DNA from: a phage | DNA: 46,671 bases | Assembly: GCA_030877765.1 (NCBI GenBank) | Contig: GCA_030877765.1_4853.1 | Reading direction: 5' to 3' (one strand) | Shown: piece after piece, positions 1-46,671 of the stretch | Layout of the letters: each line of letters opens with the position of its first letter | How positions within the stretch are numbered: position 1 is the stretch's first letter | Notes under the pieces: model-generated | Told to the model about the DNA's origin: nothing | The model's database searches: none | Seen by the model: only the letters and a program-made list of their open reading frames with translations | Made by a program: the position numbers and the translations under genes

Positions 1-1
1 C

Positions 2-1180
2 AACCTTATCAATGGGGTAGTGGCTAATAATCCTAAATATGCAGCGGTTGTTGCAGGCAAAGGTAGTGCCAACTTAATCTCAGATGTGCTTGTAGATTTC
101 TCAATCTCTGATGCTAGGCAGGCTCACGGTGTTACAGTAGAAGGTTCTGATAACGTCATAAATAATGTGCTTATGTCAGGATGTGATGGTACTAACTCTT
201 TAGGGCAAACTCAGACTGCTACAATTGCGCGCTTTATAGGTACAGCTAATAACAACTATGCGTCTGTATTTCCTAGCTACAGTGCTACAGGTGTTATTAC
301 TTTCGAATCAGGTTCTACCCGTAACTTCGTAGAGGTAAAGCATCCGGGAAGGAGAAACGACCTTCTCAGTACTGATAGTGCTATTAGCGGTGCAGATACT
401 ATTGACGGCACTAATAATAGCAACGTAGTGCACGCCCCTGCATTAGGGCAGTACATAGGCAGTATGTCCGGTAGGTTCGAATGGCGGATTAAGTCCATGT
501 CACTTCCGTCAGGCGTTCTTACCTCGGCTGATAAGTACAGAATGCTTGGGGATGGTGCTGTGTCATTAGCTGTAGGAGGGGGTACTTCTTCTCAAGTTCG
601 CCTATTTACTTCTAATGGTACTTATCGGACAGTATCACTCACCAACGGTAACGTGCGTCTTCCTACCAGTAGCACAGGTTATTTGCAGTTAGGTTCTGAT
701 GCAATGACCCCACATAGTACTAATACATACGCATTAGGTTCCGCAAGTAGAGCATGGTCTGGCGGTTTTACTCAATCAGCATTCACTGTTGTCTCAGATG
801 CTAGGGATAAAACAGAGCCTCTTAATATCTCAGATGCTTTACTGGATGCTTGGTCTGAAGTTGACTTTGTGCAGTTTCAGTACTTGGACCGAATTGAGGA
901 GAAGGGTGCAGACTCAGCTAGATGGCACTTCGGCATCATCGCTCAGCGAGCTAAGGAGGCATTCGAACGTCACGGTATAGATGCACATCGCTATGGCTTC
1001 CTGTGCTTCAACAGTTGGGATGATGTATACGAGGAAGATGCCAATGGCTCTCGTAAACTGATTACACCAGCAGGTTCCCGCTACGGTATTCGTTACGAGG
1101 AAGTACTGATATTAGAGGCTGCGTTGATGCGGCGTACTATTAAGCGTATGCAGGAAGCATTAGCTGTTATGTCTAAGTGA
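2..1180 (+). CDS. Tail fibre/tailspike, 3' portion (5'-truncated at window edge) with C-terminal intramolecular chaperone (peptidase S74-like) domain
   Basis: Reading frame is open from nt 2 with no upstream stop. C-terminal ~130 aa (SDARDKTEPLNISDALLDAWSEVDFVQFQYLDR...HFGIIAQRAKEAFERHGIDAHRYGFLCFNSWDD) matches the autoproteolytic chaperone domain of endosialidase/L-shaped tail fibres. Confidence 0.75.
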   Translation, partial: NLINGVVANNPKYAAVVAGKGSANLISDVLVDFSISDARQAHGVTVEGSDNVINNVLMSGCDGTNSLGQTQTATIARFIGTANNNYASVFPSYSATGVITFESGSTRNFVEVKHPGRRNDLLSTDSAISGADTIDGTNNSNVVHAPALGQYIGSMSGRFEWRIKSMSLPSGVLTSADKYRMLGDGAVSLAVGGGTSSQVRLFTSNGTYRTVSLTNGNVRLPTSSTGYLQLGSDAMTPHSTNTYALGSASRAWSGGFTQSAFTVVSDARDKTEPLNISDALLDAWSEVDFVQFQYLDRIEEKGADSARWHFGIIAQRAKEAFERHGIDAHRYGFLCFNSWDDVYEEDANGSRKLITPAGSRYGIRYEEVLILEAALMRRTIKRMQEALAVMSK

Positions 1181-1258
1181 GTAATACTAGTACGGTTAGA
1201 TCAGTAGAGTTGGTTAACAGTAGCCTACGTACTACCAGGCTATTATTTATCAAGGTAT

Positions 1259-1288
1259 AAAACCCCGCCCAGGCGGGGTTTGTTTTAT
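1259..1288. terminator. Bidirectional rho-independent terminator between tail fibre (+) and ssb (-)
   Basis: GC stem ccccgcc/ggcgggg with 3-nt loop, T-runs on both strands. Confidence 0.75.
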
Positions 1289-1290
1289 CA

Positions 1291-1797
1291 TCAGAACGGA
1301 ATGTCGTCGTCGAAGTCAATCGGCGGCTCATTGCCTCCTTGTGGGCTTTGTTGTTTTTGTGGCTGTTGTTGTTGCGGATTTGTCCCCCATCCACCTTGAG
1401 GTTGCTGTCCTGATTGCTGGCGTGGTTGTTGCTGATCAGAATCATCACGTCTACCACCAAGCATCTGCATAACACCACCCATCTGCGGAATGACAATCTC
1501 AGTGGTGTATTTGTCCACGCCGTTGCTGTCAGTCCACTTACGAGTGCGTAGCTGGCCTTCGATATAAACCTGAGAACCTTTGCGAAGGTATTCGCCTGCA
1601 ATCTCAGCAAGTTTCCCGAAGATGACCACGCGATGCCACTCGGTCTGTTCTTTCTTTTCTCCTGTCTGCTTATCTTTCCACTGCTCAGATGTTGCAACAG
1701 AAAGGTTGGCAATTGAAGAGCCTGATGCTGAATATTTAACTTCAGGATCGTTTCCGAGGGTACCGACAATAATTACTTTATTTACGCCGCGTGCCAT
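1291..1797 (-). CDS. ssb: Single-stranded DNA-binding protein
   Basis: OB-fold SSB N-terminus ([18 protein letters not shown]...[12 protein letters not shown]), Gly/Gln-rich tail, acidic C-terminus DFDDDIPF. Confidence 0.95.
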
Positions 1798-1800
1798 TTA

Positions 1801-2850
1801 TTAAAATCCTTCAATTGGAGTTGGTTTATGTTCGGTTTTTGTTTCTTCCTGCTGTTCTGGCTGATGATGTTGCGGTTTAGCCAGTTTTGCAGGGTTGAAA
1901 TTATCCTGTGGAGTTATTACCACAGGAGGTAATTGCTCATCATTGATAAAAGACTCAATGCGATCATATTCAGCAGCAGAAGCAGCGAGAGAAGGCCATA
2001 TTGCACGAATCTTATCTTTCAGGTTATCAGGTATTGATTTCGCCTCTTCCTTCAGTCCTTCCATTCCTTTTGCTGCTGAAAGCTGAAGTCGTGAGCGCCA
2101 TGATTCAAACTCTTCGTCAACTTTAACACCAGAGTCCACCCATTTGATGAGTCCTCGACCATGAGCCTCTCCAATATAGCCATGACGAACGCTTTCACGA
2201 CCAGACTCAAAGAAGATGGGGCGTAGCTCTTCTGGTAATTTGGTGAACTCCTGAATTTTTCCTCCATCGTGCATCATCATGCTCACGGTCATCTCGAACA
2301 TGAAATCTTTCTCGCACACTGGCTGTAACCCAAGTGATACAGGTTCCTTCGGGTTTGCGAAGTCAGTTTTCTGGCGAGCGCGAAGACAGACAATGATATG
2401 CATATCGCTTTGTAGCATGGCATTCATGAACTTCTTGTGTTCAGCTTTGGCGCGCTTCCAGTCAGCCATCTTTTTACCGTTAAGCAGCGGCTTTTCAGCA
2501 ATCTCCGTGCAACTGCCTTCACCTTCCCATTCATGCGAACCTGAATCAATAACAAGAACCTTAACGCCGGCAGCCTGAAACTCTTCAATGGCCTGACGGT
2601 AACGGGCCGGGCTGAATGGAGCATACATATCAGCGTGCAGGAATTTGCCATCAAGGATGTTTGAGTACAGGCGACCGCGACCATTTTCAGTATCAAGGAA
2701 TCCGATTTCTTCTGGTGAGTCAACCATCCCGCGAGCCAGCTTAAGTGCGCTGTATGTTTTTCCGCTACCAGACTGGCCTGAAATACCGATGACTACACGA
2801 GAACCTGAACGCTCTGCTGGTTTAATATTGAGAATACCCATTTTCATCAC
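1801..2850 (-). CDS. RecA-like/AAA ATPase (recombination/replication); true start probably ATG at 2841
   Basis: Walker A GISGQSGSGKTYSALKLARG; Walker B-like hydrophobic strand plus D; GAGGTG RBS 8 nt before the 2841 ATG. Confidence 0.75.
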   Translation of the reverse strand: MMKMGILNIKPAERSGSRVVIGISGQSGSGKTYSALKLARGMVDSPEEIGFLDTENGRGRLYSNILDGKFLHADMYAPFSPARYRQAIEEFQAAGVKVLVIDSGSHEWEGEGSCTEIAEKPLLNGKKMADWKRAKAEHKKFMNAMLQSDMHIIVCLRARQKTDFANPKEPVSLGLQPVCEKDFMFEMTVSMMMHDGGKIQEFTKLPEELRPIFFESGRESVRHGYIGEAHGRGLIKWVDSGVKVDEEFESWRSRLQLSAAKGMEGLKEEAKSIPDNLKDKIRAIWPSLAASAAEYDRIESFINDEQLPPVVITPQDNFNPAKLAKPQHHQPEQQEETKTEHKPTPIEGF

Positions 2851-2858
2851 CTCACTAA

Positions 2859-3803
2859 TTATAAATTAAACTGTTTTTTGAACCATTCAGGCGTTTCCAT
2901 TTCTATGACAGGATTACCCATTGAATAACCGGGCCACGAATTGGCTTTTTTGCACGCCTTGTAAATTTCCATAGCGCCATGCAACTGAATTCGACCGATG
3001 CGTAATTGCTCTTCAGTCAAGCGAATTAACGCAGGAATAAATGGTGCTTTCTTTTCCTGAACGAGAAGATTAACAGAGCGTGGCGCATGACCATATGCCG
3101 CAACAAACATGTCGTGCTGCATCGCCATTTTCATAAAGTACCCAAGTCTCGCAGCATGACGGAAAAACTCTTCTGGCTTGGCGCTCACCGCTGTTTTGTA
3201 GTCGATGATGTCGCCACCTTTGGTAAGGCAGTCAAAGCGAACTTTTGCCTTCTCTCCGTTAAGTTCACCTAGAATTGACACTTCAGCATAAGCACCAGCG
3301 AGAAGACTGCTGTAATAGCTGTTTGCGTGGATTACAGCACGCATTTGCTGAATAGCGTCATAATCACCACCTTCCAGCATTTGCTTTCCTACAGCAGCTT
3401 TTTCAGCCTCTTCACGGATGACATCGTAAATTTTCACTGGCTCGCCAGTCGCCTGGATGATTTTGATCACCTCAGCTTTCGACTTTCCTGAAAGTCCTTT
3501 GATGCCTCGTTCTTTTGCCCATGAGTTCATATCACTTACAGTAACAAGCAGGTCATCACCAAAATCTTCTTTGGTTGGCATTCGTGCATATTCAGCATCA
3601 AAACGCTCTGGTTCAAGCAACGCAGTATGGCTACCTGTACCGAATATAAGAGCTTTTGATTGCTCATCCTCTTCGTCTTTGTATCGCCATGCTGCCGGGC
3701 ATCTGTCAAGTATATTCCATAATCCAGAACCATTAATGTGCTCTGTGTCAGCATGATAATCCTGATTGCTTAATTCATTGTTGAAATAAACTCTCATCAT
3801 CAC
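2859..3803 (-). CDS. PD-(D/E)XK family nuclease (RecB/Cas4-like exonuclease)
   Basis: GGDIIDYKT motif with downstream acidic residues; same operon as ATPase and SSB as in phage recombination modules. Confidence 0.65.
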   Translation of the reverse strand: MMMRVYFNNELSNQDYHADTEHINGSGLWNILDRCPAAWRYKDEEDEQSKALIFGTGSHTALLEPERFDAEYARMPTKEDFGDDLLVTVSDMNSWAKERGIKGLSGKSKAEVIKIIQATGEPVKIYDVIREEAEKAAVGKQMLEGGDYDAIQQMRAVIHANSYYSSLLAGAYAEVSILGELNGEKAKVRFDCLTKGGDIIDYKTAVSAKPEEFFRHAARLGYFMKMAMQHDMFVAAYGHAPRSVNLLVQEKKAPFIPALIRLTEEQLRIGRIQLHGAMEIYKACKKANSWPGYSMGNPVIEMETPEWFKKQFNL

Positions 3804-4426
3804 TCTCCGTGGTTACAGAATTCTTTATGCATCTTTTCTCTGAATTTCATCACAGACAACCTCGCTCTCTCAATATCATTGAATAACCCAAGATGGTATC
3901 TTTTCCCGTTAACATCACAGTAAGCATGCCACTTTTTAACCTGTTTTTGCCAATACACACCTTTAACTCCTGATGTGTTATTTTTTGGTTTTTTAGCGTT
4001 ATACTGGTTCTGCATATTTGTTGCGATTCTTAAGTTGCAAATCCTGTTATCGTCACGCACACCGTTAATGTGATCAATTTGACCTTCAGGCCAGAAACCA
4101 TAATAAATCAACCATACCAAGCGATGCGCGTAGTATCTTTTATTATTTATGCTTATCTCTATGTATCCGTTATGTTTTTTCCTGCCAGCGACACTACCCT
4201 TTCTTACACCTCCACCCGTCTTATTTCTAATGAAAACCCCTGTTTCATGGTTGTAATTTAAGCTATCCAAAACAACATAACGTGGTATTCTTTTTCTTCT
4301 TCCTATGGTGTTTGACTCTGCACTTCCCTGAGCAAAATCTTGCTTTTGCAGTTCCGATAAACTCATTTCCACAAACCTCGCACTTCTTAACGGTGATAGC
4401 CATTTCTTACCCTCTATTGTAATCAT
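3800..4426 (-). CDS. HNH-AP2 homing endonuclease (paralog 1 of 4)
   Basis: AHRLVWLIYYGFWPEGQIDHINGVRDDNRICNLR (HNH) followed by NTSGVKGVYWQKQVKKWHAYCDVNGKRYHLGLF (AP2). Confidence 0.85.
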   Translation of the reverse strand: MITIEGKKWLSPLRSARFVEMSLSELQKQDFAQGSAESNTIGRRKRIPRYVVLDSLNYNHETGVFIRNKTGGGVRKGSVAGRKKHNGYIEISINNKRYYAHRLVWLIYYGFWPEGQIDHINGVRDDNRICNLRIATNMQNQYNAKKPKNNTSGVKGVYWQKQVKKWHAYCDVNGKRYHLGLFNDIERARLSVMKFREKMHKEFCNHGE

Positions 4427-4471
4427 TTTCCGTTACATTGCAAGTAACTTTTATTTGTTACTAACGATACA

Positions 4472-4897
4472 TTAATCTACGTCATCCAGCAAGCCAAAAT
4501 AGAAAAGCGTGGCTTTTTTTAATTCATCAAGCCCATAAGCTATGGCAGCATAATGACCAAGCCTGCACATCTCTGTTAGCACTGCTGATTGATCCTTGCT
4601 CACCCTGCTTTTGCTTTTATCGCGGCGCTTTGCTTCAATCATCCCACAACTGTGATTTACCCCCGGAGTCATTATCACATTGTCGCCTATACCAGCCTTA
4701 ACCCCCATCTTCTGGCGCTTCAGCACAAACTGCACCCTGCTTGATGTGCCAGTTTCGTTGGGTACATGAAACCACAGAACATCAGGGAAGCGGTGTTGCA
4801 TCCATGTTCCATAACCCATCTGGTCAGTCTCCTCTTTTGGGCATTCTCCTCGATAACCGCTATCAAATACCCATATACCGCTATCAAGCTGCTTCAC
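4472..4897 (-). CDS. VRR-NUC domain nuclease
   Basis: FHVPNE ... GMIEAKRR pattern typical of VRR-NUC (PD-(D/E)XK fold). Confidence 0.65.
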   Translation of the reverse strand: MKQLDSGIWVFDSGYRGECPKEETDQMGYGTWMQHRFPDVLWFHVPNETGTSSRVQFVLKRQKMGVKAGIGDNVIMTPGVNHSCGMIEAKRRDKSKSRVSKDQSAVLTEMCRLGHYAAIAYGLDELKKATLFYFGLLDDVD

Positions 4898-4907
4898 TTT
4901 GTTATCC

Positions 4908-6812
4908 TTAAAATTCTTTTCGGTGGATTATGTCGCGACCTTTATCATTAATACGATGCGTGATGCGTTTTGGCGCTTTAATCAACCCCGCATACATCAT
5001 GAACTGCTTGGCGTTCTGGTATTTCAATATTTTCCCAGCCATTGACTTATCATCAAGGTGTGGGAATACAGCCTTTGCCTTGAACATGTTTTTCATGTGA
5101 GTTGCGCCGCCATAAGGGTAGAAAACTTCATTAGCCCAGCCTTCTTTGCCATCACAACGGTTAATCCAGTAGCGATATAAAATCCCCTCTCCGTCCTTCG
5201 TTAGTTGAACCTTGAAATCCATAACATCAGCCCACTCGTTATCTGTATAAGCACGCTCATTCAGTGCCGAATTAGGGTCGCGCAACACGTGATCGCAATG
5301 TCTGCAATAGCGCGCAGTGGGGTCGTTTTTAGTGCCGCAACCATCATCAAAAATCCGGATTCCGTGCTTATCAAAACCGCAACGGATGTAACTGAAAAAT
5401 TCTTCGCAGCGACCATCTGGAGATAGCGGGTCTTTCCCTATGCATCGACGCGCATATGGGCTGTTCATTGTTCCACATGTATGACACGGAACTTGTTCGC
5501 CACTGCGTTTTGAACGTTGCGCTTCAGCCTCTTCCAGAATCGGGTCTTCATACAGCTGACCAAGCTCAAACATCGTGCCAGAGAAATCAAGAACCAGATG
5601 GTCTTCTTTATGATACCCGGCATCAATTTGCTCTTTCTTCAGTAGGCGCATTCCGCGACCAAGAAGCTGGACAAGGAGAGTTAGCGACATTATTTTTCGC
5701 AATATGCAGCTCGTATCCCATAACGGTATATTTACGCCAGTGGTAAGGGCGGCTATCTGGAATGTGAATTTTTTACGCCCGGTGTATGCATCTTTTAGAG
5801 CCTTCCTTCTGGCTTTTGACCCCATATCTTCTGTAACTATTGAATAACTTCCTTCGGGTAGGTATTTTGCCGCCTCCTGACAATGTTTTTTACCAGCACA
5901 TGTAATCAGTACGCCGTTTCTGTTTTTAGTCAACTCCATAACCTTGAGCATGATTTTCTGCGTCAACGTACCTTGCTCAAGAATTTCTTTCTGCATCTGC
6001 TTGAGCTGCTCGGCGGTAAAGTCCTGAGTACCATCAACATCTGAACCATGAAAATCCGAAAGGTCATAATGCAGACTATCAACATCATGAAGACCAAAAA
6101 TTGTTGGAACAAGAAAACCGTTTTCAACCATGTACTTGGTGTCTATGTTGATAATCTCTTTCTTCCAGAAAGCGCCTTTTATTGATGTAGTTCCGCGAAA
6201 CGGTGAGCCTGTATAACCTATTATTCTCAACTCATGGCCATGCTTATCTTTACACCTTTTCATTAGCTCATTAATTATCACTGCATACTGCGTATCACCA
6301 TTATTAACAACATCAATGTCATTAACCATATGATTTTCATCGATCAGCAGGAATCTTGGGCAAAAGTCAGAGAGCGCACCTTTTGCAATAACATTCCCAT
6401 GCTCATCTTTTTTATCAAACAAAGCATTTACAACAGTACCCTCAGAACCACAGATTATTGGGTACGTAGAACTTTTCCTACCCAACGAAGCACTGAATAG
6501 CGAGTTTCTAACACCAAGCAACCATAGCTCTTCCGCATCTTGCTCCACTATTTCGCCCTGTCTTGATAAAATCATCCCTGAATAGCCCATCTCCTGAAAA
6601 CGCTTTGCTATCATGGCAATCATCAGTGACTTTCCGCTACCGACACTTGCTGTTACATAGCTTGGGCCAACATAATGACGAATCACATCGCCAGTTAACT
6701 TATATATCAACCACTGATAGGGTCTTGGCTCGATATCACCAGTATCCAGATAAGATTTCAGCAGATTAATATCAATCTCTGAAATCATTTTGTCGATTTT
6801 ATGCATTACCAA
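4908..6812 (-). CDS. SF2 DEAD/DExH-box DNA helicase with C-terminal Cys-rich zinc-finger region
   Basis: Walker A ASVGSGKSLM, DExH box LLIDENHMV, helicase C-domain motifs, C-terminal CHTCG...CRHCDH clusters. Confidence 0.85.
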   Translation of the reverse strand: MVMHKIDKMISEIDINLLKSYLDTGDIEPRPYQWLIYKLTGDVIRHYVGPSYVTASVGSGKSLMIAMIAKRFQEMGYSGMILSRQGEIVEQDAEELWLLGVRNSLFSASLGRKSSTYPIICGSEGTVVNALFDKKDEHGNVIAKGALSDFCPRFLLIDENHMVNDIDVVNNGDTQYAVIINELMKRCKDKHGHELRIIGYTGSPFRGTTSIKGAFWKKEIINIDTKYMVENGFLVPTIFGLHDVDSLHYDLSDFHGSDVDGTQDFTAEQLKQMQKEILEQGTLTQKIMLKVMELTKNRNGVLITCAGKKHCQEAAKYLPEGSYSIVTEDMGSKARRKALKDAYTGRKKFTFQIAALTTGVNIPLWDTSCILRKIMSLTLLVQLLGRGMRLLKKEQIDAGYHKEDHLVLDFSGTMFELGQLYEDPILEEAEAQRSKRSGEQVPCHTCGTMNSPYARRCIGKDPLSPDGRCEEFFSYIRCGFDKHGIRIFDDGCGTKNDPTARYCRHCDHVLRDPNSALNERAYTDNEWADVMDFKVQLTKDGEGILYRYWINRCDGKEGWANEVFYPYGGATHMKNMFKAKAVFPHLDDKSMAGKILKYQNAKQFMMYAGLIKAPKRITHRINDKGRDIIHRKEF

Positions 6813-7069
6813 ATCCTCGCACCAAGACGTTCAATTGTTTGTTTCTTTGTTTCATCATCTATTCCGCTATAAAAATACATATAACTAAGATTCCATAGAT
6901 AATCTTCTGGTCGCTCATCGGCAAACAAATCATCCCACTCAAAAATCCATTCTCCAGTTCTCTGTCTTCTGTATATGGTTAGCCATGTATTGCTTCGTGG
7001 CGGGTATCCGAAGGCAACAGGGATTGGCTTGCCATGAAAAATCCTCTTAAAAATGCTATCAAGGAACAC
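6806..7069 (-). CDS. Hypothetical protein (87 aa)
   Basis: ORF in operon orientation, overlapping the helicase start. Confidence 0.45.
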   Translation of the reverse strand: MFLDSIFKRIFHGKPIPVAFGYPPRSNTWLTIYRRQRTGEWIFEWDDLFADERPEDYLWNLSYMYFYSGIDDETKKQTIERLGARIW

Positions 7070-7084
7070 TGCTATATCCTTTTA

Positions 7085-7125
7085 TTGATGTTTCTACGTC
7101 AGTTAGCTTATACTCAATCTACACC
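7085..7125 (+). promoter_or_regulatory. Sigma70-like promoter for the primase gene
   Basis: TTGATG, 18 bp, TATACT, then AATCTACACC at the predicted start region. Confidence 0.4.
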
Positions 7126-7144
7126 AACAATCAAGGGTAAATTT

Positions 7145-8098
7145 ATGAGATACGACTGGAAAGACATTGAGCCAAAAATGATCGGAAATTGGCAAGCTGC
7201 CATCATGTCTATCGTCAATGTGGATAGCAGAGTTTTCAATGGCAAGCACCAGCCATGCCCGTCATGCTCAGGAAAAGACAGGTATCGCTTTGATGACAAC
7301 TTCGAAACAAAAGGCGATGGCGGCGCAATCTGCAATCAGTGCGGTTCCGGCAGCGGCATGAATTGGCTGATGAAACTCTCCGGAATGAGCTTTCCTGAAG
7401 CGCTGGAGGCACTTGGTGGATTCCTGAATATGCACCCGCGTGAAAAGCTGGAGGCAATCAGGAAAGAGCTACCGAAGATAAATCACAGCGATGACTTCAT
7501 CACCGAGCAGGAAGTCGCAGCAATCATGGCTAAAACGACTCGTGTCGCGATGAATGAGTGGACTTTGATAAATGGTATTGGTTGCGACGTTAACGTCACC
7601 AGAGGCAAATCTGGAGAACTTATTGCGGTTGAGATGATGCGAGCTGACACAATGAAACTGTGCAACGTGGCATTCATTGGCATGGATGGTGATTCAATCA
7701 GAACGTTTTTCCGCGCAGGATACAACAAGGACTCAGCCATCAACGGCAAACTCACGCGCGGCGCGATAAGCCCAATCGGAGAAGACAACGGGAAGTTCAT
7801 TTACCTGGTATCTGATTATGCCGATGCGTGGAAATGCCACTACTTCACTGGCGCTCATGCCTGGTGCTGCTGGTCGCCGGAAAACATGTGGGAGGTTGTG
7901 CGCTCGGTTAGCGATGAAACGAAGGCGAGATTGCGCTGCATAGTTAATTATAAATTCGACGAACTTTGCGCTGCGGAAAATGCAGGGCTTCCGGTGATGC
8001 TTCCTGATGATGCTGAAACAATAAGGATGGCAAAGAGAATCAGGAGAAAGATTTATGACGCTGGCGAGCTGATAGAGAAAATGCCAGTAAGCAGATAA
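7145..8098 (+). CDS. DNA primase-like protein with N-terminal zinc-binding domain
   Basis: CPSCSGKDRYRFDD...GGAICNQCGSGSGMNWLMKLSGMSFPEALEAL resembles phage primase zinc ribbon; ATG 7145 has a GGGT RBS; track ORF start at 7034 is probably too long. Confidence 0.6.
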   Translation: MRYDWKDIEPKMIGNWQAAIMSIVNVDSRVFNGKHQPCPSCSGKDRYRFDDNFETKGDGGAICNQCGSGSGMNWLMKLSGMSFPEALEALGGFLNMHPREKLEAIRKELPKINHSDDFITEQEVAAIMAKTTRVAMNEWTLINGIGCDVNVTRGKSGELIAVEMMRADTMKLCNVAFIGMDGDSIRTFFRAGYNKDSAINGKLTRGAISPIGEDNGKFIYLVSDYADAWKCHYFTGAHAWCCWSPENMWEVVRSVSDETKARLRCIVNYKFDELCAAENAGLPVMLPDDAETIRMAKRIRRKIYDAGELIEKMPVSR

Positions 8099-8103
8099 AA
8101 TAA

Positions 8104-8127
8104 ACCATCCGACTGGAGGGTTTTTGT
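8104..8127 (+). terminator. Putative terminator after primase
   Basis: Imperfect stem ccatcc/ggaggg followed by TTTTTGTT. Confidence 0.4.
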
Positions 8128-8477
8128 TATGCTTTGATGTTAACTTTTATTGCGAACACTTCCACCGGGTCAGGACCGAAGTGTGGGTGGGTGATGGTCT
8201 TAACCGTCCATCCATCGTATGGGATATCAATACGCCTGGATTTATCGTCCTTCTTTGGATATCCTTTTGTGATAATTAACCTTTCGTACTTCCTTCCAAT
8301 CTGTCCGCTGTCTTTAAAGTTAATAAGGCGCTTCTTCCAGTAGTCATTAAAAAGGCGATACTCTTCCGTTTTCTCTCCGCGAATCATGGCATCGAAGTAT
8401 TCACCTTTGACAGCAAGTTGCAGGTTAGCCATTACCGCGCCTCCAGTCTCCATACCGCCTGACCATCCGGCTGGCAT
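8127..8477 (-). CDS. ASCH domain protein
   Basis: GEKTEEYR motif typical of ASCH; likely start at MANLQLAVKGEYF. Confidence 0.5.
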   Translation of the reverse strand: MPAGWSGGMETGGAVMANLQLAVKGEYFDAMIRGEKTEEYRLFNDYWKKRLINFKDSGQIGRKYERLIITKGYPKKDDKSRRIDIPYDGWTVKTITHPHFGPDPVEVFAIKVNIKA

Positions 8478-8688
8478 AGGTGTCTTTGGATACCGCTCCG
8501 TCTTTAGCCAGCTTCATAAGAATTTTTCGCAAATCTGCCGAACGCCATTCTTCATCAGGAAATTCCTTCTCCATTGCCAACCGCAAATTCCATGTTGCTA
8601 TCCTGAATGGATATTCCCCGCCGAGAGCTTTCTCTTGCAGGGCAGCCCGGGAACGCATCACCTGCAAAACCTTCTCTTTTACATCCAT
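8425..8688 (-). CDS. Hypothetical protein (87 aa)
   Basis: ORF in operon orientation. Confidence 0.4.
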   Translation of the reverse strand: MDVKEKVLQVMRSRAALQEKALGGEYPFRIATWNLRLAMEKEFPDEEWRSADLRKILMKLAKDGAVSKDTYASRMVRRYGDWRRGNG

Positions 8689-8698
8689 TTCCTTACCC

Positions 8699-8890
8699 TC
8701 ACTTAATCATCAATTTTGAAATGTCAACATAACCAACAGAAAATCTGTGCCAGTAATCATCAAGTACGTGGTAATTAGATCGAATCCATACTTTGTTAAT
8801 CCCAGACCAGAAAAACCACGTCGAATAACCATACGGTCTGAAATTCCATGAGCCTTCTGAGCGGCAAAGTTCGCCTGATATTGTTATCAT
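8699..8890 (-). CDS. Hypothetical protein (63 aa)
   Basis: Short ORF in operon orientation, ATGA overlap with the upstream gene. Confidence 0.3.
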   Translation of the reverse strand: MITISGELCRSEGSWNFRPYGYSTWFFWSGINKVWIRSNYHVLDDYWHRFSVGYVDISKLMIK

Positions 8891-10443
8891 TTCAACCTCG
8901 GATTTATGTGAACAGTGTTTCCGATAAATACGCAGTAACCATCCTCTTCAAGTGATGGCAATACACTTGATCTGAGTCGGTCATAAATTTTAGGTATCCC
9001 TTTGAATGGTCGCACGTTTTTAAGTGAATCATAAAGCCACTTCACCGTTACGCTATTTTTCCCTTTCTGAGCGGCGGAGCGTAGTTTTTCGGCAACAACA
9101 TCAAACTCAGATCGTTCACCAGCATACCCATTTGATTCAACAGCATCAGTGAACGTTTTTGTCAGTGCGTCATAAACACTGATGGCGCGACTAATTTCAT
9201 TTTCACCGATAATCTTTGAACGCTTTCCTCCATCGCACCAGTTTTCAGCAGCGTGAAATATTGCTGCCAGACGTATTATTTGCTTATCAGCTTTACCCAT
9301 CGCGCCACGAAGAAGAACGTGGTCCCACTTACCGCCGGGAAGGAAGTTTTTCTCCCACTGATTTCGTAACAGGCCGATCATTCTTGCTGAGTCATTGTGA
9401 AGCGTCAGTTTTGTTTTTTCTGCTGACACAACATTATGTATAAATCTTGCATATTCCGACCTCAAGCTGTCTGGCATTGGCTTGCTTACAGGGCAATCAT
9501 TAACCATGTCCCAGTGTTCGCGATAGCCAAGCATTGATTGCTCTCGCAACATCAGGAAACGTTCAGAAAGACCGTTCCCCCTGTCGCCAGCGGCAAGAAT
9601 GGCATCAATACTTTCATCCTGCGCAATCACACTTATGTTTCCAAGCACGTAACCAGATGAAACGCCACGACCAACACGAGCAGAGCCAATGAATCCGCCA
9701 TCCCATCCCTTCAGGATGACTTCGGCGTTTGCCTTTCCACCTTCCTTTCCGTAAGAGAGGCCAAGACATGTGTTAAGAACGCTTGCCTCGTCACTTATCA
9801 GATTAAAAAAGCCACCTTCATGGATTGCCTGATGCTGAACAGCCTCCGGCGTTGCGTCAGTAAGTGGGTATGTAATCGTATAAAGCTCTTCCAGCTTCTC
9901 CTTTTCCCGAGCAATATCGTCGCCGATTAGTGCCTTTGCATTCTGATTGCTGGCCTCTTTATATGCCTTCATCAATTCTTCAATGCGAAGATTTATTTTT
10001 ATGATCTGCTTTTCCATCTTTTTGGAAAGGTTGTCATATTCAATCTTCACCGGATTCATGTGCATTGAGTTGATAGCGGTTTTCCCTGCTGATGGAGGCT
10101 GAGAAGTAACCACGTAAAGAGAAACTGGAAGCTCTGAATGGTAATACTCAACGCTAAAGTTTCTCGTCATTGCGCTGGCGACGCAACCAAGTAAATGCAT
10201 GAACGATGTATTTATTGGGAACTGAACTGCGCGAGCTGCAGCGATTGCATAACGAGACAGCAAATCAGTCCTGTGCTCACTGGTCAGTTCTGTTTCTGAA
10301 TACGTTACATCACGCTCCTTACCTTCCTTGATGTCCAGCCACATATTTGAGCTTGGTATCATGCCATAATGGAAGGCAACGCGAGCCGGAGATACTTTCA
10401 ATTCCCTTGCTTCGTTGAAGATGTCTTGAGCTGTGATCATCAT
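8887..10443 (-). CDS. Large replication-associated protein with P-loop (possibly DUF3987-like primase/helicase-associated)
   Basis: 518 aa, first large gene of the leftward operon next to the iteron region; P-loop-like SQPPSAGKT. Family assignment is uncertain. Confidence 0.55.
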   Translation of the reverse strand: MMITAQDIFNEARELKVSPARVAFHYGMIPSSNMWLDIKEGKERDVTYSETELTSEHRTDLLSRYAIAAARAVQFPINTSFMHLLGCVASAMTRNFSVEYYHSELPVSLYVVTSQPPSAGKTAINSMHMNPVKIEYDNLSKKMEKQIIKINLRIEELMKAYKEASNQNAKALIGDDIAREKEKLEELYTITYPLTDATPEAVQHQAIHEGGFFNLISDEASVLNTCLGLSYGKEGGKANAEVILKGWDGGFIGSARVGRGVSSGYVLGNISVIAQDESIDAILAAGDRGNGLSERFLMLREQSMLGYREHWDMVNDCPVSKPMPDSLRSEYARFIHNVVSAEKTKLTLHNDSARMIGLLRNQWEKNFLPGGKWDHVLLRGAMGKADKQIIRLAAIFHAAENWCDGGKRSKIIGENEISRAISVYDALTKTFTDAVESNGYAGERSEFDVVAEKLRSAAQKGKNSVTVKWLYDSLKNVRPFKGIPKIYDRLRSSVLPSLEEDGYCVFIGNTVHINPRLK

Positions 10444-10679
10444 GAAATCCTTTTTACGTAAACCATGTCTTTATCAGGGTATCCAACCTTTGTTGAGAAT
10501 TTCATTCCTTCATTCCTGCGCATGAAGTAGTTTAATGCGTTCCTCAGGTTTGCAATTCCTCCAAACCTCTTCGAGTTAATCATCACAGTCTCACCTACTG
10601 AAACCGCCGACAACCCAGAAAGAGCTGCATTCTTTTTGCCGTACTTGTCAAGTTTCACAAAAGCCTCCAACAGCAACAA
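10440..10679 (-). CDS. Small hypothetical protein (N-terminus uncertain; likely the 47-aa product from internal ATG near 10583)
   Basis: Track ORF begins at a TTG; internal ATG (MINSKRFGG...) has a GGTGA RBS. Confidence 0.3.
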   Translation of the reverse strand: MLLLEAFVKLDKYGKKNAALSGLSAVSVGETVMINSKRFGGIANLRNALNYFMRRNEGMKFSTKVGYPDKDMVYVKRIS

Positions 10680-10730
10680 ATTATAATTGAATCATATCAT
10701 AACTATTGAATCATGCAACATCAAATACGA

Positions 10731-11040
10731 CTCACGTGGGTAGCGTGGGGAAGCCGTGGGGAACATCACCTTCCCCACGAAGTTTCACTCTAAGTATATG
10801 TAATATAATATAATTATTATTATTTGGGTTAATGGGTAATATTATTATTCATATTATAGATAGTAATTAACATAATATTAACAAATGGATTATTTGAATA
10901 TATTTATAAGGGGATGGGTATGAAATCTTCCCCTTTTTACCCACGAAAAATAAAAACATTAAAATCAATTATTTACGATGAAAAACGTGGGGCAACTGAC
11001 CTTCCCCACGGCTTCCCCACGGGTAAAAATTTACCCCACG
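10731..11040. repeat. Iteron array flanking an AT-rich core (candidate origin/operator region)
   Basis: About nine copies of (T)YCCCCACG(G) or its complement CGTGGGG in both orientations at 10732-10779, 10939-10946 and 10986-11040, either side of a ~140-bp AT-rich stretch (10795-10935). Confidence 0.7.
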
Positions 11041-11063
11041 AGCACGTTTTTAACGCATTCATG

Positions 11064-11092
11064 TTGACGTAGAATCACAACTGATGTAGATT
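11064..11092 (+). promoter_or_regulatory. Rightward early promoter
   Basis: TTGACG (11064-11069), 17-bp spacer, TAGATT (11087-11092); GAGGG RBS and ATG at 11123 downstream. Confidence 0.55.
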
Positions 11093-11122
11093 GAACTCAT
11101 AGGAACAAACGAGGGTGAAGAG

Positions 11123-11269
11123 ATGAGAATCAAAGACCGTGAAGAATTTGAAGATGCACAGACTATGGCGCGCATTGCAGTTAACCGCACAAACAACAGC
11201 ATTCCTGCAGAAGCATTCTGGAACGCAGCGATGCAGGCTTTAATCTCAGCGTATGGACTCAGCAAATGA
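11123..11269 (+). CDS. Small early protein (48 aa)
   Basis: ATG 11123 preceded by GAGGGTGAAG RBS and a promoter; below the track cutoff. Confidence 0.45.
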   Translation: MRIKDREEFEDAQTMARIAVNRTNNSIPAEAFWNAAMQALISAYGLSK

Positions 11270-11450
11270 CAGGCGCAACACTCGAACTTATCGCCAGTCT
11301 GGTTATCGTTGCTGGCATCATTATCGCAGTGGCAGTTTCCAAATCAGGGTATAAGGAGTGACAAGATGAGCAACTGGCATAACGAACACATCATGCAATG
11401 GTATCGTCGCCGCATTAAGGCAATCATTAACTCTTATGAGGTTTAACAAG

Positions 11451-11609
11451 ATGAACAACAAGCCAATTCAGCCAACAGAAGAAATGATTGAAGCAGGTAT
11501 CCGTGAGCTTATGGAAAACATTGATGTTGAGTGTATGACAGATGATGAGATGAGTGACACCGTGGTTTTCATCTGGCAAGCAATGTATCAGGCGCACACG
11601 GAGAAATAA
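11451..11609 (+). CDS. Small early protein (52 aa)
   Basis: ATG with upstream AGG; tightly packed with neighbours. Confidence 0.35.
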   Translation: MNNKPIQPTEEMIEAGIRELMENIDVECMTDDEMSDTVVFIWQAMYQAHTEK

Positions 11610-11612
11610 CAA

Positions 11613-11795
11613 ATGGCAAAGACTATCTATCGTCGCGAGAAGCTGGAGCCTGAACTCGGTCACGTTGGCGCACAGAACTTTATGAGTAAGCAGGCACGCA
11701 ATGCAATGGAATCTATCCGCGTGAATCGCGTTGTGCGCGTGTTTAATGGTGAAGGTAAGCGAAGAGTAATGGATGAGCTGATTATCGTATTTTGA
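11613..11795 (+). CDS. Hypothetical early protein (60 aa)
   Basis: Track ORF in operon orientation. Confidence 0.45.
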   Translation: MAKTIYRREKLEPELGHVGAQNFMSKQARNAMESIRVNRVVRVFNGEGKRRVMDELIIVF

Positions 11796-11831
11796 CATCG
11801 ATTCAGCAGGCTTATTTCTAATGGTGATGAT

Positions 11832-12065
11832 ATGGAAAAAGTAAAAACATATGAGTTCTGGTTTATGCAGAACAAAATGTATGCAAGCAGGACAATCAAG
11901 CGAGTGCACTGGTGGAATAAGTGGCTAATCATTTTCGGCTGCATGGTGCTGGCAAAGTGCAAATTCAAAGCGATTGACATTACGGATGAGGATGCGCTCA
12001 AAATCGCAAAGATTGAGTTTGAAGAAGATGGTTATTACGAAGAAATTATGGGGGTTAGGGTATGA
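11832..12065 (+). CDS. Hypothetical early protein with one TM segment (77 aa)
   Basis: Hydrophobic stretch WLIIFGCMVLA; operon orientation. Confidence 0.45.
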   Translation: MEKVKTYEFWFMQNKMYASRTIKRVHWWNKWLIIFGCMVLAKCKFKAIDITDEDALKIAKIEFEEDGYYEEIMGVRV

Positions 12066-12352
12066 GTGAAGTGAAGATATACACATTGGTTATGGGAGAA
12101 AAAGAGATTCTTAATTTTAAGCATGGAGAAGAGCTGAGGATCGGGCAGTTCGTTAAATACAAGGACTATGCAGAACTCGAAACTAAATGCGATGAGCTAC
12201 TTAAAGAAATTAAAAACATGCAGGACCAAGCCATTGATGATGGATGCCGAATTGCAGAGCTTGAAGAAGCCTTGCGAGATAAGCAGGCACTAATTCCTGA
12301 TGAGCACGACACGACAGCACGGCAATTCGAAAGCCTGGCTAAAAGTGAATAG
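12062..12352 (+). CDS. Hypothetical acidic early protein (96 aa)
   Basis: ATGA overlap with the upstream gene; acidic coiled-coil-like C-terminus. Confidence 0.5.
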   Translation: MSEVKIYTLVMGEKEILNFKHGEELRIGQFVKYKDYAELETKCDELLKEIKNMQDQAIDDGCRIAELEEALRDKQALIPDEHDTTARQFESLAKSE

Positions 12353-12515
12353 CTACCCGTTCATATTAATTATCAGTGCGCTCTATGTGGCGCACGTTTT
12401 AGTGGAGGCACATCAATGAACAACCACCAACGACGCCGATACACCACTGGTGCTAAAATTTTCCTTACTGTTTATGTGCTTGCACTGGTAGCAGCTATCG
12501 CAGGAGTTGTGCATT

Positions 12516-12695
12516 ATGTTTAACGATATCAGTGACGCAATGCAAAACATGCGGGAACGCTACTGGGATGGCGGTATGATGTGTCATTACATGATGGTGC
12601 AGCTCAGCAATCGCATTGAGGTTGTGCCTGACAATGGCGTGCATGACATTAAGTGCATGTGCTCAACGAGGGCTTTCGCAAATGCAAACCACTAA
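12516..12695 (+). CDS. Hypothetical Cys/Met-rich small protein
   Basis: Track ORF 12507-12695; start ambiguous. Confidence 0.3.
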   Translation: MFNDISDAMQNMRERYWDGGMMCHYMMVQLSNRIEVVPDNGVHDIKCMCSTRAFANANH

Positions 12696-12849
12696 ACAGA
12701 AAGTCTGGCAACTCGCAAAGCAGCACGAATTAGACGATTTCATCGAGAAGGTTGCAAAGACATTCCCTGACGCGCTTGAAGTCGTTCATGTGCAGACGCG
12801 AAATGAAAATGCATGGTGCTACACAAAAAATCATACAAATGGTAGATGA
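12682..12849 (+). CDS. Hypothetical small protein (55 aa)
   Basis: ATG at 12682 within track ORF 12616-12849. Confidence 0.3.
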   Translation: MQTTKQKVWQLAKQHELDDFIEKVAKTFPDALEVVHVQTRNENAWCYTKNHTNGR

Positions 12850-13276
12850 AATGAAGCTAACAAAAAAACAACGCGAAGAGCTACGCATGAAGTTCGGTGG
12901 TCGCTGTGCTTATTGTGGGTGTGAGCTACCCGAGAAAGGTTGGCATGCAGACCATGTTGAACCAGTGCTACGTAAATCTGAGCAGTGCATGAAGGCAGCG
13001 GCGAAAGGGATTTTCAAGCTGAAGGCAACCGGTGAGCTATATCGACCAGAAGCAGAGCGACTGGAAAACCTTTACCCTGCGTGCGCCCCCTGCAATCTGA
13101 TGAAAACTTCCTATTCCCTGGAAATGTTCAGGAAGCAGGTATCTCTTCAGGTTGCTCGTGGGCGCAAAAGCAGCATGAATTTCCGCACTGCAGAGCGTTT
13201 CGGTCTTATCGCCGTGGTGGAGAAACCAGTTGTTTTCTGGTTTGAGAAATACCAGGAAGAGAACGAAAAAAAATAA
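12839..13276 (+). CDS. HNH endonuclease (terminase-associated type)
   Basis: CAYCGCEL...HADHVEPV...ENLYPACAPCNLMK: Cys4-type HNH motif, positioned just upstream of the terminase genes. Confidence 0.8.
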   Translation: MVDEMKLTKKQREELRMKFGGRCAYCGCELPEKGWHADHVEPVLRKSEQCMKAAAKGIFKLKATGELYRPEAERLENLYPACAPCNLMKTSYSLEMFRKQVSLQVARGRKSSMNFRTAERFGLIAVVEKPVVFWFEKYQEENEKK

Positions 13277-13410
13277 ATGTGTTTATGATGCTCTGTTGGC
13301 AAGCGCGATAATGATGGTGTACAATAAACGCATAACCACCATTGCTTTCACTTATATCATCACCCAACCTTTAAACCGCCTTGTGCGGGTTCTTTTTTAT
13401 CTACGTCTAT

Positions 13411-13450
13411 GTGTTAAAATTAGCGTATGTGTGTTAAAATTAGCGTATGT
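13411..13450. repeat. Perfect 20-bp tandem direct repeat x2
   Basis: GTGTTAAAATTAGCGTATGT at 13411-13430 and again at 13431-13450, between the HNH gene and terS. Confidence 0.9.
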
Positions 13451-13476
13451 GAGTTACTAAAAGAGCACAAAAAGAC

Positions 13477-13917
13477 ATGGCGAATCCAAATCCAAAACAC
13501 AAGTTTTCCTCTACAAATCAACCGCCTCCGCGCGGTAAGAGTTATCGCACAGTGCTGCTTGAGGCGCTTCGTGCTGCAAATACACCGATGAATGAGATTG
13601 AATTCGTCACGTATTACATCAATAGGGCCATGACATGCGAAGACGCTCAGGCAACTGGTATGCTTCGAGAGATATTCCTGCGGCTCAACCCAATTCCTAA
13701 GCCTGTAGCTCCTCCTGTGGAGTTTGACTTCCCTGCTGACGGAACTCCGGTTCAGAAAATGGATGCAATCATCAAGGGTGTCTCCACTGGCGTCGTGCCT
13801 GCTGACATCGGCAAGATGATGGCTGACATTATCAAGTCTGGCCTTGATATTCAGGAAATCACCGAACTCGCAGCGCGACTTGAGCGACTGGAGAAATTGC
13901 TGGAACAGCAACAGTAA
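13477..13917 (+). CDS. Putative terminase small subunit
   Basis: 146-aa protein upstream of the large terminase with helical, coiled-coil C-terminus; assigned by position and size. Confidence 0.5.
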   Translation: MANPNPKHKFSSTNQPPPRGKSYRTVLLEALRAANTPMNEIEFVTYYINRAMTCEDAQATGMLREIFLRLNPIPKPVAPPVEFDFPADGTPVQKMDAIIKGVSTGVVPADIGKMMADIIKSGLDIQEITELAARLERLEKLLEQQQ

Positions 13918-14019
13918 CTGATTTATAATAATTAATGCGGCAAAGGGTAGCTCCCTGCCTGGATTGGTCTCCGGGCTGCCGCATCCATCCAGTGACCGCC
14001 TTTAACCGAGGATTCAATA

Positions 14020-14532
14020 ATGCGACCCTTAAAAGAAGAAAAACTCACGCAAGACAGGCTGAAAGAGTTGCTGCATTATAACCATGATACTGGTATTTTC
14101 ACATGGGTTCAGCGCGCCTCAAAAAGCGTAAGAGTTGGTAATTCAGCTGGCAGTAAGAATAAGTCAGGCTATATAGATATACGCATCGATAAGTCTTTAC
14201 ACAAAGCTCATCGGCTTGCGTGGCTTTACATTTATGGTGTGTGGCCCAATGGGAAAATAGATCACATCAATAACGTGAAGACAGATAACAGAATCTGCAA
14301 CCTGAGAGAAGCAAGCAATAATGAAAACGGATGGAATGCTGGTAAACCATCGACAAATACGTCAGGAGTAAAAGGTGTGAGTTGGGATGCAGAGAAAAAT
14401 AAATGGAAGGCGCATTGCAGGGTTTTTGGGAAAAAATATACAGTAGGTAGGTTTTCATCAAAAGAATATGCTGAGAGAGCCGTGGCGGAGTTCAGAGAGA
14501 AACATCACGGGGAGTTTTTTAATCATGGCTAG
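14020..14532 (+). CDS. HNH-AP2 homing endonuclease (paralog 2 of 4), between terS and terL
   Basis: AHRLAWLYIYGVWPNGKIDHINNVKTDNRICNLR followed by NTSGVKGVSWDAEKNKWKAHCRVFGKKYTVGRF. Confidence 0.85.
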   Translation: MRPLKEEKLTQDRLKELLHYNHDTGIFTWVQRASKSVRVGNSAGSKNKSGYIDIRIDKSLHKAHRLAWLYIYGVWPNGKIDHINNVKTDNRICNLREASNNENGWNAGKPSTNTSGVKGVSWDAEKNKWKAHCRVFGKKYTVGRFSSKEYAERAVAEFREKHHGEFFNHG

Positions 14533-15949
14533 AAAAAGACTCTCAAGTGTGGCAATCGAAAAACTTGAACAGGCGGTTGGAAACTCAACTTCAAAGCCTG
14601 AGTCTGCTGTATTTGGCATTGTTAACAAACTGCTTGCCGATGGTACGCCTAATGTTATAAAGCGCCTAAAAATGACATCAACAGGCGTATCTGAAACAAA
14701 CGAAGAACCAACAATACTCATTCCCGAGAGAATGGAATTACTGCTTTATCCTCGCCGTTTCAAAGTGTTCTATGGAGGTAGGGGCAGCGGAAAGACGGCT
14801 AACGTTGTTTCTTACCTTATAGAAAAGGCAAGATTTCGCAACAGCCGCGTCGGATGCTTTCGTGAGATACAGAACTCAATCAAAGAATCAAGCTATGCCG
14901 AACTGGTTGATGAGATAAACAGGAAAGGACACACTCAGGAATATCGTTGCGTGGATGGTGAAATAACCCACCATTCAACGAGGTCAAAGTTTGTTTTCCG
15001 TGGTTTGTGGCGAAATATAACCGCCATTAAGGGTATGGCTGGCCTTACAGATGTATTCTGTGAAGAATCAGAAAATATCAGCCAGGTTTCATGGGATACG
15101 CTAATCCCAACAGTCCGCGCCGCTGGCTCTGAAATTATTATTGTTTTTAACCCAAACAAAGAGACGGACCCGACATGGACTAACTTTGTTGCGCCTTATA
15201 TTGACAAGATGGTTGACGGCATATATCAGGATGATGACATCGTTGTTGTTAATGTTAATTACATCCACAACCCGTGGTTCACGGAAGAACTTAAGCAGCA
15301 CATGAACCAGATGAAAGCTGTGGATTATGATCGCTACCTTTGGGTGTATGAAGGCTTATTCAACAAGCGGTCTGACGAAGCTGTTCTCGGGGGGAAATGG
15401 CAAACACTCGACTTTGAACCATCTCCTGAGTGGGGTGGGCCTTACTACGGCATTGACTTTGGTTTTTCTCAGGATGCAACAGCAGCAACTGAATCATATG
15501 TAGAAGATTTGGGTGATGGACGAAGAAACCTGTATATCTATCGTGACTTTGCAAAGGTTGGCCTTGAGATAACTGACACGCCGGAAGCGATGCGCTCAGC
15601 ATTCCCAAATTCAGAGAAGTACAGATGGTATGGGGATTGCGCAAGACCTGAAACAATAAGCCATATACGACGCTCTGGATTCGATATTCATCCGTGCGCA
15701 AAATGGCCGGGGAGCATTGAGGACGGTATTACGTGGCTGCGTGGGTGTGACAGGATTTACGTGCACTCAAGATGCAGGCACGTCATTGAAGAGATGACAA
15801 TGTACAGCTATAAGGTGGACAAATTAACAGGTAACATACTCCCTGATATAGTTGATAAATACAATCACGCGATTGATAGTTTACGCTATGGACTTGGAGA
15901 TCACATCGTTCAACGCGGTAGCGGGATGCTAATCCGGCGCAGTCGATAA
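14525..15949 (+). CDS. Terminase large subunit
   Basis: Walker A YGGRGSGKT, ATPase and nuclease domain layout; ATG 14525 overlaps the HNH stop. Confidence 0.9.
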   Translation: MARKRLSSVAIEKLEQAVGNSTSKPESAVFGIVNKLLADGTPNVIKRLKMTSTGVSETNEEPTILIPERMELLLYPRRFKVFYGGRGSGKTANVVSYLIEKARFRNSRVGCFREIQNSIKESSYAELVDEINRKGHTQEYRCVDGEITHHSTRSKFVFRGLWRNITAIKGMAGLTDVFCEESENISQVSWDTLIPTVRAAGSEIIIVFNPNKETDPTWTNFVAPYIDKMVDGIYQDDDIVVVNVNYIHNPWFTEELKQHMNQMKAVDYDRYLWVYEGLFNKRSDEAVLGGKWQTLDFEPSPEWGGPYYGIDFGFSQDATAATESYVEDLGDGRRNLYIYRDFAKVGLEITDTPEAMRSAFPNSEKYRWYGDCARPETISHIRRSGFDIHPCAKWPGSIEDGITWLRGCDRIYVHSRCRHVIEEMTMYSYKVDKLTGNILPDIVDKYNHAIDSLRYGLGDHIVQRGSGMLIRRSR

Positions 15950-15965
15950 ATCCGCATCACCACAC

Positions 15966-16004
15966 TTGACCAATCTACACCGAGCGCATAGTATAATCTA
16001 CATC
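15966..16004 (+). promoter_or_regulatory. Sigma70-like promoter
   Basis: TTGACC, 17 bp, TAGTAT overlapping TATAAT; two AATCTAC boxes inside. Confidence 0.55.
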
Positions 16005-16025
16005 AGGCTTATCGGAGATATCACT

Positions 16026-16232
16026 ATGCGCAGCTATGCAGGGTTCACACAGGAGGAGAAAGAGCAGGTTTATTCACTGGCTCGGGCTGGTGTGCCAGAT
16101 GAGGTGATTTGCCGTCGGTATGACATCGACGAGGATTTCCTGCTGCGCGTTATTGATGATGTCTTCGTTAACCTGCAAGAGAAGCGCGGATATAAAGGTA
16201 TCTGCTGCAAGAATGATTTTTTGAGAGGGTGA
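16026..16232 (+). CDS. Hypothetical protein (68 aa)
   Basis: ATG 16026 downstream of the promoter; track ORF 15966-16232 is over-extended. Confidence 0.45.
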   Translation: MRSYAGFTQEEKEQVYSLARAGVPDEVICRRYDIDEDFLLRVIDDVFVNLQEKRGYKGICCKNDFLRG

Positions 16233-16233
16233 T

Positions 16234-16431
16234 GTGATGATTAAGATGAGCAAGATGAGCAACAGAAGCAAGGTTTGCAGGATTGCTTTATTGCCAATCT
16301 TCCTGCCTGTGTGGTTGTTATGGGTTTTATTTTCTGGGGCGAGAAATCTATTTGAGTATCTTGAATTTTGTCAGGCAAAGGTTATACGAAAATTCCATGA
16401 TGTCATTGATAAGTGGTTTCCGCTTGGTTGA
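16234..16431 (+). CDS. Small membrane protein (65 aa)
   Basis: One TM helix (LLPIFLPVWLLWVLF). Confidence 0.4.
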   Translation: MMIKMSKMSNRSKVCRIALLPIFLPVWLLWVLFSGARNLFEYLEFCQAKVIRKFHDVIDKWFPLG

Positions 16432-16604
16432 GGTGATGTGATGAAAATTGAAGAAACAGTTAACTGCATGGCGATTAATGTGTTCACGGATTGCGATACC
16501 ATTTGCGTGCAGGATTTCACTGGCGATTATGTCAGGATTGACAAACACCAAGCCGCGCAGCTAATCGAAGTCCTGCAACGCTGGGTTAATGGTGAGGAAA
16601 TTGA

Positions 16605-16793
16605 GTGATGAGTGTTTATTTCATTCATGGTGAAGTGCTTGATGGTGGTGATGTTGTTACCAAGGTTTGCGCGACATCTACGGCATCAAACGCCAGTGAA
16701 GCGTTTGATTGGTTTTTGGGTTGCGAATTGGTTGTAAAGTACGAAATAAAAGGCTACGACGTCATCATTGATAAACTGGAAAAGGTGGAGTGA
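16605..16793 (+). CDS. Hypothetical protein (62 aa)
   Basis: Track ORF with GGTGAGG RBS. Confidence 0.4.
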   Translation: MMSVYFIHGEVLDGGDVVTKVCATSTASNASEAFDWFLGCELVVKYEIKGYDVIIDKLEKVE

Positions 16794-16964
16794 TGGCGCT
16801 ATTCTGGTCGTTCTGGATTCCACTTAATTTTATGTTCTGGTGGTTTATAGCAGCCGGAGTGCAAGAGCCAAGCAAGATACATTTCATGATTAGTTCATTT
16901 TTCGCTGTGATGACTGGTGTTGTGCCATGCTTGTTGTATCAATATTTCAAATAGAGGTGGAGTG

Positions 16965-17162
16965 ATGCATTTCAAATCACTAAATACCATAAGGAACGAG
17001 ATGGTTGGTGGCAAATATAAAAACCACAGAGACGAAGTAGTAACCGTTGTTAATGTTGTTGGCGCTGGCGGTGGTTATCAGGTCCATTTTAATTACGGCA
17101 TGCCATACAATGTGGTTTGCGGACTTGGCAAGTTCAGGCAGCGATACCCGCATAAGGTTTAG
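16965..17162 (+). CDS. Hypothetical protein (65 aa)
   Basis: ATG 16965 preceded by GAGGTGGAG. Confidence 0.4.
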   Translation: MHFKSLNTIRNEMVGGKYKNHRDEVVTVVNVVGAGGGYQVHFNYGMPYNVVCGLGKFRQRYPHKV

Positions 17163-17183
17163 CCATATACCATCCATGCTATA

Positions 17184-17212
17184 ATCCCATCCAACGTGAT
17201 GGGATTTTTTAT
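17184..17212 (+). terminator. Rho-independent terminator immediately upstream of the portal gene
   Basis: 8-bp stem atcccatc/gatgggat, 6-nt loop, TTTTTTATT; a TGCTATAAT extended -10 overlaps its 5' side. Confidence 0.65.
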
Positions 17213-17221
17213 TGGTGACAT

Positions 17222-18634
17222 ATGTCAAAAATTGATGCACTAAACGCTTATATACGCGACCGCGTAGCGAACAATAACCGGGCGATCCAGCAGCAACGGC
17301 TTTGCGCTGGCGGGAAGAATCTGGACCAGAAGCGAGAGTTCATGTGGAAGGAACTTGGCTACCCGCAGGAAATCACCGCCGAGATGTTCCGCTATGCCTA
17401 TGAGCGACACCCAGCCGCCGCCGCTGGAATTAACCGCATTATTAATAAATGTTGGCAGAAATACCCTGAAGTTGTCGAAGATGGCGAGGATGACAAGAAC
17501 TCAACGACATGGGAGCTGTCCATCAACGACATGATGAAGCGCGCCTACCCGTTCATCAAGGAGGCTGATAAGCGCAACGCCATCAACCGCTATTCCGCTG
17601 TTATCCTGCAAATCCGTGACGGCAAACAGTGGAGTGAGCCTGTAGACATTACAAAAACCCGCCGCATTAAAGATAAATCCATCGCTCGCTTTATTCCGGT
17701 ATGGGAAGAGCAGCTACGCGTTAGCGCATGGAATAACGACGAAACCAGCGAAGACTACGGAATGCCTGAGATGTACGAATATCAGGAAAGCGCCGTGGAG
17801 GACTTCGATAGCGATGGCAAGCCTGAGCGTTCCGTGCAGATTCACCCTGACCGCATCATCATTCTGGCTGAGGGTAGTTTTGACGGCAGTATGTTCAGTG
17901 GCATCCCGATGTTGCGTGCTGGCTACAATAGCCTTATCGACATGGCTAAGGTTTCAGGTAGTTCAGCAGAAGGATTCCTGAAGAATGCCAGCCGTCAACT
18001 GGCTGTTAACTACACGAAGGACAACGTAACGCCAGCAAGCCTTGCGCAGTCTATGGGTGTCGATATTGAAGAACTCACTGACATCATGAATGAGAACATC
18101 GAAGCGCTAAACTCAGGCATCGACGCAGCTATGTTCACAATGGGGGCGGATGCAAAGGTGCTTGCCGTAACGCCAGCCGACCCGAAACCAACATGGGAAG
18201 TGGCTGCCAACCAGTTCGCTGCATCAATGGCGCTTCCGTTCACCGTCATTTTTGGTCAGCAAACCGGACGCCTTGCGAGTGATGAGGACAAGATGCAGGA
18301 GGCGATGACAGCCAAGCAGCGCCGCGAAACGTGGGTTGATTATGTCATCTCAATGTTCGTTGAGCGCATGATTCAGTTCGGCATTGTCGATAAAGCACCG
18401 GCAAATGGCTACAAGGTTAAGTGGGATGATCTGCTTGCCCCATCAGAGCTGGATAAAGCTGAATTGCTGTCCAAGCTCGCCACTGCGAACAAGTCCTTCT
18501 TTGATGCTGGTCAATCTGCACTGCTGACCGTCGATGAAGCTCGCGGCATGGTTGGCATGGAGCCAATTGAACTTGACGAAAGCTATCGCGAAGACACACC
18601 GCCGGAAGACGAAAATGAAGATACTCCGGTTTAA
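17222..18634 (+). CDS. Portal protein
   Basis: 470 aa, acidic C-terminus, located after the terminase block; assigned by position, size and composition. Confidence 0.7.
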
Positions 18635-19565
18635 CGCAAGGCTACCCCAACCGCGCATATCGCAGAGCCTGACAGACCCGCTGGGTGCTGCGACTCGCCT
18701 GTCGAAGATGGATAAGGTGATAACGCGCAAATACAAACAATTCAGGACTCGTGCTCTTGAGTTGTTTCGCACTATTCCGAACGGTCAGGCTAATGCAGAA
18801 TCAAGCGGTCTGTATTTCTACGATTTCAGCAGTGCACGGGCTGCCACTTTCATGGATGAGTTACAGGCGCTGATTGACGAGATTCTTCTTGAAGGTGATG
18901 ATTTCGGTCACGGCAGGATGTGGGCCAATGTGTTCATTGGTGATGCGTATCAGGCCGGAACACAAAAGGCTAACTCAGAACTGTCAAGCCTGTCTCCGGT
19001 TTACGCTGAGCAGAGGCCGATTGCCGCGATACTCTACAGTGAGCCTTACCTGAATCGGCTCCAACTGGCTTATACGCAAGGTTACTCAGACTGGCGCGGA
19101 TTGAGTGATTACTCCCGCCAGCAACTGGCATCTGTCATTATGGAAGGCATTGCCCGTGGCGCTAATCCTCGCGATGTTGAAGCTGACATTGTTAAACGTG
19201 TTGATGTATCTCACAGCTACGCGAAACAGTTGGCGCAGACTGAAATAACCGGAACGCTACGTCAGGCTAACAGGCGGGAGGTCATTGAGGCGCGCGAAGA
19301 GTTAGGCATTGAGACGGTGATGCTGTGGCAATCGGCGTTGATGCGCACAACCCGCCAGACGCACGCAGCGCGACACGGACGGTTTTATACACCAGAAGAG
19401 ATTGACACGTTTTATAGCGAGAATGGCAATAAATATAATTGTCACTGTGCACAAACACCAGCATTGCTAATGGATGGGAAACCAGTCATTCTTGAATCCT
19501 CGCAGGAAAGGCTTGATAAACAGCGTGAAGCATGGCAATCAGTCAACAAAAAGCCCTCTAAGTGA
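18615..19565 (+). CDS. Head morphogenesis protein (SPP1 gp7-like minor head protein)
   Basis: Follows the portal; in-frame ATG at 18615 overlaps the portal stop; assigned by position and size. Confidence 0.6.
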
Positions 19566-19580
19566 GGGCTTGGTTTTGTC
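19553..19580. terminator. Bidirectional terminator
   Basis: Stem gccctc/gagggc with 5-nt loop, then TTGGTTTTG. Confidence 0.7.
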
Positions 19581-19648
19581 TTGTGAGCATACACAGAACA
19601 AATATTATTATCGCATAGCACAATATCTCTACGATGCTGAATATTGTT

Positions 19649-20293
19649 TTAATCATCCAGTTTCACGCCTGGAATTTTTCCTGCTGCAATGGCTTCATAA
19701 ATTAGCTTGGCCTCGTCCTCGCGCCTGTAATCTTGAGCTGCCATTTCTAACACCGCGCAGATAGACTCAAGTACAGCCTCATGCTTCTTTTCTGCTTCTG
19801 TGCGTAGTGGTTTTAGGCTTTCCGGTACGAAGCAGCATGACCGACCAGCACCACCTTCATCCCAATAGCAAACAGCCACATCGTTTCCGTCCGTTGTTGT
19901 CTTGTGCGCTACAACTTCCATTTCAGTGCCAGCATCAGGAATCCAGTCATTGCAGTATCCTAACTTTGGATTAAAGAAGAATTCTACTTTTGCACCAACT
20001 GGCGGCAGGCCTTCTCCATTCCATGTCTGCTTTTGCAATGCTGCTAGCGCGGATTCATACAAGTCGCGAGTTATCATACAATAATCCGTGGCTACGCTGA
20101 CATAGCGACCGGGTATGGGGATTGCCACGGTGTACTGAAATGGCACATCAAAACCATCGCTATATCCCTTTGGGAAACAAAAAGCAATTGTGATACTGTC
20201 ACCATTGAAATCACCAACTCGACACCTCTCAGCACCATCAGGCCACCCACCACGCTTAGGTAATTCTTGAACTAACAGGTCGATAAGTTTCAT
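19649..20293 (-). CDS. Hypothetical protein (214 aa), last gene of leftward cassette A
   Basis: Long ORF on the opposite strand to the structural genes, coupled to the upstream paralog-A gene. Confidence 0.55.
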   Translation of the reverse strand: MKLIDLLVQELPKRGGWPDGAERCRVGDFNGDSITIAFCFPKGYSDGFDVPFQYTVAIPIPGRYVSVATDYCMITRDLYESALAALQKQTWNGEGLPPVGAKVEFFFNPKLGYCNDWIPDAGTEMEVVAHKTTTDGNDVAVCYWDEGGAGRSCCFVPESLKPLRTEAEKKHEAVLESICAVLEMAAQDYRREDEAKLIYEAIAAGKIPGVKLDD

Positions 20294-20592
20294 TTTGTTT
20301 CTCCCAATGCTTTATTAACCGCGGCACGTGCATTATCCAGAGCGCGACGCTTGCTTGATGTTGTCCAGCATTTTCCGGAGTGGTCGTCGTAGATTTCCAG
20401 AAGTTGCTGGAGTGCTGATAACAGGTCAGGAGATGCCGCTATTAGCCTTGCGTTATGCCATTGCTCGGTTTTATCACCGTTATATGTTGGAGTGAATGCA
20501 ACCTCGACACCAATATCCGAGATAACATCTGGCGCGTTATCATCACCAACAACAACTTCCCATTTTCCATGCGTACCTTTAAATTCTTTCAC
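20290..20592 (-). CDS. KEFKGT-motif protein, paralog A (likely GTG start at 20592)
   Basis: Shares MKEFKGT-G-W N-terminus, AA-P-LL-ALQ and NKALG C-terminal motifs with the 33777-34118 product; GAGGT RBS. Confidence 0.55.
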   Translation of the reverse strand: MKEFKGTHGKWEVVVGDDNAPDVISDIGVEVAFTPTYNGDKTEQWHNARLIAASPDLLSALQQLLEIYDDHSGKCWTTSSKRRALDNARAAVNKALGETK

Positions 20593-20600
20593 ATCCAACC

Positions 20601-20744
20601 TCACTTAATATACTCAACAATCTCAACTTCACGCATCTGCACCAGGCCAAATGGTGCAACCACCTTACCGCACGGACGGATTTTGATTTGCTCAAGGTTG
20701 AACACTCCGCAGCGTCCGTTTTCTTTGAATTTGACCATTACCAT
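20601..20744 (-). CDS. Small protein (47 aa)
   Basis: ATG start; stop overlaps the downstream GTG; below track cutoff. Confidence 0.3.
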   Translation of the reverse strand: MVMVKFKENGRCGVFNLEQIKIRPCGKVVAPFGLVQMREVEIVEYIK

Positions 20745-20746
20745 AA

Positions 20747-20899
20747 TTAATACCCGTTTTTCTTGGCTAATTGTTGCGCACGTTTCTTCGTGTACCCACA
20801 GGCCATCAGGCGCTTGACCTCGTTGCGGCGCCTTGCGAAATGGTACTCACGAGAATTAAATGCACATTCGTTGCTAAAGTTAACATTACGTGGATTCAT
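20747..20899 (-). CDS. Small basic protein (50 aa)
   Basis: GAGGTG RBS 6 nt upstream; Arg/Lys-rich; first ORF after the leftward promoter. Confidence 0.3.
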   Translation of the reverse strand: MNPRNVNFSNECAFNSREYHFARRRNEVKRLMACGYTKKRAQQLAKKNGY

Positions 20900-20931
20900 C
20901 TTCATCACCTCATTCATCACTTGATATAGAT

Positions 20932-20977
20932 ACTATGCACCACCAACCAATCTACGTCAACACCATTGTGATAGAAT
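20932..20977. promoter_or_regulatory. Divergent promoter pair
   Basis: Minus strand TTGACG, 17 bp, CATAGT; plus strand extended -10 TGaTAGAAT. The core CACCACCAACCAATCTACGTCAACA recurs at 34160-34190. Confidence 0.55.
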
Positions 20978-21003
20978 TAATCATTATTTGAACTGGAGGC
21001 AGA

Positions 21004-21282
21004 ATGAAACTATCGCAACGAGGCGTGGAGACGTTTGGAATTACCGATGCCGTGAATATATCGCCTTACATCACTACCGAGACAACGCAGAATCAGTTCG
21101 ACGCGCTGGCAAGTCTTGCCACCGACATTGGCATTTACGCGTTCCGTAAATCAACGCTTCTGAAGAAGCACAACCTCCGCTGCTTCTCATGTGCTGTTGC
21201 GCATTTCATCGCGTGGGGCGAGAAGACTGGCGACAAAGCAAAACGCAAAGCTGAAAAAGAGGTTTACTGGTATGGCTATTAG
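21004..21282 (+). CDS. Lysozyme-like remnant (GH24/P22 gp19-type C-terminal subdomain only)
   Basis: QNQFDALASLATDIGIYAFRKSTLLKKHNL...AHFIAWGEK parallels the P22/T4 lysozyme C-terminal region as recalled from memory; catalytic Glu/Asp/Thr segment absent; has its own RBS (GGAGG). Confidence 0.5.
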   Translation: MKLSQRGVETFGITDAVNISPYITTETTQNQFDALASLATDIGIYAFRKSTLLKKHNLRCFSCAVAHFIAWGEKTGDKAKRKAEKEVYWYGY

Positions 21283-21736
21283 TAAAAACATGAAGGCGTT
21301 TCTGGATATGCTGGCGTACAGCGAGGGCACTGATAACGGGCGGCAGAAAACCAATAATCATGGTTATGATGTGATTGTTGGCGGCTCACTGTTTACCGAC
21401 TATTCCGACCACCCGCGCAAGCTGATTAGCCTGCCAAGGCTGGGCATTAAATCCACCGCCGCCGGTCGCTATCAGGTACTGGCTAAGTTTTATGATGCGT
21501 ACAAAAAGCAATTGCGTTTACCGGACTTCTCCCCCGCATCGCAGGACGCCATTGCAATGCAGCTAATCCGTGAATGCAAGGCCACCGCTGATATTGAGGC
21601 TGGTCGCATTGCTGATGCCATCCATAAATGCCGCTCCCGCTGGGCCTCATTGCCGGGCGCTGGGTATGGTCAGCATGAGCAGAAGCTGGATAAGCTGATT
21701 CAGGTATACAAAGAGGCTGGCGGAGCTGTGGCATGA
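21272..21736 (+). CDS. Endolysin, lambda R-type lytic transglycosylase
   Basis: KAFLDMLAYSEGTDNGRQKTNNHGYDVIVGG..FTDYSDHPR...GRYQ...WASLPGAGYGQ closely tracks lambda R as recalled. Confidence 0.9.
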   Translation: MAISKNMKAFLDMLAYSEGTDNGRQKTNNHGYDVIVGGSLFTDYSDHPRKLISLPRLGIKSTAAGRYQVLAKFYDAYKKQLRLPDFSPASQDAIAMQLIRECKATADIEAGRIADAIHKCRSRWASLPGAGYGQHEQKLDKLIQVYKEAGGAVA

Positions 21737-21972
21737 AAAAGCTAAGCAACTGGCTGCTCGCCGCGTGGATTTCATTCTGCTCGCTGTTACAACTATGGCC
21801 TGATGCAATGATGCATGTGTGGGTAATGATGCCGGATGACCTGAAAGCAGCGCTACCGCCAATCGTGGTCAAAGGTGTGAGTTACTCAATTATGCTTGTC
21901 GGCATCCTCGGCAAAATGCACGGCATGAGGAAGGAAAACCGGAGGCTGCGCAATGATGTCGATTCTCGTTAA
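21733..21972 (+). CDS. Putative holin (two TM helices, charged C-terminus)
   Basis: TM1 LSNWLLAAWISFCSLLQLW, TM2 VSYSIMLVGILG, tail KMHGMRKENRRLRND; ATGA-coupled to the endolysin. Confidence 0.45.
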   Translation: MKKLSNWLLAAWISFCSLLQLWPDAMMHVWVMMPDDLKAALPPIVVKGVSYSIMLVGILGKMHGMRKENRRLRNDVDSR

Positions 21973-22444
21973 ATACTGGCGACCGCTGGCAATTATTATA
22001 ATTGTTGCCGCTGGCGCGTTGTGGGTGGCAAATAAAGTGTCCGGTTATGGCGAGCAACAATATGCCGCCGGATACGCGAAGGCAGTCGCAGAACAGAAGG
22101 CCGCAGACGAACAAGAGGAGCAACGACGCAATGCAGAACTGCAAAAGATTCAGGCCGACGCACAGCAAAGGATTGATGCTGCGCGCAATGATGCTGTTAA
22201 TGCTGCCGCTAAGTCTGGCAGGTTGCAGCAACAACTCACCAGTATCCGCAAGCAGCTCGTCGGATATTCCACCGCTGAGTCCATTGGCAACCCAGCCGCA
22301 GAAACCGGAGTTTTGCTTGCAGACGTGCTCCGCAAATCTGTCGAAAGAAATCAACAGCTGGCAGATTACGCTGACAGGGCGAGAGAGGCAGGATTGACGT
22401 GTGAGGCACAGTATAATTCTCTGCGTAATAAAAAAGCCCCGTGA
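21953..22444 (+). CDS. Rz: Rz-like i-spanin
   Basis: N-terminal TM (LAIIIIVAAGALWV) followed by Gln/Ala-rich coiled coil. Confidence 0.8.
   Translation: MMSILVKYWRPLAIIIIVAAGALWVANKVSGYGEQQYAAGYAKAVAEQKAADEQEEQRRNAELQKIQADAQQRIDAARNDAVNAAAKSGRLQQQLTSIRKQLVGYSTAESIGNPAAETGVLLADVLRKSVERNQQLADYADRAREAGLTCEAQYNSLRNKKAP
22176..22397 (+). CDS. Rz1: Rz1-like o-spanin lipoprotein, embedded in +1 frame within Rz
   Basis: MLRAMMLLMLPLSLAGCSNN: signal peptide with LAGC lipobox; Pro-rich mature region. Confidence 0.7.
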   Translation: MLRAMMLLMLPLSLAGCSNNSPVSASSSSDIPPLSPLATQPQKPEFCLQTCSANLSKEINSWQITLTGRERQD

Positions 22445-22460
22445 TGGGGCTTTGTTTTAA
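22433..22460. terminator. Bidirectional terminator
   Basis: Stem agcccc/ggggct overlapping the Rz stop, followed by TTTGTTTT. Confidence 0.75.
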
Positions 22461-22478
22461 CCTTCTCCGTAGCCAATG

Positions 22479-22862
22479 TCACGCATAAAGCGCCTCCATC
22501 TTGTACCCAAACATAATTGCATTCTGATGCTCAGTGCTACCAGAAAACACCAGATAGCGTTTACCTCGATTATCCGTAACGATGTAGGCAGCTGGTGAGT
22601 TTTCCTTCCTAAATCTGGCTTCGTCATCACTCCCTTCATACATCCTCCCACTCGCTGGCAGATACAAATCGAATGTTTGAATTTCCGTTCCGCTGCATTC
22701 ATTGCTACGTTCATTGAACAGGATAGCCAATCTTGGGTTGCCATTGGAATGCTTTGCAGGGAATGCGATTCTCCAGCCATCGTACATATACTGACTTGGG
22801 TAGGATAGCCATGACTTACCGCGCCTACCCTCCGTAAGAATCGGCTTACTCGCCATTATGAT
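22479..22862 (-). CDS. Hypothetical protein (about 127 aa from MASKPILTEG)
   Basis: Track ORF 22479-22904; internal ATG preferred. Confidence 0.45.
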   Translation of the reverse strand: MIMASKPILTEGRRGKSWLSYPSQYMYDGWRIAFPAKHSNGNPRLAILFNERSNECSGTEIQTFDLYLPASGRMYEGSDDEARFRKENSPAAYIVTDNRGKRYLVFSGSTEHQNAIMFGYKMEALYA

Positions 22863-23121
22863 CCTCCACAATCCGCACCAGTGAGCACTCAAGATTCGGT
22901 GCATTGTAATTACCAGCCAGAAACAGCACGCTACCAGTGCTAATAAGCACCTGCTTCGCGTTCGCCTGCGACAGATTCTGCACGATGAATTGCGCTGTTT
23001 CTGTGCCGATTTTCAGCACTGCGCTGCCGTCGCTGTTCAGTGATACAAGTTGTGCGGAAGTGTCAGTAATGTTGGTGAAGTTCGCGTTTCGCTGCGCGAT
23101 TGTGATGTCGCAAAAAGACAT
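22846..23121 (-). CDS. Hypothetical protein (91 aa)
   Basis: Operon-coupled ORF. Confidence 0.4.
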   Translation of the reverse strand: MSFCDITIAQRNANFTNITDTSAQLVSLNSDGSAVLKIGTETAQFIVQNLSQANAKQVLISTGSVLFLAGNYNAPNLECSLVRIVEDHNGE

Positions 23122-23423
23122 TATTTAATCTCTCCGTTCAGTTCATTAACAATTAACGTTGCATAGCCAGCAATATCTTTCCAGCTGTCATCATAAGTCG
23201 GGTCGCCATTCAGAATGCGCCCAATCTTGTGCTGAATCATGTCGAGCGCCTCGCGTTGACTTGGTGTGAGATTGCGCCAGCCATCTACCTTGCGCATCAC
23301 ATCTTTCAACTCCTGCATAATTTCAGCGCCGTCTTTGAATTTACCGTATCGACTACCGCGTTCGGTGATGAGTCGCTCTGTTGCGTCAGTATGGCGCTTA
23401 TCGCCCGTGATTTGTGAACTCAT
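23121..23423 (-). CDS. Hypothetical protein (100 aa)
   Basis: Operon-coupled ORF. Confidence 0.45.
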   Translation of the reverse strand: MSSQITGDKRHTDATERLITERGSRYGKFKDGAEIMQELKDVMRKVDGWRNLTPSQREALDMIQHKIGRILNGDPTYDDSWKDIAGYATLIVNELNGEIK

Positions 23424-23910
23424 TGTGATGCATTCTCCTGAATTCTTTTATTTTTGCTTCTGCTTCTCTTATGTCGGAAAAGTAACCAACTGTGAATCTT
23501 TTGCCATTTACTCCAACTCTTGCATGCCACTTGTTGTGCGATGAACTCCAGTTAACCCCCTTGATACCGCTAGTGTTGTTTTTGTTCATTGCTTTGTTGT
23601 GGCTATTCTCAAATTTGCTGGCCTCCCTTAAATTGCACGCCCTGTTGTCATTGCGAATGCCATTAATGTGGTCAATCATTTCACTTGCTGGCGCGCCATG
23701 AATGCATATCCATGCCAATCTGTGAGCAAGAAAAGCCCTACCGCAAAGAATTATTTGCACATATCCATCTGGCTTTAAGTAGCCAGCCACACTCCCTTTT
23801 TCTGCAATCCTATTCCTTGTCTTTAGCCATTTAAATTCCCCAGTTAGTGGATTGTAGTAAAGGTAACTCAATATAAACTCCCTACTCGGCTCATCTCTCC
23901 TATGCCTCAT
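23398..23910 (-). CDS. HNH-AP2 homing endonuclease (paralog 3 of 4)
   Basis: AHRLAWICIHGAPASEMIDHINGIRNDNRACNLR followed by NTSGIKGVNWSSSHNKWHARVGVNGKRFTVGYF. Confidence 0.85.
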   Translation of the reverse strand: MRHRRDEPSREFILSYLYYNPLTGEFKWLKTRNRIAEKGSVAGYLKPDGYVQIILCGRAFLAHRLAWICIHGAPASEMIDHINGIRNDNRACNLREASKFENSHNKAMNKNNTSGIKGVNWSSSHNKWHARVGVNGKRFTVGYFSDIREAEAKIKEFRRMHHNEFTNHGR

Positions 23911-24113
23911 TTCTCATCCTCTTTCATTGTCACCCTATTATTCTCGTCAACACTGAAGTTGGCCCGAATCAAATCATACATATCTTCCTTAGGCATATCA
24001 GCCAGCGCCACATAGCAACGGGCGAAGTAGCGAACATCACGGAGTGTCAGCGGTTGTCGCTTCTCCACAATGCTGGTGATAATGTCCATCGGCTCGCGTC
24101 GTGGTCTTGGCAT
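23907..24113 (-). CDS. Hypothetical protein (68 aa), first gene of leftward cassette B
   Basis: AAGGAG RBS; ATGA overlap with the HNH gene. Confidence 0.5.
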   Translation of the reverse strand: MPRPRREPMDIITSIVEKRQPLTLRDVRYFARCYVALADMPKEDMYDLIRANFSVDENNRVTMKEDEK

Positions 24114-24140
24114 ATTTACTACTCCTTCTCGAAAAACATC

Positions 24141-24201
24141 TTGACGTTTCTACATCATTTAGTCAATACTTGTTGACGTAGATTGTACCACAACGGAAAA
24201 G
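24141..24201. promoter_or_regulatory. Divergent promoter region with two TTGACG boxes
   Basis: TTGACG at 24141 and 24173, the second as TGTTGACGTAGATT; separates leftward cassette B from rightward genes. Confidence 0.4.
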
Positions 24202-24212
24202 GTGATGTGGAA

Positions 24213-24410
24213 ATGCGATACAAAGAAATAGCAGCGAGATACCAGAAGGAAGTTCGCGAGGTTATGGAAATCCTTAACGTTCGCGAGGATACCATTAAGT
24301 TTGTGGAAACCGCCATGTGTTCACTGGCGCTTGAAGCGGAGGTTGCGGGTCGTGAAAAGGCTGACGAACTTATATCTGCGGTGGTTTATAGTTCAACCAG
24401 TAACGGTTGA
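24213..24410 (+). CDS. Hypothetical protein (65 aa)
   Basis: ATG 24213 with a GGTGATG RBS region; track ORF starts at a TTG. Confidence 0.4.
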   Translation: MRYKEIAARYQKEVREVMEILNVREDTIKFVETAMCSLALEAEVAGREKADELISAVVYSSTSNG

Positions 24411-24470
24411 AGATGAAGGTTATCTGTGCGTTGAGCACGTTGTTATCAAATTCTACGGGAGAAATTATAA

Positions 24471-24665
24471 ATGGCGCATGACGAACTGTACGAAGAATCG
24501 TTAATCCAGAGGTTGAATGAAGTTGAGCGCACTCGCGAATGGCTGGAGTGCGAGTTACGAGAAGTGCGCAACCGCCTGCAACGCAAGCGCAGTCAGCAAA
24601 GAGATGTCATCGACTGGTCTGGGGGTACACCTAAATTTAACAATCTGGGAGAATGGTTGAAATGA
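24471..24665 (+). CDS. Hypothetical protein (64 aa)
   Basis: Track ORF in operon orientation. Confidence 0.4.
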   Translation: MAHDELYEESLIQRLNEVERTREWLECELREVRNRLQRKRSQQRDVIDWSGGTPKFNNLGEWLK

Positions 24666-25192
24666 GCAACATTAGTAAGGAAAGCATTTTAAAGTTCCTC
24701 CAGCATGATGAAAATACAGGAAACTTTCTATGGATTGATAATTTCTCAAGAAAATCAAAGAAAGGGAAGGTGGCTGGAGGTATTACATCGCATGGGTATT
24801 GGAGAATTCAACTCCCCATCGGGAGGTTTTACGCACACAGAATGGCGTGGATTGTTTGCAATGGAGATATACCAAACGGATATGAGATTGATCACATAAA
24901 TGGGAACAAGAAAGATAATCGCATCAGCAACCTAAGATTGGTCACAAGAGGTCAAAATGTTATGAATGTAGGCGTGAAAAACAATAATACAAGCGGAGTT
25001 AAGGATGTTGTTTGGGACTCTTCGCGAGAAAGGTGGAGGGTTCAAATTACAGCCAATGGCAAGCATTATTATGGAGGTAGATTCTCGTCAATAACACAAG
25101 CAAAAGAGGAGAGGAACAGGCTCATAAAGATGGTTCACGGGAAATTTTTGAATACAAAAGGTGAGCAATATGACACTACTAATGAACGATGA
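24653..25192 (+). CDS. HNH-AP2 homing endonuclease (paralog 4 of 4)
   Basis: AHRMAWIVCNGDIPNGYEIDHINGNKKDNRISNLR followed by NTSGVKDVVWDSSRERWRVQITANGKHYYGGRF. Confidence 0.85.
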   Translation: MVEMSNISKESILKFLQHDENTGNFLWIDNFSRKSKKGKVAGGITSHGYWRIQLPIGRFYAHRMAWIVCNGDIPNGYEIDHINGNKKDNRISNLRLVTRGQNVMNVGVKNNNTSGVKDVVWDSSRERWRVQITANGKHYYGGRFSSITQAKEERNRLIKMVHGKFLNTKGEQYDTTNER

Positions 25193-25406
25193 GAAATTAC
25201 TTGAATGCCCGTTTTGTGGTTGTGATGACGTAAGTGTTATTGATGACGGCGAATGGTTGCACGTTGAGTGCGGAGATTGTTTTTGCCGCACTGACTCGTA
25301 TTGCTGCGCATCCACGGCAATGAAGAAATGGAACACAAGAGGTGGACACCTCTACACTTCCGACGACTTCAATCAGGCAGCAGAGGAGCGTGATTATGGA
25401 CTATAA
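25170..25406 (+). CDS. Lar-like restriction alleviation zinc-ribbon protein
   Basis: LLECPFCG...HVECGDCFC...AMKKWNTRG matches the Lar family CxxC..CxxC..WNTR pattern. Confidence 0.55.
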   Translation: MTLLMNDEKLLECPFCGCDDVSVIDDGEWLHVECGDCFCRTDSYCCASTAMKKWNTRGGHLYTSDDFNQAAEERDYGL

Positions 25407-25884
25407 ATCACAAATCATGCGCGTGATTATGAATCACCCCGGAGCAACGCGCGCATACATTGAGAAGCATTGCGGAGGTAAGCATTCAAGCACCACAACG
25501 CATCGCTTACATGAGATGCTTGCTCTTGGATTCATTCGTCGCGAGAAGTCAGTGATTCGCGGCGGCAAGTGGCAGTATAAATATTTCATCTCTGATGATG
25601 CAGCCGGTATTGATGATGCTATTAAGTGCCATTTGCTTGATAACGCTGGCGCGGAAGTGAAAGAAATCAGTACCACCAATGGCATTGATTATCGCATCGT
25701 GAAAAGCCGCATCCGCATTATGTTTCATAACGGTGATGTGACGCGAAGCTATGACCACCACAAGAAGCTGTGGCGTTATTCATGGAAGGAGAAGGAAGTC
25801 AATGTAAGCAATCTATTTAATTCACTTCTTCGCAGCGTAAGGGGTCAGCATGGGAAAAGCCAAACGCAAGAAGCAAGAGTATGA
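25396..25884 (+). CDS. Hypothetical protein with N-terminal winged-helix-like region
   Basis: IMRVIMNHPGATRAYIEKHCG...HRLHEMLALGFIRRE resembles a MarR-type wHTH. Confidence 0.45.
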   Translation: MDYKSQIMRVIMNHPGATRAYIEKHCGGKHSSTTTHRLHEMLALGFIRREKSVIRGGKWQYKYFISDDAAGIDDAIKCHLLDNAGAEVKEISTTNGIDYRIVKSRIRIMFHNGDVTRSYDHHKKLWRYSWKEKEVNVSNLFNSLLRSVRGQHGKSQTQEARV

Positions 25885-26026
25885 ACCTCTACCGCCATGC
25901 GAAATGTCAGGAATGCCGCAGCAGGAGGATGTGATTCTCACCGCGGCTGAGTGGCGCAAGGTGGCAAGAGTGCAAATCATGTTCCGCAAACTTGCTGAGG
26001 ATGTACTAAATGAAATGGGCTATTAA
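25850..26026 (+). CDS. Small basic protein (58 aa)
   Basis: ATG 25850; below track cutoff; overlaps neighbours. Confidence 0.3.
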   Translation: MGKAKRKKQEYEPLPPCEMSGMPQQEDVILTAAEWRKVARVQIMFRKLAEDVLNEMGY

Positions 26027-26363
26027 GCATAAATCCGGCAGAACTCTGTTTGTAACATCGGATGAGTTTATTGCCAATAACCGTAGAAAGATGGGCTGGA
26101 TAGTAGAGGAAGTGAAGATGACGAGTAGAGAGCAGTTTGAGCTCCAATGCAGAAATGGGTTGATCAATGGCGGATTAGCAGTGTTTGAAAATGGTGTTTA
26201 CGCTTCCGAATTAACAAGAGCTGTCTGGGCTGGATGGAAAGCATCGCGCGCAGCAATTGAAATTGAATTGCCAGAGGAAGAAAGTTTGGGATGCCACGCT
26301 ATTTACTATGCAGAAGATGTTATTGAGGCAATTGAACAATCAGGCTTAAAGGTGAAAAAATGA
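26010..26363 (+). CDS. Hypothetical protein (117 aa)
   Basis: Track ORF. Confidence 0.5.
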   Translation: MKWAIKHKSGRTLFVTSDEFIANNRRKMGWIVEEVKMTSREQFELQCRNGLINGGLAVFENGVYASELTRAVWAGWKASRAAIEIELPEEESLGCHAIYYAEDVIEAIEQSGLKVKK

Positions 26364-26686
26364 TTATCCAACTAAACGACATTATGAAAGCAGACATCAT
26401 TCAGCTTGAAGATTATGACGTGCAACTGGCGTTTGAAATCGAAACAGTTGAGCGTCAGCTGCAGTATGCTGATAAGAAGAATGATCGTGTCTGGCACGAG
26501 AAAGCACTTAAGGCGCGCGACCACATGAAACGCACGCGAGCGCTTATCAAAACGCGACTCGACAAGCTGTATTTTGGTGAAGAACGCATGTTGCATGGCG
26601 CGATACTGGCGCAAATCCGCAAGGAAATGCCAATTGGCAAGTTTATGTCATACGTTCACCGCGCAAAGCAGGAGGCCGGGTTATGA
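26360..26686 (+). CDS. Hypothetical protein (108 aa)
   Basis: ATGA-coupled to the upstream gene. Confidence 0.5.
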   Translation: MIIQLNDIMKADIIQLEDYDVQLAFEIETVERQLQYADKKNDRVWHEKALKARDHMKRTRALIKTRLDKLYFGEERMLHGAILAQIRKEMPIGKFMSYVHRAKQEAGL

Positions 26687-26871
26687 GCGAACCAAAATTT
26701 CCAGAGCTGCCTGTTGAGGTTCAGGTTGCATTGATCAATGCGGCAAGTGCAATGGCGACAAAGAAGATTGAGGCAATAGGCAGTGATTACAACAGGAGCA
26801 TAGACTGGTTTCAGAGGGAGTATCAAAAAATCTGCGACGCACTCTACAAAGAAAACAGAGGTAGATCATGA
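26683..26871 (+). CDS. Hypothetical protein (62 aa)
   Basis: ATGA-coupled. Confidence 0.45.
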   Translation: MSEPKFPELPVEVQVALINAASAMATKKIEAIGSDYNRSIDWFQREYQKICDALYKENRGRS

Positions 26872-27034
26872 TTTCATTGCTTTGGATATTATCAGCATAT
26901 GCATTTGCGAGAGTATTTGAGGCCGACACTCTGTACCAGATGATTTGCTATGGCGCTCTGTTCTGTCTCTCTGGTGCTGCGCTCGCATTCATTGATGATG
27001 TGATTTCAGAATAACTCAGTATATCTTTTGTTCA

Positions 27035-27050
27035 TCATGGGCTGCTATAA
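27035..27050 (+). promoter_or_regulatory. Extended -10 promoter (TGcTATAAT) ahead of the capsid module
   Basis: GGGCTGCTATAATTTAAT within an inverted repeat; same TGCTATAAT as at 17178. Confidence 0.4.
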
Positions 27051-27208
27051 TTTAATCAGGAGGTAGCCCATGAACACAATCCCTATCACCTACTTTCTCA
27101 CGCTATACGCACTCACCAATTCGCCATTGTTTGCACTGGCTACCGCCTCGTGGTGCTATATCTCCCTGTGTTATAATTCGACCACAAACTAACCGTGGAG
27201 AGTTAACC

Positions 27209-29091
<1,883 letters not shown>

Positions 29092-29102
29092 GGAGCCGAA
29101 TA

Positions 29103-30176
29103 ATGGAAAAGATTATTTTTACCAAAGACTTGGTAGCCAACTCCGCAGTGGTGGCTGACCAGTGGAAACATCTCACCATCGACCGCAAGGTGTTCTGCAA
29201 TGCAGAAGCTGAACTGGCGAAAACATACGGTGTTAACGCCACCGCGCTGGTAACGAAAGATTACTGGCGCGACGTGGATAACGTCACCACCCGTGTTTTC
29301 CGCAACGAAGCTGGCCAGGACATGATGGCTGACCTGATGGGTATCGCGGCAAACATTAACATTGGTAAGACTGTGGCAATCAGCCGCATTGCTTCCGATG
29401 CTGGCAAGGTAGTCCGCACTCTGTCTGGTCAGGAGCCGGAAGACTTGGATAAAACTCGCTACGATTACACTGGCGACGTGATTCCAATCTTCAAAACTGG
29501 CTACAGCCGCGAATGGCGCGAACTGCTGGGTATGCAGTCTGAAGGTTTTGACCCCCTGCTGGACGATCAGGCTAACGTCACCTTTAACCTACGTTCCGAC
29601 ATGGCGCAGTATCTGCTGACCGGCGACCAGACTCTGAACGTGAACGGCGTTTACACTGGCTACGGTATCACCAACCACCCGAACACCATTCAGGTCAACC
29701 TGAACATTCACGATGGCGGCCTGAATATCGACCTGCAAACCGCAACGCCAGATGAAATCGTGAAATTCTTCAATCAGGATTTCCAGGCTATTCTGGATGC
29801 GCAGAACGTATTTGAGCAGGTGACTCTGTGGGTTTCCCCGGCAGTGCGTCGCAGTTTCATGCGTCCGTATTCTAATGCGGCTGGCTTCAAAGGCGGCACG
29901 GTTGAGCAGTACATCACGCAGTTCGGTAATGGTCGCATTGGTAAGATTGGCACCAACTTCCTGCTGACTGGCAACCATTTCGTTGGTTACGTTCGCAATG
30001 ACATGTACATCCGTCCGCGTGTTGCTCAGCCTGTCTCCACCTATGCGGCAGCTCGCACCAACCCGCACGATAACTTTAACTTCCTCGTATGGTCTGCTTT
30101 CGGTCTGCAGATTCGCAAGGATGCCGCTGGAAAAAGCCGCGTCTTTAATGGCTATGGTAGCCAGGAAGCTAAATAA
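29103..30176 (+). CDS. Major capsid protein
   Basis: 357 aa, strong RBS, followed by a strong terminator; lambda E-like position and size. Confidence 0.65.
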   Translation: MEKIIFTKDLVANSAVVADQWKHLTIDRKVFCNAEAELAKTYGVNATALVTKDYWRDVDNVTTRVFRNEAGQDMMADLMGIAANINIGKTVAISRIASDAGKVVRTLSGQEPEDLDKTRYDYTGDVIPIFKTGYSREWRELLGMQSEGFDPLLDDQANVTFNLRSDMAQYLLTGDQTLNVNGVYTGYGITNHPNTIQVNLNIHDGGLNIDLQTATPDEIVKFFNQDFQAILDAQNVFEQVTLWVSPAVRRSFMRPYSNAAGFKGGTVEQYITQFGNGRIGKIGTNFLLTGNHFVGYVRNDMYIRPRVAQPVSTYAAARTNPHDNFNFLVWSAFGLQIRKDAAGKSRVFNGYGSQEAK

Positions 30177-30179
30177 TAA

Positions 30180-30205
30180 AAAAGGGGGTTTATCCCCCTT
30201 CTTTG
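30180..30205. terminator. Bidirectional terminator
   Basis: Stem aggggg/ccccct with T-runs on both strands; on the minus strand it overlaps the last codons of 30190-30996. Confidence 0.75.
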
Positions 30206-30996
30206 TATCTAATTTCACCGTAAACCATGTACTGTAACATGTAACAAAACTCCCATTCCGTCATATCTGTCCGTAGCCACTTCCTGTTCTTCTTGTAATT
30301 GTACTCCGCCAGCTCCGCTTTTAAATTGTGAAGAGCATTAACCAGTTCTGGATATACGAGGTTATTCTTAACAAACCAGTTGACAGATAAAATATGGTCA
30401 ATATGCCAATTATTGCGGTCATCAAAACTCATCCATGGAAGCATGGTTGATTTTATATGCTTAATGAAATCATCCTTTGAGTACCCGAGAACATCATCTA
30501 CTGTTCTATCAAGCGCAATGTCAGATACTCTCATATCAAGCCGCTCAAGCATTTTTCTTAGGAACACGTGGTGTGGGTGCTTCTTTTGCCATTGCCTGAC
30601 ATTATCCAGAGCCTTTTTATTGCCTTTCTCTGAGTAGTACCATCTGCGATAAGCTTCCCTTTTCTTTTGTAAAAACTCCTCCTTTTTCTCTGGATTCTCG
30701 TTAAGCCTTTGCATCTTCCTTTTGTTGTACTCCTGTTGTGATTGTTTTCTTTTCTTTTTGTACTCGCTGTTATCCTTGTTTTTCTGCCACTCCTTTTTTC
30801 TGTACTCACTTTCCTTGCGTTTGCGCTCCTCTGTTGTTCTCTGCTTCCTTGTTCTTTCGTATACGCAATGCTTGCATCCGCCTGATGCTGTAAAAAACAC
30901 AGTTCCACCACATACAGAGCATGGAATCCATTCACACACAAATTGCTTCAGTCCAGCAACCCTTGCTTCTTGCGCGGCTTCTTTTCTTGTTTTCAT
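30190..30996 (-). CDS. Zinc-ribbon, Lys/Glu-rich protein with C-terminal HNH-like motif
   Basis: N-terminal CEWIPCSVCGG...CKHC; long KRKE-rich middle; C-terminal NNWHIDHILSVNWF. Confidence 0.5.
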   Translation of the reverse strand: MKTRKEAAQEARVAGLKQFVCEWIPCSVCGGTVFFTASGGCKHCVYERTRKQRTTEERKRKESEYRKKEWQKNKDNSEYKKKRKQSQQEYNKRKMQRLNENPEKKEEFLQKKREAYRRWYYSEKGNKKALDNVRQWQKKHPHHVFLRKMLERLDMRVSDIALDRTVDDVLGYSKDDFIKHIKSTMLPWMSFDDRNNWHIDHILSVNWFVKNNLVYPELVNALHNLKAELAEYNYKKNRKWLRTDMTEWEFCYMLQYMVYGEIRYKEGG

Positions 30997-31082
30997 AAAG
31001 TCACTCCTAATTTGGTTTTATATTACCACGAGTGTAACTAGTGTGCTACAATTAACCAGCATTAACTCATGAGGATATTTAA

Positions 31083-31280
31083 ATGGCTAAATACGAAGTG
31101 ATTGCGCGAGGCATCTTTGTCAAAGAAAAAGGCAAGATTCGTGAGTTGCAGCTTGGCGAGGTGATTACCGAACCTGCTGATCATCTGATGTCAAAGCTGC
31201 GCGTTATGCCAGAACTGGAAAAATCTTTCGAAGTCGCAACCCCGCAAGAAAAGACGACAAAGAAAAAGAAAGCAGAGTAA
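31083..31280 (+). CDS. Hypothetical protein (65 aa)
   Basis: Track ORF followed by a terminator. Confidence 0.45.
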   Translation: MAKYEVIARGIFVKEKGKIRELQLGEVITEPADHLMSKLRVMPELEKSFEVATPQEKTTKKKKAE

Positions 31281-31284
31281 ACTG

Positions 31285-31310
31285 AACCCGCATAATGCGG
31301 GTTTTTTATT
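31285..31310 (+). terminator. Rho-independent terminator
   Basis: Stem cccgc/gcggg, 5-nt loop, TTTTTTATT. Confidence 0.75.
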
Positions 31311-31320
31311 GGGGGTTTCT

Positions 31321-32139
31321 ATGGCTGTCAGGTACGAAATAAACACAACTCCGGCTGACGGAGAGGTTTTGCTTAGCGAAACCATGTCTGCGGACTGGTC
31401 AGCATTACAGGTGCAGATTGTGCCGCTAAATTCTTCCGGTGGCTATGTGCCATTAACAAGCGGGTCTGTTTACGTAATGGTATCGCCGTTTGCGTCTGGT
31501 GATTTCTGGATTGACGTCAACAATAATAATTATTATGGCGTAGCGCTGCGGCTGAAGGTGATCAAGTCCCAAATACCTGCTGGCATTGCATCTCTGAAAG
31601 TCCTTGTATGGCGAGCAGCTACATCAGTGCCATCAAGTCAGGTTGTGGCACAGTCCTATGCAGAGTTTGCTAACAAGCAAGGGAAGTTATTCACTGCGTC
31701 GCGCAGAGTAACTGATGTCGCTGGCAGCTCAAACCTTGACAGCATATTTATCACCGGAACAAAGCAGGTGATATTCAACCAGCGCATTATTGGTTACACG
31801 GGGAAAGGTGTTGTTGCATCAATCTATCGCGGCGCAGTTGCCACTGGCGGTACGACGGCAGAGATTAACAACCCAAACGACATAACGCCACAAGCAGCTA
31901 CGGCGCAGTTAATTACTGGCGCTACCGTGACAAACATCGGGCAGCTGACGGTGGCGGCAACATACAGTGAGGGTAACGCATCGAATCAGGGGCAGGGTAA
32001 CTCGCAGGCGAAGCTCGGCGAGCAGATTATCATGGCACCGAATACGACGTACTTACTTCGCATAACATCACTAGATACTGCGGCGCAGAATATCAATGCG
32101 TACGTTTCATGGTTTGAGGATGATACTTATCTGGCGTGA
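31321..32139 (+). CDS. Hypothetical (probably virion-associated) Thr/Ala/Gly-rich protein
   Basis: 273 aa from MAVRYEIN; flanked by terminators on both sides. Confidence 0.5.
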   Translation: MAVRYEINTTPADGEVLLSETMSADWSALQVQIVPLNSSGGYVPLTSGSVYVMVSPFASGDFWIDVNNNNYYGVALRLKVIKSQIPAGIASLKVLVWRAATSVPSSQVVAQSYAEFANKQGKLFTASRRVTDVAGSSNLDSIFITGTKQVIFNQRIIGYTGKGVVASIYRGAVATGGTTAEINNPNDITPQAATAQLITGATVTNIGQLTVAATYSEGNASNQGQGNSQAKLGEQIIMAPNTTYLLRITSLDTAAQNINAYVSWFEDDTYLA

Positions 32140-32145
32140 TAAAAG

Positions 32146-32170
32146 AAAAGCCCCGCAAGGGGCTTTTTAT
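32146..32170. terminator. Bidirectional terminator
   Basis: Stem agcccc/ggggct with gcaa loop; T-runs on both strands. Confidence 0.8.
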
Positions 32171-32172
32171 TG

Positions 32173-32709
32173 CTACAGACGCATAGGCATAACAACAATC
32201 TTCGCAGTCTCTCCAGATGGCGCACTAAGACAGCAAACAGCGGCATCTGTGTTTCCATTTAGTTCAAATTTAACGCAACAGAATCTTGGGTTAAACAGCT
32301 TTGCCACCTTCTCGATATCAACAAGGTAGCCAGCATTGAAGCCAATTTTCTCTGCAGGCAAGGTCTGATTCGGAATGACGCGATCAATATCAGGGAATCG
32401 ACCATCAATCTCTTCGCAGATACCTGCTCCAACCATCGCGCCGGCTTCATCATGATACGTTGCAATTTTCGACTTTGTATCAATGATGGCGTGCTCATAA
32501 CGCTTTGTTGGTGACTTGCCAATCTTGATGATTACATTTTCTGTCAGCTTATTGTCATGGTTGCCACCAATAAATGCGCGATGACCGTCAGTTGAGGCAA
32601 TGCGACCATCTTGCATAAAGCAAATACCATTCAGGTAGTAGCGCACATCATTGCGAGCCTGAAAGATTAATGCTGATTCAAGTAATAATTTGCTGATTTT
32701 TAGTTTCAT
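32173..32709 (-). CDS. Truncated DnaN-like sliding clamp (beta-clamp) fragment
   Basis: Blocks shared with E. coli DnaN as recalled: DVRYYLNG, TDGHR, DGRFPD, IGFN..Y.LD, C-terminal VVMPMRL. At 178 aa it is about half of a full clamp. Confidence 0.7.
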   Translation of the reverse strand: MKLKISKLLLESALIFQARNDVRYYLNGICFMQDGRIASTDGHRAFIGGNHDNKLTENVIIKIGKSPTKRYEHAIIDTKSKIATYHDEAGAMVGAGICEEIDGRFPDIDRVIPNQTLPAEKIGFNAGYLVDIEKVAKLFNPRFCCVKFELNGNTDAAVCCLSAPSGETAKIVVMPMRL

Positions 32710-32882
32710 CACTTCACCTTAATCATGTGTTGTTTTGCAACCTTCAGGCATTCTTCAAAAATGCCACCATTCTTTGCGCTCTGATTGCGCTTGTAATACT
32801 GAATTGCCGCATCAATTGCCATCTGGTCGATTTCAGGCAGTTTTGCGCGCAGCTGTTTTTCGATGAATTGTTCGGCGTTCAT
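32709..32882 (-). CDS. Small protein (57 aa)
   Basis: ATG 32882; stop overlaps the clamp-fragment start (TGATG); below track cutoff. Confidence 0.3.
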   Translation of the reverse strand: MNAEQFIEKQLRAKLPEIDQMAIDAAIQYYKRNQSAKNGGIFEECLKVAKQHMIKVK

Positions 32883-32967
32883 TTTTCAACCTATTTGCAG
32901 TATGGGCACGTTGATTTCGTTCCGCTACCACCATGTCGTGGGCAACATATTTTCTCTATTGGTGTCA

Positions 32968-33777
32968 TCACATCTTCTCCAGAATTGCCATAACCTCGTG
33001 AATGTCAGCAACAGGAATCTGAATAAATTCCTCATCCTCTGCCACCACATGACCAGCAGGGAGAATTACATGGTCAGCTGGCTTCAGTAACTCAATCAGG
33101 CGGTCTACTGGCTTAATCTTTTTCGACTTCAGCACTTTGGCTGTGACCTTATCCTTGCCTTGCGCCTTCGCTTCTTCGACCGCTTCGTCGATAACTTTTA
33201 CCGCATCATCTCCATGTTCGCGCGTTACCGCTACGGCATTTGCATAGCTGATCTGTCCGGCACTGATTCGCGCTTTTACTTCCGCAGGCACATCACCCAA
33301 CGACAGGTGCATTTGCACGTCAGATACTGAGCGGCCTACCTTCTTGGCGATTTCCTCGTTTGTCCAGCCAAAACCTTTCAGACGCGTGTAAGCCTTTGCG
33401 CGTTCAAACGGGTCAAGTTGCTTGCCCTGACTTGATGACACCATGAATGCGATTTTGTCAGCCTCGTCGCCAGTAAAATCCTTACACTCAATGCGAACGA
33501 TTGGTGCGCCGCGCTCAATGGCTCGCAATGCGCCGAGGTAGCGATGCTGCCCATCAAGAATGCGGATACCTTTATCGTCAGGAATAACTGTTAATGCTGG
33601 CAATGGCTGACCTGACTCCCAGCACTGCGCGAAATATTCCACATGCTGCTCATCTGCTTCACGGATGTTGTATCCCGGCTCCAGATAGATTTGCTCTACT
33701 GGCACGAGGTAGGTTTTGTTAACAGCGATACCGTTACGCGTTTCTTTGTCTGAATAGATTTTGCTTAGTGTTTTCAT
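32968..33777 (-). CDS. ParB N-terminal domain (ParB/Srx-like) nuclease-type protein
   Basis: ILDGQHRYLGALRA motif; central HTH-like segment (EEIAKKVGRSVSDVQ). Confidence 0.7.
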   Translation of the reverse strand: MKTLSKIYSDKETRNGIAVNKTYLVPVEQIYLEPGYNIREADEQHVEYFAQCWESGQPLPALTVIPDDKGIRILDGQHRYLGALRAIERGAPIVRIECKDFTGDEADKIAFMVSSSQGKQLDPFERAKAYTRLKGFGWTNEEIAKKVGRSVSDVQMHLSLGDVPAEVKARISAGQISYANAVAVTREHGDDAVKVIDEAVEEAKAQGKDKVTAKVLKSKKIKPVDRLIELLKPADHVILPAGHVVAEDEEFIQIPVADIHEVMAILEKM

Positions 33778-34118
33778 TATTTCTTTCCTAATGCTTTATT
33801 GATAGATTCTTCAGCTAACAGCAATTCATCTGGGTATTGTTCATTCCAGTTTTGTTTGTATGCCTTGCTAAGCATTTTTTGCAGAGCTTCAAGCAACTCA
33901 GGTGCTGCTGCCATTAAATTAAAGTCATGCTCAACACTGCTATCAATCTCCCAATGCATCCCGTTGTATTTAGCACCCTTGCTAGAGAAGGCAATATTTC
34001 TGTCATCGTCGTGGTGACAGCCAGGTGTGTCATCAGTTCGACAAGACGGGTAAATAGCTGCGCAACCCCCGCGAATGTCTGCGACCCACGGCCCGGGCGT
34101 ACCTTTAAATTCTTTCAT
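33777..34118 (-). CDS. KEFKGT-motif protein, paralog B
   Basis: MKEFKGTPGPW...AAAPELLEALQ...INKALGKK; the RBS-start context GAGGTGATGAAAATGAAAGAATTTAAAGGTACG is shared with paralog A. Confidence 0.6.
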   Translation of the reverse strand: MKEFKGTPGPWVADIRGGCAAIYPSCRTDDTPGCHHDDDRNIAFSSKGAKYNGMHWEIDSSVEHDFNLMAAAPELLEALQKMLSKAYKQNWNEQYPDELLLAEESINKALGKK

Positions 34119-34159
34119 TTTCATCACCTCTAATATTTATTGTTGTTTCTACGTCACTA

Positions 34160-34205
34160 ACTATAAACGCACCACCAATCTACGTCAACAGGAATATGCT
34201 AAAAT
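34160..34205. promoter_or_regulatory. Divergent promoter pair (duplicate of 20932-20977)
   Basis: Minus strand TTGACG, 17 bp, TATAGT; plus strand extended -10 TGcTAAAAT. Confidence 0.6.
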
Positions 34206-34235
34206 CATGCTAATCAAACAACAGGAGATTTAAAC

Positions 34236-34355
34236 ATGGGTTCAACCAACTCACCATCTCGTTCGCGCGCTACTGGCAACACAAAAACTGGCGGCAAAAC
34301 TGGCGTGGTGAAGCCAAACGGCTCTACCCGTTCACCATCGCGCGGTAAAAAATAA
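34236..34355 (+). CDS. Small basic Ser/Gly/Arg/Lys-rich protein (39 aa)
   Basis: AGGAG RBS, ATG 34236; stop overlaps the next ATG. Confidence 0.35.
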   Translation: MGSTNSPSRSRATGNTKTGGKTGVVKPNGSTRSPSRGKK

Positions 34356-34783
34356 TGTTCGGCGCAGATGTTGCCATCATGATCATGTATGTGCTTGGAT
34401 TTGCCTGCACGGGCATGGTTGCGTTTCTGGTGTTCATTCCGGCAATGGTGATGTCTGTGTATCTTGGATGGGTGCTTGTTGATTCATTTCCCGCCGAATA
34501 TCTGTATTACCTTGCGCAGTGTATGGTCGGGTTGTTTCCGGCTATTGCGCTGCGTAAAAGTACAAAGATGGCGCTCTGCGTGCTGACGATGAGCCTTTAC
34601 GAATGGCTGGTTGCGATAGAGTCATTCGTATGGGAATTTATCACGCCTGTAGAAACGCCGCTTCATGCGCAGTACGCATTTATTATTATCGGCATCCATC
34701 TGTTCATCCTTTTCATCACTTTTAAATGGGGCGGCGAAATTGGACGTTATTCTTGGCGTGGTTGCCATCGTTTTTTTCGCTGA
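34355..34783 (+). CDS. Polytopic membrane protein (about 4 TM)
   Basis: Four hydrophobic helices. Confidence 0.5.
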   Translation: MFGADVAIMIMYVLGFACTGMVAFLVFIPAMVMSVYLGWVLVDSFPAEYLYYLAQCMVGLFPAIALRKSTKMALCVLTMSLYEWLVAIESFVWEFITPVETPLHAQYAFIIIGIHLFILFITFKWGGEIGRYSWRGCHRFFR

Positions 34784-34828
34784 TTCAAATCTATAAGTGC
34801 TGGAAACATATTATCAGCGAGACTCGCA

Positions 34829-35113
34829 ATGAACGAAACACTAAGACAGGCCACAGAGCAAGTTATAAGCGGGCCGATGGGGCAGGTGATTGACAAGGCT
34901 GGATATGCCTCCATTGGTACTGGTATTGGACTGAAAGTTGCAGAGCAAACGCCTGTCACGCAGTCTTATTTTGAGGCTATGATTCCACACAGTCTGACAG
35001 AGTGGGCGGCAGTAGCGTCAATCCTCGGCGCCCTGTCTCTGGTAATAAAGAACCTCTTTGAAATGTGGTGGAAGGTACGGGAGTCAAAAAAAAATGGCAG
35101 CACCAACACCTGA
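34829..35113 (+). CDS. Hypothetical protein with C-terminal TM helix
   Basis: WAAVASILGALSLVIKNLF hydrophobic segment. Confidence 0.4.
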   Translation: MNETLRQATEQVISGPMGQVIDKAGYASIGTGIGLKVAEQTPVTQSYFEAMIPHSLTEWAAVASILGALSLVIKNLFEMWWKVRESKKNGSTNT

Positions 35114-35486
35114 AGAATTAGTAAGCCAGATGGCATCACGTGGAATGACTATCACCACAACGGATGCGTCTGGTATTCTGTGCCTTGTGGCATCAATCAG
35201 TGAATGCCTTGAGCTGAACTACCCCAATGATGAATGCCGGCAAAATGCGATCATGCTGTGGGCTTCCATCCTGATTAGCGCAAATACCGCAGGGCGCTAC
35301 GTCACCAGTCAGAGCGCACCATCTGGCGCATCGCAATCATTCGCTTATGGCAGCAAGCCGTGGGTGGCGCTATACAATCAGATGAAACTACTGGATACAG
35401 CAGGATGCACTGGCGATTTAGTGGAAGACCCGGACGGCGGCGGCAAGCCGTGGTTTGCGGTTGTGCGTGGGAGTAAATGCAAATGA
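35094..35486 (+). CDS. Putative head-tail connector/adaptor protein
   Basis: 131 aa from MAAPTPEEL; position relative to downstream head-tail joining genes. Confidence 0.4.
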   Translation: MAAPTPEELVSQMASRGMTITTTDASGILCLVASISECLELNYPNDECRQNAIMLWASILISANTAGRYVTSQSAPSGASQSFAYGSKPWVALYNQMKLLDTAGCTGDLVEDPDGGGKPWFAVVRGSKCK

Positions 35487-35824
35487 CTTCACTGGCTAAC
35501 TGGAGCTACACGCAACCATGCACCATCTGGCACAAAAGAGGCACTGACAAGTACGGCAAGCCAACTTTTGACGCGCCAGTGAGCATCATGTGCGATTATG
35601 GCTTTAACGATGATGTATCGACCGATGCGAAAGGCAATGAGATTGTGCAGAAAAATACATTCTGGACAGAATACACTGACGCTAATGTTGGTGATTACAT
35701 CATGATTGGCACGGTGACAGAAGCTGACCCGCTGGCGGCTGGCGCAAATCAGATTCTGAATGTGATTAACTATGGCTCAACTTTCAACAGGTCAGAGCCA
35801 CCTGACTTTGCACTGGTGACATAA
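35477..35824 (+). CDS. Putative head-tail joining protein
   Basis: 115 aa, overlapping start; lambda FII-like position. Confidence 0.45.
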   Translation: MQMTSLANWSYTQPCTIWHKRGTDKYGKPTFDAPVSIMCDYGFNDDVSTDAKGNEIVQKNTFWTEYTDANVGDYIMIGTVTEADPLAAGANQILNVINYGSTFNRSEPPDFALVT

Positions 35825-36222
35825 TGCCAGCGAAATTAAGAGGCGTCCGACAGGCCGTAGAGAGAACATCGCAGATTGTGGATGAGATAATCGCCACGAA
35901 AGCTGTGCGTGCAATTAAGTCAGCGACATACATCATCCGCACCGAATCAGCCACGCTAACGCCAATTGATACATCAACGCTAATTAACAGTCAGTTTGAT
36001 ACCGTGGAAGTTAGCGGAACGCGAATCACTGGCAAGGTTGGCTACTCTGCAAAATATGCACTGTACGTCCACAATGCCAGCGGTAAACTTGCAGGGAAAC
36101 CGCGCAGCAACGGCAACGGCACGTATTGGTCGCCGGGTGGTGAACCACAATTCCTGACCAAAGCAGCGCAACGCACAAAAGACCTTGTTGATAGCGTGAT
36201 TAAGAAGGAGATGACACTCTAA
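35824..36222 (+). CDS. Putative tail completion protein
   Basis: 132 aa; position and size. Confidence 0.45.
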   Translation: MPAKLRGVRQAVERTSQIVDEIIATKAVRAIKSATYIIRTESATLTPIDTSTLINSQFDTVEVSGTRITGKVGYSAKYALYVHNASGKLAGKPRSNGNGTYWSPGGEPQFLTKAAQRTKDLVDSVIKKEMTL

Positions 36223-36596
36223 TGAATATGCTTGAACTGGTTGATGCATATCTTCAGGATGCAGGATTGTACGATGGCTGGACTTCGCAGCTGCAGTTCT
36301 GGAATGACACCGGAGATGGAAGTGAGCAATTTATTGTTCTGCAATCCAACGGTGGCACTCAGGTTATGGATGGCCTCGGCGGTGACTTCTATTTTTCGCT
36401 GTATGTTGTTGGCAAACAAGGCCAATACAATGTTGCTGATGTTGATTCGAAGGCCAATGAGATTATCGAATACATCAAAACACACCCGATTGATTCATGC
36501 GTTAACTACATCCAGTTGCAAGCGCCACTTGGCAGGGCAATGCTGACGGAAGAAAAAAGACCAGTGCATGAACTGCTATTACGTGTTGTGAAATAA
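36222..36596 (+). CDS. Putative tail terminator protein
   Basis: 124 aa; immediately before the major tail region. Confidence 0.45.
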   Translation: MNMLELVDAYLQDAGLYDGWTSQLQFWNDTGDGSEQFIVLQSNGGTQVMDGLGGDFYFSLYVVGKQGQYNVADVDSKANEIIEYIKTHPIDSCVNYIQLQAPLGRAMLTEEKRPVHELLLRVVK

Positions 36597-36597
36597 A

Positions 36598-36624
36598 TAA
36601 AGCCGCATGAAGCGGCTTTTAATT
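36598..36624. terminator. Bidirectional terminator
   Basis: Stem agccgc/gcggct with 5-nt loop; T-runs on both strands. Confidence 0.75.
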
Positions 36625-36701
36625 TGGTGGACACGGACGGATTTGAACCTTCAATCAGCCGATTATTAGTCGGTTGCTTTAACCAATTAAGCTACGCGTC
36701 C
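36625..36701 (-). tRNA. tRNA-like gene (77 nt including encoded CCA); apparent anticodon AAU
   Basis: Minus strand folds by eye: 7-bp acceptor stem with one G-U, D-arm GCTT/AAGC, anticodon stem-loop with loop CTAATAA, T-loop GGTTCAAATCC, discriminator A plus CCA. One mismatch each in anticodon and T stems. Confidence 0.55.
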
Positions 36702-37199
36702 ATAAGTGCTGGTTTAAGCATTGCCAGCGTGCTTTCTTAACATCCAGCCCCGTAACCCATACATACCCCTACATATGATTGCGATAATGCTGGATATTAA
36801 GTGTTGTGGTGGCCGGTGCTGATCTCCGGCATAAGGCGCTTATTCGGCGGCGTCGAGCTTGCTTATTCGCTTGAGCCATCCTCGTGAGTCAGCCACGTCC
36901 CACTGCGCATCAGCCTGCGCATTCACCACAACGGAAAGAGCACTGATGCGCTCACTTGGGACTCCTTAGCCATAACCCACGGGCTTCTGGTACACCAATG
37001 CTCTTACCTGTTGTGTTCCCTGACTTATTAATCACACCTCAGGGACGCAGTGCGCCGAATTTGTTTACAAGGAATCGGAAGACCTTGCTGACTTACAGGC
37101 TATTACGCCGCCATCAGAACAACATCATCGTTTGCATTTATCTTTGTGGTCAGTTTCTAAAAAGTCCGCAAAGTCGCTCACGAAAACTATCTGAAATAC

Positions 37200-37243
37200 A
37201 ATCTACACCACAAAATAATCGCTGTCAACACCTGTGATATAAT
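37200..37243. promoter_or_regulatory. Divergent promoter pair: leftward into the non-coding locus, rightward for the major tail gene
   Basis: Minus strand TTGACA (37228-37223), 17 bp, TAGATT (37205-37200); plus strand extended -10 TGaTATAAT (37235-37243). Confidence 0.6.
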
Positions 37244-37279
37244 CACCACGTTAGCAGCTAACACAATTCGGAGATCGAA

Positions 37280-37999
37280 ATGGCTATTTGTGCAAATGAT
37301 AAAGGCGTTCTGGTCGGTCGCATGACCCGACTGTTCCTTGCTGAAGGGTGCGGCGACGCAGTTCCGGATGCAGGCGACTGGAAGTATTTAGGCTCAACCA
37401 CCAGTAAAGGCGTTGACTACTCGCCGCAGACCACTACGTCGGAAGCGGATACCGCTGGCGGCTTTGTTTCTACTCTCGTTACCAGCTCTGATATGACCAT
37501 CAGTGCAGAGGTAGAAATCCGCAAGAATGACCCGAGCGATGAGTTTGGCTTCCATCGTCTTGTTGAGATTTACACCACTGAACTGAAGGCTCGCCGCCAG
37601 CCTTCCTTGTGGGTGCGTCAGGTGACTGGTGCAACTATCGTTACCGCGTATTGCAACATCACCAGCATCAGCTACGAAGGTGGCACGAACGATATCGTTA
37701 CTGGTAGCCTTGAGTTTAAGGTTTACGATTCTGACAGCGTTACCGTAGAAAGCCTTGAACCTCTGGCATTCACTACCGACCTGCAATCAACTGGCACGGC
37801 CGGAATCCCGTTAACCGTTGCTGTTGAAGGTGGCGTTGATCCTTACACTTATGTATGGCGCAAAGATGGCGCAGTTGTTGATGGTGAGTCTGGCGCATCT
37901 CTGGCAAGCCCTACCGCTGGCGTGCATACCGTCACGGTAACTGATTCATCTACCGACCCGGAAATTATCATCAGCACGGCGTGCACGGTATCCCGATAA
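37280..37999 (+). CDS. Major tail protein with C-terminal Ig-like domain
   Basis: 239 aa, GGAG RBS; Thr/Val-rich Ig-like C-terminus as in lambda V; followed by a strong terminator. Confidence 0.7.
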   Translation: MAICANDKGVLVGRMTRLFLAEGCGDAVPDAGDWKYLGSTTSKGVDYSPQTTTSEADTAGGFVSTLVTSSDMTISAEVEIRKNDPSDEFGFHRLVEIYTTELKARRQPSLWVRQVTGATIVTAYCNITSISYEGGTNDIVTGSLEFKVYDSDSVTVESLEPLAFTTDLQSTGTAGIPLTVAVEGGVDPYTYVWRKDGAVVDGESGASLASPTAGVHTVTVTDSSTDPEIIISTACTVSR

Positions 38000-38004
38000 A
38001 GAAA

Positions 38005-38030
38005 AGCCCCGAAAGGGGCTTTGTTTTATT
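38005..38030. terminator. Bidirectional terminator
   Basis: Stem agcccc/ggggct with gaaa loop, TTGTTTTATT. Confidence 0.8.
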
Positions 38031-38226
38031 CTTGTGGTGGTTCTGGCGGATTGGCCCAGTGGGTAGCTGGAATTCCGTGACAGCAGTCCAATTCACTAAC
38101 AAATATCTTGCTGCCAATATTATCGACAGCTTTACATACCGCAGTTCTAACAACACCGCGAAATGCTGTAAGAACCATCGTTCCTTCTTCTGGCATTCGC
38201 TCACTACACTTAATCCACTGGCTCAT
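38026..38226 (-). CDS. DUF551-like protein
   Basis: MSQWIKCSERMPEEGTMVL matches the DUF551 N-terminal signature. Confidence 0.55.
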   Translation of the reverse strand: MSQWIKCSERMPEEGTMVLTAFRGVVRTAVCKAVDNIGSKIFVSELDCCHGIPATHWANPPEPPQE

Positions 38227-38366
38227 ATCACCTTGTCCTCATCAAAAATCACGCCAATAACGCGAAGTAAGTCTTTCGCCATGCGTTCCGCTTCCTCGTA
38301 GTCGTAACCTGCATCAACATACAAATCAGTGTAGAAAATCAGGTCAGCTTTTGTTTGTTCGTTCAT
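38223..38366 (-). CDS. Small acidic protein (47 aa)
   Basis: ATGA overlaps at both ends with the Imm-like and DUF551-like genes. Confidence 0.3.
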   Translation of the reverse strand: MNEQTKADLIFYTDLYVDAGYDYEEAERMAKDLLRVIGVIFDEDKVI

Positions 38367-38557
38367 TTCTTGTCGCCACTGTTAACTAATGCCCAAACAA
38401 GTGCCGCAACCCATCCAATAAAGCTCCACCCGACAAGAATATTCAGTACACAGATTGCTGTCGTGTTTGTGTGCTTGCGTTGCAAAGCCACAAATGATGG
38501 AAGAAGATAAACAAATATAACCAATCCAGCAAAAAGCAACAAAATAACAACATCCAT
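38363..38557 (-). CDS. Superinfection immunity (Imm-like) small membrane protein
   Basis: Two TM helices; LPSFVALQRKHTN...LNILVGWSFIGWVAALVWAL matches the Imm superinfection-immunity family pattern. Confidence 0.6.
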   Translation of the reverse strand: MDVVILLLFAGLVIFVYLLPSFVALQRKHTNTTAICVLNILVGWSFIGWVAALVWALVNSGDKK

Positions 38558-38592
38558 AACTCACCTCATTCATATCTCGTTTCGATGATTTG

Positions 38593-38641
38593 AATCTACA
38601 TCACCACCTCGCAGGTGTCAACACTACTGAGATGATATAAT
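38593..38641. promoter_or_regulatory. Divergent promoter pair: leftward for the Imm cassette, rightward for the tail assembly genes
   Basis: Minus strand TTGACA (38621-38616), 17 bp, TAGATT (38598-38593); plus strand extended -10 TGaTATAAT (38633-38641). Confidence 0.6.
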
Positions 38642-38670
38642 CAACATCAGTCAAATTCAGGATGCAAAAC

Positions 38671-39408
38671 ATGAGCAATCGCACGCCACTAACAGAAATC
38701 GGGGAGATGCGCATCTCGCTTTCTGACAGGAGTTTTTTCTTTAAGCCATCATTCCGTGCCATGAATGAAATTGGCACGCCAAAAGAAATCGTCGAGGTAT
38801 ACGCTAAGCTCAATGGCATTGATTATATTGCGCCGTTGCAGCACGTCGAATACCTGCCATTTGGCGCGCAGATGCAGGTTATGAAGACCATCAGCAAACC
38901 TGTGTATGGTCGCCATGTACTGAGCGCAGCCTATATCGTCATGCAATCATGCTGTGAAGATGATATTTCTGTGCTGATTGGTGGATGGAAGCCAACACCG
39001 CGCGGTGTGCGATACGTGCCGGGAGTAATGCCAATTGGCGGCACTGGACATTTGCCAGGTGGAACAGGTGGAATTATTGAGATTGCCCGCTCATTAATGG
39101 AGCACGGCATTATTGGCAAATCACCACTCAAAGTGCCTGAGCGTCTGGAAGAGCAGGGTAAGAAAACCACAAATGAGTTTCATGCGTCGCAATACATCAT
39201 CTCAGCGCGCACGCATTTCGACATGACGCGTGATGAGGCCGAAAACCTGTCCATGACAGAGTTTCAGATGATGATTAAAAATAAATATCCAGAGCCGAAA
39301 GGGTTAACGAAAGAAGAGCGCGCGGCAGAGTACGATCAGGCTAAAGCAGACCGTGAGCGCATGAAGGCACTGGCTGAACGCAAAGCGAAAAAAGCGAGGA
39401 ATACATAA
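38671..39408 (+). CDS. Putative tail assembly chaperone
   Basis: Immediately upstream of the tape measure gene; AGGA RBS; Lys/Glu-rich C-terminus. Confidence 0.5.
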   Translation: MSNRTPLTEIGEMRISLSDRSFFFKPSFRAMNEIGTPKEIVEVYAKLNGIDYIAPLQHVEYLPFGAQMQVMKTISKPVYGRHVLSAAYIVMQSCCEDDISVLIGGWKPTPRGVRYVPGVMPIGGTGHLPGGTGGIIEIARSLMEHGIIGKSPLKVPERLEEQGKKTTNEFHASQYIISARTHFDMTRDEAENLSMTEFQMMIKNKYPEPKGLTKEERAAEYDQAKADRERMKALAERKAKKARNT

Positions 39409-41782
39409 TGGCTGAAGAAGTCGGCGGAATTGTCTATGAAGTCGGGATGGATGTTAAAGGCCTGAAGGCTGGCGCGACAACAGCCAATAAGACTTTAGAT
39501 GACCTTGAATCATCAACCAACAAAACCACAAGCGCCCTTGGCAAGCTGGATAAAAACGCCAGAAATGCTGGCAGCGGAATGAAAAATGCTGGCGGCGCAG
39601 CTTCAGGGCTAAAAACGCAGATGACGGCTCTTGCTGGCGCAATATCCGTGTCACTGATTATCGAATGGGGAAAGCGATTCCTTGATGTTGCCGATAACAT
39701 GACACAACTTCAGGCAAGGATTGCTCGCTTGTCAACTGATGCGAAAACCGCGAACGAAACATTCAGTACACTGGCAAATATCGCCTCGACCACTGGCGCA
39801 AGTCTCAGCGACACCACGAAGCTGTGGGAAACATTGACGTCATCACTGAAAGAGGCTGGCGCGACAAATGCGCAGGTTCTTAACCTTACTGACACTCTGC
39901 AAAAGATAGGACGAATCGGCGGGTCATCAACAGAAGAAATGGCGAACGCCCTGCGTCAGTTCGGTCAGTCAATTGCTTCTGGCACAATCCGCGCCGAAGA
40001 ATTTAACTCCATCCTTGAACAGATGCCTGAACTTGCGCGCCAGATTGCAGCTGGACTTGGCATTTCAATGGGCGAACTTCGCGCCAGAATGCTTGACGGA
40101 AAGCTGACGGCAGAAGATGCACTGAATGCCATTCAGGACAGGACAAGCATCGTCAATGCTGAGTTTGAAAAACTTCCTCGCACAATGGATCAGGCCGTTG
40201 GTTCTCTTGAAGTTTCATTCTCCAAACTTGTGGTTGCCGTTAACGATGCCACTGGCGCATCAAAAACAGTAGTAGAGATTATCGACCAGCTGGCAAAATA
40301 CATTGATTTCCTCGGCGACAAATCAACCAGCACGAGCGACAAGATTCTATCTCTCGCCACGGTTATCTCGAAGCTAAACCCAGGCGCATGGGCACAAATG
40401 GGGGTTGATGCGCTTTTCGGTGATGATGATATTGAGAAGCAAAAACAATATAACGATCAAGTCGAGCGATTCGTTAAGGCTTCAAAAGAAGGTTACGAGC
40501 AGACAAAGAAACAGGCTGAAGCAACAAAACACCTGAAGATTGCACAAGCACCAACCAAAGACAAGAAAGGCAAAGGAAAGGGCAAAAGCGCCGAAGAACG
40601 GCAAGCTGAGTCAGTTGCTGAAAAGCTGGAGAAATTACGCCAGCAAACCATGCTTAATGCCACATCTACCAGCGAACTCTCCCGCGATCAAGCCATCCTC
40701 AACGCGCAGCAATCGCTTGGCAAGGCTGCCACTCAGGAACAAATAAAACTGGCTGGCGAGTACGCTGCGAAGATTTGGGACCAGAGAAACGCGCTGAAGG
40801 AGCAGGCAGCAGCTGAGAAAGAAAAGCAGCGCGTAGAAAAATCATATCAGGGGTTGCGCGCCATTGCGTCACCAACATCTGGCATTGATAGTGAATACCA
40901 GCAACGCATGGCTGACCTTGACGCCTACGCCGCAGCATATCCACAAAAAATCACGGAGATTGAGCAGACTCGCGCAGCAATTGAGGCACAGTACCGCCAG
41001 CAGAGAATGGACGCCATGTGGGCTGAATGGCAGCAGCAAAGCCTCGGGGCGCAATTGTTCGGCACGGCGCTTGATTCAGCGATGAGTACAGCATCAAACA
41101 GCATCACTGGATTGCTCACAGGCACAATGAGCGTTCAGGATGCAATGCGCAGCCTCGGCTCTACGGTGCTGAATTCTCTGGTAAACAGCTTTGTTGAAAT
41201 GGGCGTTCAGTGGGTTAAATCCGCCGTTATGGGGCAGACTGCGCAGGTTGCGGCAACAGCTACCACCACAGCGGCGCAAACGGCAGGACTCGCAACCACA
41301 ACAGCAGCATCAACTGCAGCGGCAGCAACCACTACCGCAGCATGGACTCCAGCGGCAATCGTAGCATCAATCGGTTCATTCGGCGGGGCGGCTGCAATTG
41401 GTGTAGGTGCTGTTCTCGGGGCACTGGCAATGGGTATCGCTGGCAAGCGAAAAAATGGCGGCTCAGTTAGCGCCGGAAGTATGTACGAAGTGGGCGAAAA
41501 TGGCTTGCCTGAAATATTCCAGGCGTCCAACGGTCGCCAGTATATGATTCCCGGCAACGATGGCTCAGTTATCAGCAACAAAGACATTACCGGAAGTGGC
41601 AGTGGCGTTGTGGTTTATAATAACGTGATAAATAACAGCTCTGCTCAGGTTAGCAGCAGTGCCAGAGATAATGGTGATGGCAGTGTGACGATTGAGACTA
41701 TCGTTAGTGATATCGAAAACAACGGCCCTATCGGGCAAAGCATTGGAAGAAACTACTCAGCAAGCCGGAGGGCAACTGAATA

Positions 41783-41783
<1 letters not shown>
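39408..41783 (+). CDS. Tail tape measure protein
   Basis: 791 aa, long Ala/Gln/Glu-rich helical regions, Thr/Ala-rich segment, Gly-rich putative TM segment. Confidence 0.9.
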
Positions 41784-45587
<3,804 letters not shown>

Positions 45588-45626
45588 TACAATATACATC
45601 AAATTCACAAAGGAGCATTTATTATA

Positions 45627-46671
45627 ATGGCTACCACACCAACCAATAAACCAATTCCGTCAGAAGACCCGCGCGACCTGAAGTTTAATGCTGGTAAAAT
45701 TGACGAAGTTGTCAACTCTGACAATCACTACTACACCGATCGCTTTGGTCATCGCCGCTTTACAATTGCAGGATTCCAACACACCGCAGAAGAAGCAATT
45801 CGTAACTATGGCTACATCACAATGGATAGCTTCGAGGATGGCGCGACGCTGACGTTACCGAATCAGGTTTTGCGCTATGAAGCTACTGGAGAATATTACC
45901 GCTGGGATGGTGAATTCCCTAAAACAGTCGCTTCTGGTTCAGCTCCTGCATCCGCTGGCGGTGTTGGAATTGGGAAATGGTTGAGTGTTGGTGATGCAGC
46001 CCTGCGCAGCCAGATTTCAGACCCGGATGGTGCGTCCAGTTACCCTGAATTGCAGATGGCAAGATGGCGTGATGAGGGTGATGTTCGAGGCTGGGGTGCT
46101 AAAGGGGATGGTGTAACGGATAGTACGGAGAATATAGCTGCTTCACTAAATTCTCAAAAAGCTGTCGTAGCATCAGACGGTGTATTCTCTAGTTCTGGTA
46201 TTAATAGTAATTACTGTAACTTAGACGGTAGAGGCAGTGGTGTACTAAGTCACCGTTCAAGTACAGGTAACTACTTAGTATTTAACAATCTACGCTCAGG
46301 TCGCTTAAGTAATATTACGGTAGAAAGTAATAAGGCGACCGATACCACTCAAGGGCAGCAGGTATCTCTTGCTGGTGGTAGTGATGTTACTATAAGTGAT
46401 GTTAATTTCTCAAACGTTAAGGGCATTGGTTTCAGTTTAATCACATACCCTAATAATGCACCCTCTGATGGGCTTATGATTAAAGGCATTCGAGGTAGCT
46501 ACTCCGGCTATGCTACTAATAAGGCGGCTGGATGCATACTTGCTGATTCCTCGGTTAACTCCCTCATAAATAACGTCATTGCTAAGCACTACCCTCAGTT
46601 CGGGGCTGTAGAACTGAAAGGTACAGCCAGTTATAACATAGTCAGCAATGTTATAGGGGCAGACTGCCAGC
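45627..46671 (+). CDS. Tailspike/tail fibre, 5' portion (3'-truncated at window edge) with right-handed beta-helix repeats
   Basis: ATG 45627 with AGGAG RBS; frame open to the window end; Asn/Ser/Gly-rich repeats typical of tailspike beta-helix. Confidence 0.7.
   Translation, partial: MATTPTNKPIPSEDPRDLKFNAGKIDEVVNSDNHYYTDRFGHRRFTIAGFQHTAEEAIRNYGYITMDSFEDGATLTLPNQVLRYEATGEYYRWDGEFPKTVASGSAPASAGGVGIGKWLSVGDAALRSQISDPDGASSYPELQMARWRDEGDVRGWGAKGDGVTDSTENIAASLNSQKAVVASDGVFSSSGINSNYCNLDGRGSGVLSHRSSTGNYLVFNNLRSGRLSNITVESNKATDTTQGQQVSLAGGSDVTISDVNFSNVKGIGFSLITYPNNAPSDGLMIKGIRGSYSGYATNKAAGCILADSSVNSLINNVIAKHYPQFGAVELKGTASYNIVSNVIGADCQ

What the first reader, a model, noticed from the sequence alone, without database searches (positions are those of the whole stretch)
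31281..32170. Self-contained transcription unit flanked by two strong terminators
The 273-aa Thr/Ala/Gly-rich protein (31321-32139) is insulated by terminators on both sides in the capsid region. It is probably an abundant decoration or fibre-like virion protein, or a moron.
Basis: inference. Interest (0 to 1): 0.4.

Follow-up and report, generated by a model that had tools for sequence, protein, structure and literature searches.

The report
Optional phage late-gene cassette between terminators
This is a real 272-residue phage gene lying between two conserved terminator hairpins, but it has no promoter of its own; it is an optional add-on cassette that about two thirds of related phages lack, and it encodes a widespread two-domain beta-sandwich protein of unknown function that was detected in virion preparations of a close relative.

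Summary
An ORF at 31321-32139 (272 aa, not 273) lies between two strong hairpin-plus-T-tract terminators (31284-31310 and 32146-32171). Both are kept in all 40 relatives compared.

- The unit is not self-contained. Only 10 nt, holding the ribosome-binding site, separate the upstream T-tract from the ATG, so transcription must read through that terminator.
- Skatevirus relatives (VSt472, Bas80) join the upstream hairpin directly to the DNA that follows the downstream hairpin. Positions 31311-32171 are therefore a precise, promoterless presence/absence cassette.
- The capsid gene is found in 206 phage records, this gene in only 64.

The protein belongs to PHROG 5335 (function unknown, no Pfam family). 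It is spread across siphophages, myophages and podophages, always among late genes.
- AlphaFold2 predicts two compact beta-sandwich domains, not a fibre.
- Its 80%-identical Sf11 homologue (gp68, 30 kDa) was detected by virion mass spectrometry but not seen in the 3.4 A capsid map.
- The N-terminal domain has been swapped by recombination. The C-terminal jelly-roll domain is more conserved than the capsid protein in the more distant relatives.

Best reading: a dispensable, low-copy or flexibly attached virion accessory protein. Interest is modest.

The parts
31023..31052 (+). Promoter-like site (TTACCA, 18-nt spacer, TACAAT, preceded by TG, i.e. an extended -10) upstream of orf65. It is the probable start of the orf65-orf272 transcript in this genome.
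   Evidence: Consensus scan, 9 of 12 matches plus TG. An equivalent TGnTATAAT or TGnTACAAT element is kept in all 11 relatives that carry the HNH insertion, although those cassettes are only about 60% identical. Function is inferred, not shown.
31083..31280 (+). orf65: a 65-aa protein with a Lys-rich C-terminus (PHROG 2138, unknown function). It is the gene directly upstream and is present in relatives whether or not they carry the cassette.
31284..31310 (+). Intrinsic-terminator-like hairpin (31284-31304) with T-tract TTTTTTATT (31302-31310). It ends the orf65 transcript and must be read through for orf272 to be expressed. In cassette-less relatives it is the only hairpin between orf65 and the convergent gene.
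   Evidence: -13 kcal/mol, z = -2.75; stem nearly invariant, 5 loop variants.
31311..32171 (+). Presence/absence cassette of 861 nt: ribosome-binding site GGGGG, ORF, hairpin and T-tract. It is bounded by the 8-nt repeat TTTTTATT (31303-31310 and 32164-32171) and contains no promoter.
   Evidence: Junctions in VSt472 and Bas80 read ...GCGGGTTTTTTATT|GCTACAGACGCAT..., i.e. the upstream hairpin joined to the DNA that follows the downstream hairpin in the window.
31321..31620 (+). N-terminal beta-sandwich domain (residues 1-100), followed by a low-confidence linker (residues about 101-110, 31621-31650). It is an exchangeable module with no sequence family.
   Evidence: AlphaFold2 pLDDT is about 83-94 for residues 1-100 and below 50 for 102-109. 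The domain is 92-95% identical to a lineage whose capsid protein is 78% identical, but 68-70% identical to the Sf11 lineage whose capsid protein is 95-98% identical. The nucleotide breakpoint lies at about codon 115-125. No PHROG or PDB match and no relation to the C-terminal domain.
31651..32139 (+). C-terminal jelly-roll beta-sandwich domain (residues about 111-272) plus stop codon. This is the PHROG 5335 domain, the conserved core of the family.
   Evidence: PHROG 5335, E = 4e-69. pLDDT is about 90. It stays 88-96% identical in all but one of the 41 relatives compared and has dN/dS 0.045. The family has 671 clusters at 50% identity.
32146..32171 (.). Bidirectional intrinsic-terminator-like hairpin (AAAAGCCCC-GCAA-GGGGCTTTT) with T-tract, between the convergent orf272 and the minus-strand 179-aa gene (32173-32712). 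It also marks a module junction.
   Evidence: -16.6 kcal/mol on +, -14.1 on -. The stem is nearly invariant with more than 10 loop variants, and homology to relatives breaks immediately 3' of it into at least 10 different continuations.

Best explanation
The ORF is the cargo of a promoterless accessory cassette (ribosome-binding site, gene, terminator; 31311-32171). The cassette sits just after the T-tract of the orf65 terminator, at the 3' end of the head-gene block. It is transcribed only by read-through of that leaky terminator. In this genome the transcript probably starts at the extended -10 promoter at 31023-31052. In relatives without the HNH insertion it comes from the late head operon. 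The expected result is a modest amount of protein late in infection.

The product is a dispensable virion-associated accessory protein of the PHROG 5335 family. It has a strongly constrained C-terminal jelly-roll domain, a flexible linker, and an N-terminal beta-sandwich domain that recombination swaps between phage lineages. I infer that it attaches to the particle in low copy number or flexibly, on the head or neck. I also infer that it acts as a non-essential surface adhesin or decoration rather than as a building block of the capsid lattice.

Shown here or in the literature:
- the anatomy of the cassette and its presence/absence among relatives;
- the conservation of both terminators;
- family membership and the predicted fold;
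- the domain mosaicism;
- mass-spectrometry detection of the Sf11 homologue.

Inferred: read-through expression, the location on the virion, and any binding function.
For: **Anatomy**
- Only 10 nt, holding the ribosome-binding site, lie between the T-tract and the ATG, and no promoter-like site is found.
- The same arrangement occurs in Sf11. There the capsid gene, a hairpin, orf65, the terminator and gp68 follow one another with no promoter-like site.

**Dispensability**
- VSt472 and Bas80 lack exactly 31311-32171.
- The capsid gene is found in 206 phage records, the target gene in 64. A protein-level search gives the same 8 Salmonella records.
- The Jedunavirus MMNM/MEW1 lacks the KpV79 gp18 homologue but keeps the flanking genes.

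**Virion association**
- Sf11 gp68 (30 kDa) appears in the virion mass-spectrometry table and is 80% identical to the window protein.

**Late or structural gene context in unrelated phages**
- It lies directly after the capsid gene in phages with three different capsid-protein PHROGs (771, 247, 267) and in KpV79.
- It lies between the portal and the protease in AeroV_348, and within the XM1 head-gene cluster, two genes upstream of the decoration protein gp53.
- All of these are sequence-level homologues, E <= 1e-42.

**Protein properties**
- Two compact beta-sandwich domains are predicted.
- Across 144 diverse members only glycines, one Asn and one Glu are nearly invariant, with no catalytic-looking residues.
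- The C-terminal domain has dN/dS 0.045 and is more conserved than the capsid, decoration and protease proteins in the more distant lineage. The N-terminal domain has been exchanged independently of the capsid genes.
Against: - The homologue was not seen in the Sf11 3.4 A icosahedral capsid map or in the tail maps. XM1 gp51 is not mentioned in the XM1 virion structure paper.
- The Sf11 mass-spectrometry list also contains proteins not expected in mature virions: the 52-kDa scaffold/protease-like gp64 and the DUF1353 protein gp52. Co-purification of an abundant late protein therefore cannot be excluded.
- The gene also occurs outside head modules: after lysis genes (LIMEzero ORF57, a Dickeya prophage, KpnP_VR7901-like contigs) and after tail or baseplate genes.
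- The conserved domain is shared by phages with unrelated capsids. That is odd for a lattice-specific anchor.
- No binding partner or ligand has been tested.
Confidence: 0.45

Rival explanations
1. XepA/YomS-like late protein. On this view it is a soluble, non-structural oligomeric beta-sandwich protein made late, which acts on the host envelope at or after lysis. Its detection in virion preparations would be carry-over.
For: - The overall plan is the same: about 275 aa, two beta-sandwich domains and a linker. Short forms with only the C-terminal domain exist (170-200 aa), as YomS does for XepA.
- Homologues lie right after lysis genes in LIMEzero (ORF57), in a Dickeya prophage (after the Rz-like gene) and in KpnP_VR7901/CVT22-like phages.
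Against: - No sequence similarity is found, even with a 144-sequence profile against all PDB chains.
- Most contexts are head modules, not lysis cassettes.
- The function of XepA itself is only proposed.
Confidence: 0.15
2. Classical moron: an autonomously expressed host-modifying gene, for example for exclusion or fitness.
For: - It is a precise presence/absence insertion between genes that are adjacent in relatives, and it carries its own terminator.
- Its presence is skewed by host genus: Klebsiella 35 of 47 records, Escherichia 12 of 20, Salmonella 8 of 128.
Against: - There is no promoter in the cassette.
- G+C is 0.497 against 0.466 for the window, which is not clearly foreign.
- The relatives with characterised isolates are described as lytic or virulent (paper titles), so a prophage-expressed role would not apply; I did not search this window for lysogeny genes.
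- The product is found in Sf11 virion preparations.
- The family always lies among late structural or lysis genes.
Confidence: 0.1
3. Protein packaged inside the capsid or located next to the portal (internal or ejected). It would be invisible to symmetric reconstructions, and the variable domain would be evolving against host factors.
For: - It is detected by mass spectrometry but absent from symmetrised maps of Sf11.
- It lies next to the portal or the gene upstream of the scaffold in AeroV_348 and XM1.
- The Sf11 neck region could not be resolved.
Against: - Two rigid beta-sandwich domains are atypical for ejected proteins. This rests on general knowledge and was not tested here.
- The gene is dispensable in many close relatives.
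- No evidence of N-terminal processing is available.
Confidence: 0.1
4. Head-assembly factor (scaffold-like or chaperone) that is not part of the final particle.
For: It is embedded in head-morphogenesis modules in several phage groups.
Against: - It is absent from about two thirds of phages with about 93% identical capsid genes. It is also absent from MMNM, whose capsid protein is 92% identical to that of KpV79. It therefore cannot be required for assembly.
- Its position is variable, including after lysis and tail genes.
Confidence: 0.05

Closest known systems
Shigella phage Sf11 gp68 (RefSeq KGB36_gp68, YP_010053081.1; GenBank note 'gp37')
   Same: It is an orthologue, 80% identical over the full length. 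It has the same position after the capsid gene and orf65, and the same two hairpins. It was detected by mass spectrometry of purified virions.
   Different: Its N-terminal domain is only about 70% identical and its linker is 10 aa longer. Sf11 lacks the HNH insertion between the capsid gene and orf65. Function and location are unknown there too.
PHROG 5335 (unknown function), e.g. KpV79 gp18, XM1 gp51, LIMEzero ORF57, Bcep43 gp01, CVT22 hypothetical protein
   Same: They share the C-terminal jelly-roll domain at the sequence level (E from 1e-42 to 1e-69). All are late-gene neighbours.
   Different: Many members have the C-terminal domain only (170-200 aa). N-terminal domains are unrelated between lineages. 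Genomic positions differ: head, tail or lysis modules.
XepA / YomS of Bacillus prophages PBSX and SPbeta (PDB 6i56, 6i5o)
   Different: There is no detectable sequence similarity. The rmsd is high, and the score is barely above generic jelly rolls. The C-terminal domain here is about 165 aa, against 112 for YomS. Pentamer formation and cytotoxicity were not tested. The hosts are Gram-negative.
Non-essential capsid decoration or adhesin proteins (T4 Hoc, T5 pb10; the HFTV1 turret proteins as a structural example)
   Different: The fold is different: it is not Ig-like, beta-tulip or OB. No lattice position has been observed in Sf11. Here the N-terminal domain is the swapped one and the C-terminal domain the conserved one. 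The comparison with Hoc and pb10 rests on general knowledge, not on a test made here.
Attenuating terminator downstream of the major capsid gene (T7 T-phi design; terminators annotated after the capsid gene in KpV79 and LIMEzero)
   Same: Intrinsic terminators are placed after highly expressed head genes, so downstream cistrons depend on read-through. The T7 case is established knowledge.
   Different: Here two or three successive hairpins occur: after the capsid gene, after orf65 and after orf272. The last cistron is an optional cassette. Termination efficiency has not been measured.

Membership tests
Intrinsic (Rho-independent) terminators | G+C-rich stem-loop immediately followed by a U/T-tract | tested here: met
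   Upstream: 9 pairs, 5 of them G-C, then TTTTTTATT. Downstream: GCCCC/GGGGC core extended by A-U pairs, then TTTTTATT. Energies are -13.0 and -16.6 kcal/mol, z = -2.75 and -4.29.
Intrinsic (Rho-independent) terminators | Conservation of the structure in relatives | tested here: met
   Both hairpins occur in all 40 relatives compared. Stems are nearly invariant and loops vary. No compensatory changes are seen, so the support comes from conservation rather than covariation.
Intrinsic (Rho-independent) terminators | Termination of transcription in vivo, and its efficiency | not testable with these tools
   This needs Term-seq or a reporter assay.
Moron (autonomous extra gene, in the sense used for lambdoid phages) | Present or absent between genes that are adjacent in related phages | tested here: met
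   VSt472 and Bas80 lack exactly 31311-32171. 64 records carry the gene against 206 that carry the capsid gene.
Moron (autonomous extra gene, in the sense used for lambdoid phages) | Own promoter upstream of the gene | tested here: not met
   10 nt separate the T-tract from the ATG and no promoter-like site is found. The loop hexamer CATAAT is not conserved in relatives.
Moron (autonomous extra gene, in the sense used for lambdoid phages) | Own terminator downstream | tested here: met
   The hairpin at 32146-32171 belongs to the cassette.
Moron (autonomous extra gene, in the sense used for lambdoid phages) | Deviant nucleotide composition | tested here: inconclusive
   G+C is 0.497 against 0.466 for the window.
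PHROG 5335 | Significant match to the family profile | tested here: met
   E = 4.4e-69 over residues 102-271. All 144 diverse relatives also match it.
XepA/YomS | Sequence homology | tested here: not met
   Neither the single sequence nor the 144-sequence profile matches any PDB chain at E <= 1; the only two matches, at E = 2, are a ribosomal protein. There is no Pfam match.
XepA/YomS | Two beta-sandwich domains joined by a linker, with XepA as the closest fold | tested here: inconclusive
XepA/YomS | Pentameric dumbbell assembly and cytotoxicity | not testable with these tools
   No multimer prediction or experiment was available.
Capsid decoration (cement) proteins | Presence in purified virions | not tested
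   The only evidence is from the literature, for the 80%-identical Sf11 gp68. Nothing is known for this phage.
Capsid decoration (cement) proteins | Ordered density at symmetric positions of the capsid lattice | not tested
   From the literature: the Sf11 3.4 A icosahedral map is accounted for by the capsid protein plus gp40. XM1 gp51 is not mentioned in the XM1 structure paper. As far as those maps go, the feature is not met.
Capsid decoration (cement) proteins | Known decoration fold (beta-tulip, Ig-like, OB) | tested here: not met
Tail fibre / receptor-binding protein | Fibrous or trimeric repeat architecture, location in the tail module, conserved N-terminal anchor with a variable C-terminus | tested here: not met
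   The model is globular. In this phage the gene lies in the head block. The polarity is reversed: the N-terminal domain varies and the C-terminal domain is conserved. A few distant homologues do follow tail genes.

The most novel reading that the evidence does not exclude
PHROG 5335 may be a previously unrecognised, very widespread class of optional virion accessory proteins. Members would share a conserved jelly-roll domain with a swappable N-terminal domain, be carried as promoterless terminator-to-terminator cassettes, and occur across siphophages, myophages and podophages, with structural look-alikes in haloarchaeal tailed viruses. The family may also be the counterpart, in phages of Gram-negative bacteria, of the XepA/YomS long-form and short-form pair. 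If so, it would give that orphan Bacillus family a general role.
Probability: 0.15. Interest if true: 0.55.

Novelty: new member of a known kind. Interest (0 to 1): 0.33.

Why it matters
For this window the result is mostly a clarification. The 'insulated unit' is an optional, promoterless cassette at the end of the head-gene block. It is not an autonomous operon and not a major capsid component.

More broadly, it marks out a large family: 671 clusters at 50% identity, with no Pfam family and no solved structure. The family always sits among late genes. Its core domain is under stronger constraint than the capsid protein in the more distant relatives compared. It is dispensable, and it has been detected in one virion proteome without being located on the particle.

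Natural pairs of phages with and without the cassette (Sf11 or this phage against Skatevirus VSt472 and Bas80) make a clean genetic system. They could be used to ask what such accessory virion proteins contribute, for example to adsorption, stability or host range. The skewed presence in Klebsiella and Escherichia phages compared with Salmonella phages suggests a host-dependent benefit.

Tried and rejected
- **Own promoter between the terminators.** None was found by the scan. The CATAAT in the hairpin loop is absent from the variant hairpin (loop AAACAA) of 23 of the 40 relatives compared. Rejected.
- **A conserved two-gene module with the small upstream ORF.** Small ORFs precede the gene in many phages but are not homologous to each other by BLASTP. 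Rejected.
- **N- and C-terminal domains as an internal duplication.** hhalign probability is 0.24%. Rejected.
- **Sequence link to any solved structure.** The single sequence and the C-terminal and N-terminal domain profiles gave nothing meaningful.
- **Pfam.** There is no family for the window protein or for 141 of the 144 relatives scanned.
- **Rfam on 30000-32400.** Only sub-threshold hits that sit on terminator hairpins.
- **Literature.**
  - The XM1 structure paper does not mention gp51.
  - The LIMEzero proteome paper and the VP1 capsid paper (PDB 9in6 chain 'SHP') are not in the library.
  - The Jedunavirus proteome paper concerns MMNM, which turned out to lack the gene.
- **Fibre-like architecture.** Rejected on the AlphaFold2 models.
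Full report
**1. What is there**

The window is a siphophage genome about 99% identical, in this region, to Salmonella phage vB_SenS_ST1UNAM. It is related to Shigella phage Sf11 (Cedarrivervirus) and to Skatevirus phages.

The ORF at 31321-32139 (+) encodes 272 aa. It has a GGGGG ribosome-binding site at 31311-31315, and its N-terminus is conserved in homologues. The ORF follows the head genes:
- scaffold/protease-like protein, 27206-28624;
- beta-tulip-type decoration protein, 28624-29091;
- major capsid protein, 29103-30176.

Between the capsid gene and the ORF lie a minus-strand HNH-type endonuclease gene (30190-30996) and a 65-aa ORF (31083-31280).

The composition is moderately rich in A, T, S and V and poor in charged residues.

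**2. The two terminators are real**

Upstream there is a hairpin at 31284-31304 with T-tract TTTTTTATT at 31302-31310 (-13.0 kcal/mol, z = -2.75). Downstream there is a hairpin at 32146-32167 with TTTTTATT at 32164-32171 (-16.6 kcal/mol, z = -4.29). The downstream one also folds as a terminator on the minus strand, so it is bidirectional between convergent genes.

Both hairpins occur in all 40 relatives compared. The stems are nearly invariant and the loops vary, while the flanking coding sequence diverges. orf65, for example, falls to 62% identity. No Rfam family reaches its threshold in this region.

**3. It is not a self-contained transcription unit**

The upstream T-tract ends at 31310 and the ATG is at 31321. 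The 10 nt between them are the ribosome-binding site, and no promoter-like site is found there. The one -10-like hexamer (CATAAT) is the hairpin loop, and it is replaced by AAACAA in 23 of the 40 relatives compared.

In Sf11 the order is capsid gene, hairpin, orf65, terminator, gp68, bidirectional terminator, with no promoter-like site along the way. There the gene is the last cistron of the head block and depends on read-through. This is the same logic as the terminators annotated after the capsid gene in KpV79 and LIMEzero, and as T7 T-phi (established knowledge).

In this window the antisense HNH insertion and a bidirectional hairpin after the capsid gene (30178-30204) separate orf65 from the head genes. 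An extended -10 promoter-like site lies at 31023-31052. Its equivalent is kept in all 11 HNH-bearing relatives, although those HNH cassettes are only about 60% identical. The likely unit here is therefore:
- the promoter-like site at 31023-31052;
- orf65;
- the leaky terminator;
- orf272;
- the bidirectional terminator.

That transcription runs this way is inferred, not shown.

**4. It is a precise optional cassette**

Skatevirus VSt472 and E. coli phage Bas80 have capsid genes about 93% identical in nucleotide sequence to the window's. In both, orf65 and its hairpin run straight into the DNA that follows the downstream hairpin in the window...GCGGGTTTTTTATT|GCTACAGACGCAT.... The difference is exactly 31311-32171: ribosome-binding site, ORF, hairpin and T-tract. 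It is bounded by the 8-nt repeat TTTTTATT.

Across the phage collection the capsid gene is found in 206 records and the target gene in 64. These counts include duplicate RefSeq and GenBank records. By host genus:

| Host genus | Records with the gene | Records with the capsid gene |
|---|---|---|
| Klebsiella | 35 | 47 |
| Escherichia | 12 | 20 |
| Salmonella | 8 | 128 |

A protein-level search likewise finds only 8 Salmonella phage records.

Independently, the Jedunavirus MMNM/MEW1 lacks the KpV79 gp18 homologue. It keeps gp17, gp20, gp21 and a capsid protein 92% identical to that of KpV79. The gene is therefore dispensable.

**5. The protein**

It has no Pfam family and no sequence match to any solved structure. 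Residues 102-271 match PHROG 5335, a family of unknown function (E = 4e-69).

A profile search of 1.84 billion cluster representatives finds 671 clusters at E <= 1e-3. They fall into two length classes:
- about 170-200 aa, with the C-terminal domain only;
- about 265-305 aa, with a divergent N-terminal domain in front of the conserved C-terminal domain.

AlphaFold2 (pLDDT 87) predicts two compact beta-sandwich domains, residues 1-100 and about 110-272. They are joined by a low-confidence linker.

Foldseek against viral models finds dozens of uncharacterised phage proteins. Among them are Bcep43 gp01, CVT22, LIMEzero, and proteins of the haloarchaeal tailed viruses HRTV-4, HFTV1 and HGTV-1.

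In the 144-sequence alignment only glycines, one Asn and one Glu are nearly invariant. That points to a structural or binding protein rather than an enzyme. The N-terminal domain has no detectable relatives and is not a duplicate of the C-terminal domain.

**6. Virion association**

The Sf11 cryo-EM paper (PMC12724387) lists 'Hypothetical protein gp68, 30 kDa' among proteins identified by mass spectrometry of purified virions. It was not accounted for in any density map.

The paper's table mixes two numbering schemes. By molecular weight and product names, its gp42, gp52, gp64, gp68, gp77 and gp78 follow the RefSeq locus tags. Its gp68 is therefore KGB36_gp68 (282 aa), the 80%-identical orthologue of the window protein.

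Two caveats apply:
- The same list contains the scaffold/protease-like gp64 and a DUF1353 protein, so co-purification is possible.
- The 3.4 A icosahedral capsid map is explained by the capsid protein plus gp40, so the protein is not an abundant lattice decoration.

XM1 gp51, another homologue, is not mentioned in the XM1 virion structure paper.

**7. Genomic contexts elsewhere**

Homologues confirmed by the family profile (E <= 1e-42) or by tblastn lie in four kinds of place:
- directly after the capsid gene, in phages with three different capsid-protein PHROGs (771, 247, 267) and in KpV79;
- inside head modules: between the portal and the protease in AeroV_348, within the XM1 head-gene cluster two genes upstream of decoration protein gp53, and after a T7-type portal;
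- after lysis genes: LIMEzero ORF57 as the last gene of the genome, a Dickeya prophage between the Rz-like gene and the terminase, and KpnP_VR7901/CVT22-like phages;
- after tail or baseplate genes.

The neighbours are always late genes. In about half of the distinct contexts examined the gene is the last one on its strand before a convergent gene.

**8. Mosaic evolution**

The table gives amino-acid identity to the window protein or its neighbours.

| Compared lineage | Capsid protein | C-terminal domain | N-terminal domain |
|---|---|---|---|
| Sf11/C1/swi2/IME207 | 95-98% | 94-96% | 68-70% |
| Second lineage (L009-L030) | 78-79% | 88-91% | 92-95% |

In the second lineage orf65 is 59-65% identical.

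Sliding nucleotide identity and dS values place the breakpoint at about codons 115-125. Both domains are under purifying selection, with median dN/dS 0.08 for the N-terminal and 0.045 for the C-terminal domain. The window gene is thus a chimera. The N-terminal domain is exchanged independently of the capsid genes. In the second lineage the C-terminal domain is more conserved than the capsid, decoration and protease proteins.

Three metagenomic relatives carry the gene next to a capsid protein only 25% identical.

**9. Interpretation**

The best-supported reading (confidence about 0.45) is a dispensable, late-expressed virion accessory protein. It would be present in low copy number or flexibly attached, on the head or neck. 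It would act as a non-essential decoration or adhesin and be delivered as a promoterless cassette.

Rivals:
- an XepA/YomS-like non-structural late protein acting at the envelope (0.15);
- a classical moron (0.1);
- an internal or portal-proximal protein (0.1);
- an assembly factor (0.05).

'Virion protein' and 'moron-like' are each partly supported.

**10. Novelty**

An identical gene is already in GenBank as a hypothetical protein (ST1UNAM). The family exists as PHROG 5335, and the Sf11 paper already flagged the orthologue as an unplaced virion-associated protein. New here are:
- the cassette boundaries;
- the dependence on terminator read-through;
- the dispensability and its skew by host genus;
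- the breadth of the family;
- the domain swap.

None of this overturns expectations, so interest is modest.

Noticed in passing
window 30190-30996 (minus strand): An HNH/endonuclease VII-like gene (PHROG 1035) is inserted antisense between the capsid gene and orf65. The capsid-to-orf65 spacer is polymorphic among relatives: about 50 nt in most, about 395-438 nt in some, and 911 nt with the HNH gene in 11 loci plus ST1UNAM. The insertion is always at the same site, and the two HNH variants are only about 60% identical. It looks like a homing-endonuclease hotspot.
   Followed up: partly
window 31023-31052 and the equivalent positions in L013, L014, L020-L022, L028, L030, L031, L034: Every HNH-bearing genome has an extended -10 promoter-like element (TGnTACAAT or TGnTATAAT) pointing towards orf65. 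The mobile cassette seems to bring a replacement promoter for the genes it cuts off from the head operon.
   Followed up: partly
window 32172 onward; relatives L006-L044: Homology between relatives breaks immediately 3' of the downstream hairpin into at least 10 different continuations, so the terminator marks a recombination junction. The window also lacks the roughly 800-nt cytosine-methylase gene that ST1UNAM carries between the 57-aa ORF (32709-32882) and the ParB-like gene (32968-33777).
   Followed up: no
window 32173-32712 (minus strand); Bcep43 gp15 (L082 10407-10988): A 179-aa protein annotated either 'RusA-like resolvase' or 'DNA Pol III beta fragment' (PHROG 3007) sits antisense next to the head genes. 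It occurs both here and in the unrelated Burkholderia myophage Bcep43. This is an odd, recurring placement.
   Followed up: no
L037, L038, L044 (IMG/VR contigs): These relatives keep orf65 (its C-terminal part), the target gene and the scaffold/protease-like gene. However, their capsid protein is only 25% identical, and no decoration-protein match was found. This looks like a capsid-gene replacement inside an otherwise conserved block.
   Followed up: no
Sf11 paper PMC12724387, Table 1, compared with NC_054636.1 (L081): The mass-spectrometry table mixes GenBank-note numbers (gp39, gp40, gp62) with RefSeq locus-tag numbers (gp42, gp52, gp64, gp68, gp77, gp78). Identities have to be recovered from the molecular weights.
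   Followed up: yes
window 30178-30204: A further strong bidirectional hairpin lies directly after the capsid gene (-14.9 and -15.6 kcal/mol on the two strands). An analogous hairpin follows the capsid gene in Sf11 (L002 4964-4983).
   Followed up: partly
L056 5249-5611, L075 4685-5095, L003 5555-6001: In several distant phages the gene just upstream of the PHROG 5335 homologue encodes another small protein (120-148 aa) rich in Thr, Ala, Gly and Ser, with no homology between phages. These may be further unannotated virion accessory proteins.
   Followed up: no

Follow-up and report, generated by a model that had tools for sequence, protein, structure and literature searches.

A truncated DnaN homologue encoded by a Deseoctovirus-like phage retains the partner-binding cleft of the beta clamp at the sequence level

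At the partner-binding pocket of the bacterial beta sliding clamp, the activities of polymerases for replication, repair, and translesion synthesis are coordinated with those of the clamp loader, Hda, and the mismatch-repair proteins; this hub is an antibiotic target as well. Escherichia coli reportedly makes a shorter dnaN product as well, beta*, which Skaliter and Livneh are said to have described in 1996 as arising from an internal start and comprising domains II and III; this natural truncation lacks domain I, keeps all of domain III, and reportedly forms a working ring. The clamp-binding motif (CBM) follows the pattern Q-phi-x-L/M-(x)-F/L (PMC11139829), and the pocket that receives it is composed of subsite I (R152, L155, T172, G174, H175, R176, L177, P242, R246, V247, V360, and M362) and subsite II (H175, N320, Y323, V344, M362, P363, M364, and R365) (PMC11139829). 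Mutation of I272 and L273, which lie in the domain III region that meets domain I at the dimer interface, turns beta monomeric, and the monomeric variant binds delta ∼50-fold more tightly than the dimer and supports no processive synthesis (PMC11139829). This I272A/L273A variant (delta complex, PDB 1JQJ/1JQL) is engineered, full-length, and three-domain; it forms no ring, still presents the cleft, and may be regarded as the best experimental analogue of a protein consisting of the cleft alone.

Phages are known to make use of the clamp or to block it, and phage factors that act within the beta clamp-client network have also been described. The N4 protein gp8 acts against delta. Twort Gp168 (PDB 7EVP) is a phage protein acting on the clamp, and a further phage factor acting on the clamp system is MuC of phage Mu (PMC12867686). 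All three are ligands that bind beta or delta, and none of them is a clamp mimic. Phages additionally carry DnaN homologues of their own, and many full-length examples are listed in BFVD; those grouped in phrog_947 (“DNA polymerase processivity factor”, 345-395 aa) keep three domains and plausibly form rings.

The stretch of DNA analyzed here (the window; 46,671 nucleotides, contig GCA_030877765.1_4853.1 of assembly GCA_030877765.1) is essentially the complete genome of a Deseoctovirus-like siphophage. Its nucleotide identity with Salmonella phage ST1UNAM is 95%, and with E. coli phage C1 it is ∼90%. The window contains, on the minus strand, a gene for a protein of 178 aa counted from its ATG, termed mini-beta in the following (Table 1). 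An AAGGTG Shine-Dalgarno sequence precedes the ATG, and an alternative GTG one codon upstream would give a product of 179 aa. The first-pass annotation of this DNA, made from the sequence alone, had described the gene as a half-size DnaN fragment on the strength of several blocks shared with the E. coli protein. All of these blocks are found in the ORF, with two small differences in wording: the phage block at residues 101-107 reads IDGRFPD, VDGRFPD being the E. coli version, and residues 122-131 read IGFNAGYLVD as compared with IGFNVSYVLD in E. coli. The pI of mini-beta is 8.2, vs. 5.25 for E. coli beta.

Table 1. Positions in the window of the mini-beta gene, of its DnaN-like sequence blocks, and of the other features of the leftward unit.
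Feature	Position	Strand	Remarks
Mini-beta CDS	32173..32709	-	178 aa + stop; corresponds to DnaN domain II + second beta-alpha-beta3 motif of domain III
DVRYYLNG codons, residues 21-28	32626..32649	-	DnaN D150-G157; includes pocket R152, L155
TDGHR codons, residues 40-44	32578..32592	-	DnaN T172-R176, wall of pocket subsite I
IDGRFPDIDRVIP codons, residues 101-113	32371..32409	-	DnaN V237-P249; includes pocket P242, R246, V247
IGFNAGYLVD codons, residues 122-131	32317..32346	-	DnaN I317-D326; includes subsite II N320, Y323
C-terminal VVMPMRL codons, residues 172-178	32176..32196	-	DnaN V360-L366; pocket floor + gate (M362, P363, M364, R365)
57-aa ORF, phrog_4439, unknown function	32709..32882	-	Stop overlaps mini-beta start (TGATG)
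ParB-like protein, 269 aa	32968..33777	-	DGQHR-type N-terminal domain + ParB HTH
116-aa ORF, phrog_1273, unknown function	33777..34127	-	First gene of the leftward unit
Sigma-70-like promoter match (TTGACG, 17 nt spacer, TATAGT)	34160..34188	-	Upstream of the four-gene unit; weak
Intrinsic-terminator-like hairpin	32146..32167	-	9 bp stem followed by T-run; begins 6 nt past the mini-beta stop

The resemblance to the clamp greatly exceeds what chance would give. A phmmer search against PDB sequences returned enterobacterial beta clamps (E=5e-10 to 3e-9) and, except for one weak unrelated match (E=0.49), beta sliding clamps alone. Mini-beta residues 7-120 align with E. coli DnaN 136-254 (domain II) and residues 121-178 with DnaN 316-366 (second half of domain III), at an overall identity of ∼31%, and a profile of the mini-beta family scores 97.9 bits against E. 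coli DnaN. The 178-aa protein does not have the three-domain architecture of DnaN (∼366 aa), and it scores far under the curated cut-offs, with 34.8 bits for TIGR00663 (cut-off 137.65) and 16.6 and 14.0 bits for the Pfam families PF02767 and PF02768 (cut-off 27); the Pfam scan gave no match to PF00712, the DnaN N domain. The full-length phage clamps of phrog_947 match only residues 17-116 (E=5e-9), and mini-beta belongs instead to a separate group of proteins of ∼180 aa, phrog_3007, in which residues 1-178 match profile positions 1-186 of 190 (E=4.4e-61).

The AF2 model of mini-beta is a compact monomer predicted with very high confidence (pLDDT 97, pTM 0.91). Comparison with DnaN structures had been proposed in the first-pass annotation as a check of the fold, and the outcome agrees with it: the model has the DNA-clamp fold of repeated beta-alpha-beta3 motifs, and in a Foldseek search of the PDB the best 50 matches are all beta clamps. 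The predicted secondary structure consists of three modules. Module 1 is a beta-alpha-beta3 motif corresponding to the first half of domain II, module 2 is a beta-(loop)-beta3 motif corresponding to its second half, in which a 9-residue G/P-containing loop replaces the second helix, and module 3 is a beta-alpha-beta3 motif that runs to the C-terminus; this arrangement implies that mini-beta comprises domain II and a further half-domain. Of the three helices expected to line the channel, the model predicts two. The assignment of module 3 is ambiguous in the family-profile alignment because the two halves of domain III are homologous repeats, and the first half was considered as an alternative. 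It was rejected, since the IGFN..Y and MPMRL motifs are specific to the second half and blastp reports an alignment to DnaN 316-366 only.

The first-pass annotation had further stated that the protein lacks domain I and much of domain III and that it retains the residues of the cleft, and both statements are borne out. Nothing in mini-beta aligns to DnaN 1-135 or 255-315. As the alignment covers only DnaN 136-254 and 316-366, the dimer interface, formed by domain I with the domain III region bearing I272 and L273, is absent. Searches of the whole window with E. coli DnaN (tblastn and phmmer) found no other DnaN-like piece, so the missing clamp parts have no complement there. The CBM pocket between domains II and III, in contrast, is present at the level of sequence: 16 of the 18 listed pocket residues (PMC11139829) are identical to those of E. 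coli beta, and the two differences are at L177 (A45 in mini-beta) and V344 (T154).

Compared with E. coli beta (PDB 2POL/1MMI), mini-beta thus shares domain II, the last beta-alpha-beta3 motif, the pocket, and the C-terminal MPMRL, but it is half the size and lacks domain I and DnaN 255-315, and with them the canonical dimer interface; it also has a loop in place of the second helix of domain II. Like the monomeric I272A/L273A variant, it would present the cleft outside a ring, though it lacks the domain III loop that gives that variant extra contacts with delta. Like beta*, it is a natural truncation without domain I, but it additionally lacks half of domain III and belongs to a separate phage gene family. 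Gp168, MuC, and gp8 enter the same network from the opposite side: they are ligands, whereas mini-beta, as a clamp mimic, would bind ligands. Taken together, these comparisons support mini-beta being a real truncated DnaN homologue that is unable to form the canonical ring and has retained the partner-binding cleft.

The gene is not a one-off but a member of a large phage family that has already been annotated in GenBank as DnaN or a fragment of it. The family is defined here as stand-alone proteins of ∼165-215 aa that carry the motifs [KR]xDxRYYLNG, T[DN]GH, DGxFPD..RV, IGxN..Y, and C-terminal MPxR[LIV], all of which are present in the window protein; MPxR stands at the extreme C-terminus in most members. 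An exhaustive profile search of 1.84 billion cluster representatives yielded 4266 proteins with E<=1e-3, of which 511 had E<=1e-10; genuine DnaN is included in both counts. Among the 150 best-scoring representatives, 135 have a length of 160-220 aa, stand alone, and carry these motifs. By tblastn, the gene was found in 274 of 50,697 phage records, the hosts of these phages including Salmonella, Escherichia, Klebsiella, Vibrio, Burkholderia, and Proteus. Many phage proteins of 180-250 aa in BFVD share the predicted compact fold, with TM up to 0.90. A search of the full-text literature, the coverage of which is incomplete, found no functional or structural study of the family (truncated phage DnaN); as far as could be found, the cleft-only reading, the family-wide conservation of the pocket, and the distribution of the family appear to be undescribed, the existence of the gene itself having been annotated already.

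Conservation within the family is concentrated on the pocket. In an alignment of 112 diverse members, the pocket columns have a mean conservation of 0.73, compared with 0.38 for the other columns (Mann-Whitney p=1.3e-6), and pocket residues make up 10 of the 14 best conserved columns. D21, R23, Y25, and L26 are kept in at least 92% of these 112 members, as are G42 (99%), H43 (95%), P106 (98%), and Y128 (94%), and the positions of R176, V360, and M364 vary across the family. The median pairwise dN/dS between mini-beta and 43 relatives is 0.107, and the gene is functional rather than a decaying fragment. As judged from these alignments, it is clearly the cleft that selection maintains throughout the family; the canonical ring-forming elements are gone, and mini-beta looks like a clamp reduced to its client-binding cleft.

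The reading that we tentatively prefer, plausible though far from assured, is that mini-beta is a soluble, non-ring mimic of the cleft that competes with host beta for clamp-binding proteins. The retained domain II and second half of domain III would together build the CBM pocket, the losses being domain I, the dimer-interface half of domain III, and one helix expected to line the DNA channel. Made together with other early or replication-associated genes, mini-beta would bind CBM-bearing host proteins in solution and be unable to tether them to DNA, and by capturing their CBMs it would compete with DNA-loaded host beta for clients, as a decoy or “sponge”. Peptide binding, a monomeric protein, competition, and the targets named below all belong to what is proposed. 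Since the phage itself needs host Pol III, the targets worth titrating would probably be clients that depend on only one CBM, for which a monovalent competitor would suffice; the replicase should be less affected because of its multivalent anchoring. Candidate targets are Hda, MutS/MutL, free delta, and the translesion polymerases (Pol II, IV, and V), whose abundance is high after SOS induction. If this reading is correct, a natural competitor or receptor for clamp clients would represent a new mode of host takeover, and the protein might serve as a compact tool with which to probe or perturb clamp-client traffic in vivo.

Several points weigh against competition by a cleft mimic. A strong general competitor would be expected to harm the carriers that depend on Pol III, which is why selectivity has to be part of the argument: the phage of the window encodes no DNA polymerase and must therefore use the host holoenzyme, so a protein that tied up Pol III alpha or delta without discrimination would be harmful to it, and the lambdoid carriers are in the same position. 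Two pocket positions differ from E. coli beta, and three others (those of R176, V360, and M364) are variable in the family. In several phages the gene is part of the replication module or stands at its start, which would fit a positive role in replication equally well. The edges left exposed by the deletions could also mediate oligomerization.

The genomic setting bears on these points. In the window, mini-beta is the last gene of a four-gene leftward unit inside the morphogenesis region, in the order 116-aa ORF, ParB-like protein, 57-aa ORF, mini-beta, and terminator hairpin. The replication and recombination genes lie at ∼1.8-10.4 kb, so that helicase, primase, and recombination genes are more than 20 kb from the unit. 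The promoter match upstream of the unit is not significant alone, as one site was found vs. 4.1 expected in shuffled sequences. The ParB-like protein matches Pfam HTH_ParB (E=2.5e-11) and phrog_1033 (E=3e-91), and its matches to TIGR00180 and DGQHR are under the cut-off. Neither a DNA polymerase gene nor a clamp-loader gene is present in the window, and no gene of the cassette had a match in PADLOC. The placement in a leftward accessory cassette rather than in the replication operon, as first described, therefore holds for this window but not for the family, because elsewhere the gene lies beside replication genes (cII/O or VRR-NUC/helicase).

Carriers of mini-beta are of three kinds: some encode a PolA of their own, some, such as the phage studied here, encode no polymerase, and some are lambdoid phages with O/P-type replication. 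The first kind includes EP23 and the Kagunavirus fFiEco03, in which a family-A polymerase and mini-beta occur together; the proposition that the family is confined to polymerase-less phages and hence recruits Pol III was accordingly rejected as a general rule. The occurrence of all three kinds implies a function independent of any one type of phage replisome and suggests a generic target in the host. In Dhillonvirus EP23, Naesvirus Bcep43, and a Kagunavirus, mini-beta lies alone and antisense inside the head module. It adjoins Dam or Dcm methyltransferase genes in Skarpretter, R20L, and C1, follows directly after VRR-NUC and helicase genes in LIET2, and in contig L058 is flanked by a ParB-like gene and a DEAD helicase gene. 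In a lambdoid temperate clade the order is cI, cro, cII, mini-beta, O, and a DnaB-like or DnaC-like gene, an order confirmed in the isolated Hafnia phage yong1. An association with methyltransferase genes recurs (C1, Skarpretter, R20L, LIET2, and Bcep43) and is not universal; no CBM was seen in the methyltransferases that neighbor mini-beta.

The main rival to the cleft mimic, possible but somewhat unlikely, is that the protein acts as an adaptor or hijacker. The cleft would capture a host CBM protein, for which Pol III alpha or epsilon, the clamp loader through delta, Pol I, and ligase are candidates, and a second, lineage-specific surface would deliver it to the phage replication machinery, that is, to the helicase-primase, an O-type initiator, or the neighboring ParB-like DNA-binding protein, with the effect that phage DNA synthesis is favored over that of the host. 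The neighborhoods described above lend themselves to this reading: the gene sits between cII and the O and DnaB-like or DnaC-like genes in lambdoid phages, it adjoins helicase and VRR-NUC genes in LIET2 and L058, and the ParB-like gene is co-transcribed with it here and adjacent to it in L058. The phage of the window, moreover, encodes a helicase and a primase of its own; lacking a polymerase, it must recruit host Pol III. These same neighbors nevertheless change from lineage to lineage (ParB, methyltransferases, cII, VRR-NUC, or none); three genera have the gene isolated and antisense within the head module, and some carriers encode a PolA themselves. A second conserved surface is not apparent, the most conserved columns being those of the pocket or of structural loops, and a polymerase whose CBM was occupied by mini-beta would be in competition with its own binding to the real clamp.

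A broader form of the same idea is that a cleft-only clamp has been kept repeatedly by phages as a portable CBM receptor, through which the Pol III core (alpha/epsilon) or the clamp loader (delta) would be handed to a phage helicase-primase, initiator, or ParB-like clamp. We consider this unlikely; if true, it would mean that the host polymerase can be hijacked without a ring, and in lambdoid phages the CBM-like tail at the C-terminus of CII might be a further ligand of such a receptor.

Phage-encoded CBMs were also sought, by a motif search of the phage's proteins and of the neighbor genes of related loci, and no credible conserved CBM was found in this phage's own proteins. The sequence QMHLSL of the ParB-like protein fits the hexamer but was rejected, since it lies inside the ParB HTH domain (residues 120-202); it presumably aligns with the conserved LxLLxLP helix of canonical ParB. 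Separately, QNAIMF occurs close to the C-terminus of the ORF at 22479-22904.

That mini-beta binds a non-canonical tail rather than host CBM proteins, and so regulates the stability or availability of the protein bearing it, is quite improbable. The candidates here would be the C-terminal tail of CII in lambdoid phages and other acidic-hydrophobic C-terminal tails. The cII gene directly upstream of mini-beta encodes proteins ending in ...SQIDMHF, ...SQVTMNF, ...SQISMEF, and ...EQITINF in contigs L062, L064, L067, and L084/L088, respectively, and these tails fit Q-phi-x-[L/M]-x-[F/L], the last of them nearly so. Most of the cII genes beside mini-beta, however, encode other endings (...TFSA, ...SIRA, and ...FFEA), and the virulent carriers, including the phage of the window, have no cII at all. 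The adjacency may also be incidental, as the order cII-O is the standard lambdoid layout.

A genuine processivity clamp, in which a closed homo-oligomeric ring would tether host Pol III or phage PolA, is very doubtful. The clamp fold is modular and pseudo-symmetric, so that, for example, four copies of three beta-alpha-beta3 motifs would supply a ring of 12 motifs; two-domain beta* reportedly acts as a trimer, and many records name the family “sliding clamp” or “processivity factor”. Against this stand the missing canonical interface elements, the prediction of only two of three channel-lining helices, the very confident AF2 prediction of a compact monomer, the concentration of family conservation in the pocket rather than at the edges or helices, and the lack of a clamp-loader gene in the window.

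It is hardly credible that mini-beta is a poison subunit that blocks ring closure or recycling by pairing with a protomer of host beta or by capping a clamp that has been opened, a suggestion of the first-pass annotation that is disfavored here. The beta-sheet edges exposed by the deletions could in principle extend a host beta sheet, but the natural interface is gone on both sides (domain I, and DnaN 255-315 with I272 and L273). With both halves of the canonical interface missing, the sequence offers no basis for normal joining with a host beta protomer. The phage also needs working host clamps, having neither a polymerase nor a clamp of its own, and poisoning on a global scale is unlikely in view of the need of this phage and of the lambdoid carriers for the Pol III, beta, and clamp loader of the host.

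The notions that a full-length phage dnaN has decayed here to a non-functional remnant, and that the gene encodes a RusA-like Holliday-junction resolvase, take their support from the phrog_3007 label and from the annotation of Bcep43 gp15 as a “fragment”, and can be set aside given a dN/dS of ∼0.1, conservation of length and motifs over hundreds of clusters, a pLDDT of 97, no match to the RusA family in Pfam or NCBIfam scans, and structural neighbors that are all sliding clamps, with no RusA fold among them. GenBank records variously name the gene “DNA polymerase III beta subunit”, “sliding clamp”, “DNA polymerase”, or “hypothetical”, others call it “processivity factor”, and the note to Bcep43 gp15 reads “DNA Pol III b subunit fragment”. 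Many RefSeq records, following PHROGs (phrog_3007), label it “RusA-like Holliday junction resolvase”. This PHROG name is erroneous, and the present analysis corrects an annotation that has spread through RefSeq.

The 57-aa ORF is found directly upstream of mini-beta in ∼50 related contigs. In phage C1, its sequence forms the C-terminal part of the 112-aa gp24, which is annotated as a methyltransferase, gp23 and gp24 of that phage being two adjacent methyltransferase ORFs. The ORF was considered as a universal partner of mini-beta and rejected, as it is conserved only among close relatives. By eye, it resembles the ORF upstream of mini-beta in Vibrio phage R20L.

Among the products of the 46.7-kb genome of the window phage are helicases of the DUF3987 and DEAD-box types, a zinc-ribbon primase encoded by a gene of its own, and exonuclease VIII-like and Sak4-like proteins. 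A further protein matches phrog_824, of unknown function, and is the positional counterpart of a gene annotated as VRR-NUC in the related phage C1. No DNA polymerase or clamp loader gene was found anywhere in the window, and the phage must therefore depend on the host Pol III holoenzyme. The family of its half-size DnaN homologue, mini-beta, carries the name "RusA-like Holliday junction resolvase" in PHROGs (phrog_3007), a label passed on to many RefSeq phage records, among them NC_054651, NC_016566 and NC_005342. This label is an annotation error, because both the sequence and the fold of phrog_3007 are those of a beta-clamp derivative.

A candidate partner for the clamp pocket comes from lambdoid contigs, in which mini-beta is directly preceded by a cII gene (Pfam Phage_CII). 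Several of the adjacent CII proteins end in SQIDMHF, SQVTMNF or SQISMEF, all of which match Q-phi-x-[L/M]-x-[F/L], the six-residue form of the clamp-binding motif, or in the near-match EQITINF. The C-terminus of lambda CII, ...SEQIQMEF, is its FtsH-degradation tail, and over-expression of CII reportedly inhibits host DNA replication. The CII C-terminal tail might be linked to the clamp pocket.

In the window, mini-beta is translationally coupled through TGATG to a 57-aa ORF (phrog_4439, unknown function) that also lies immediately 5' of mini-beta in ∼50 related contigs. The sequence of this ORF recurs in phage C1 as the C-terminal part of gp24, a 112-aa ORF annotated as a methyltransferase and neighbored by a second methyltransferase ORF, gp23. 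A cytosine-methylase segment of ∼1 kb is present in ST1UNAM and HC6 and absent from the window. In phages that are otherwise unrelated, genes for DNA methyltransferases of the Dam or Dcm type are repeatedly found 0–4 kb from mini-beta, and no clamp-binding motif was seen in those neighboring methyltransferases that were inspected.

Mini-beta is also co-transcribed with a ParB-like gene, whose product combines a ParB helix-turn-helix with an ILDGQHRY motif representing a DGQHR/ParB-Srx type N-terminal domain. This pairing was observed solely in the clade of the window phage and one further mini-beta contig, L058. ParB proteins are CTP-gated DNA clamps, and a functional pairing with a cleft-only mini-beta is therefore conceivable.

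In three different genera, mini-beta lies on the opposite strand within the head-morphogenesis module, flanked by a Mu-F-like head protein gene (or its neighbors) on one side and by scaffold, protease or capsid genes on the other; the window copy likewise lies within the structural region.

Features of the window and of related mini-beta loci and contigs (L-numbers)
Feature	Source	Position	Strand	Remark
57-aa ORF	window	32709-32882	(-)	directly upstream of mini-beta
ParB-like gene	window	32968-33777	(-)	
HNH/endonuclease-VII-like gene	window	3800-4426	(-)	
HNH/endonuclease-VII-like gene	window	12752-13276	(+)	
HNH/endonuclease-VII-like gene	window	23398-23910	(-)	
HNH/endonuclease-VII-like gene	window	30190-30996	(-)	antisense insertion just after major capsid gene
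Putative 141-aa ORF	window	22479-22904	(-)	
Mini-beta in head module	L003 (EP23)	5998-6510	opposite to module	
Mini-beta in head module	L004 (Bcep43)	5998-6579	opposite to module	
Mini-beta in head module	L006 (fFiEco03)	4962-5483	opposite to module	
cII ORF upstream of mini-beta	L062	3828-4169		Phage_CII
cII ORF upstream of mini-beta	L064	5471-5983		Phage_CII
cII ORF upstream of mini-beta	L067	5115-5408		Phage_CII
cII ORF upstream of mini-beta	L084/L088			Phage_CII
Methyltransferase gene near mini-beta	L005 (Skarpretter), L007 (R20L), L001 (C1), L008 (LIET2), L004 (Bcep43)			

Four HNH or endonuclease-VII-like genes, probably encoding homing endonucleases, are dispersed along the window genome. 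Elsewhere in the window, a putative 141-aa ORF carries, close to its C-terminus (residues 127-132), the sequence QNAIMF, which resembles the hexameric motif QTSMAF of the Pol III epsilon subunit.

Follow-up and report, generated by a model that had tools for sequence, protein, structure and literature searches.

A leftward operon in a lytic siphophage encodes a putative ring-less clamp-pocket protein and a ParB-like DNA-binding protein

The window, the whole 46,671-nt stretch of DNA that was analyzed, comes from a lytic enterobacterial siphophage of the Skatevirus-like group and contains a cassette that faces backward within the head/tail module. It forms an autonomous operon that is read leftward, between a promoter and a terminator of its own. 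The transcription unit (34188-32146, minus strand) is made up of a sigma-70-type promoter, four genes and a bidirectional hairpin terminator. From promoter to terminator, the order is an EFKGT-family gene, a ParB/KorB-type gene, an empty slot termed slot B, a gene for a 57-aa protein and a gene for a clamp-related protein, here called the mini-clamp (Table 1). The preliminary description of this DNA had placed four minus-strand genes between a promoter and a bidirectional terminator here. All four ORFs lie where it put them, each matches a PHROG family, and the leftward operon is genuine. A second unit with a like design lies at 20960-19551.

Table 1. Features of the leftward operon and its surroundings in the window
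Feature	Position	Strand	Remarks
Rightward extended -10 TGCTAAAAT	34190-34205	+	Member of a 46-nt repeat family; invariant in related loci
Leftward sigma-70-type promoter	34160-34188	-	-35 TTGACG 34188-34183, 17-nt spacer, -10 TATAGT 34165-34160
9-mer TCTACGTCA pair	34148-34156, 34179-34187		31 bp apart
EFKGT-family gene	33777-34127	-	116 aa; phrog_1273 at 9e-19
ParB-like gene	32968-33777	-	269 aa; phrog_1033 at 3e-91
Slot B	32883-32967		85-nt gap, empty in the window
57-aa gene	32709-32882	-	phrog_4439 at 2e-21
Mini-clamp gene	32173-32712	-	178/179 aa; phrog_3007 at 4e-61
Bidirectional intrinsic terminator	32146-32167		Stem AAAAGCCCC/GGGGCTTTT, 9 bp, loop 4, T-runs on both strands
HNH/EndoVII-like gene	30190-30996	-	Between major capsid gene and terminator
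Major capsid gene	29103-30176		Left flank

Translational coupling, which had been ascribed to all four genes, holds at two of the three junctions, TAATG at 33777 (EFKGT/ParB-like) and GTGATG at 32712-32707 (57-aa/mini-clamp). At the third, an untranslated gap of 85 nt on the ORF map parts the ParB-like gene from the 57-aa gene. Judging from homologues that open with MKMNEFKGT, the true start of the EFKGT gene is likely ATG 34124, and homologues opening with MKLK make ATG 32709 the likely start of the mini-clamp gene. The description of the flanking genes as capsid genes does not hold directly on the left side, where the HNH/EndoVII-like gene, a 65-aa ORF and a 276-aa ORF intervene between the major capsid gene and the terminator.

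Like a moron, the cassette has its own promoter and terminator and an independent orientation. On the other hand, its base composition does not deviate (GC of 0.44-0.47, same as the remaining genome), and sporadic presence is limited to genes in two slots. The conserved core consists of the ParB-like gene, the 57-aa gene and the mini-clamp gene, which are found in 55 of 55 Skatevirus-like loci (54 of 55 for the 57-aa gene).

The promoter scores 10/12 against the consensus, the highest of only four promoter-like sites found by a consensus scan of 7.5 kb. Promoter-like sites as a class are not enriched (4 vs 11 expected in shuffles); support for this one comes from its conservation. In 35 related loci and five loci of a more distant clade, the two hexamers persist around a 17-nt spacer of variable sequence, independently of which gene comes next in these 40 loci. 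Transcription is predicted to start near 34153. The authors of the phage ASO78B record independently annotated the same promoter and terminators, and equivalent terminators are annotated in the Skate record too. The terminator, with an RNA fold of -14.1 kcal/mol (z = -3.15), closes both the leftward operon and the rightward 276-aa gene. Sister hairpins occur at 22428, 36595 and 37998.

Two copies of the 9-mer TCTACGTCA lie at the leftward promoter, one overlapping the -35 element and the other covering roughly +1 to +10 of the leftward RNA. This non-palindromic, promoter-associated motif occurs in the window seven times exactly and 19 times with at most one mismatch, compared with 6.7 ± 2.4 in shuffles. 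Both copies are conserved in most related loci, and the pair is a candidate operator pair. The 46-nt repeat family represented by the rightward element has other copies at 20932-20977 and 37200-37245, and each copy ends with TGnTAnAAT. With its leftward and rightward elements, 34128-34235 would be a divergent promoter region.

The second gene of the operon had been described as a ParB-like nuclease. Its nearest relatives are chromosomal ParB, Noc and KorB proteins with a ParB helix-turn-helix (HTH), and no nuclease domain, HNH or other, was found in it with Pfam, PHROG or NCBIfam. Nothing in these results speaks for nuclease activity, and we rejected the nuclease reading. The protein matches Pfam HTH_ParB (PF17762) at 2.5e-11 (44 bits vs the cut-off of 22.6) and KorB (PF08535) at 7e-6 (26.3 vs 22.3 bits), and the HTH spans residues 120-202. 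Among PDB sequences, Spo0J (1vz0) aligns to residues 40-202 at 4e-13, ahead of structures of ParB, Noc and KorB. In the N-terminal region, Spo0J/ParB alignments span residues 25-120, where PF02195 has no match at E <= 0.01 and a DGQHR domain matches weakly (E of 0.004). The C-terminal 65 aa have no domain assignment.

The nucleotide-binding motifs are altered. Box II is GQHR (GQHRYLGA) instead of the canonical GERR (GERRxRA), and box III is SSSQG instead of ENLQR. As the last arginine of box II is kept, the protein may still bind some nucleotide. The score against TIGR00180 is 39.4, below the cut-off of 58.45. Judging from these matches, this is an orphan DNA-binding protein of the ParB/KorB type whose CTPase motifs are degenerate. 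It shares the HTH, and perhaps the ParB/Srx-like N-terminus, with ParB, Noc and KorB, and, as with KorB and Noc, no ParA accompanies it. On the other hand, its GQHR and SSSQG boxes, its TIGR00180 score and its origin in a lytic phage set it apart from them.

The ParB/Spo0J homology including the HTH could also mean that the protein partitions phage DNA in a carrier or pseudolysogenic state, like P1 ParB or N15 SopB, while the other genes are unrelated cargo. The repeated short motifs could then be centromere-like sites. However, the repeated motif is non-palindromic and located in promoters, boxes II and III are degenerate, and the score is below the NCBIfam cut-off. Besides, the scanned window proteins, covering part of the ORFs, include no match to a ParA-like protein, an integrase or a CI-type repressor, and relatives are called lytic in the titles of papers. 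No repeated palindrome of the parS type stood out among the listed repeats, nor was an OB-like site identified among them. This explanation is extremely unlikely, and we rejected it on the lack of a ParA match, the sub-threshold score and the degenerate boxes.

Rather, the ParB-like protein may be a sequence-specific DNA-binding regulator or an organizer of phage DNA whose nucleotide-switch motifs have been altered. Its targets may be the repeated TCTACGTCA sites, including the two in its own promoter. This link is positional, and a MarR-type regulator encoded at 25342-25884 or the preferences of host RNA polymerase could explain the motif equally well. Co-variation of ParB and TCTACGTCA is uninformative because the motif is unchanged in a more distant clade whose ParB is about 82% identical.

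While the core is constant, two positions of the operon hold variable genes. The promoter-proximal slot A, occupied in the window by the EFKGT gene, contains different genes across relatives, and in 12 related loci it contains phrog_14587, an 'anti-restriction protein' by its PHROG name, which has no Pfam support. The EFKGT protein has a constant N-terminus (KEFKGTxGPW) and C-terminus (AAAPELLEAL...NKALG) with a hypervariable middle, and it has no match in Pfam, NCBIfam, PADLOC or PDB sequences. A paralogue of its gene is found at 20290-20604. Slot B in relatives contains C5 or N6/N4 methyltransferases, a methyltransferase-EndoVII fusion, HNH genes or small Zn-ribbon genes. In the comparison of 55 loci, using the families PF00145, PF01555 and PF02945, methyltransferases (C5, N6/N4 or EndoVII fusion) occupy slot B in roughly one-third. 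Slots A and B are thus hot spots for methyltransferase and anti-restriction-like genes.

These genes raise the alternative that the operon is mainly an anti-restriction and DNA-modification island, in which the ParB-like protein would load on phage DNA and serve DNA-modifying enzymes as a cofactor or as their targeting subunit, the flanking genes would counter defence, and the mini-clamp is maybe a decoy that protects against host factors or toxins aimed at the clamp pocket. In its favor, a C5 methyltransferase gene lies directly upstream of a distant mini-clamp gene, ParB-fold/methyltransferase fusions are enriched in phages (PMC12704722), and a thymine dioxygenase is activated by a phage ParB (PMC13229309). 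Such cofactors of DNA modification likewise have an orphan ParB fold beside modifying enzymes, as in relatives of the phage whose methyltransferase gene comes directly after ParB. They either have no DNA-binding domain or form a fusion with the enzyme (PMC13229309, PMC12704722), whereas the window protein has an HTH, is encoded by a separate gene and is conserved without a modifying enzyme at its locus. The ParB-like protein is 81-100% identical across the clade, and it is 99-100% identical in genomes lacking the methyltransferase, the window and seszw, and is kept in genome reduction. In addition, none of the cassette proteins matches PADLOC. The island is an unlikely explanation on balance. 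The anti-defence role once suggested for the cassette finds its methyltransferases and phrog_14587 in relatives only; none of the four cassette proteins has a match to known anti-restriction or anti-defence proteins or to DNA-modifying enzymes. Rfam has no match within the cassette either.

The terminator-proximal gene had been taken as a clamp fragment or clamp mimic, and this can be sharpened. The mini-clamp has homology to two segments of the E. coli beta clamp, 136-254 and 316-366. The alignment indicates that it is built of beta residues ~128-250 (domain II) joined to ~315-366 (the C-terminal half of domain III), ending in VVMPMRL, identical to E. coli beta. Domain I and residues ~251-314 of domain III, the dimer-interface region, are missing, and the second, ring-lining helix of domain II is shortened or missing. 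What is kept is the clamp fold of beta-alpha-beta-beta-beta repeats, homologous to DnaN, at about half the length of the three complete domains (~366 aa). Both halves of the dimer interface, domain I and the 272/273 region, lie in the deleted segments, so the canonical ring as a dimer is impossible; the beta variant I272A/L273A is monomeric (PMC11139829). The mini-clamp is 31% identical to the host clamp and scores below the cut-offs of NCBIfam dnaN (TIGR00663; 34.8 vs 137.65 bits) and Pfam DNA_pol3_beta_2 (16.7 vs 27 bits). The bacterial beta clamp (DnaN) is an acidic ring, whereas the mini-clamp is basic and would form no such ring. The family is mildly basic, with a median pI of 8.2 compared with 5.25 for E. 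coli beta, which would also fit direct DNA binding.

The clamp-binding-motif (CBM) pocket was defined by 18 residues in subsites I and II (PMC11139829). The window protein shares 16 of these 18 residues with E. coli beta, as opposed to 36 of 146 (25%) elsewhere. Over 134 family representatives, pocket positions are 72% identical to E. coli beta, compared with 21% for the remaining positions. The pocket is the best-conserved part of cellular beta clamps too, and part of this enrichment may reflect detectability of homology. Conservation inside the mini-clamp family is not subject to this effect: of the 12 positions conserved at 90% or more, nine are pocket residues (Fisher p = 5e-8), and the C-terminal motif MPxR[LI] is kept across the family. 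With a diverse alignment, AF2 predicts a compact mini-clamp fold with confidence; from a shallow alignment of 35 sequences (70-92% identical) the prediction reached pLDDT of 48 and was discarded. Taken with this model, the alignments suggest that the CBM pocket is selectively conserved, nearly residue for residue.

The mini-clamp family includes at least 177 clusters at 50% identity, with lengths of 165-220 aa (about 180) and the same boundaries, and occurs in lytic and temperate phages. In BFVD, similar proteins of 180-200 aa are found in phages of Pantoea, Serratia and Burkholderia, among others. A very diverse family alignment has no conserved stretch of 7-10 residues, and a profile search with it mostly retrieved the same close relatives again. 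A lambdoid mini-clamp gene has no match in complete E. coli genomes.

In temperate phages, the gene comes directly after cI/cro/cII and before Rep_O/DnaB, lambda P, a DnaC-like gene, or a helicase and a primase. In other phages the mini-clamp family is thus a replication-module gene at the module head. Two unrelated phage groups (loci L060 and L063) have the order ParB, mini-clamp, SF2 helicase. In a Marinobacterium prophage, the mini-clamp gene adjoins the C5 methyltransferase mentioned above, with RdgC and SSB a few genes off. None of the four cassette products matches a virion-protein family of Pfam or PHROG. The earlier view that the cassette does not serve virion assembly agrees with this and with the replication-module contexts.

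The 57-aa protein is basic (pI of 9.2), and its gene is always directly upstream of the mini-clamp gene, overlapping its start. A homologue of 67 aa (blastp E of 3e-7) precedes a distant mini-clamp gene in locus L093 with the same overlap. The 57-aa protein is probably a partner of the mini-clamp.

Deletion of the cassette had been proposed as a check of its function, and published genome-reduced mutants of phage seszw, made by CRISPR deletions (PMC9825161), supply part of it. In their GenBank records, seszw genes 16 (mini-clamp) and 17 (small) are absent from 180S, 200S, 230S, 260L, 280S, 300L and 300S, and the 57-aa gene is deleted in seszw_160L and later mutants. Clones without the mini-clamp and small genes are viable on Salmonella, large-plaque clones included. 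The mini-clamp/57-aa pair is therefore an accessory function, dispensable on the laboratory host, and any replication role of the mini-clamp would be auxiliary or host-dependent. On the other hand, ParB (gene 18) is present in all seven of these clones. Since it was kept through every inspected round of genome reduction, the ParB-like protein appears important for growth, although its retention could partly reflect the design of the CRISPR deletion library. At 99% identity or more, the capsid gene is found in 72 records, ParB in 70 and the mini-clamp in 47.

Dispensability in the laboratory and loose annotation could suggest that a host dnaN was once captured and that the mini-clamp is what is left of it, without function and carried as a passive passenger; many genome records name it 'DNA polymerase III beta subunit', while RefSeq has 'RusA-like Holliday junction resolvase'. 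Its identity to the host clamp is too low for a recent capture. The many clusters of like length with the same boundaries, the strong conservation of one functional surface, the compact predicted fold and the conserved partner gene effectively refute this reading, to which we give next to no weight.

Another alternative, also unlikely, is that the mini-clamp itself acts as a processivity or tethering factor, which binds DNA by a basic face and holds a polymerase in its pocket, or which oligomerizes. Four protomers of 1.5 domains would make up the six domains of a clamp ring, and herpesvirus UL42/UL44 are a precedent for polymerase tethering without a loader. The herpesvirus proteins UL42, UL44 and BMRF1 are non-ring proteins of two full domains with documented DNA binding, acting with a virus-encoded polymerase, and by analogy the mini-clamp would resemble them in possible mode of action only. 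Standing against this alternative, domain I, the I272/L273 interface region and one ring-lining helix are missing, the pI shift is modest, and growth does not require the gene.

The bacterial sliding clamp is a hub for replication, repair and initiation control, and its pocket is an antibiotic target. Retention of the pocket suggests that the phage may use the mini-clamp to capture host replication proteins. We propose that the mini-clamp is a soluble, ring-less CBM receptor. Its candidate clients would be the usual docking partners of the host clamp, among them Pol III alpha/epsilon/delta, Hda, MutS/MutL and Pol II/IV/V. The purpose would be either to bring host replication and repair proteins to phage DNA or to keep them off the host clamp, with the 57-aa protein as a possible partner or regulator. 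This is the likely purpose because the phage encodes two helicases, a primase, SSB and recombination proteins, whereas no DNA polymerase was found in the window. Sequestering Pol III alpha would hurt a phage dependent on the host polymerase too. A regex scan of 85 ORFs for phage-encoded CBMs gave five matches, a chance level, none of them convincing. QMHLSL in the ParB-like protein was rejected as a CBM, being inside an HTH helix.

ParB-family proteins can close around DNA and slide as nucleotide-gated clamps. Conceivably, the ParB-like protein and the mini-clamp could form a substitute sliding clamp that needs no loader, in which the mini-clamp supplies the CBM pocket. With the 57-aa protein perhaps as a bridge, such an assembly would move along phage DNA together with host Pol III or repair enzymes, bypassing the host clamp and its loader. 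This idea, which we regard as very unlikely, is compatible with the gene order in L060 and L063 and with the conserved pairing found in all Skatevirus-like loci.

Overall, the best explanation is that the cassette is an autonomous operon encoding a ring-less mini-clamp that would act as a CBM receptor and a ParB-like protein that would act as a DNA-binding regulator or organizer, with a probability of about 0.55. The best reading of the cassette is a DNA-metabolism accessory operon and not a virion-assembly one.

Late transcription of T4 depends on gp45. Mu MuC carries two CBMs, a case of phage exploitation of the CBM-pocket interaction from the other side (PMC12867686), and Gp168 of Twort-like phages is cited as a clamp inhibitor in a review (PMC11139829). 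These phage systems target the same hub, coupling or diverting host DNA transactions by proteins that carry the motif or bind the clamp, whereas the mini-clamp would do the reverse and supply the pocket. The survey by Kazlauskas and Venclovas in 2011 remarks on the existence only of short polIII-beta homologues in phages, five proteins (PMC3201878). By that description rather than by sequence, they are probably of the same kind as the mini-clamp. New relative to the 2011 survey are the exact boundaries, the selective pocket conservation, the partner gene, the contexts and the link to dispensability. Beyond that survey's remark, no description of a phage-supplied free clamp pocket or of a truncated or decoy phage clamp was found in the literature searched.

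The ParB-like gene is reassigned from a nuclease to an orphan ParB/KorB-type DNA-binding protein, judged by its domains. If our reading of the mini-clamp is true, it could give inhibitor screens a natural, soluble pocket module of monomer size. A widespread phage family supplying a free copy of the pocket would then represent a new intervention in host DNA metabolism.

The leftward cassette of the preliminary description is confirmed with minor corrections. Each of its four minus-strand ORFs is a real gene, lies where it was placed and matches a phage protein family. The proposed leftward promoter is the top σ70-like site in 7.5 kb and is conserved in relatives: 35 related loci and five from a more distant clade keep both hexamers but vary in the spacer, irrespective of the downstream gene. 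Because counts of promoter-like sites as a class show no enrichment, the case for the promoter rests on conservation. The bidirectional terminator also stands, as a hairpin (−14.1 kcal/mol, z = −3.15) with T-runs on both strands, and the same promoter and terminators were annotated by the authors of the ASO78B record. Translational coupling of the four genes holds at two of three junctions, which overlap (TAATG and GTGATG), but the third is an 85-nt gap. The base composition of the cassette is unremarkable.

Coordinates of the cassette and of other features in the window
Feature	Position	Strand	Remark
Cassette promoter	34188..34160	-	TTGACG-17-TATAGT
EFKGT gene	34127-33777	-	116 aa
ParB-like gene	33777-32968	-	269 aa
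57-aa gene	32882-32709	-	
Mini-clamp gene	32712-32173	-	179 aa
Cassette terminator hairpin	32146-32167	both	
Exact TCTACGTCA copies	4476, 7093, 11065, 20951, 24174, 34148, 34179		
MarR-type protein	25342-25884		
Second leftward island	19551-20960	-	between head-morphogenesis and lysis genes
Second-island promoter	20960..20932	-	TTGACG-17-CATAGT, in a copy of the cassette's bidirectional promoter block
Second-island first gene	20604-20290	-	EFKGT paralogue, phrog_1273, 4e-21
Second-island second gene	after first gene	-	214 aa, unknown function, phrog_7798
Second-island terminator	19551-19571	both	bidirectional
Capsid gene to cassette terminator	30190-32139		variable
HNH or endonuclease VII-like genes	3800-4426, 12752-13276, 14020-14532, 23398-23910, 24653-25192, 30190-30996		
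First ORF	20-1180		tailspike family
tRNA-Ile	36625-36701	-	anticodon AAT
Terminator-like hairpin	36595-36624		adjoins tRNA-Ile gene
Inverted repeat	10744-11021		36 nt, 86% complementary, 206 nt between arms
Two TGACGTAGA/TGATGTAGA sites	11065-11090		adjoin inverted repeat

The last gene of the cassette encodes a reduced sliding clamp. With phmmer against PDB sequences, the E. coli clamp β is matched at E = 5e-10: residues 8-121 of this mini-clamp align with β 136-254 (domain II), and residues 122-179 with the C-terminal half of domain III (316-366); the C-terminus, VVMPMRL, is identical to that of β. In multiple alignments, domain I and β residues ~251-314 are cleanly lost and the second helix of domain II is shortened. 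Searched exhaustively, 1.84 billion cluster representatives yielded 177 family clusters at E ≤ 1e-10, nearly all 165-220 aa long and retaining the C-terminal MPxR[LI] motif, which rules out a one-off fragment. The label ‘RusA-like Holliday junction resolvase’, carried by PHROG phrog_3007 and via it by RefSeq, is unsupported, as the protein has both the sequence and the fold of a β clamp, and it looks like a propagating misannotation. The cassette genes carry inconsistent names across dozens of GenBank records.

What the mini-clamp conserves best is the pocket in which clamp-binding motifs dock on the cellular clamp. A 2024 review (PMC11139829) defines the pocket residues as subsite I (R152, L155, T172, G174, H175, R176, L177, P242, R246, V247, V360 and M362) and subsite II (H175, N320, Y323, V344, M362, P363, M364 and R365). 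The mini-clamp in the window is identical to E. coli β at 16 of 18 pocket positions and at 36 of 146 elsewhere. The same comparison for 134 diverse members of the family gives 72% identity in the pocket and 21% outside it. Of the 12 positions conserved at ≥90% in these members, nine belong to the pocket (Fisher p = 5e-8), although cellular clamps are likewise most conserved at the pocket. The role we infer for the mini-clamp is that of a soluble clamp-binding-motif receptor. A UL42-like model, in which the mini-clamp itself binds DNA directly, is kept alive by the basic pI of the family (8.2 vs 5.25 for β), a line of reasoning that follows Kazlauskas & Venclovas (PMC3201878).

The mini-clamp occurs in several genomic contexts. 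At 55 loci of the Skatevirus clade, the order is the ParB-like gene, a variable slot, the 57-aa gene and the mini-clamp, and its place between the capsid gene and the head-tail genes is fixed. In lambdoid temperate phages, the mini-clamp comes after cI/cro/cII and is directly followed by Rep_O and DnaB, lambda P, a DnaC-like loader, or an SF2 helicase with primase. In two further groups (L060 and L063), the mini-clamp stands between a ParB-HTH gene directly upstream, with which it overlaps in L060, and an SF2 helicase gene. In a Marinobacterium prophage (L088, 4283-6579), a 568-aa C5 DNA methyltransferase gene stops 12 nt upstream of the mini-clamp, and RdgC and SSB are a few genes away. Two unrelated siphophages of 41-45 kb (L091 and L092, both 5001-5516) have a 171-aa mini-clamp as a lone opposite-strand gene in the head module, between MuF/Ig-like decoration genes and the capsid gene; the position is like that in Skatevirus, but ParB is absent, and in L092 a hairpin resembling the window's terminator lies just downstream. 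In L093, too, a 57-aa-type partner stands beside a distant mini-clamp (blastp E 3e-7), and a second, weaker one in L089 was recognised by its motif by eye alone. From these contexts, the mini-clamp is recurrently associated with replication functions in temperate phages and tends to be a small autonomous unit in lytic siphophages. Incidentally, the prophage arrangement echoes the methyltransferase, 57-aa gene, mini-clamp order of some Skatevirus relatives; DNA methylation and mini-clamps may be functionally linked, or this may be coincidence.

The genome of seszw, a Salmonella Skatevirus, has been reduced by iterative CRISPR deletion (PMC9825161), and we took the gene content of its mutants from the GenBank mutant genomes. 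Clones 160L, 180S, 200S, 230S, 260L, 280S, 300L and 300S have lost the small gene (17) and gene 20, and all but 160L also the mini-clamp (16). Thus, in these multi-deletion backgrounds, the mini-clamp and its 57-aa partner are dispensable for plaque formation on a laboratory Salmonella host. ParB (18) and the promoter-proximal gene 19 are retained in all of these clones, and none of the mutants inspected has lost ParB. At ≥99% identity, the capsid gene has 72 records, ParB 70 and the mini-clamp 47.

The ParB-like protein exceeds the Pfam thresholds for HTH_ParB and KorB domains but scores under the NCBIfam partition-protein cut-off, and the solved structures closest to it in sequence are those of Spo0J, ParB, Noc and KorB. 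Its box II is GQHR (vs GERR) and its box III SSSQG (vs ENLQR). It had been described as a nuclease, but no nuclease domain was found in it. Orphan ParB folds of this kind are described in recent surveys as common on mobile elements, where they bind various nucleotides, and as often fused to methyltransferases in phages (PMC12704722); a phage ParB that activates a DNA dioxygenase is also known (PMC13229309). Most economically, the protein would be a site-specific DNA-binding regulator or organiser of the KorB or Noc kind. Its candidate targets, by position alone, are copies of a 9-mer, TCTACGTCA, two of which fall within the promoter of its own gene. The window has seven exact copies, and 19 with at most one mismatch vs 6.7 ± 2.4 in shuffles, the majority apparently intergenic or in divergent-promoter regions. 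The reverse complement, TGACGTAGA, includes the −35-like TTGACG. TCTACGTCA could serve as an operator to which a phage regulator binds, with the ParB-like and MarR-type proteins as candidates, or be an extended promoter consensus.

In relatives, the position upstream of ParB is occupied by an EFKGT-family gene, phrog_14587 ‘anti-restriction protein’, phrog_2260 or small unknowns. The position between ParB and the 57-aa gene, empty in the window, has C5 or N6/N4 methyltransferases, a methyltransferase-EndoVII fusion, HNH genes or Zn-ribbon genes. These slot genes of relatives are the sole basis for the anti-defence role proposed earlier, which is inapplicable to the window's own four genes. The interval from the capsid gene to the cassette terminator is also variable, as an HNH/EndoVII-like gene and a 276-aa ORF (phrog_5335, unknown function) are present in some relatives only, and seszw has a 65-aa ORF alone.

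The window contains another leftward island that is built like the cassette. The EFKGT family, found in ~30 of 55 related loci and twice in the window, and noted in loci L010, L013, L023, L031, L040, L043 and L062, has constant ends, M-K/N-D/E-EFKGTxGPW ... (L)IAAAPELLEAL ... NKALG, around a hypervariable middle, at 97-123 aa. Residues 1-70 of the window's EFKGT protein are 90% identical to a seszw ORF located elsewhere in that genome. The family is therefore multi-copy and subject to modular shuffling, which suggests diversifying selection.

The window is approximately the entire genome of a Skatevirus-like siphophage of enterobacteria (46.7 kb), and the cassette region has ~91% nucleotide identity to Escherichia phages Bas78 and Bas80, Salmonella phages Skate and seszw, and others. 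The first ORF matches a tailspike family only over the C-terminal 386 residues of the family (profile positions 247-632), so that the window appears to start inside the tailspike gene, consistent with a genome that is circularly permuted or was opened at an arbitrary point. The load of homing-endonuclease-like genes is unusually heavy and differs between relatives; four of the six HNH or endonuclease VII-like genes, scattered across the genome, are phrog_99. The single tRNA gene called lies within the tail-gene region on the opposite strand, where ASO78B has tRNA-Arg and tRNA-Ser. The inverted repeat, made of CGTGGGGAAG-type units, could be a replication origin or an early regulatory region.

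The gene map has primase, terminase, portal, head, lysis and tail genes rightward, SSB, Sak4-like, exonuclease VIII-like and two helicase genes in a leftward block, a tailspike gene and several HNH endonuclease genes; no DNA polymerase gene was found in it. Since the phage relies on host Pol III, the likeliest clients of a soluble receptor would be host replisome or repair proteins. The mini-clamp would recruit them into phage replication complexes or, alternatively, withhold them from the host clamp; titration of Hda, for example, would upset initiation control, which over-produced MuC perturbs from the opposite side of the interaction (PMC12867686). It may instead act as a decoy against clamp-targeting host factors. 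Short phage homologues of polIII-β were already recorded in 2011 (PMC3201878), and our literature search found no paper on the pocket-only architecture, its conservation pattern, a partner gene or a function.

Follow-up and report, generated by a model that had tools for sequence, protein, structure and literature searches.

Judging from their sequences and distribution, three small genes (orfA, orfB and orfC) and an overlapping fourth (orfX) form a conserved four-gene membrane-protein module in the Skatevirus-like siphophage DNA analyzed here, a stretch of 46,671 nucleotides (the window). The module genes are real, conserved, membrane-type and syntenic, and they are dispensable for plaque formation. 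We estimate at about 50% the probability that the module is an auxiliary, late-expressed holin/antiholin-like set acting in lysis timing. The features considered are as follows.

21004..22444, + strand: canonical lysis cassette, 13 kb from the module (ORFs, PHROGs, Pfam, Bas80 annotation)
34197..34205, + strand: candidate promoter of the rightward operon, extended -10-like TGcTAAAAT, read off the sequence
34236..34355, + strand: orfA, 39-aa hydrophilic basic peptide (AGGAG at 34223-34227, 8 nt upstream)
34355..34783, + strand: orfB, predicted inner-membrane protein with 4-5 helices, 142 aa (146 aa in relatives)
34740..34893, + strand: orfX, unannotated gene in the -1 frame, overlapping the 3′ end of orfB and the 5′ end of orfC
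34771..34777, + strand: T7 homopolymer with a 1-nt insertion (T6 in the relatives examined; DNA alignment with five relatives, junction sequences)
34829..35113, + strand: orfC, 94-aa class II holin-like membrane protein (phrog_13738, conserved motifs)
35094..35486, + strand: DUF7370 gene, probable head-tail adaptor (PF24085, E=5e-36)

The annotated genes and their operon

The original prediction placed three ORFs between an accessory cassette and head-tail joining genes. All three were found at these coordinates on the + strand, and the PHROGs and Pfam assignments of the neighbors bore out the placement, with a leftward accessory cassette (a ParB-like gene and others) on one side and four head-tail joining genes (DUF7370, phrog_797, Neck1/tail completion and the tail terminator PF23842) on the other. 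Searches with tblastn retrieved orfA, orfB and orfC from 145, 103 and 204 phage records, respectively. Pairwise dN/dS values (orfA 0.06-0.33, orfB 0.09-0.19, orfC 0.01-0.29) were near those of a neighboring structural gene obtained with the same measure (0.01-0.11). With ratios well below 1, the three genes are under purifying selection and, given their spread among phage records, they are more than chance ORFs. The original prediction was to stand or fall with presence in relatives and with TM helices; conservation was seen in 103-204 phage records, and predicted TM helices were found in both orfB and orfC, as detailed below.

The 39-aa orfA product (phrog_34767, labeled as function unknown in PHROGs) has a pI of 12.0, with nine K+R and neither D nor E, and several records leave it without annotation. 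It carries the motif GS(S/T)NxPSR at both ends, and the same motif occurs in the 47-aa homologue of Yersinia phage P400 and directly 5′ of the orfB-like gene in lineage L022. The earlier description of a basic peptide thus holds for the window but not as a conserved feature, since the P400 homologue is not basic overall; what is conserved in orfA is the repeated motif rather than basic character. A role as an SPKK-type DNA binder was set aside as weak speculation because the Ser-Pro pair varies, P400 and many Skatevirus having GPSR.

The start of orfB overlaps the orfA stop as TAATG. Its product (GRAVY +1.02) has strong hydrophobic segments at residues 1-45 and 102-127 with weaker ones between, and four TMHMM helices are given in the deposited record of its 95% identical homologue in Vi II-E1. 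An AlphaFold2 (AF2) model contained five helices (pLDDT 69.6, pTM 0.60). The three approaches agree on a multi-TM protein, in line with the four TM helices first proposed. Two acidic residues predicted to be intramembrane, E83 and E89, are invariant. orfB belongs to phrog_14688, with a weak match to phrog_20960, and none of the 48 protein clusters of the family has a Pfam domain. A fold search of the model against the PDB gave a best E-value of only 1.5, hence no similar solved structure, and the BFVD search matched only its own family and unnamed phage proteins. Current databases label orfB as a lipoprotein, which we rejected. The label originates from a PROSITE PS00013 pattern match in the Vi II-E1 record. 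A signal peptide with a lipobox L-[AS]-[GA]-C and an invariant Cys was not found: the putative lipobox reads LGFAC, with Gly at -3, and 10 of the 19 aligned homologues have F, V, L or I in place of Cys18, which is also missing in P400. Unlike what the label implies, hydropathy, TMHMM and AF2 all predict a polytopic protein.

In the window, orfB is 4 aa shorter than the 146 aa of its relatives because of the 1-nt insertion in the T run, and all full-length tblastn matches accordingly end at residue 141/142. The extra T may reflect either a genuine mutation or an error in sequencing. At the end of orfB, a -1 frameshift on T_TTT_TTC was rejected in favor of this simple insertion; its product is implausible since it would add only 'FFR*'. 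The hairpin and T run at 34754-34777 were also set aside as an intrinsic terminator, the T run being broken in VSt472 and CF-SP1.

Upstream, the candidate promoter TGcTAAAAT sits in a 108-nt divergent intergenic region that is nearly invariant throughout among Skatevirus relatives. A consensus promoter scan of this region called only a leftward promoter (TTGACG-17-TATAGT, 34188-34160) and none in the rightward direction. Downstream, the ATG of the DUF7370 gene is located 20 nt within the 3′ end of orfC, an overlap kept in relatives that suggests translational coupling. Together, the TAATG overlap of orfA and orfB, the overlap of orfX with both of its neighbors and the position of the orfC stop within the adaptor gene suggest late expression of the module. 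Programmed frameshifting or transcriptional slippage at an A9 run (35086-35094), which would fuse orfC to the DUF7370 protein, was rejected because the A run is broken in six of seven relatives while the ATG-in-orfC overlap is kept.

The overlapping gene orfX

The gene list of the original prediction was correct for its three members and missed orfX, a fourth and overlapping membrane-protein gene. Its predicted product of ~35-55 aa would consist of a single TM helix and a charged tail. In relatives, orfX has a length of 50 codons and starts at a conserved TTG (34740 in the window), with GGCGGCGAAA ahead of it, and encodes (M)DIILGVVAIVFSLIQIYKCWKHII... followed by the charged tail. Because of the T7 run, the two halves lie in separate frames in the window, the TM half in the frame of 34740-34796 and the tail half in an ORF at 34726-34893 (55 aa from an ATG).

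The open -1 frame could be a mere by-product of the constraints on the orfB end and on orfC initiation, in which case orfX would not be a gene and the module would comprise the three annotated ORFs. We consider this highly improbable. Conserved as a hydrophobic stretch followed by a charged tail, the frame was open in all 14 independent lineages examined, even in those without orfB upstream, and it was the only frame consistently open and hydrophobic at 12 of 12 loci. It is open and conserved in nine relatives, in orfB-less Klebsiella phages, in P400 and in lineages L017-L027, and tblastn with orfX retrieved 204 records. In the orfB/orfX overlap, substitutions cluster at third codon positions of orfX (e.g., 3/1/9), and it is precisely over the tail of orfB, the least conserved part of that protein, that the orfX frame is conserved. 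A juxtamembrane motif, Y(K/N)C(W/A/V)KH(I/V)I, is common to Skatevirus and lineages L018, L026 and L027, though their orfC products are only ~23% identical. Five lineages start orfX with ATG, two of which (L018 and L024) have it already called independently as a gene. The doubts about the gene come from its TTG start in Skatevirus, Klebsiella phages and P400, where the Shine-Dalgarno match is just 4/5, from the break of the frame in the window, from viable mutants in which the TM helix is deleted (see below), and from searches against PHROG and Pfam families, which returned no match. TTG-started versions were absent among 15 billion predicted proteins, and orfX lacks annotation in Skatevirus, the Klebsiella phages and P400. 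In the Klebsiella phages, orfB is deleted, yet the exact remnant encoding orfX is retained. The possibility that their open alternative frame is a mere relic of that deletion was rejected because protein-level conservation of the frame extends to lineages both having and lacking orfB.

As a short alternative-frame membrane-protein gene missed by annotation, orfX would resemble Rz1 within Rz and E within D of phiX174; an overlapping Rz/Rz1 pair is also present in the same genome. It differs from both in overlapping the ends of genes, whereas Rz1 and E are embedded inside a single gene. Without a lipobox, orfX is not an o-spanin, and unlike for phiX174 E, lysis by orfX alone has no support.

Probable relationship of orfC to class II holins

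Hydropathy identified one clear TM segment in orfC at residues ~55-77 (KD19 1.70), ahead of a basic tail. The Vi II-E1 record gives a TMHMM helix at 59-81, and in the AF2 model confidence is confined to a helix at 56-89, so that all three agree with the C-terminal TM helix of the original prediction. Members of the family range from 76 to 118 aa and are rare, with 27 clusters among 1.84 billion representatives searched with the family profile. The Gly-rich segment GQVIDKAGYxSIGTGxG is invariant, the TM helix carries the motif TEWAAxASIxGAxSLxxKN, Lys74 is near-invariant, and the tail, KVRESKKNGSTNT in the window, is basic across the family and matches the charged C-terminal tail of class II holins. 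Class II holins have two TMDs (N-in, C-in), the first being weakly hydrophobic in pinholins. The first hydrophobic segment of orfC, AGYASIGTGIGL, contains 12 uncharged residues in the window, between K23 and K36, of which eight are G/A/S/T; this is too short for a standard TMD, and the uncharged stretch is longer (16-20 residues) in P400 and among distant members.

Two records annotate orfC as 'holin'. Weak matches to class II holin models were obtained for 10 of 19 close homologues, and the window protein itself scored 13.4 bits against PF04971 (E=0.078), below the 26-bit gathering score; no member of the family reached the curated holin threshold. Distant members matched phrog_20, phrog_4237 and phrog_1350 as well as PF04971, PF16080 and PF10746, the best E-value among the Pfam matches being 9.8e-4 (PF04971). 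These last three models, to which the family returned recurrent weak matches, all belong to holin superfamily II. One distant protein, P0125, bridges the two groups, matching phrog_13738 at 6e-12 and the 'holin' family phrog_20 at 1.4e-6 across both hydrophobic segments. P21 S falls in phrog_20 at 8.5e-33 and also matches phrog_4237 and phrog_1350, as other orfC relatives do. Aligned directly with hhalign, the orfC family and P21 S gave probabilities of 19-47%, with a best P of 2e-4 over TMD2 and the tail. From this chain of matches, we infer that orfC is probably a remote, transitive relative of the P21 S-type class II holins. Spurious similarity arises easily among short TM proteins. Scans of IMG/VR with orfC sub-alignments yielded either no pattern of use or no confirmed matches, apart from two loci.

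Compared with class II holins (phage 21 S, PF04971/phrog_20; T7 gp17.5, PF10746; HP1 holin, PF16080), orfC is likewise small and has a weak Gly/Ala/Ser-rich first segment, a TM helix of the type (S/T)x(E/D)W-AA-xxS(I/V)xG and a Lys/Arg-rich tail. Unlike them, it has a 20-residue N-terminal extension, a longer inter-helix linker and, in the window, a TMD1 interrupted by Lys. Its gene also differs in lying 13 kb from the endolysin, heading the head-tail joining operon, with no SAR endolysin partner. Furthermore, orfC always has an overlapping upstream partner gene, whereas the antiholin of P21 is made from a second start in the same frame.

A parallel is offered by mycobacteriophage Ms6, in which lysis timing is set by two interacting proteins, Gp4 (class II, with a SAR-like TMD1) and Gp5 (with a single TMD), neither being individually required for viability (PMC6116114). 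Similarly, orfC and orfX would pair a class II-like protein with a single-TMD protein bearing a charged C-terminus, and both are non-essential according to the mutants described below; the likeness is one of analogy. The order is reversed, orfX preceding and overlapping orfC. The Ms6 pair lies inside a lysis cassette of a phage with a Gram-positive-type host, while here orfB and orfA accompany the pair.

The canonical lysis cassette of the window comprises a GH24 fragment, a lambda R-like endolysin, a 79-aa holin and Rz with embedded Rz1. The endolysin (21272-21736) begins with MAISKNMKAFLDMLAYSEG, an N-terminus that is not hydrophobic and has no TM segment. Hence, the SAR endolysin partner typical of pinholin systems was not found, as the endolysin of the window has no N-terminal signal-anchor-release domain. 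Beside it, the GH24 fragment (21004-21282) is catalytically truncated, covering positions 55-114 of the 125 in the PF00959 profile. A more elaborate proposal would make orfX and orfC, with orfB and orfA, a self-contained device for membrane permeabilization or timing that has so far escaped recognition, by ancestry a pinholin-type system whose SAR-endolysin partner survives only as this vestigial fragment. After rewiring in this phage lineage, translation would tie its dosage to the head-tail adaptor gene, so that the lysis clock, or the collapse of the proton-motive force, is coupled to virion completion, and orfB E83/E89 and orfC Lys74 would mediate the antiholin-holin interaction. We hold this to be decidedly improbable. 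With its own holin and an endolysin devoid of a SAR domain, the cassette does not require a pinholin-type partner. In the window, orfC lies outside the lysis cassette; only its distant homologues P0129 and P0128 lie within one.

Gene order, dispensability and candidate functions

In P400 (~40-48% aa identity), orfA, orfB, orfX and orfC are found directly 3′ of the capsid genes, and L022 has the orfA tail, orfB, orfX, orfC and DUF7370 in series. In L018/L019 and L026/L027, an orfB-like gene, orfX and an orfC-like gene adjoin the terminase genes. The homologues P0129 and P0128 follow a Peptidase_M15 endolysin gene and a GTA_holin_3TM holin gene, and each has a gene for a multi-TM protein just ahead. 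The module is a syntenic, long-conserved part of the operon in strictly lytic phages and not an insertion. The earlier statement that membrane proteins are unexpected in a morphogenesis operon was overstated. Lysis genes of P2/HP1-type phages (Y, K, lysA, lysB, lysC) are embedded between head-completion and tail genes, S-R-Rz open the late operon of lambda, and the tail genes of HK97 include a membrane moron, gp15. The placement of the module would resemble that in P2/HP1-type late operons, where timing proteins of the holin and multi-TM kinds are encoded in the late transcript between the capsid genes and those for head-tail joining or tail completion. In size and topology class, orfB (146 aa, four TM) is comparable to P2 LysA, a multi-TM protein with an effect on when lysis occurs; searches of PHROGs and Pfam found no similarity to P2 LysA or Y. 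Unlike in those operons, the endolysin and spanin genes of this phage are at a different site.

Deletions are available from the CiPGr genome-reduced mutants seszw_300L.2, seszw_260L and seszw180S (PMC9825161). The first two are viable without orfB and the orfX TM helix, and seszw180S is viable with an orfA-orfC fusion in which orfC residues 1-28 are missing. Loss of the invariant N-terminal motif of orfC (P0051) is compatible with viability. As the seszw mutants have many further deletions, their phenotypes are not assignable to the module. The 3′ part of orfC was kept in all 203 near-full-length matches, including ~69 genome-reduced seszw mutants.

That retention, and the position of orfC immediately 5′ of the DUF7370 gene in seven lineages (overlapping in six, not in L017), would suit a role in morphogenesis or in the virion; the adjacency includes L017, L022, L023 and L024. 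With or without orfX, orfC could be a membrane-anchored head-tail assembly factor or a minor virion protein inserted at ejection, tied to DUF7370, and T4 gp40, a membrane-bound head assembly factor, provides a precedent. We regard this as quite unlikely. Retention of the 3′ end is equally explained if an essential downstream gene must preserve its start and its translational coupling, and DUF7370 is missing beside more distant orfB-orfX-orfC modules, which are found in lysis cassettes or next to terminase genes. Moreover, the invariant N-terminal motif can be deleted with viability kept (P0051), and four dedicated proteins already make up a full head-tail set. No backing from virion proteomics was found in the literature examined on this phage group, and the P400 paper reports none.

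The original prediction had offered exclusion or lysis timing as functions. Of these, timing gained indirect support from the similarity to P21 S, the homologues in lysis cassettes and the coupling to late genes, while exclusion gained none, with no matches to Sie or defence proteins. As a superinfection exclusion or host takeover function, the module would act in a moron-like manner, its inner-membrane proteins blocking DNA entry by secondary phages or altering the envelope. PHROGs does place orfC in 'moron, auxiliary metabolic gene and host takeover', laboratory dispensability is compatible with exclusion, and small inner-membrane proteins within structural operons can be exclusion factors, as exemplified by HK97 gp15 and T4 Imm. 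We nevertheless find this unlikely, because PHROGs (own families only), PADLOC and NCBIfam revealed no similarity to exclusion or defence families, and holins provide the sole family-level similarities of the module. Its long conservation and synteny in strictly lytic phages are not those of a variable insertion, its coupling is to late genes whereas exclusion is usually early, and an Imm-like 'superinfection immunity protein' gene is already present elsewhere in the genome.

As a lysis-timing set, orfA, orfB, orfX and orfC would be transcribed and translated along with the late head-tail joining genes. orfX is predicted to be a single-pass membrane protein (N-out, C-in) and, overlapping the orfC start in every lineage, would be the obligate partner of orfC, with orfB and probably orfA as frequent accessory partners. 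As a putative, very distant relative of the P21 S/T7/HP1 holin superfamily, orfC would combine a weakly hydrophobic Gly/Ala/Ser-rich first segment, similar to a TMD1 of the SAR type, with a genuine TM helix and a cytoplasmic tail that is basic. The proteins would build up in the inner membrane during late expression and modulate the moment of permeabilization or depolarization, thereby tuning lysis timing, while lysis itself would still be carried out by the separate endolysin-holin-spanin cassette. The viability of the mutants fits a timing function, for which the module would be dispensable. Against lysis timing stand the sub-threshold holin scores and the short first segment of orfC, the association of the gene with DUF7370 and not with lysis genes in seven lineages, and the presence of a complete lysis cassette with its own holin.

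If the timing reading is true, the module would offer a handle on burst size and latent period outside the recognized lysis cassette, with a bearing on phage engineering and on the reading of genome-reduction experiments. The class II holin superfamily would also gain a highly diverged branch whose overlapping partner is obligate, as a two- to four-component system. For its part, orfX is a clear case of comparative genomics revealing a TTG-initiated gene overlooked by gene callers. More than 200 deposited genomes (Skatevirus-like, Macdonaldcampvirus, Swiduovirus, Klebsiella Roufvirus-like and Yersinia phages), many from phages proposed for therapy or biocontrol, carry no orfX annotation, and the genes beside it are wrongly labeled as 'lipoprotein' or inconsistently as 'holin' or 'membrane protein'.

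A conserved position ahead of the head-tail genes

Along its entire length, the 1.9 kb around the finding shared 93-95% identity with Escherichia phages Bas80 and Bas78 and with Acinetobacter phage vB_AbaM_AB4P2, and identity reached 98.9% across 82% of the query in phages HC6, 6947, and HC8A. In total, 152 phage records matched this query, the majority from Salmonella Skatevirus and relatives; the window is thus a Skatevirus-like virulent siphophage (~47 kb). The three ORFs of the original prediction (orfA, orfB, and orfC) were all present as described.

Features of the three genes and their surroundings
upstream of orfA, opposite strand: phrog_1273 gene (PHROGs)
upstream of orfA, opposite strand: ParB-like gene (PHROGs/Pfam)
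32173-32712, -: 179-aa product, phrog_3007 'RusA-like Holliday junction resolvase' (PHROGs)
34236-34355, +: orfA, 39 aa, pI 12.0, zero acidic residues, AGGAG 8 nt upstream
34355-34783, +: orfB, start within the TAATG ending orfA, strongly hydrophobic (GRAVY +1.02)
34829-35113, +: orfC, one clear TM segment near the C-terminus, then KVRESKKNGSTNT
downstream of orfC: DUF7370 gene (probable head-tail adaptor), then phrog_797 (connector-like), Neck1/tail-completion and tail terminator (PF23842) genes (PHROGs/Pfam)

The membrane character proposed for the two larger products was borne out by TM prediction. Four TMHMM helices are listed for a 95% identical orfB homologue in the Vi II-E1 GenBank record, and the AlphaFold2 (AF2) model of orfB, built from a 19-sequence alignment, has five (pLDDT 69.6, pTM 0.60). 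The same record places the orfC TM segment at 59-81 by TMHMM, and helix 56-89 was the sole confident part of its AF2 model. The ORFs were also found in relatives (tblastn: orfA in 145, orfB in 103, and orfC in 204 phage records), and all three are under purifying selection, with dN/dS of 0.06-0.33, 0.09-0.19, and 0.01-0.29, respectively (0.01-0.11 for the DUF7370 gene).

orfA-orfB-orfC is core synteny and not an insertion. In Yersinia phage P400, homologues of 47, 146, and 87 aa (40-48% aa identity) directly follow the major capsid gene on the same strand, ahead of the same head-tail genes, and no accessory cassette separates them from the capsid gene. Klebsiella Roufvirus-like phages have retained orfC and lost orfA and orfB. 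The orfC family is small: only 27 clusters were recovered when 1.84 billion cluster representatives were searched with its profile. In four more distant members (P0120, P0124, P0125, and P0130; ~27-40% identity), the orfC-type gene again lies immediately upstream of a DUF7370 gene; the two genes overlap in all of these contigs but L017.

The RusA label on the 32173-32712 (-) protein is doubtful; this protein further matches a DNA polymerase processivity-factor PHROG (sliding-clamp families) and, weakly, Pfam DNA polymerase III beta domains 2/3, and one record names it DNA polymerase III beta subunit. The 108-nt divergent control region (34128-34235) is nearly invariant among Skatevirus relatives and holds a good match to a leftward sigma-70-like promoter (TTGACG-17-TATAGT, 34188-34160), whose -35 hexamer overlaps the stretch upstream of a rightward extended -10-like TGcTAAAAT (34197-34205). 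A short ORF at 34075-34233 (+), which is a CDS in Bas80 (Bas80_0046, L001 6400-6534), overlaps in antisense the leftward phrog_1273 gene at its 5' end, together with this promoter region; it seems to be an annotation artefact. orfA is left without annotation in Vi II-E1, CF-SP1, seszw, Segz_1, Sa179lw, and others. In Vi II-E1 (AM491472, 3301-3658), the annotated start of the DUF7370 gene is an internal Met (MTITTT...); translation from an ATG further upstream, within the 3' end of orfC, yields MTAPTPEEL..., as in all relatives. Within the head-tail/tail operon, between the tail terminator and major tail genes, ARAGORN predicted a tRNA-Ile (anticodon AAT, 36625-36701, -); the equivalent position is annotated as tRNA-Met in Bas80 and tRNA-Ser in CECAV_048, so the identity call is unstable.

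The overlapping frame orfX

A further small membrane-protein frame, orfX (34740-34893), was found by comparing the remnant upstream of orfC in the Klebsiella phages with the Skatevirus sequence, since frame -1 relative to orfC was conserved between them at the protein level. In Skatevirus, the Klebsiella phages, and P400, it starts with TTG after GGCGG(C/G)GAAA, overlaps orfB over its last ~56 nt, crosses the 45-nt 'intergenic' gap, and extends 41-65 nt into orfC.

Predicted orfX products
Skatevirus: (M)DIILGVVAIVFSLIQIYKCWKHIISETRNERNTKAGRRASYKRDDGTGD
Klebsiella phages: (M)DIAIGVIVIAFSLVQVYRCWKFIIRRIINERRASARRKPDN
P400: (M)DILIPILTIAAAGYGIYSAWRQIIKGWKNERSAAKHDRGGNGSGD

Where orfX overlaps orfB, substitutions between Skatevirus subgroups fall chiefly at orfX third positions, which corresponds with the tail after the invariant KWGGEIG being the least conserved stretch of orfB; between CECAV_048 and VSt472, orfX codon positions 1, 2, and 3 differ by 3, 1, and 9 substitutions. 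In every further lineage examined (L017, L018/19, L020-L025, and L026/27), frame -1 likewise encodes a hydrophobic helix with a charged tail behind it and overlaps the orfC-like gene at its start; ATG starts are used in several. A juxtamembrane motif, YNC(A/V)KHVIN in L018, L026, and L027 and YKCWKHII in Skatevirus, is shared despite the orfC proteins being only ~23% identical. In a six-frame control on 12 loci, the orfX frame was the only one that was consistently both hydrophobic (KD17 of 1.71 or more) and open (38-50 of 50 codons). The tblastn matches of orfX were the same 204 records that carry orfC. Gene callers had detected orfX in L018 (46 aa) and L024 (49 aa); it was listed in none of the annotated records inspected, TTG-initiated versions had no match in a collection of 15 billion proteins, and no PHROG or Pfam family matched it. 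That orfX is not a gene at all, a question assessed apart from function, seems very unlikely, and we are highly confident that the four-gene module is real.

In the window, orfX is interrupted by a T7 run (34771-34777); in five relatives this run is T6 or is itself interrupted. Consequently, orfB ends in ...HRFFR* (142 aa) instead of ...HRFFADSNL* (146 aa), and orfX is split, with its TM half in the frame of ORF 34665-34796 and its tail half in ORF 34726-34893, which has an ATG start, would yield 55 aa, and is less hydrophobic at its N-terminus (KD17 1.48 vs. 2.41). All 100 near-full-length orfB matches align only as far as residue 141/142, so the insertion appears specific to the window sequence; either a genuine mutation or an error at the homopolymer could explain it. 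Opposite slips occur in public assemblies, where orfB and orfX are fused at the T run in cluster P0071 (15 sequences) and at a GGGG run (34728-34731) in P0077 (8 sequences). These tracts are therefore slippery, at least for sequencing, and the variants could reflect sequencing error, hypermutable tracts, or regulated slippage.

Likeness of orfC to holins and module composition

The close orfC family has two invariant blocks, G-x-x-GQ(V/I)IDKAGY(A/T)SIGTG(I/L)G and TEWAAxxSIxGAxSLxxKNxFExWWKxR, joined by a variable linker. Distant members keep both, with block 1 lengthened to 16-20 uncharged Gly/Ala/Ser-rich residues, resembling a SAR-type TMD1. The only recurrent database similarities of the family were to holins, and two deposited records name the gene 'holin'. 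PF04971 (P21 holin S) matched weakly in 10 of 19 close and 6 of 24 diverse members (best 9.8e-4), and PF16080 (HP1) and PF10746 (T7) matched two members each. Distant members matched holin-labelled phrog_20, phrog_4237, phrog_1350, and phrog_920; P0125 hit phrog_13738 at 6e-12 and phrog_20 at 1.4e-6 over both hydrophobic segments. P21 S (query confirmed by a 100%-identity match) belongs to phrog_20 (8.5e-33) and also matches phrog_4237 and phrog_1350. Profile-profile comparison of orfC with the P21 S alignment gave P=2e-4 and 47% probability over TMD2 and the tail (19% with a more diverse orfC profile). These similarities point to, but do not prove, remote homology of orfC with holin superfamily II.

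The most distant members, P0129 and P0128 (26-32% identity), are located in lysis cassettes, where a Peptidase_M15 endolysin and a GTA_holin_3TM holin (phrog_3427) lie upstream of them; a multi-TM protein of 122-160 aa comes directly before each, and an orfX-like ORF overlaps it. P0139 and loci L026/L027 combine an orfB-like 132-aa four-TM protein, orfX, and an orfC-like gene, and in the P0139 locus (L018) small and large terminase genes lie ~0.7 kb downstream. The gene upstream of P0134 matches phrog_20960, also a weak match of orfB, and L022 has the orfA C-terminal motif (...KPNGSSNSPSR*) immediately before its orfB-like gene. The minimal unit is therefore orfX-orfC, usually with orfB and in some lineages orfA, and its position shifts between lysis cassettes and the capsid/head-tail junction.

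The window also carries a separate lysis cassette with its own holin, and orfC is therefore not the sole holin candidate.

Features of the lysis cassette
21004-22444, +: lysis cassette (ORFs, PHROGs, Pfam, Bas80 annotation)
21004-21282, +: 92-aa GH24 fragment ORF, C-terminal half of a lysozyme only (PF00959, profile 55-114 of 125)
directly downstream of the GH24 fragment: lambda R-like endolysin, without N-terminal hydrophobic segment
in the cassette: 79-aa holin, two TM (phrog_13249, DUF7940)
in the cassette: Rz (DUF2514) with embedded Rz1 lipoprotein frame

The soluble lambda R-like endolysin would not be released by a pinhole-type lesion. The GH24 fragment is called 'endolysin' in relatives, though the N-terminal part of the domain is missing. 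Given its conservation as a separate PHROG (phrog_10457), the fragment may either have a new role or be left over from an endolysin, perhaps of SAR type, that has been replaced.

Proposed function and dispensability

The protein type is already known: P2/HP1 and lambda offer precedents for small membrane proteins of the holin-like kind and for embedded lysis genes. New here are a holin-like family that is very divergent and has an obligate overlapping partner gene, hitherto without annotation; the stable position of this family ahead of the head-tail adaptor gene; and a corrected label for orfB, previously 'lipoprotein'. By the positive-inside rule, orfB would be N-in/C-in and orfX N-out/C-in, and orfC most simply N-in/C-in with a marginal first helix; conserved acidic residues of orfB lie in AF2-model helix 4 (TMHMM helix 3). 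Gene overlaps suggest that translation is coupled from orfA to orfB, from orfB through orfX to orfC, and from orfC to the adaptor gene, with late expression possibly from the candidate extended -10 element (34197-34205) or by capsid-gene read-through, as in P400. As a functional precedent, the Ms6 Gp4/Gp5 pair comes closest: it consists of a class II holin-like protein whose TMD1 is SAR-like and a protein with a single TMD; the two interact and together determine when lysis occurs, and neither is essential by itself (PMC6116114). We therefore favor an auxiliary holin/antiholin-like lysis-timing module, at a probability of roughly 0.5. Superinfection exclusion, the other role raised in the original prediction for these membrane proteins, seems unlikely.

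Genome-reduced mutants of Skatevirus phage seszw were obtained by iterative CRISPR deletion, and genes missing from viable isolates were classed as non-essential (Yuan et al., PMC9825161). In seszw_300L.2 (36.7 kb, among the smallest isolates), the end of orfA is joined to orfX codon 18, removing orfB and the orfX TM helix; the seszw_260L deletion begins at the orfA 3' end and stops 12 nt short of the orfC ATG, and seszw180S carries an in-frame orfA(1-28)-orfC(29-94) fusion (P0051). Plaque formation hence requires neither orfB nor an intact orfX, nor the C-terminus of orfA or the invariant block at the orfC N-terminus. About 51 Salmonella-phage records have orfC without orfB. The burst size of seszw_300L fell from 140 to 37 (PMC9825161); these mutants carry many other deletions, and therefore no phenotype can be assigned to the module. 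The 3' part of orfC, which includes the start of the DUF7370 gene, was retained in every case. An assembly or virion role tied to DUF7370 is quite improbable. A separate case is Salmonella phage PHA46_2 (PP216514.2, 'complete genome'; 2501-3456 of locus L009), where orfB has a 43-codon internal deletion, orfC is cut after residue 25 and continues in a different frame, and the DUF7370 gene is all but missing; either this phage can do without the adaptor-like gene or its assembly is faulty.

Follow-up and report, generated by a model that had tools for sequence, protein, structure and literature searches.

All bacteria carry out trans-translation, a process that some phages need and that serves as a drug target. 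Phage-borne RNAs that act on host RNAs by base pairing include AgvB and AsxR of EHEC prophages, short and Hfq-dependent anti-sRNAs or sponges that titrate other sRNAs, and some prophage anti-sRNAs are located in the lambdoid late leader region. To our knowledge, no natural RNA targets tmRNA or gives it a template in trans. Among phage-encoded tmRNAs, none has been reported in enterobacterial phages and none with an antisense arm, and mycobacteriophage DS6A encodes an RNA made up of the tRNA-like domain only, which corresponds to just half of the tmRNA molecule (Hudson, Lau and Williams 2014, PMC4131195).

The locus described here lies in a 46,671-nt stretch of phage DNA (GenBank assembly GCA_030877765.1, contig GCA_030877765.1_4853.1; hereafter the window), in a gap that precedes the major tail protein gene (Table 1). 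As judged from sequence, this gap probably encodes a non-coding RNA of ~390-490 nt that has its own promoter, is transcribed together with a tRNA and belongs to a conserved structured family. The original prediction of a dedicated, promoter-driven minus-strand unit ending in a tRNA-like element and a terminator is supported: promoter, ORF-poor stretch, tRNA and terminator form one unit. The hexamers and spacing claimed for the near-consensus leftward promoter were confirmed, with 10 of 12 consensus positions matched. A scan of both strands over 36400-37500 (1.1 kb) returned two sites, the other on the plus strand with 9/12 matches, and shuffled sequences gave a mean of 1.5. Judging by promoter spacing, transcription would start at about 37193/37192. 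Mijalis-type relatives carry TTGACA-17-TATAGT at the equivalent position. In some phages, a hairpin takes the place of the promoter upstream of the arm described below.

Table 1. Features of the locus in window coordinates; minus-strand features are read from high to low positions.
Feature	Position	Strand	Details
Non-coding gap, 680 bp			between plus-strand ORF 36222-36596 and major tail protein gene 37280-37999
Sigma-70-type promoter	37200..37228	minus	-35 TTGACA 37228-37223; 17-nt spacer; -10 TAGATT 37205-37200
5′ antisense arm against host tmRNA (SsrA)	37148..37189	minus	complementary to ssrA ~57-106
Arm UAGUUUUCGU	37189-37180	minus	pairs with ssrA 97-106
Arm GCGACU	37177-37172	minus	pairs with ssrA 86-91
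Arm UUGCGG	37171-37166	minus	pairs with ssrA 75-80
Arm CUUUUUA	37164-37158	minus	pairs with ssrA 68-74
Arm GA	37157-37156	minus	pairs with ssrA 65-66
Arm CUGACC	37153-37148	minus	pairs with ssrA 57-62
Single-stranded linker ACAAAGAUAAAU, 12 nt	37136..37147	minus	between arm and resume codon; conserved alignment columns
Tag reading frame	37100..37135	minus	GCA AAC GAT GAT GTT GTT CTG ATG GCG GCG TAA TAG = ANDDVVLMAA, then two stops
Resume codon GCA	37135-37133	minus	stops at 37105-37103 and 37102-37100
H5-like helix over tag 3′ end and stops	37088..37117	minus	outer CUGA 37117-37114 / UCAG 37091-37088; inner GGC 37112-37110 / GCC 37100-37098
Pseudoknot a (H-type)	37055..37087	minus	S1 CAAGG 37087-37083 / CCUUG 37072-37068; S2 CCGA 37078-37075 / UCGG 37058-37055
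Pseudoknot b	37018..37054	minus	S1 CGCAC 37054-37050 / GUGUG 37037-37033; S2 CCCUGA 37044-37039 / UCAGGG 37023-37018
Helix B, ~19 bp	36927..37015	minus	37015-36996 / 36945-36927; variable 50-nt tip 36995-36946
3′ modules	36802..36932	minus	long-range helix GUUGUGGUG 36932-36924 / CACCACAAC 36811-36803
Hairpin GCGCA-GGCUGA-UGCGC	36920-36905	minus	within 3′ modules
T-arm-like hairpin GCCGG-AGAUCAGCA-CCGGC	36830-36812	minus	then CACCA
Distal module	36702..36801	minus	hairpin 36801-36789 / 36748-36736; possible small pseudoknot 36735-36705
tRNA gene	36625..36701	minus	encoded CCA; anticodon AAU; ARAGORN tRNA-Ile(aat); Rfam RF00005 62.1 bits against a threshold of 29
Intrinsic-terminator-like hairpin	36599..36619	minus	AAAGCCGC-TTCAT-GCGGCTTT, then T-rich tail

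The longest minus-strand ORF inside the gap encodes 36 aa (36769-36879), in agreement with the earlier statement that none exceeds about 36 codons, and a 42-aa ORF overlaps the tRNA and the terminator. On the plus strand, a 93-aa ORF with a TTG start, which had escaped mention, spans 36956-37237. That small proteins such as this one are encoded here would be in keeping with the two plus-strand CDSs annotated in Bas80, with hypothetical annotations in some relatives and with the single, weak match of the ORF to phrog_26260, a 46-aa PHROG of unknown function. However, a Pfam search of the ORF matched no family, most records leave the region unannotated, and the alignment displays 1-2-nt indels and base-pair covariation rather than conservation of plus-strand codons. 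The protein-coding reading, hardly credible also in view of the TTG start, was rejected after the PHROG and Pfam searches. The phrog_26260 family itself was probably built from spurious calls on the phage RNA and is flagged here as a probable PHROG family of spurious ORFs.

The element expected to be tRNA-like is indeed present at the 3′ end of the unit but is an ordinary, full tRNA gene, whose acceptor, D, anticodon and T arms form a cloverleaf recognized by both ARAGORN and Rfam RF00005. A single C-to-A change at position 34 distinguishes it from the CAU-anticodon tRNA of relatives, and the terminator proposed to follow it is in place. A scan of the window against Rfam passed this tRNA and nothing else, and in nine related loci only tRNAs and weak tmRNA matches were returned at E below 0.1. 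The original prediction took the upstream RNA for a possible precursor, and a single promoter and terminator do bracket both elements, just as phage tRNAs commonly derive from long precursors. It is nevertheless highly improbable that the upstream RNA mainly drives or processes the tRNA and has no function of its own. The tRNA does lie at the 3′ end, but the same RNA adjoins different tRNAs (Arg, Asn, Met) or none, is found within lambdoid prophage late operons, and carries its own covariation and coding-type constraints. The ~490 nt upstream, which stand beside varying tRNAs or none in unrelated phages, represent an autonomous mosaic RNA family rather than a mere leader.

Members of this family are present in hundreds of phage records from unrelated phage families, usually with adjoining tRNA genes, and are never annotated. 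The segment termed module A is 70-87% identical across Drexlerviridae, Ackermannviridae, Schitoviridae, Ounavirinae, lambdoid and P1-like phages. Furthermore, 656 of 5426 complete E. coli genomes (~12%) carry the family via P1-like plasmids and lambdoid prophages, and horizontal transfer would have spread it across at least six phage lineages. Pseudomonas phages possess the 3′ modules only, without arm and template, and the distal module occurs separately in Salmonella phages seszw, INT55 and S.Kent (query 381/392-499, 97-99% identity). The loop motif GGTGTGATTAATAA, which is independent of the tag region, pulled out ~40 further members; those recovered by way of this other motif, too, keep the resume sequence AUAAAUGCAAACGA almost unchanged. 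A literature search turned up no description of tmRNA-like or anti-tmRNA RNAs from such phages, one early preprint version (tmRNA and Drexlerviridae) lying outside the search, and no paper containing the tag peptides. The RNA family is apparently undescribed.

The RNA begins with a conserved 5′ box for which no consistent intramolecular partner was found across subfamilies, and host tmRNA was therefore tested as the partner. The arm, which lacks conserved internal structure, was first noticed as a plus/minus alignment to ssrA 68-106, and its target runs from the 3′ part of PK1 through the linker and the resume codon to tag codons 1-6 of tmRNA. The predicted duplex of ~37 bp has a dG of -43.3, compared with -27.4 +/- 2.7 for dinucleotide shuffles, none of which (0/150) equalled it. 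The best duplex falls on the 5′ part of ssrA (nt 38-130, start 38-80) for 47 of 48 distinct arm variants, the lone exception being the arm of Aeromonas phage pAh6-C. Nearly all of these duplexes end at ssrA nt 105-108, with the Det7 type reaching nt 130. Long arms of the window, L019 and EC1-UPM types yield z values of -5.8 to -7.4, and the Det7 and P1 arms -4.2 and -3.4. Short arms, which end at the 3′ edge of PK1 (ssrA nt 79/80), were not significant when set against the whole of ssrA (z ~ -1.4); RNAduplex backgrounds are high. Ten out of ten diverged subfamily arms formed 16-26 bp with ssrA 78-108 (z -3.9 to -5.8). Extended complementarity of 16-37 bp to ssrA 57/79-107 is conserved in all arm subfamilies and beats shuffles. 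The duplex is also retained upon full-length cofolding, with a ddG of -12.7 against -2.9 to -10.4 for shuffled arms, a modest gain from a model that includes neither PK1 opening nor SmpB/S1 binding.

Among the hosts examined, the target shows essentially no variation. In Pantoea and another enterobacterial ssrA it is the same from nt 68 onward except for one or two differences immediately 5′ of the linker, and the Pantoea ssrA, located via its SmpB neighbours, is identical to that of E. coli at nt 79-108. A search for phage-host covariation, in which a variant host site was predicted from the arms of Erwinia (Faunus) and Aeromonas (pAh6-C) phages, gave only five chance matches when contigs were scanned for YAGMSGCAAACGACGAAAAC, and no informative variation was seen. 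BLAST searches of the 5426 E. coli genomes with either the arm or module A never reported ssrA, the similarity being too fragmented for a search space of 28 Gb. The complementarity could be left over from an inverted duplication of ssrA.

Across the family, a conserved linker of 10-18 nt follows the arm, leaving it at the position of PK1. Its AUAAAU is nearly invariant, as is the resume context AUAAAU/GCA AAC GA. Comparison with the ssrA sequence equates A, U and A at positions -6, -5 and -4 of the phage template with A84, U85 and A86 of E. coli; U85 and A86 are functionally important in tmRNA. All 59 aligned members keep ten sense codons and a stop, in 29 nucleotide versions that specify 18 peptides. 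All four bases occur at the third position of the last Ala codon, and the remaining frames differ in length. This pattern of variation indicates that the tag frame is under coding selection. The encoded tags are degron-like, with hydrophobic residues and ends in ...AA or ...VA (the P1-type tag is ANDDLMMVAA), and the resume and tag region is where weak, sub-threshold Rfam tmRNA matches are centred.

The template runs into an H5-like helix, followed by two pseudoknots. In the outer stem of the helix, 97% of cells are paired, and both partners have changed in each of the 4 pairs (A-U and G-C, 29 sequences each). Identification of the inner stem was by eye only. The two helices of pseudoknot a are 98.6% and 96.6% paired, with compensatory changes in 7/9 pairs, and the loop GAUUAAUAA of pseudoknot b is conserved. 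Considered together, the helix and pseudoknots are 95.8% paired and contain double changes in 18 of 22 pairs, and none of 500 shuffles was as good. The structure covaries in related phages, a check proposed with the original prediction. Helix B exists in nearly all members in many compensatory versions, its tip ranging from 5 to >350 nt. A hammerhead-like motif in the L019 tip was discarded, with no Rfam support at E below 0.1. The 3′ modules likewise have compensatory variants, in L019 (GUUGUGCUG/CAGCACAAC) and L033 (GCGUA/UACGU), and have short words in common with the 3′ part of ssrA; GUUGUG is assigned to these modules and also to helix B. An inverted repeat reported earlier near 36925-36970 is real (GCGCATCAG/CTGATGCGC) and slightly shifted, at 36943-36951 and 36905-36913, but the hairpin drawn from it is not the conserved structure; only its 3′ arm falls in the conserved hairpin GCGCA-GGCUGA-UGCGC. 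Single-sequence folding of the 392-nt RNA gave a stability not above that of shuffles (z -1.2), so that the structure is visible only by comparative analysis.

A tRNA-like domain was found neither by ARAGORN on the window and ~250 loci, nor by Rfam at gathering and E-value thresholds, nor by eye, and the search likewise failed to turn up an acceptor stem, a G3:U70 pair or a usable CCA end. The candidate motifs CCGGCCACCA and GGGGCUGGAU proved to be strands of internal helices, and the candidate CCA and GGGGCUG motifs are also parts of such helices. ARAGORN called no tmRNA in the window and none in the family loci except one, a permuted tmRNA in Mijalis, which was rejected because the call joins the tag to a piece of tRNA-Lys and to a tRNA-like 3′ half that is unrelated. 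The alignment to RF00023 spans only model positions 51-311 of 374, with scores of 11-15 bits (threshold 47); RF04321 reaches 27-34 bits (threshold 47), RF01850 18-21 (84) and RF01849 21 (50), and no tmRNA model matched at its gathering threshold. There is no PK1 upstream of the tag, and the helix and pseudoknots supported by covariation all lie downstream. Instead of an acceptor piece ending in CCA, the sequence upstream of the arm contains either a promoter, or a terminator, or a plain hairpin. As the RNA starts at the arm, there is no room for a 5′ acceptor strand, and for want of a tRNA-like domain the phage RNA is not a tmRNA.

A self-sufficient, unusual phage tmRNA might obtain its acceptor part from another phage RNA, either a separate piece or the neighbouring tRNA, as two-piece tmRNAs do. 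The tmRNA-like tag frame and pseudoknots, the location in tRNA clusters, the odd tRNA-like fragments nearby in Mijalis (L006 676-760) and Det7, and the T-arm-like hairpin with its CACCA (36830-36807) are all compatible with such an arrangement. It is nonetheless improbable: the CACCA belongs to a covarying internal helix, the neighbouring RNA varies or is absent between phages, and the missing acceptor elements, the single stitched call and the uniformly sub-threshold Rfam scores argue against it. The same T-arm-like hairpin, the words shared with ssrA and the mosaic distribution of modules would also suit a captured tmRNA gene that now lacks any function and survives as a decaying pseudogene or a selfish mosaic remnant. 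Retention in hundreds of phages of unrelated families, compensatory changes, an intact frame and complementarity kept in diverged arms render this very improbable.

The reading tentatively favoured, as possible rather than probable, is docking of the phage RNA on host tmRNA, with the host template masked and a phage template offered in its stead. Ribosome rescue would then be reprogrammed in trans, a proposal put forward with equal reserve, in which the host tag template is silenced and a phage-encoded one substituted while the host tRNA-like domain, SmpB, AlaRS and EF-Tu do the work. The unit as seen in the sequence is delimited by the promoter, the terminator and the downstream tRNA, and an RNase P cut at the tRNA 5′ end would free the RNA. 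According to the computed complementarity, the arm would pair with the single-stranded stretch between PK1 and helix 5 and with the 3′ half of PK1. Conservation and covariation point to the order of elements 3′ of it: linker, resume context, 10-codon frame, helix, two pseudoknots and long helix. The docking duplex would mask the host template, and the phage linker and resume codon would emerge where the host linker leaves PK1. Subsequently, host Ala-tmRNA/SmpB would enter the stalled ribosome, and resumption on the phage template would add (A)ANDDVVLMAA instead of (A)ANDENYALAA. The phage may benefit through an altered fate of the tagged proteins or through ClpXP/SspB load.

The main rival to docking is a pure anti-tmRNA antisense RNA, an inhibitor or sponge that blocks the SsrA template or triggers RNase III and turns off tagging or all trans-translation. 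Its tmRNA-like part would be an untranslated scaffold, an SmpB/S1 decoy or an evolutionary leftover. This explanation fits the same complementarity data, agrees with the lack of a tRNA-like domain and dispenses with an unprecedented trans-template step, and the ~37-bp duplex is a plausible RNase III substrate. However, the strict 10-codon frame with its synonymous variation and in-frame stop in 59/59 members, the near-invariant resume context, the conserved 10-18-nt linker at the PK1 position and the maintained H5 helix and pseudoknots are all left unexplained, and inhibition by antisense pairing is considered a serious but rather unlikely account. Overall, the phage RNA probably attaches to host tmRNA, so that the tag placed on stalled proteins is either blocked or rewritten.

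If docking is true, the tRNA-like and mRNA-like functions of tmRNA would be separable between two genomes, forming an inter-genomic “two-piece tmRNA”. Phages of very different families would edit the host protein-quality-control tag, and the union of arm, linker and template would constitute a compact natural design for re-coding tmRNA tags. On a minimal reading, the locus reveals a new conserved, structured and unannotated RNA family that hundreds of phages carry in their tRNA clusters and in the leaders of late operons, which accounts for long “empty” gaps in well-studied phage genomes.

The phage RNA resembles GOLLD and ROOL, large modular phage or prophage RNAs that lie beside tRNA genes and contain variable inserted domains, but it has no Rfam match to either of them, its hosts differ, and GOLLD and ROOL contain neither a tag frame nor an antisense arm. 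Like AgvB/AsxR-type RNAs, it is phage-borne, non-coding and extensively complementary to a host regulatory or stable RNA; in contrast to them, it is 400-500 nt long, is predicted to target tmRNA and to carry a translatable template. With phage tmRNAs and the DS6A RNA it shares the theme of phage genes acting on host trans-translation, by interference or as a supplement, whereas those are full tmRNAs or the opposite half.

Similarity to one-piece tmRNA (SsrA, RF00023) extends to A, U and A at -6 to -4 with a GCA resume codon, a 10-residue tag of the AND(D/E) type with a hydrophobic/Ala end followed by stops, a helix enclosing the tag 3′ end, downstream pseudoknots and the location at tRNA genes. 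The resume sequence AUAAAUGCAAACGA is moreover identical in many permuted tmRNAs of viral contigs. Unlike one-piece tmRNA, the phage RNA falls short of all the Rfam tmRNA thresholds (11-34 bits, where 47-84 are required), and it has no PK1, acceptor stem, T-arm with CCA or D-loop. Lacking the last three, it could neither accept alanine nor mimic a tRNA in binding EF-Tu/SmpB; the region 5′ of its template is instead antisense to host tmRNA. The two-piece tmRNAs of alpha- and beta-proteobacteria and cyanobacteria (RF01849, RF01850, RF04321) similarly split function over two base-paired RNAs. Their two pieces, however, come from one gene, pair via acceptor or P2 strands and rebuild a tRNA-like domain, whereas here the pairing would be with the tmRNA template region and the second piece would be a complete host tmRNA.

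The window derives from a T1-like siphophage whose locus is 99.9% identical to that of Escherichia phage vB_Eco_ZCEC08 and 99.7% identical to HC6 and 6947. The original prediction had placed a promoter-driven non-coding unit with a tRNA-like 3′ end in a gap between tail-module genes, and this anatomy is borne out: the leftward promoter (TTGACA-17-TAGATT), the 9-bp inverted repeat, the tRNA-like element and the terminator hairpin are all present, and no minus-strand ORF inside the gap exceeds 36 codons. An Rfam check, also proposed there, succeeded for the 3′ element, a normal cloverleaf tRNA called by ARAGORN (Rfam 62.1 bits), and failed for tmRNA, whose models gave weak matches, none reaching threshold in the window or related loci.

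Features of the minus-strand RNA unit and its surroundings in the window
Feature	Coordinates	Strand
Head-tail gene	36222-36596	+
Gap	36598-37279
Terminator hairpin	36619-36599	-
tRNA	36701-36625	-
T-arm-like hairpin, then CACCA	36830-36812	-
Long-range helix	36932-36924 with 36811-36803	-
Hairpin after helix B	36920-36905	-
9-bp inverted repeat	36943-36951 / 36905-36913
Helix B	37015-36996 / 36945-36927	-
Tag frame	37135-37100	-
Resume codon GCA	37135-37133	-
Arm antisense to host tmRNA	37189-37148	-
Promoter	37228-37200	-
ORF antisense to RNA	36956-37237	+
Major tail protein gene	37280-37999	+
Three short ORFs (66, 47, 64 aa)	38026-38557	-

The cluster of three short ORFs lies just past the major tail gene, and one counterpart in the near-identical loci L001 and L002 is annotated as a superinfection immunity protein. 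Two leftward ‘moron’ units thus interrupt the tail module. At the RNA locus, several GenBank records carry ‘hypothetical proteins’. The sole protein-family match of ORFs antisense to the RNA (that of the window and L002 2064-2429 (-)) is phrog_26260 (46 aa, unknown function), a family that probably arose through spurious ORF calling at the conserved RNA locus.

The weak matches of a permissive Rfam scan, to permuted and beta-proteobacterial tmRNAs, are centred on AUAAAUGCAAACGAUGAUGUUGUUCUGAUGGCGGCGUAAUAG; related loci give similar ones, including RF00023 limited to model positions 51-311. From GCA the frame reads ANDDVVLMAA and closes with two stops; the peptide is typical of tmRNA tags, that of E. 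coli being ANDENYALAA. Viral contigs were scanned with two exact patterns, one for the resume region and one for an unrelated hairpin-loop motif, which together yielded ~90 family members with 75 distinct sequences. Across an alignment of 59 sequences, the tag frame of every member runs for exactly 10 sense codons before a stop; the length of the other two frames is variable. The 29 nucleotide versions of this frame encode 18 peptides (e.g. ANDNTFLAVA, ANEEMYLAVA, ANDEQFLAVA, ANDDLMMVAA); synonymous variants underlie identical peptides, and all four bases occur at the third position of the final Ala codon. Judged from these sequences, selection appears to act on the frame as a translated tag.

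Conservation and covariation in related phages, both suggested as checks, were found. The 5′ part (~190 nt, window ~37190-37000) retains 70-87% identity across unrelated phage families. Further downstream, covariation supports a helix over the tag 3′ end and stops, two H-type pseudoknots and then the ~19-bp helix B, whose tip ranges from 5 to >350 nt. Of the cells in the counted structure, 95.8% are paired, with changes on both sides in 18 of 22 pairs; none of 500 shuffles matched these values, and slid controls were 34-45% paired. The constant 10-codon frame, synonymous variation and covarying structure therefore identify an RNA built like the mRNA-like half of tmRNA. Bona fide circularly permuted tmRNA genes (ARAGORN ‘tmRNA*’) occur in many IMG/VR viral contigs (L016, L021, L026, L029, L030, L042, L044, L059, L085, L086, L098, L103, L110, L112, L113, L118 and others), with tags such as ANDNFA..LAA, ANDSVYALAA and ANDEKFALAA and a resume sequence, AUAAAUGCAAACGA, in common with the phage RNA family.

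ARAGORN detected no tRNA-like domain of tmRNA in the window or family loci apart from one call in Citrobacter phage Mijalis, stitched from unrelated pieces. The motifs CCGGCCACCA and GGGGCUGGAU, considered as tRNA-like parts, proved to be strands of internal helices, one of them covarying. In the window and Mijalis-type phages a strong promoter puts the RNA 5′ end at a conserved box, RGUUUUCG, leaving no space for an acceptor strand. Because it is without the tRNA-like domain that defines membership, the phage RNA is not classed as a tmRNA.

Two tRNA-like sequences were seen in relatives. In Mijalis (L006 ~676-760), between tRNA-Asp and tRNA-Lys, a T-arm, acceptor 3′ strand and GCCA lie 4 nt upstream of the corresponding 5′ acceptor strand, GAAGGGU, with a D-arm-like hairpin after it. 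The arrangement resembles a circularly permuted tRNA-like gene, and its 3′ half was used in the stitched call; the tRNA coordinates annotated in the record (KY654690.2) are ~57 nt off relative to ARAGORN, Rfam and the sequence. Salmonella phage Det7 (L003 ~960-1030) carries a ~67-nt sequence with acceptor stem GGUGAGG/CCUCGCC (U3-G70), D-arm, canonical T-arm, shortened anticodon region and no CCA, called by neither ARAGORN nor Rfam. Compared with other Ackermannviridae it is an insertion, and it lies shortly before the promoter of the element.

Within the RNA, the conserved 5′ box lacks a consistent pairing partner. Against E. coli ssrA (L247 194-556), the best local alignment is on the opposite strand, with the arm complementary to nt 68-106, and RNAduplex lengthens the pairing to ~37 bp: UAGUUUUCGU with nt 97-106, GCGACU with 86-91, UUGCGG with 75-80, CUUUUUA with 68-74, GA with 65-66 and CUGACC with 57-62. 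Its energy is -43.3 kcal/mol versus -27.4 +/- 2.7 in dinucleotide shuffles (0/150 as good). The best duplex falls on the same part of ssrA for 47 of 48 distinct arms, the exception being that of Aeromonas phage pAh6-C. It ends at nt 105-108 (130 in the Det7 type) and starts at nt 49-56 for long arms and 76-80 for short ones (Mijalis-type, related locus L180); for the arm of Erwinia phage Faunus the start is nt 38 with E. coli ssrA and nt 79 with that of Pantoea. With ssrA 78-108 alone, ten strongly divergent types of arm form 16-26 bp each (z -3.9 to -5.8; 0-2/500 shuffles as good), pairing through partly different nucleotides, with variable positions within internal loops. In full-length cofolds the dimer retains the arm duplex (ddG -12.7 kcal/mol versus -2.9 to -10.4 for shuffled arms).

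The target is the single-stranded tmRNA between pseudoknot PK1 and helix 5, including the resume-site GUC-GCA and tag codons 1-6; long arms are predicted to invade PK1 as well. From nt 68 it is the same in a Pantoea and another enterobacterial ssrA, bar 1-2 changes immediately 5′ of the linker. Because the phage's own tag is without GACGAAAAC, the arm has specificity for the host sequence. Real pairing of the phage RNA with SsrA is considered likely.

The computed picture is of a promoter-driven RNA with a 5′ arm capable of extensive pairing to the template region of host tmRNA, which is accessible. A pure antisense inhibitor of tmRNA, the chief rival to template substitution, would account for the arm; it is judged unlikely, leaving unexplained the frame, the resume context and the linker. 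This conserved 10-18-nt linker directly follows the arm and precedes the resume codon and tag frame; its A, U and A at -6 to -4 match A84, U85 and A86 of E. coli tmRNA, which are important there. Template substitution is put forward tentatively, as a real possibility. The phage RNA would dock on host tmRNA, concealing the host resume codon; the phage linker would exit the duplex where the host linker, with its native spacing of 11 nt, normally exits PK1; and a ribosome rescued by host Ala-tmRNA/SmpB would restart translation on the phage template. Phage tags keep the AND(D/E) start and replace the C-terminal ALAA by L(M/A)(A/V)A, which may alter recognition by ClpX, ClpA or SspB.

The 3′ modules and the 3′ part of ssrA have short words in common. 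Together with the T-arm-like hairpin, this suggests descent from a complete tmRNA. GUUGUG is a candidate strand in two alternative pairings. The variable helix B tip of related locus L019 (~1167+200) resembles a hammerhead ribozyme core (CUGACGAG...CGAAAC...GUC between GCGCGC stems), with no Rfam hammerhead match at E < 0.1. The terminal tRNA differs by one C34-to-A change from an otherwise identical CAU tRNA of related phages Bas80, STGO-35-1 and swi2, giving anticodon AAU, to our knowledge essentially unused in bacteria. Its T stem has an A51/G63 mismatch, and the same tRNA-Ile is annotated in ZCEC08, HC6, 6947 and HC8A. The ZCEC08 genome paper reports ‘one tRNA (AAT, Ile)’ as the sole feature at the locus.

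Sensitive BLAST with 36702-37200 matched 644 phage records. Family members include Drexlerviridae-like phages, Ackermannviridae (Det7), Schitoviridae (EC1-UPM), Ounavirinae (Mijalis), lambdoid phages (HK633), P1-like phages (RCS47), Faunus and pAh6-C. The RNA always occupies an unannotated gap, mostly amid or adjoining tRNA genes, and in lambdoid prophages lies between Q/pR′ and the holin gene. Its neighbour varies by phage (tRNA-Met-like, Arg, Asn or none), with no fixed partner tRNA across the family. The conserved 5′ module of arm and template occurs in 656 of 5426 complete E. coli genomes; among the matches listed, 150 sites are chromosomal and 554 are on ~80-140 kb plasmids, taken to be P1-like phage-plasmids. 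Pseudomonas phages have the 3′ modules only, and the final 100 nt ahead of the tRNA are a distinct module that other phages carry by itself. The window locus is a mosaic: 36925-36810 has 91% identity to Pseudomonas phage vB_Pae_CF213a, and 36820-36702 has 97-99% identity to Salmonella phages seszw, INT55 and S.Kent, which are without arm and template. In pAh6-C (L050 ~3170-3440) a direct repeat, CTCTATGGTATGTTTA, borders the element on both sides, as if a cassette had inserted; in several prophage versions the 3′ strand of helix B (GUGCUCUUUCC) is present a second time, directly upstream of the arm.

In full-text literature searches, neither a tmRNA-like nor an anti-tmRNA RNA turned up for these phages, and none of the tag peptides did. 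The census of Hudson, Lau and Williams limits phage tmRNAs to mycobacteriophages and Bacillus phage G, and adds one RNA, in DS6A, that consists of the tRNA-like domain alone (PMC4131195). The present RNA, whose functional steps are all inferred computationally, is rated as a new kind of element because, without a tRNA-like domain, it yet joins a template to an antisense arm against host tmRNA.

Follow-up and report, generated by a model that had tools for sequence, protein, structure and literature searches.

Introduction

C34 is the main determinant for MetRS and the target base of TilS, and lysidine on A34 is chemically impossible. To our knowledge, bacteria have almost no A34 anticodons that are unmodified or non-arginine, and why this is so is an open question. 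In tRNA-Ile2 of Escherichia coli (ileX/ileY), TilS converts C34 to lysidine, and in the TilS-independent tRNA-Ile(UAU) of Mycoplasma mobile and of Bacillus subtilis tilS-deletion suppressors, a wobble substitution in the Ile/Met box removes the need for lysidine. The acceptor-stem determinants of E. coli TilS are C4:G69 and C5:G68, the latter being dominant (Ikeuchi 2005, cited in PMC12514573). To address the avoidance of A34, all ANN tRNAs have been engineered in E. coli (bioRxiv 10.64898/2026.05.15.725136).

The DNA analysed here, a stretch of 46,671 nucleotides that is referred to as the window, belongs to a Skatevirus-like siphophage, one of a group of E. coli and Salmonella phages, and carries a tRNA gene with the anticodon AAU. 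The existence of the gene is already known through GenBank annotation, as the records of related phages list it as either tRNA-Ile or tRNA-Met. Full-text searches of the literature found nothing on the anticodon of this phage tRNA, on which the Skate announcement and the seszw paper are silent. Neither did they find any discussion of AAU as one of three wobble alleles (C/A/U) of a phage tRNA of the Ile2 type, of the missing TilS determinant in the tRNA body or of the recurrence of A34 Ile tRNAs in coliphages.

The tRNA gene and its genomic setting

The sole tRNA called by ARAGORN in the 46.7-kb window is a tRNA-Ile with the anticodon aat at positions 36625-36701 of the minus strand. Rfam model RF00005 gave a full-length match at 36628-36701 on the same strand, scoring 62.1 bits where the gathering score is 29 (E = 3.4e-11 over the whole window). 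Thus, the tRNA-like gene proposed in the initial annotation, for which an ARAGORN run on the minus strand had been suggested as a check, is confirmed and is a genuine transfer-RNA gene. The predicted RNA, GGACGCGUAGCUUAAUUGGUUAAAGCAACCGACUAAUAAUCGGCUGAUUGAAGGUUCAAAUCCGUCCGUGUCCACCA, is 77 nt long with its encoded CCA, and its AAU anticodon is formed by A34 at 36667, A35 at 36666 and U36 at 36665.

The tRNA has the make-up of a canonical elongator tRNA, with stems of 7, 4, 5 and 5 bp, U8, A14, G18G19 and U33. The acceptor stem of 7 bp includes a G5.U68 wobble pair, the D arm is closed by GCUU/AAGC and has GG in its loop, the T loop is UUCAAAU and the 7-nt anticodon loop is CUAAUAA. All the stem and loop details described earlier from the sequence (acceptor stem, D arm, T loop, CCA and a CTAATAA loop with A34) were correct, and we agree that A34 is rare. 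The single mismatches reported for the anticodon and T stems were also seen, as A27.C43 and A51.G63, respectively; on the sequences compared, they are common to all alleles and are no signs of decay. Across 12 distinct orthologues, 89.7% of the cells in the cloverleaf stems were paired, as opposed to at most 45% when the partners were slid. Among these orthologues, pair 2:71 underwent a compensatory change from G:C to C:G, and pair 5:68 was found as G.U, G-C or A-U. It should be noted that the cloverleaf is absent from the single-sequence minimum-free-energy fold of the tRNA (z = -1.46), and this fold was set aside as evidence for the cloverleaf.

The 601 nt around the tRNA are 99.7-99.8% identical to those of Escherichia phages ZCEC08, HC6, 6947 and HC8A and 92-94% identical to those of Bas80, Skate, seszw, STGO-35-1 and swi2. 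Relative to the structural genes, the tRNA gene is antisense; it is flanked by a 124-aa ORF (36222-36596, plus strand) and the major tail protein gene (37280-37999, plus strand), and its neighbors are tail and head-completion genes and small ORFs of unknown function. Blastn against 5,426 E. coli genomes returned no match to the tRNA, and an exact 39-mer of it had no match in 185,579 species genomes. A copied host tRNA and an attP remnant were therefore ruled out as its source.

Ancestry of the AAU gene

The orthologues have the same tRNA body and differ at position 34, where C, A or U is found. Of the 120 cellular tRNAs that share the arm CCGACU-N-AUAAUCGG, 117 have the anticodon CAU together with a GGGCCC acceptor stem and three have GAU, while all the 40 tRNAs with the same arm from other viral families have C34. 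Alignment to verified E. coli sequences showed C4:G69, C29:G41, U12:A23 and A73 in both the phage tRNA and tRNA-Ile2, whereas E. coli tRNA-Met instead has U4:A69, A5:U68 and U29:A41. The window tRNA thus differs from elongator tRNA-Met by A34, C4:G69, G5.U68 and C29:G41. It has the anticodon arm of tRNA-Ile2 (C29:G41, G30:C40, A31:U39 and the loop CU-N-AUAA), with A34 in place of the C34 that is found in about two thirds of the orthologous lineages. Given the Ile2-type arm and other features and the CAU orthologues, the AAU gene is probably a C34A derivative of a tRNA-Ile2-type phage gene that read AUA. By its base 34 it is, as judged from these comparisons, a derivative of the tRNA-Ile2 family and not a member of it.

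The antisense strand (36627-36701, plus) matched the Rfam Plastid-ycf2 5'UTR model at 38.7 bits, with a gathering score of 65.7. As the consensus of this model is the antisense of plastid trnI-CAU, the match is explained by the Ile2-like sequence of the tRNA and does not mark a genuine element.

Of the TilS determinants in the acceptor stem, the phage tRNA has C4:G69, but pair 5:68 is G.U and not C:G. This pair is A-U in the metagenome contigs L013/L023 and G-C in three of the C alleles.

The CAU alleles of Bas80, STGO-35-1, swi2, KFS-SE2 and Akira are labeled as tRNA-Met in GenBank. These labels appear to follow simply from the CAU anticodon and are probably wrong, because these alleles have C4:G69, C29:G41 and an anticodon arm like those of tRNA-Ile2.

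Polymorphism at the wobble position

By lineage, position 34 is C in about 20 cases, A in about seven or eight (metagenome contigs included), U in four and never G. C34 is found in Bas80, STGO-35-1, swi2, KFS-SE2, Akira and most metagenome contigs; A34 in the window group, Skate, seszw, gmqsjt-1 and the metagenome contigs L013/L023, L020 and L025; and U34 in BUCT618 and contigs L017, L024 and L155. The remainder of the anticodon loop is invariant in all orthologues, and among the sampled families with this arm, only the Skate-like tRNA family varies at position 34. The A allele, with a frequency of about one third, was found on several continents, in phages of E. coli and Salmonella and in uncultured contigs.

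The A alleles occur on at least five upstream flank haplotypes, each of which has a C-allele twin, and one haplotype is found with C, A and U. They are also scattered in a neighbor-joining tree of the downstream 650 nt. The tracts that are identical between A and C alleles are just 150-230 nt long and coincide with an invariant cassette of about 230 bp, so independent C-to-A events are unprovable from the scatter. It could result from recurrent mutation or, equally, from recombination within the cassette.

The only natural changes in the bodies of the A alleles are G5A, which turns G.U into A-U (L013/L023), and G63U, which turns A.G into A-U (L025), although divergence among the orthologues is low and the power to detect decay is therefore limited. 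Both changes make Watson-Crick pairs, which only six of the 228 possible single changes would do. In about 65 genome-reduced laboratory derivatives of seszw, the A allele is unchanged; the genome-reduction study never mentions the tRNA, and its retention there is weak evidence. One derivative, seszw_180S (L027, MZ375330.1), acquired U64C, which breaks the A50-U64 pair of the T stem. Collectively, the natural sequences suggest that the A allele is natural and maintained.

The same tRNA cassette was also found in an unrelated phage type, represented by BUCT618 (L028, 38 kb), L017, L024 and L155, where it lies upstream of a DUF1073 gene. In addition to the UAU anticodon, the tRNA of this type has a G2:C71 to C2:G71 swap and the discriminator G73 instead of A73. 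In some other relatives, the CAU tRNA is directly adjoined by a gene for tRNA-Arg(UCU), which reads AGA (KFS-SE2, L029 1584-1659; L009 4888-4960; Klebsiella phage VLCpiS13b, L198 315-391), and in KFS-SE2 this gene is followed by one for an HNH endonuclease.

A34 tRNA-Ile in Gamaleyavirus

A34 was found in all seven sampled copies of a tRNA-Ile from coliphages of the unrelated genus Gamaleyavirus (Schitoviridae), which included PhAPEC5, nithesis, PD38 and ECBP1 as well as IMG/VR contigs. The body of this tRNA is different (~80% identity), while its 17-nt anticodon arm is identical to that of the window tRNA. Its acceptor stem has undergone compensatory changes from U2-A71 to C2-G71 and from G5.U68 to A5-U68. 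The presence of A34 in every sampled copy along with these changes suggests that an A34 Ile tRNA is maintained in at least one coliphage lineage. A tRNA-Ile-AAT was also reported for four UE phages (PMC11927229).

In nithesis (L200 213-288) and other Gamaleyavirus phages, a tRNA-like gene with an abnormal loop lies beside the A34 tRNA-Ile; ARAGORN designated it tRNA-??? with a 2-base anticodon. Another A34 anticodon, that of tRNA-Cys-ACA, was reported in Gamaleyavirus phages (PMC11927229).

Flanking elements

An intrinsic-terminator-like hairpin, AAAGCCGC-UUCAU-GCGGCUUU followed by a U-rich tail, was found by a terminator scan at 36599-36619 on the minus strand and begins 5 nt past the CCA. 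The hairpin is palindromic and could also serve as the terminator of the convergent plus-strand gene, whose stop is at 36596.

Directly upstream of the tRNA is a block of about 105 nt (36702-36806, minus strand) that alignments showed to be nearly invariant across all relatives and that accompanies the tRNA into the unrelated BUCT618-type phages. It is predicted to fold into a hairpin with a 13-bp stem (CUUAAUAUCCAGC / GCUGGAUGUUAAG; -32.3 kcal/mol, z = -2.8), and it could be a processing site, a (weak) promoter or a protein-binding site. Further upstream, an alignment of 11 loci delimited a variable mosaic leader (36807-37199, minus strand) that extends to a promoter-like site and in which the terminator scan found a terminator-like hairpin at 36938-36953. 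A conserved inverted-repeat pair in the leader (ACACAACAGGTAAGAGCATTG ... CAGTGCTCTTNCCGTTGTGGTGAA) brackets a hypervariable insert of ~20-200 nt (loci L002-L025) that differs even between otherwise close phages. This insert may represent a hotspot of recombination, an RNA switch with a regulatory function or a mobile mini-element.

The promoter-like site is of the sigma-70 type, TTGACA-17 nt-TAGATT, and faces the tRNA (37200-37228, minus strand); the promoter scan found no other such site on the minus strand from the major tail gene to the tRNA. In 22 Skatevirus-like loci, both hexamers recur on the upstream side of the tRNA at a distance of 382-688 nt, even though the intervening DNA varies. 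Nearer to the tRNA, no promoter scored above the threshold of the scan, and by eye just a weak TTAAGA-17-TTAAAC was seen.

Sub-threshold Rfam matches to tmRNA models were noticed at 37054-37212 on the minus strand of the window (tmRNA_permuted, 27 bits; beta_tmRNA, 18 bits) and in Skate (L003 2951-3009; tmRNA model, 10 bits). ARAGORN called no tmRNA in the window and the Rfam scores are far below the gathering scores, so a tmRNA in the leader was rejected and the matches were taken as similarity to a tRNA remnant or as chance similarity. Skate and L018 have a canonical T arm (GGTTCGAWTCC) and NCCA just ahead of the 105-nt block, and the window has a hairpin and ACCA at the same place. These pieces are possibly the remnants of further tRNA genes.

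Codon usage

AUA makes up 10.4 per 1000 codons in the window, which has the A allele, and 12.7 in Bas80, which has the C allele, as estimated from crude ORF calls in one genome of each kind. The corresponding value for E. coli is 4.9 (PMC12514573). Since AUA is used above the E. coli rate and a tRNA-Arg(UCU) gene adjoins in some relatives, a rare-codon (AUA) role is plausible for the ancestral gene. AUU is the commonest Ile codon of the phage. By the crude ORF calls, AUA codons are concentrated in 4908-6806 (minus strand, 17), 8887-10443 (minus, 12), 14468-15949 (plus, 13) and 43098-45587 (plus, 10), and are absent from the large ORFs 27209-28624, 29103-30176 and 37280-37999, the last of which is the major tail gene.

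Discussion

A functional Ile tRNA that is independent of TilS and MetRS and reads mainly AUU is our best explanation for this gene, and we give it about an even chance of being right. Its ancestor would have been a gene of the tRNA-Ile2 type with a CAU anticodon, whose product was modified to lysidine by the host TilS, charged with Ile and used to read AUA; in the window, the wobble C34 would have changed to A. Host RNA polymerase would transcribe the gene from TTGACA/TAGATT, and the tRNA would form the 3' end of a transcript of ~590 nt, from which it would be freed by processing and which would end at the hairpin after the CCA. The change to A34 would abolish recognition by both MetRS and TilS, because C34 is the base that both need. 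Reportedly, the identity set of E. coli IleRS defined by Nureki et al. in 1994 consists of N34 (G or lysidine), A35, U36, t6A37, A38, A73, C4:G69, U12:A23 and C29:G41. Except for position 34, all these identity nucleotides are present in the phage tRNA (A35, U36, A37, A38, A73, C4:G69, U12:A23 and C29:G41), which would be charged with Ile, although probably less efficiently than a tRNA with G34 or lysidine. Yeast IleRS recognizes A34 ~16-fold less than I34 (PMC11685878), and our literature searches found no bacterial IleRS data on A34; given the yeast result, charging of the phage tRNA may be weak.

On the ribosome, the unmodified A34 would pair with AUU in Watson-Crick fashion, read AUC weakly and hardly read AUA. 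When an orthogonal tRNA was given the AAU anticodon in the same loop context, E. coli TadA did not deaminate it, and it decoded AUU at 4.5%, AUC at 0.43% and AUG at 0.27%, with AUA below detection (PMC11066159). Over-expression of an Ile-tRNA(AAU) improved the growth of E. coli in at least two media (bioRxiv 10.64898/2026.05.15.725136). The C34A change would thereby turn a TilS-dependent reader of a rare codon into a modification-independent reader of the commonest Ile codon, and the resulting allele would coexist in nature with those of C34 and U34. Several observations speak against the AUU-reader explanation. The host tRNA-Ile1 already serves AUU, which leaves the benefit uncertain, and the phage uses AUA at about twice the host rate, for which a reader of AUU only would be of no help. 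In addition, about 500 nt and a terminator-like hairpin separate the promoter from the tRNA, and the scatter of the A allele is explicable by cassette recombination and not only by recurrent selection.

It is rather unlikely, in our judgment, that the tRNA gene is dispensable and A34 a point mutation of neutral or mildly crippling effect, and that this allele, whose poorly charged product would contribute little, was kept by drift and spread by recombination. Such an origin would require only a single-base change in an accessory gene that lies antisense in a structural module, and the allele would be a poor IleRS determinant if the yeast findings apply (PMC11685878). As the tracts identical between A and C alleles coincide with the invariant cassette, recombination alone can explain the haplotype scatter. 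Many AUA codons remain in the phages with the A allele, and the laboratory-passaged seszw mutant gained a T-stem-breaking change without losing the tRNA. However, the natural A alleles show no decay elsewhere, with both natural changes repairing mismatches, and the loop varies only at position 34 and never to G. The same base is found in 7/7 Gamaleyavirus copies, flanked by compensatory stem changes, and a frequency of about one third is held across continents and in phages of both E. coli and Salmonella. The unchanged A in the seszw derivatives, from a study that never mentions the tRNA, also points away from a dispensable gene. It is unlikely, too, that A34 becomes inosine in the infected cell, by the host TadA or by an unrecognized factor, in which case a eukaryote-like tRNA-Ile(IAU), well recognized by IleRS, would read AUU, AUC and AUA. 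The C allele (through lysidine), the U allele and the A allele (through inosine) would then be three chemistries for supplying an AUA decoder, with the last two requiring no TilS. Consistent with inosine are the restriction of all three alleles to the AUN box, in which k2C34 and U34 are AUA readers, the 10-13 AUA per 1000 phage codons as compared with 4.9 in E. coli (PMC12514573) and the tRNA-Arg(UCU) for the rare codon AGA that adjoins the tRNA in some relatives. The absence of the C5:G68 determinant of TilS (PMC12514573) would provide a motive to bypass this enzyme, and I34 restores recognition by yeast IleRS (PMC11685878). From tRNA-Phe(AAA) alone, a preprint infers indirectly that the ANN tRNAs of two-fold boxes carry inosine in E. 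coli (bioRxiv 10.64898/2026.05.15.725136). On either side of the anticodon, the loop has C32 U33 and A37 A38, as does the TadA substrate tRNA-Arg2 (C32 U33 A34 C35 G36 A37 A38), from which CUAAUAA differs at positions 35 and 36. E. coli TadA, however, produced no detectable inosine on AAU in the same loop context, and just 3 of 15 tested A34 anticodons yielded inosine, two of them being AAG and AUG (PMC11066159). A phage-encoded deaminase was rejected as a candidate, as the six reading frames of the window contain no H/CAE...PCxxC deaminase motif and the annotation of the related phage Bas80 lists no such enzyme.

The initial annotation had left it open whether the gene encodes a functional phage tRNA, a tRNA mimic or a decoy for tRNA-targeting defenses. 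We favor the first of these, since the tRNA is well-formed and conserved and has promoter-like and terminator-like sites, and found the mimic and the decoy without support. That AAU is one of three wobble alleles of an Ile2-type gene, and that a second coliphage genus has A34 in all sampled copies, was beyond the reach of an annotation made from the letters alone. Variation is confined to position 34 and never reaches positions 35 and 36, and the stem changes preserve pairing, as would be expected of a translating tRNA. That the gene serves as a decoy, mimic or replacement against a host tRNA-targeting defense or toxin, with the wobble change evading or trapping an anticodon nuclease, is highly improbable. 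Polymorphism at one loop base does resemble the signature of an arms race, and tRNAs of T5-like phages with changes in the anticodon loop evade anticodon nucleases. No nuclease directed at tRNA-Ile2 or at Ile anticodons is known to us, however; positions 35-38 and 32-33, the ones usually read by anticodon nucleases, are invariant, and nothing at the locus points to a defense or counter-defense module. The full cloverleaf with CCA and the invariant Ile-box context of the anticodon are likewise not those of a decoy or mimic. A broader proposal, that coliphages repeatedly evolved A34 Ile tRNAs from lysidine-type CAU genes and that A34 becomes inosine or is otherwise AUA-reading in the infected cell, appears quite unlikely to us. 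If it were true, bacterial viruses would possess an IAU decoder of the eukaryotic kind with which to get around TilS, an essential enzyme of the host, and the C/A/U alleles would represent a balanced polymorphism driven by differences among hosts in TilS or TadA activity.

The locus is a natural experiment in phages of E. coli and Salmonella, as a single tRNA body occurs with C, A or U as its wobble base in genomes that are nearly identical otherwise, and in a second genus all the sampled copies have A34. It bears on the charging, modification and ribosomal use of an AAU tRNA in bacteria, on whether phage tRNAs are at a disadvantage when they depend on TilS and on whether switching of the wobble base adapts phages to their hosts. 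Database labeling is also at stake, given that CAU alleles are called tRNA-Met despite their Ile2-like features.

Comparison with known systems

The anticodon stem-loop of the phage tRNA is identical to that of tRNA-Ile2 except for position 34. The two also share C4:G69, U12:A23 and A73, the orthologues in sister phages are CAU and a role in reading a rare codon is plausible. The phage tRNA differs in having A34 for C34, and hence no lysidine, and G5.U68 for C5:G68. Its acceptor stem, D-loop and T stem are unlike those of any E. coli tRNA. Similar to the TilS-independent tRNA-Ile(UAU) of M. mobile and the B. subtilis suppressors, the phage gene has undergone a wobble substitution in the Ile/Met box, and a U34 allele of it exists in BUCT618-type phages. 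Unlike tRNA-Ile(UAU), the unmodified A34 tRNA is not expected to read AUA well (PMC11066159).

Eukaryotic tRNA-Ile(AAU), which is converted to IAU, has the same encoded anticodon, and both tRNAs would read all three Ile codons if the phage tRNA were deaminated. Eukaryotes, however, have the heterodimeric ADAT2/3, which makes I34, and the bodies of their tRNAs are unrelated to that of the phage tRNA. E. coli TadA, in contrast to the eukaryotic enzyme, leaves AAU unmodified (PMC11066159). The rare bacterial A34 tRNAs (Leu-AAG and Thr-AGU in Firmicutes and Mollicutes, and the engineered ANN tRNAs in E. coli) resemble the phage tRNA in that a wobble A is used in bacterial translation. E. coli tolerated the engineered Ile-tRNA(AAU) and even benefited from it (bioRxiv 10.64898/2026.05.15.725136). 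Natural tRNAs of this kind mostly belong to four-fold boxes, whereas the tRNA described here belongs to the 3+1 Ile/Met box, is encoded by a phage and descends from a CAU gene, not from one with GAU.

The Gamaleyavirus tRNA-Ile(AAT) of PhAPEC5, Bp4, ECBP1 and the UE phages has the same arm with A34, the same C4:G69 and a 5:68 pair of either G.U or A-U, and its hosts are also E. coli. It differs in its acceptor stem, D-loop and T arm, mostly lacks an encoded CCA and is located in a small cluster with odd tRNA-like genes. A34 is present in all seven of its copies, whereas in the Skate-like family this position is polymorphic.
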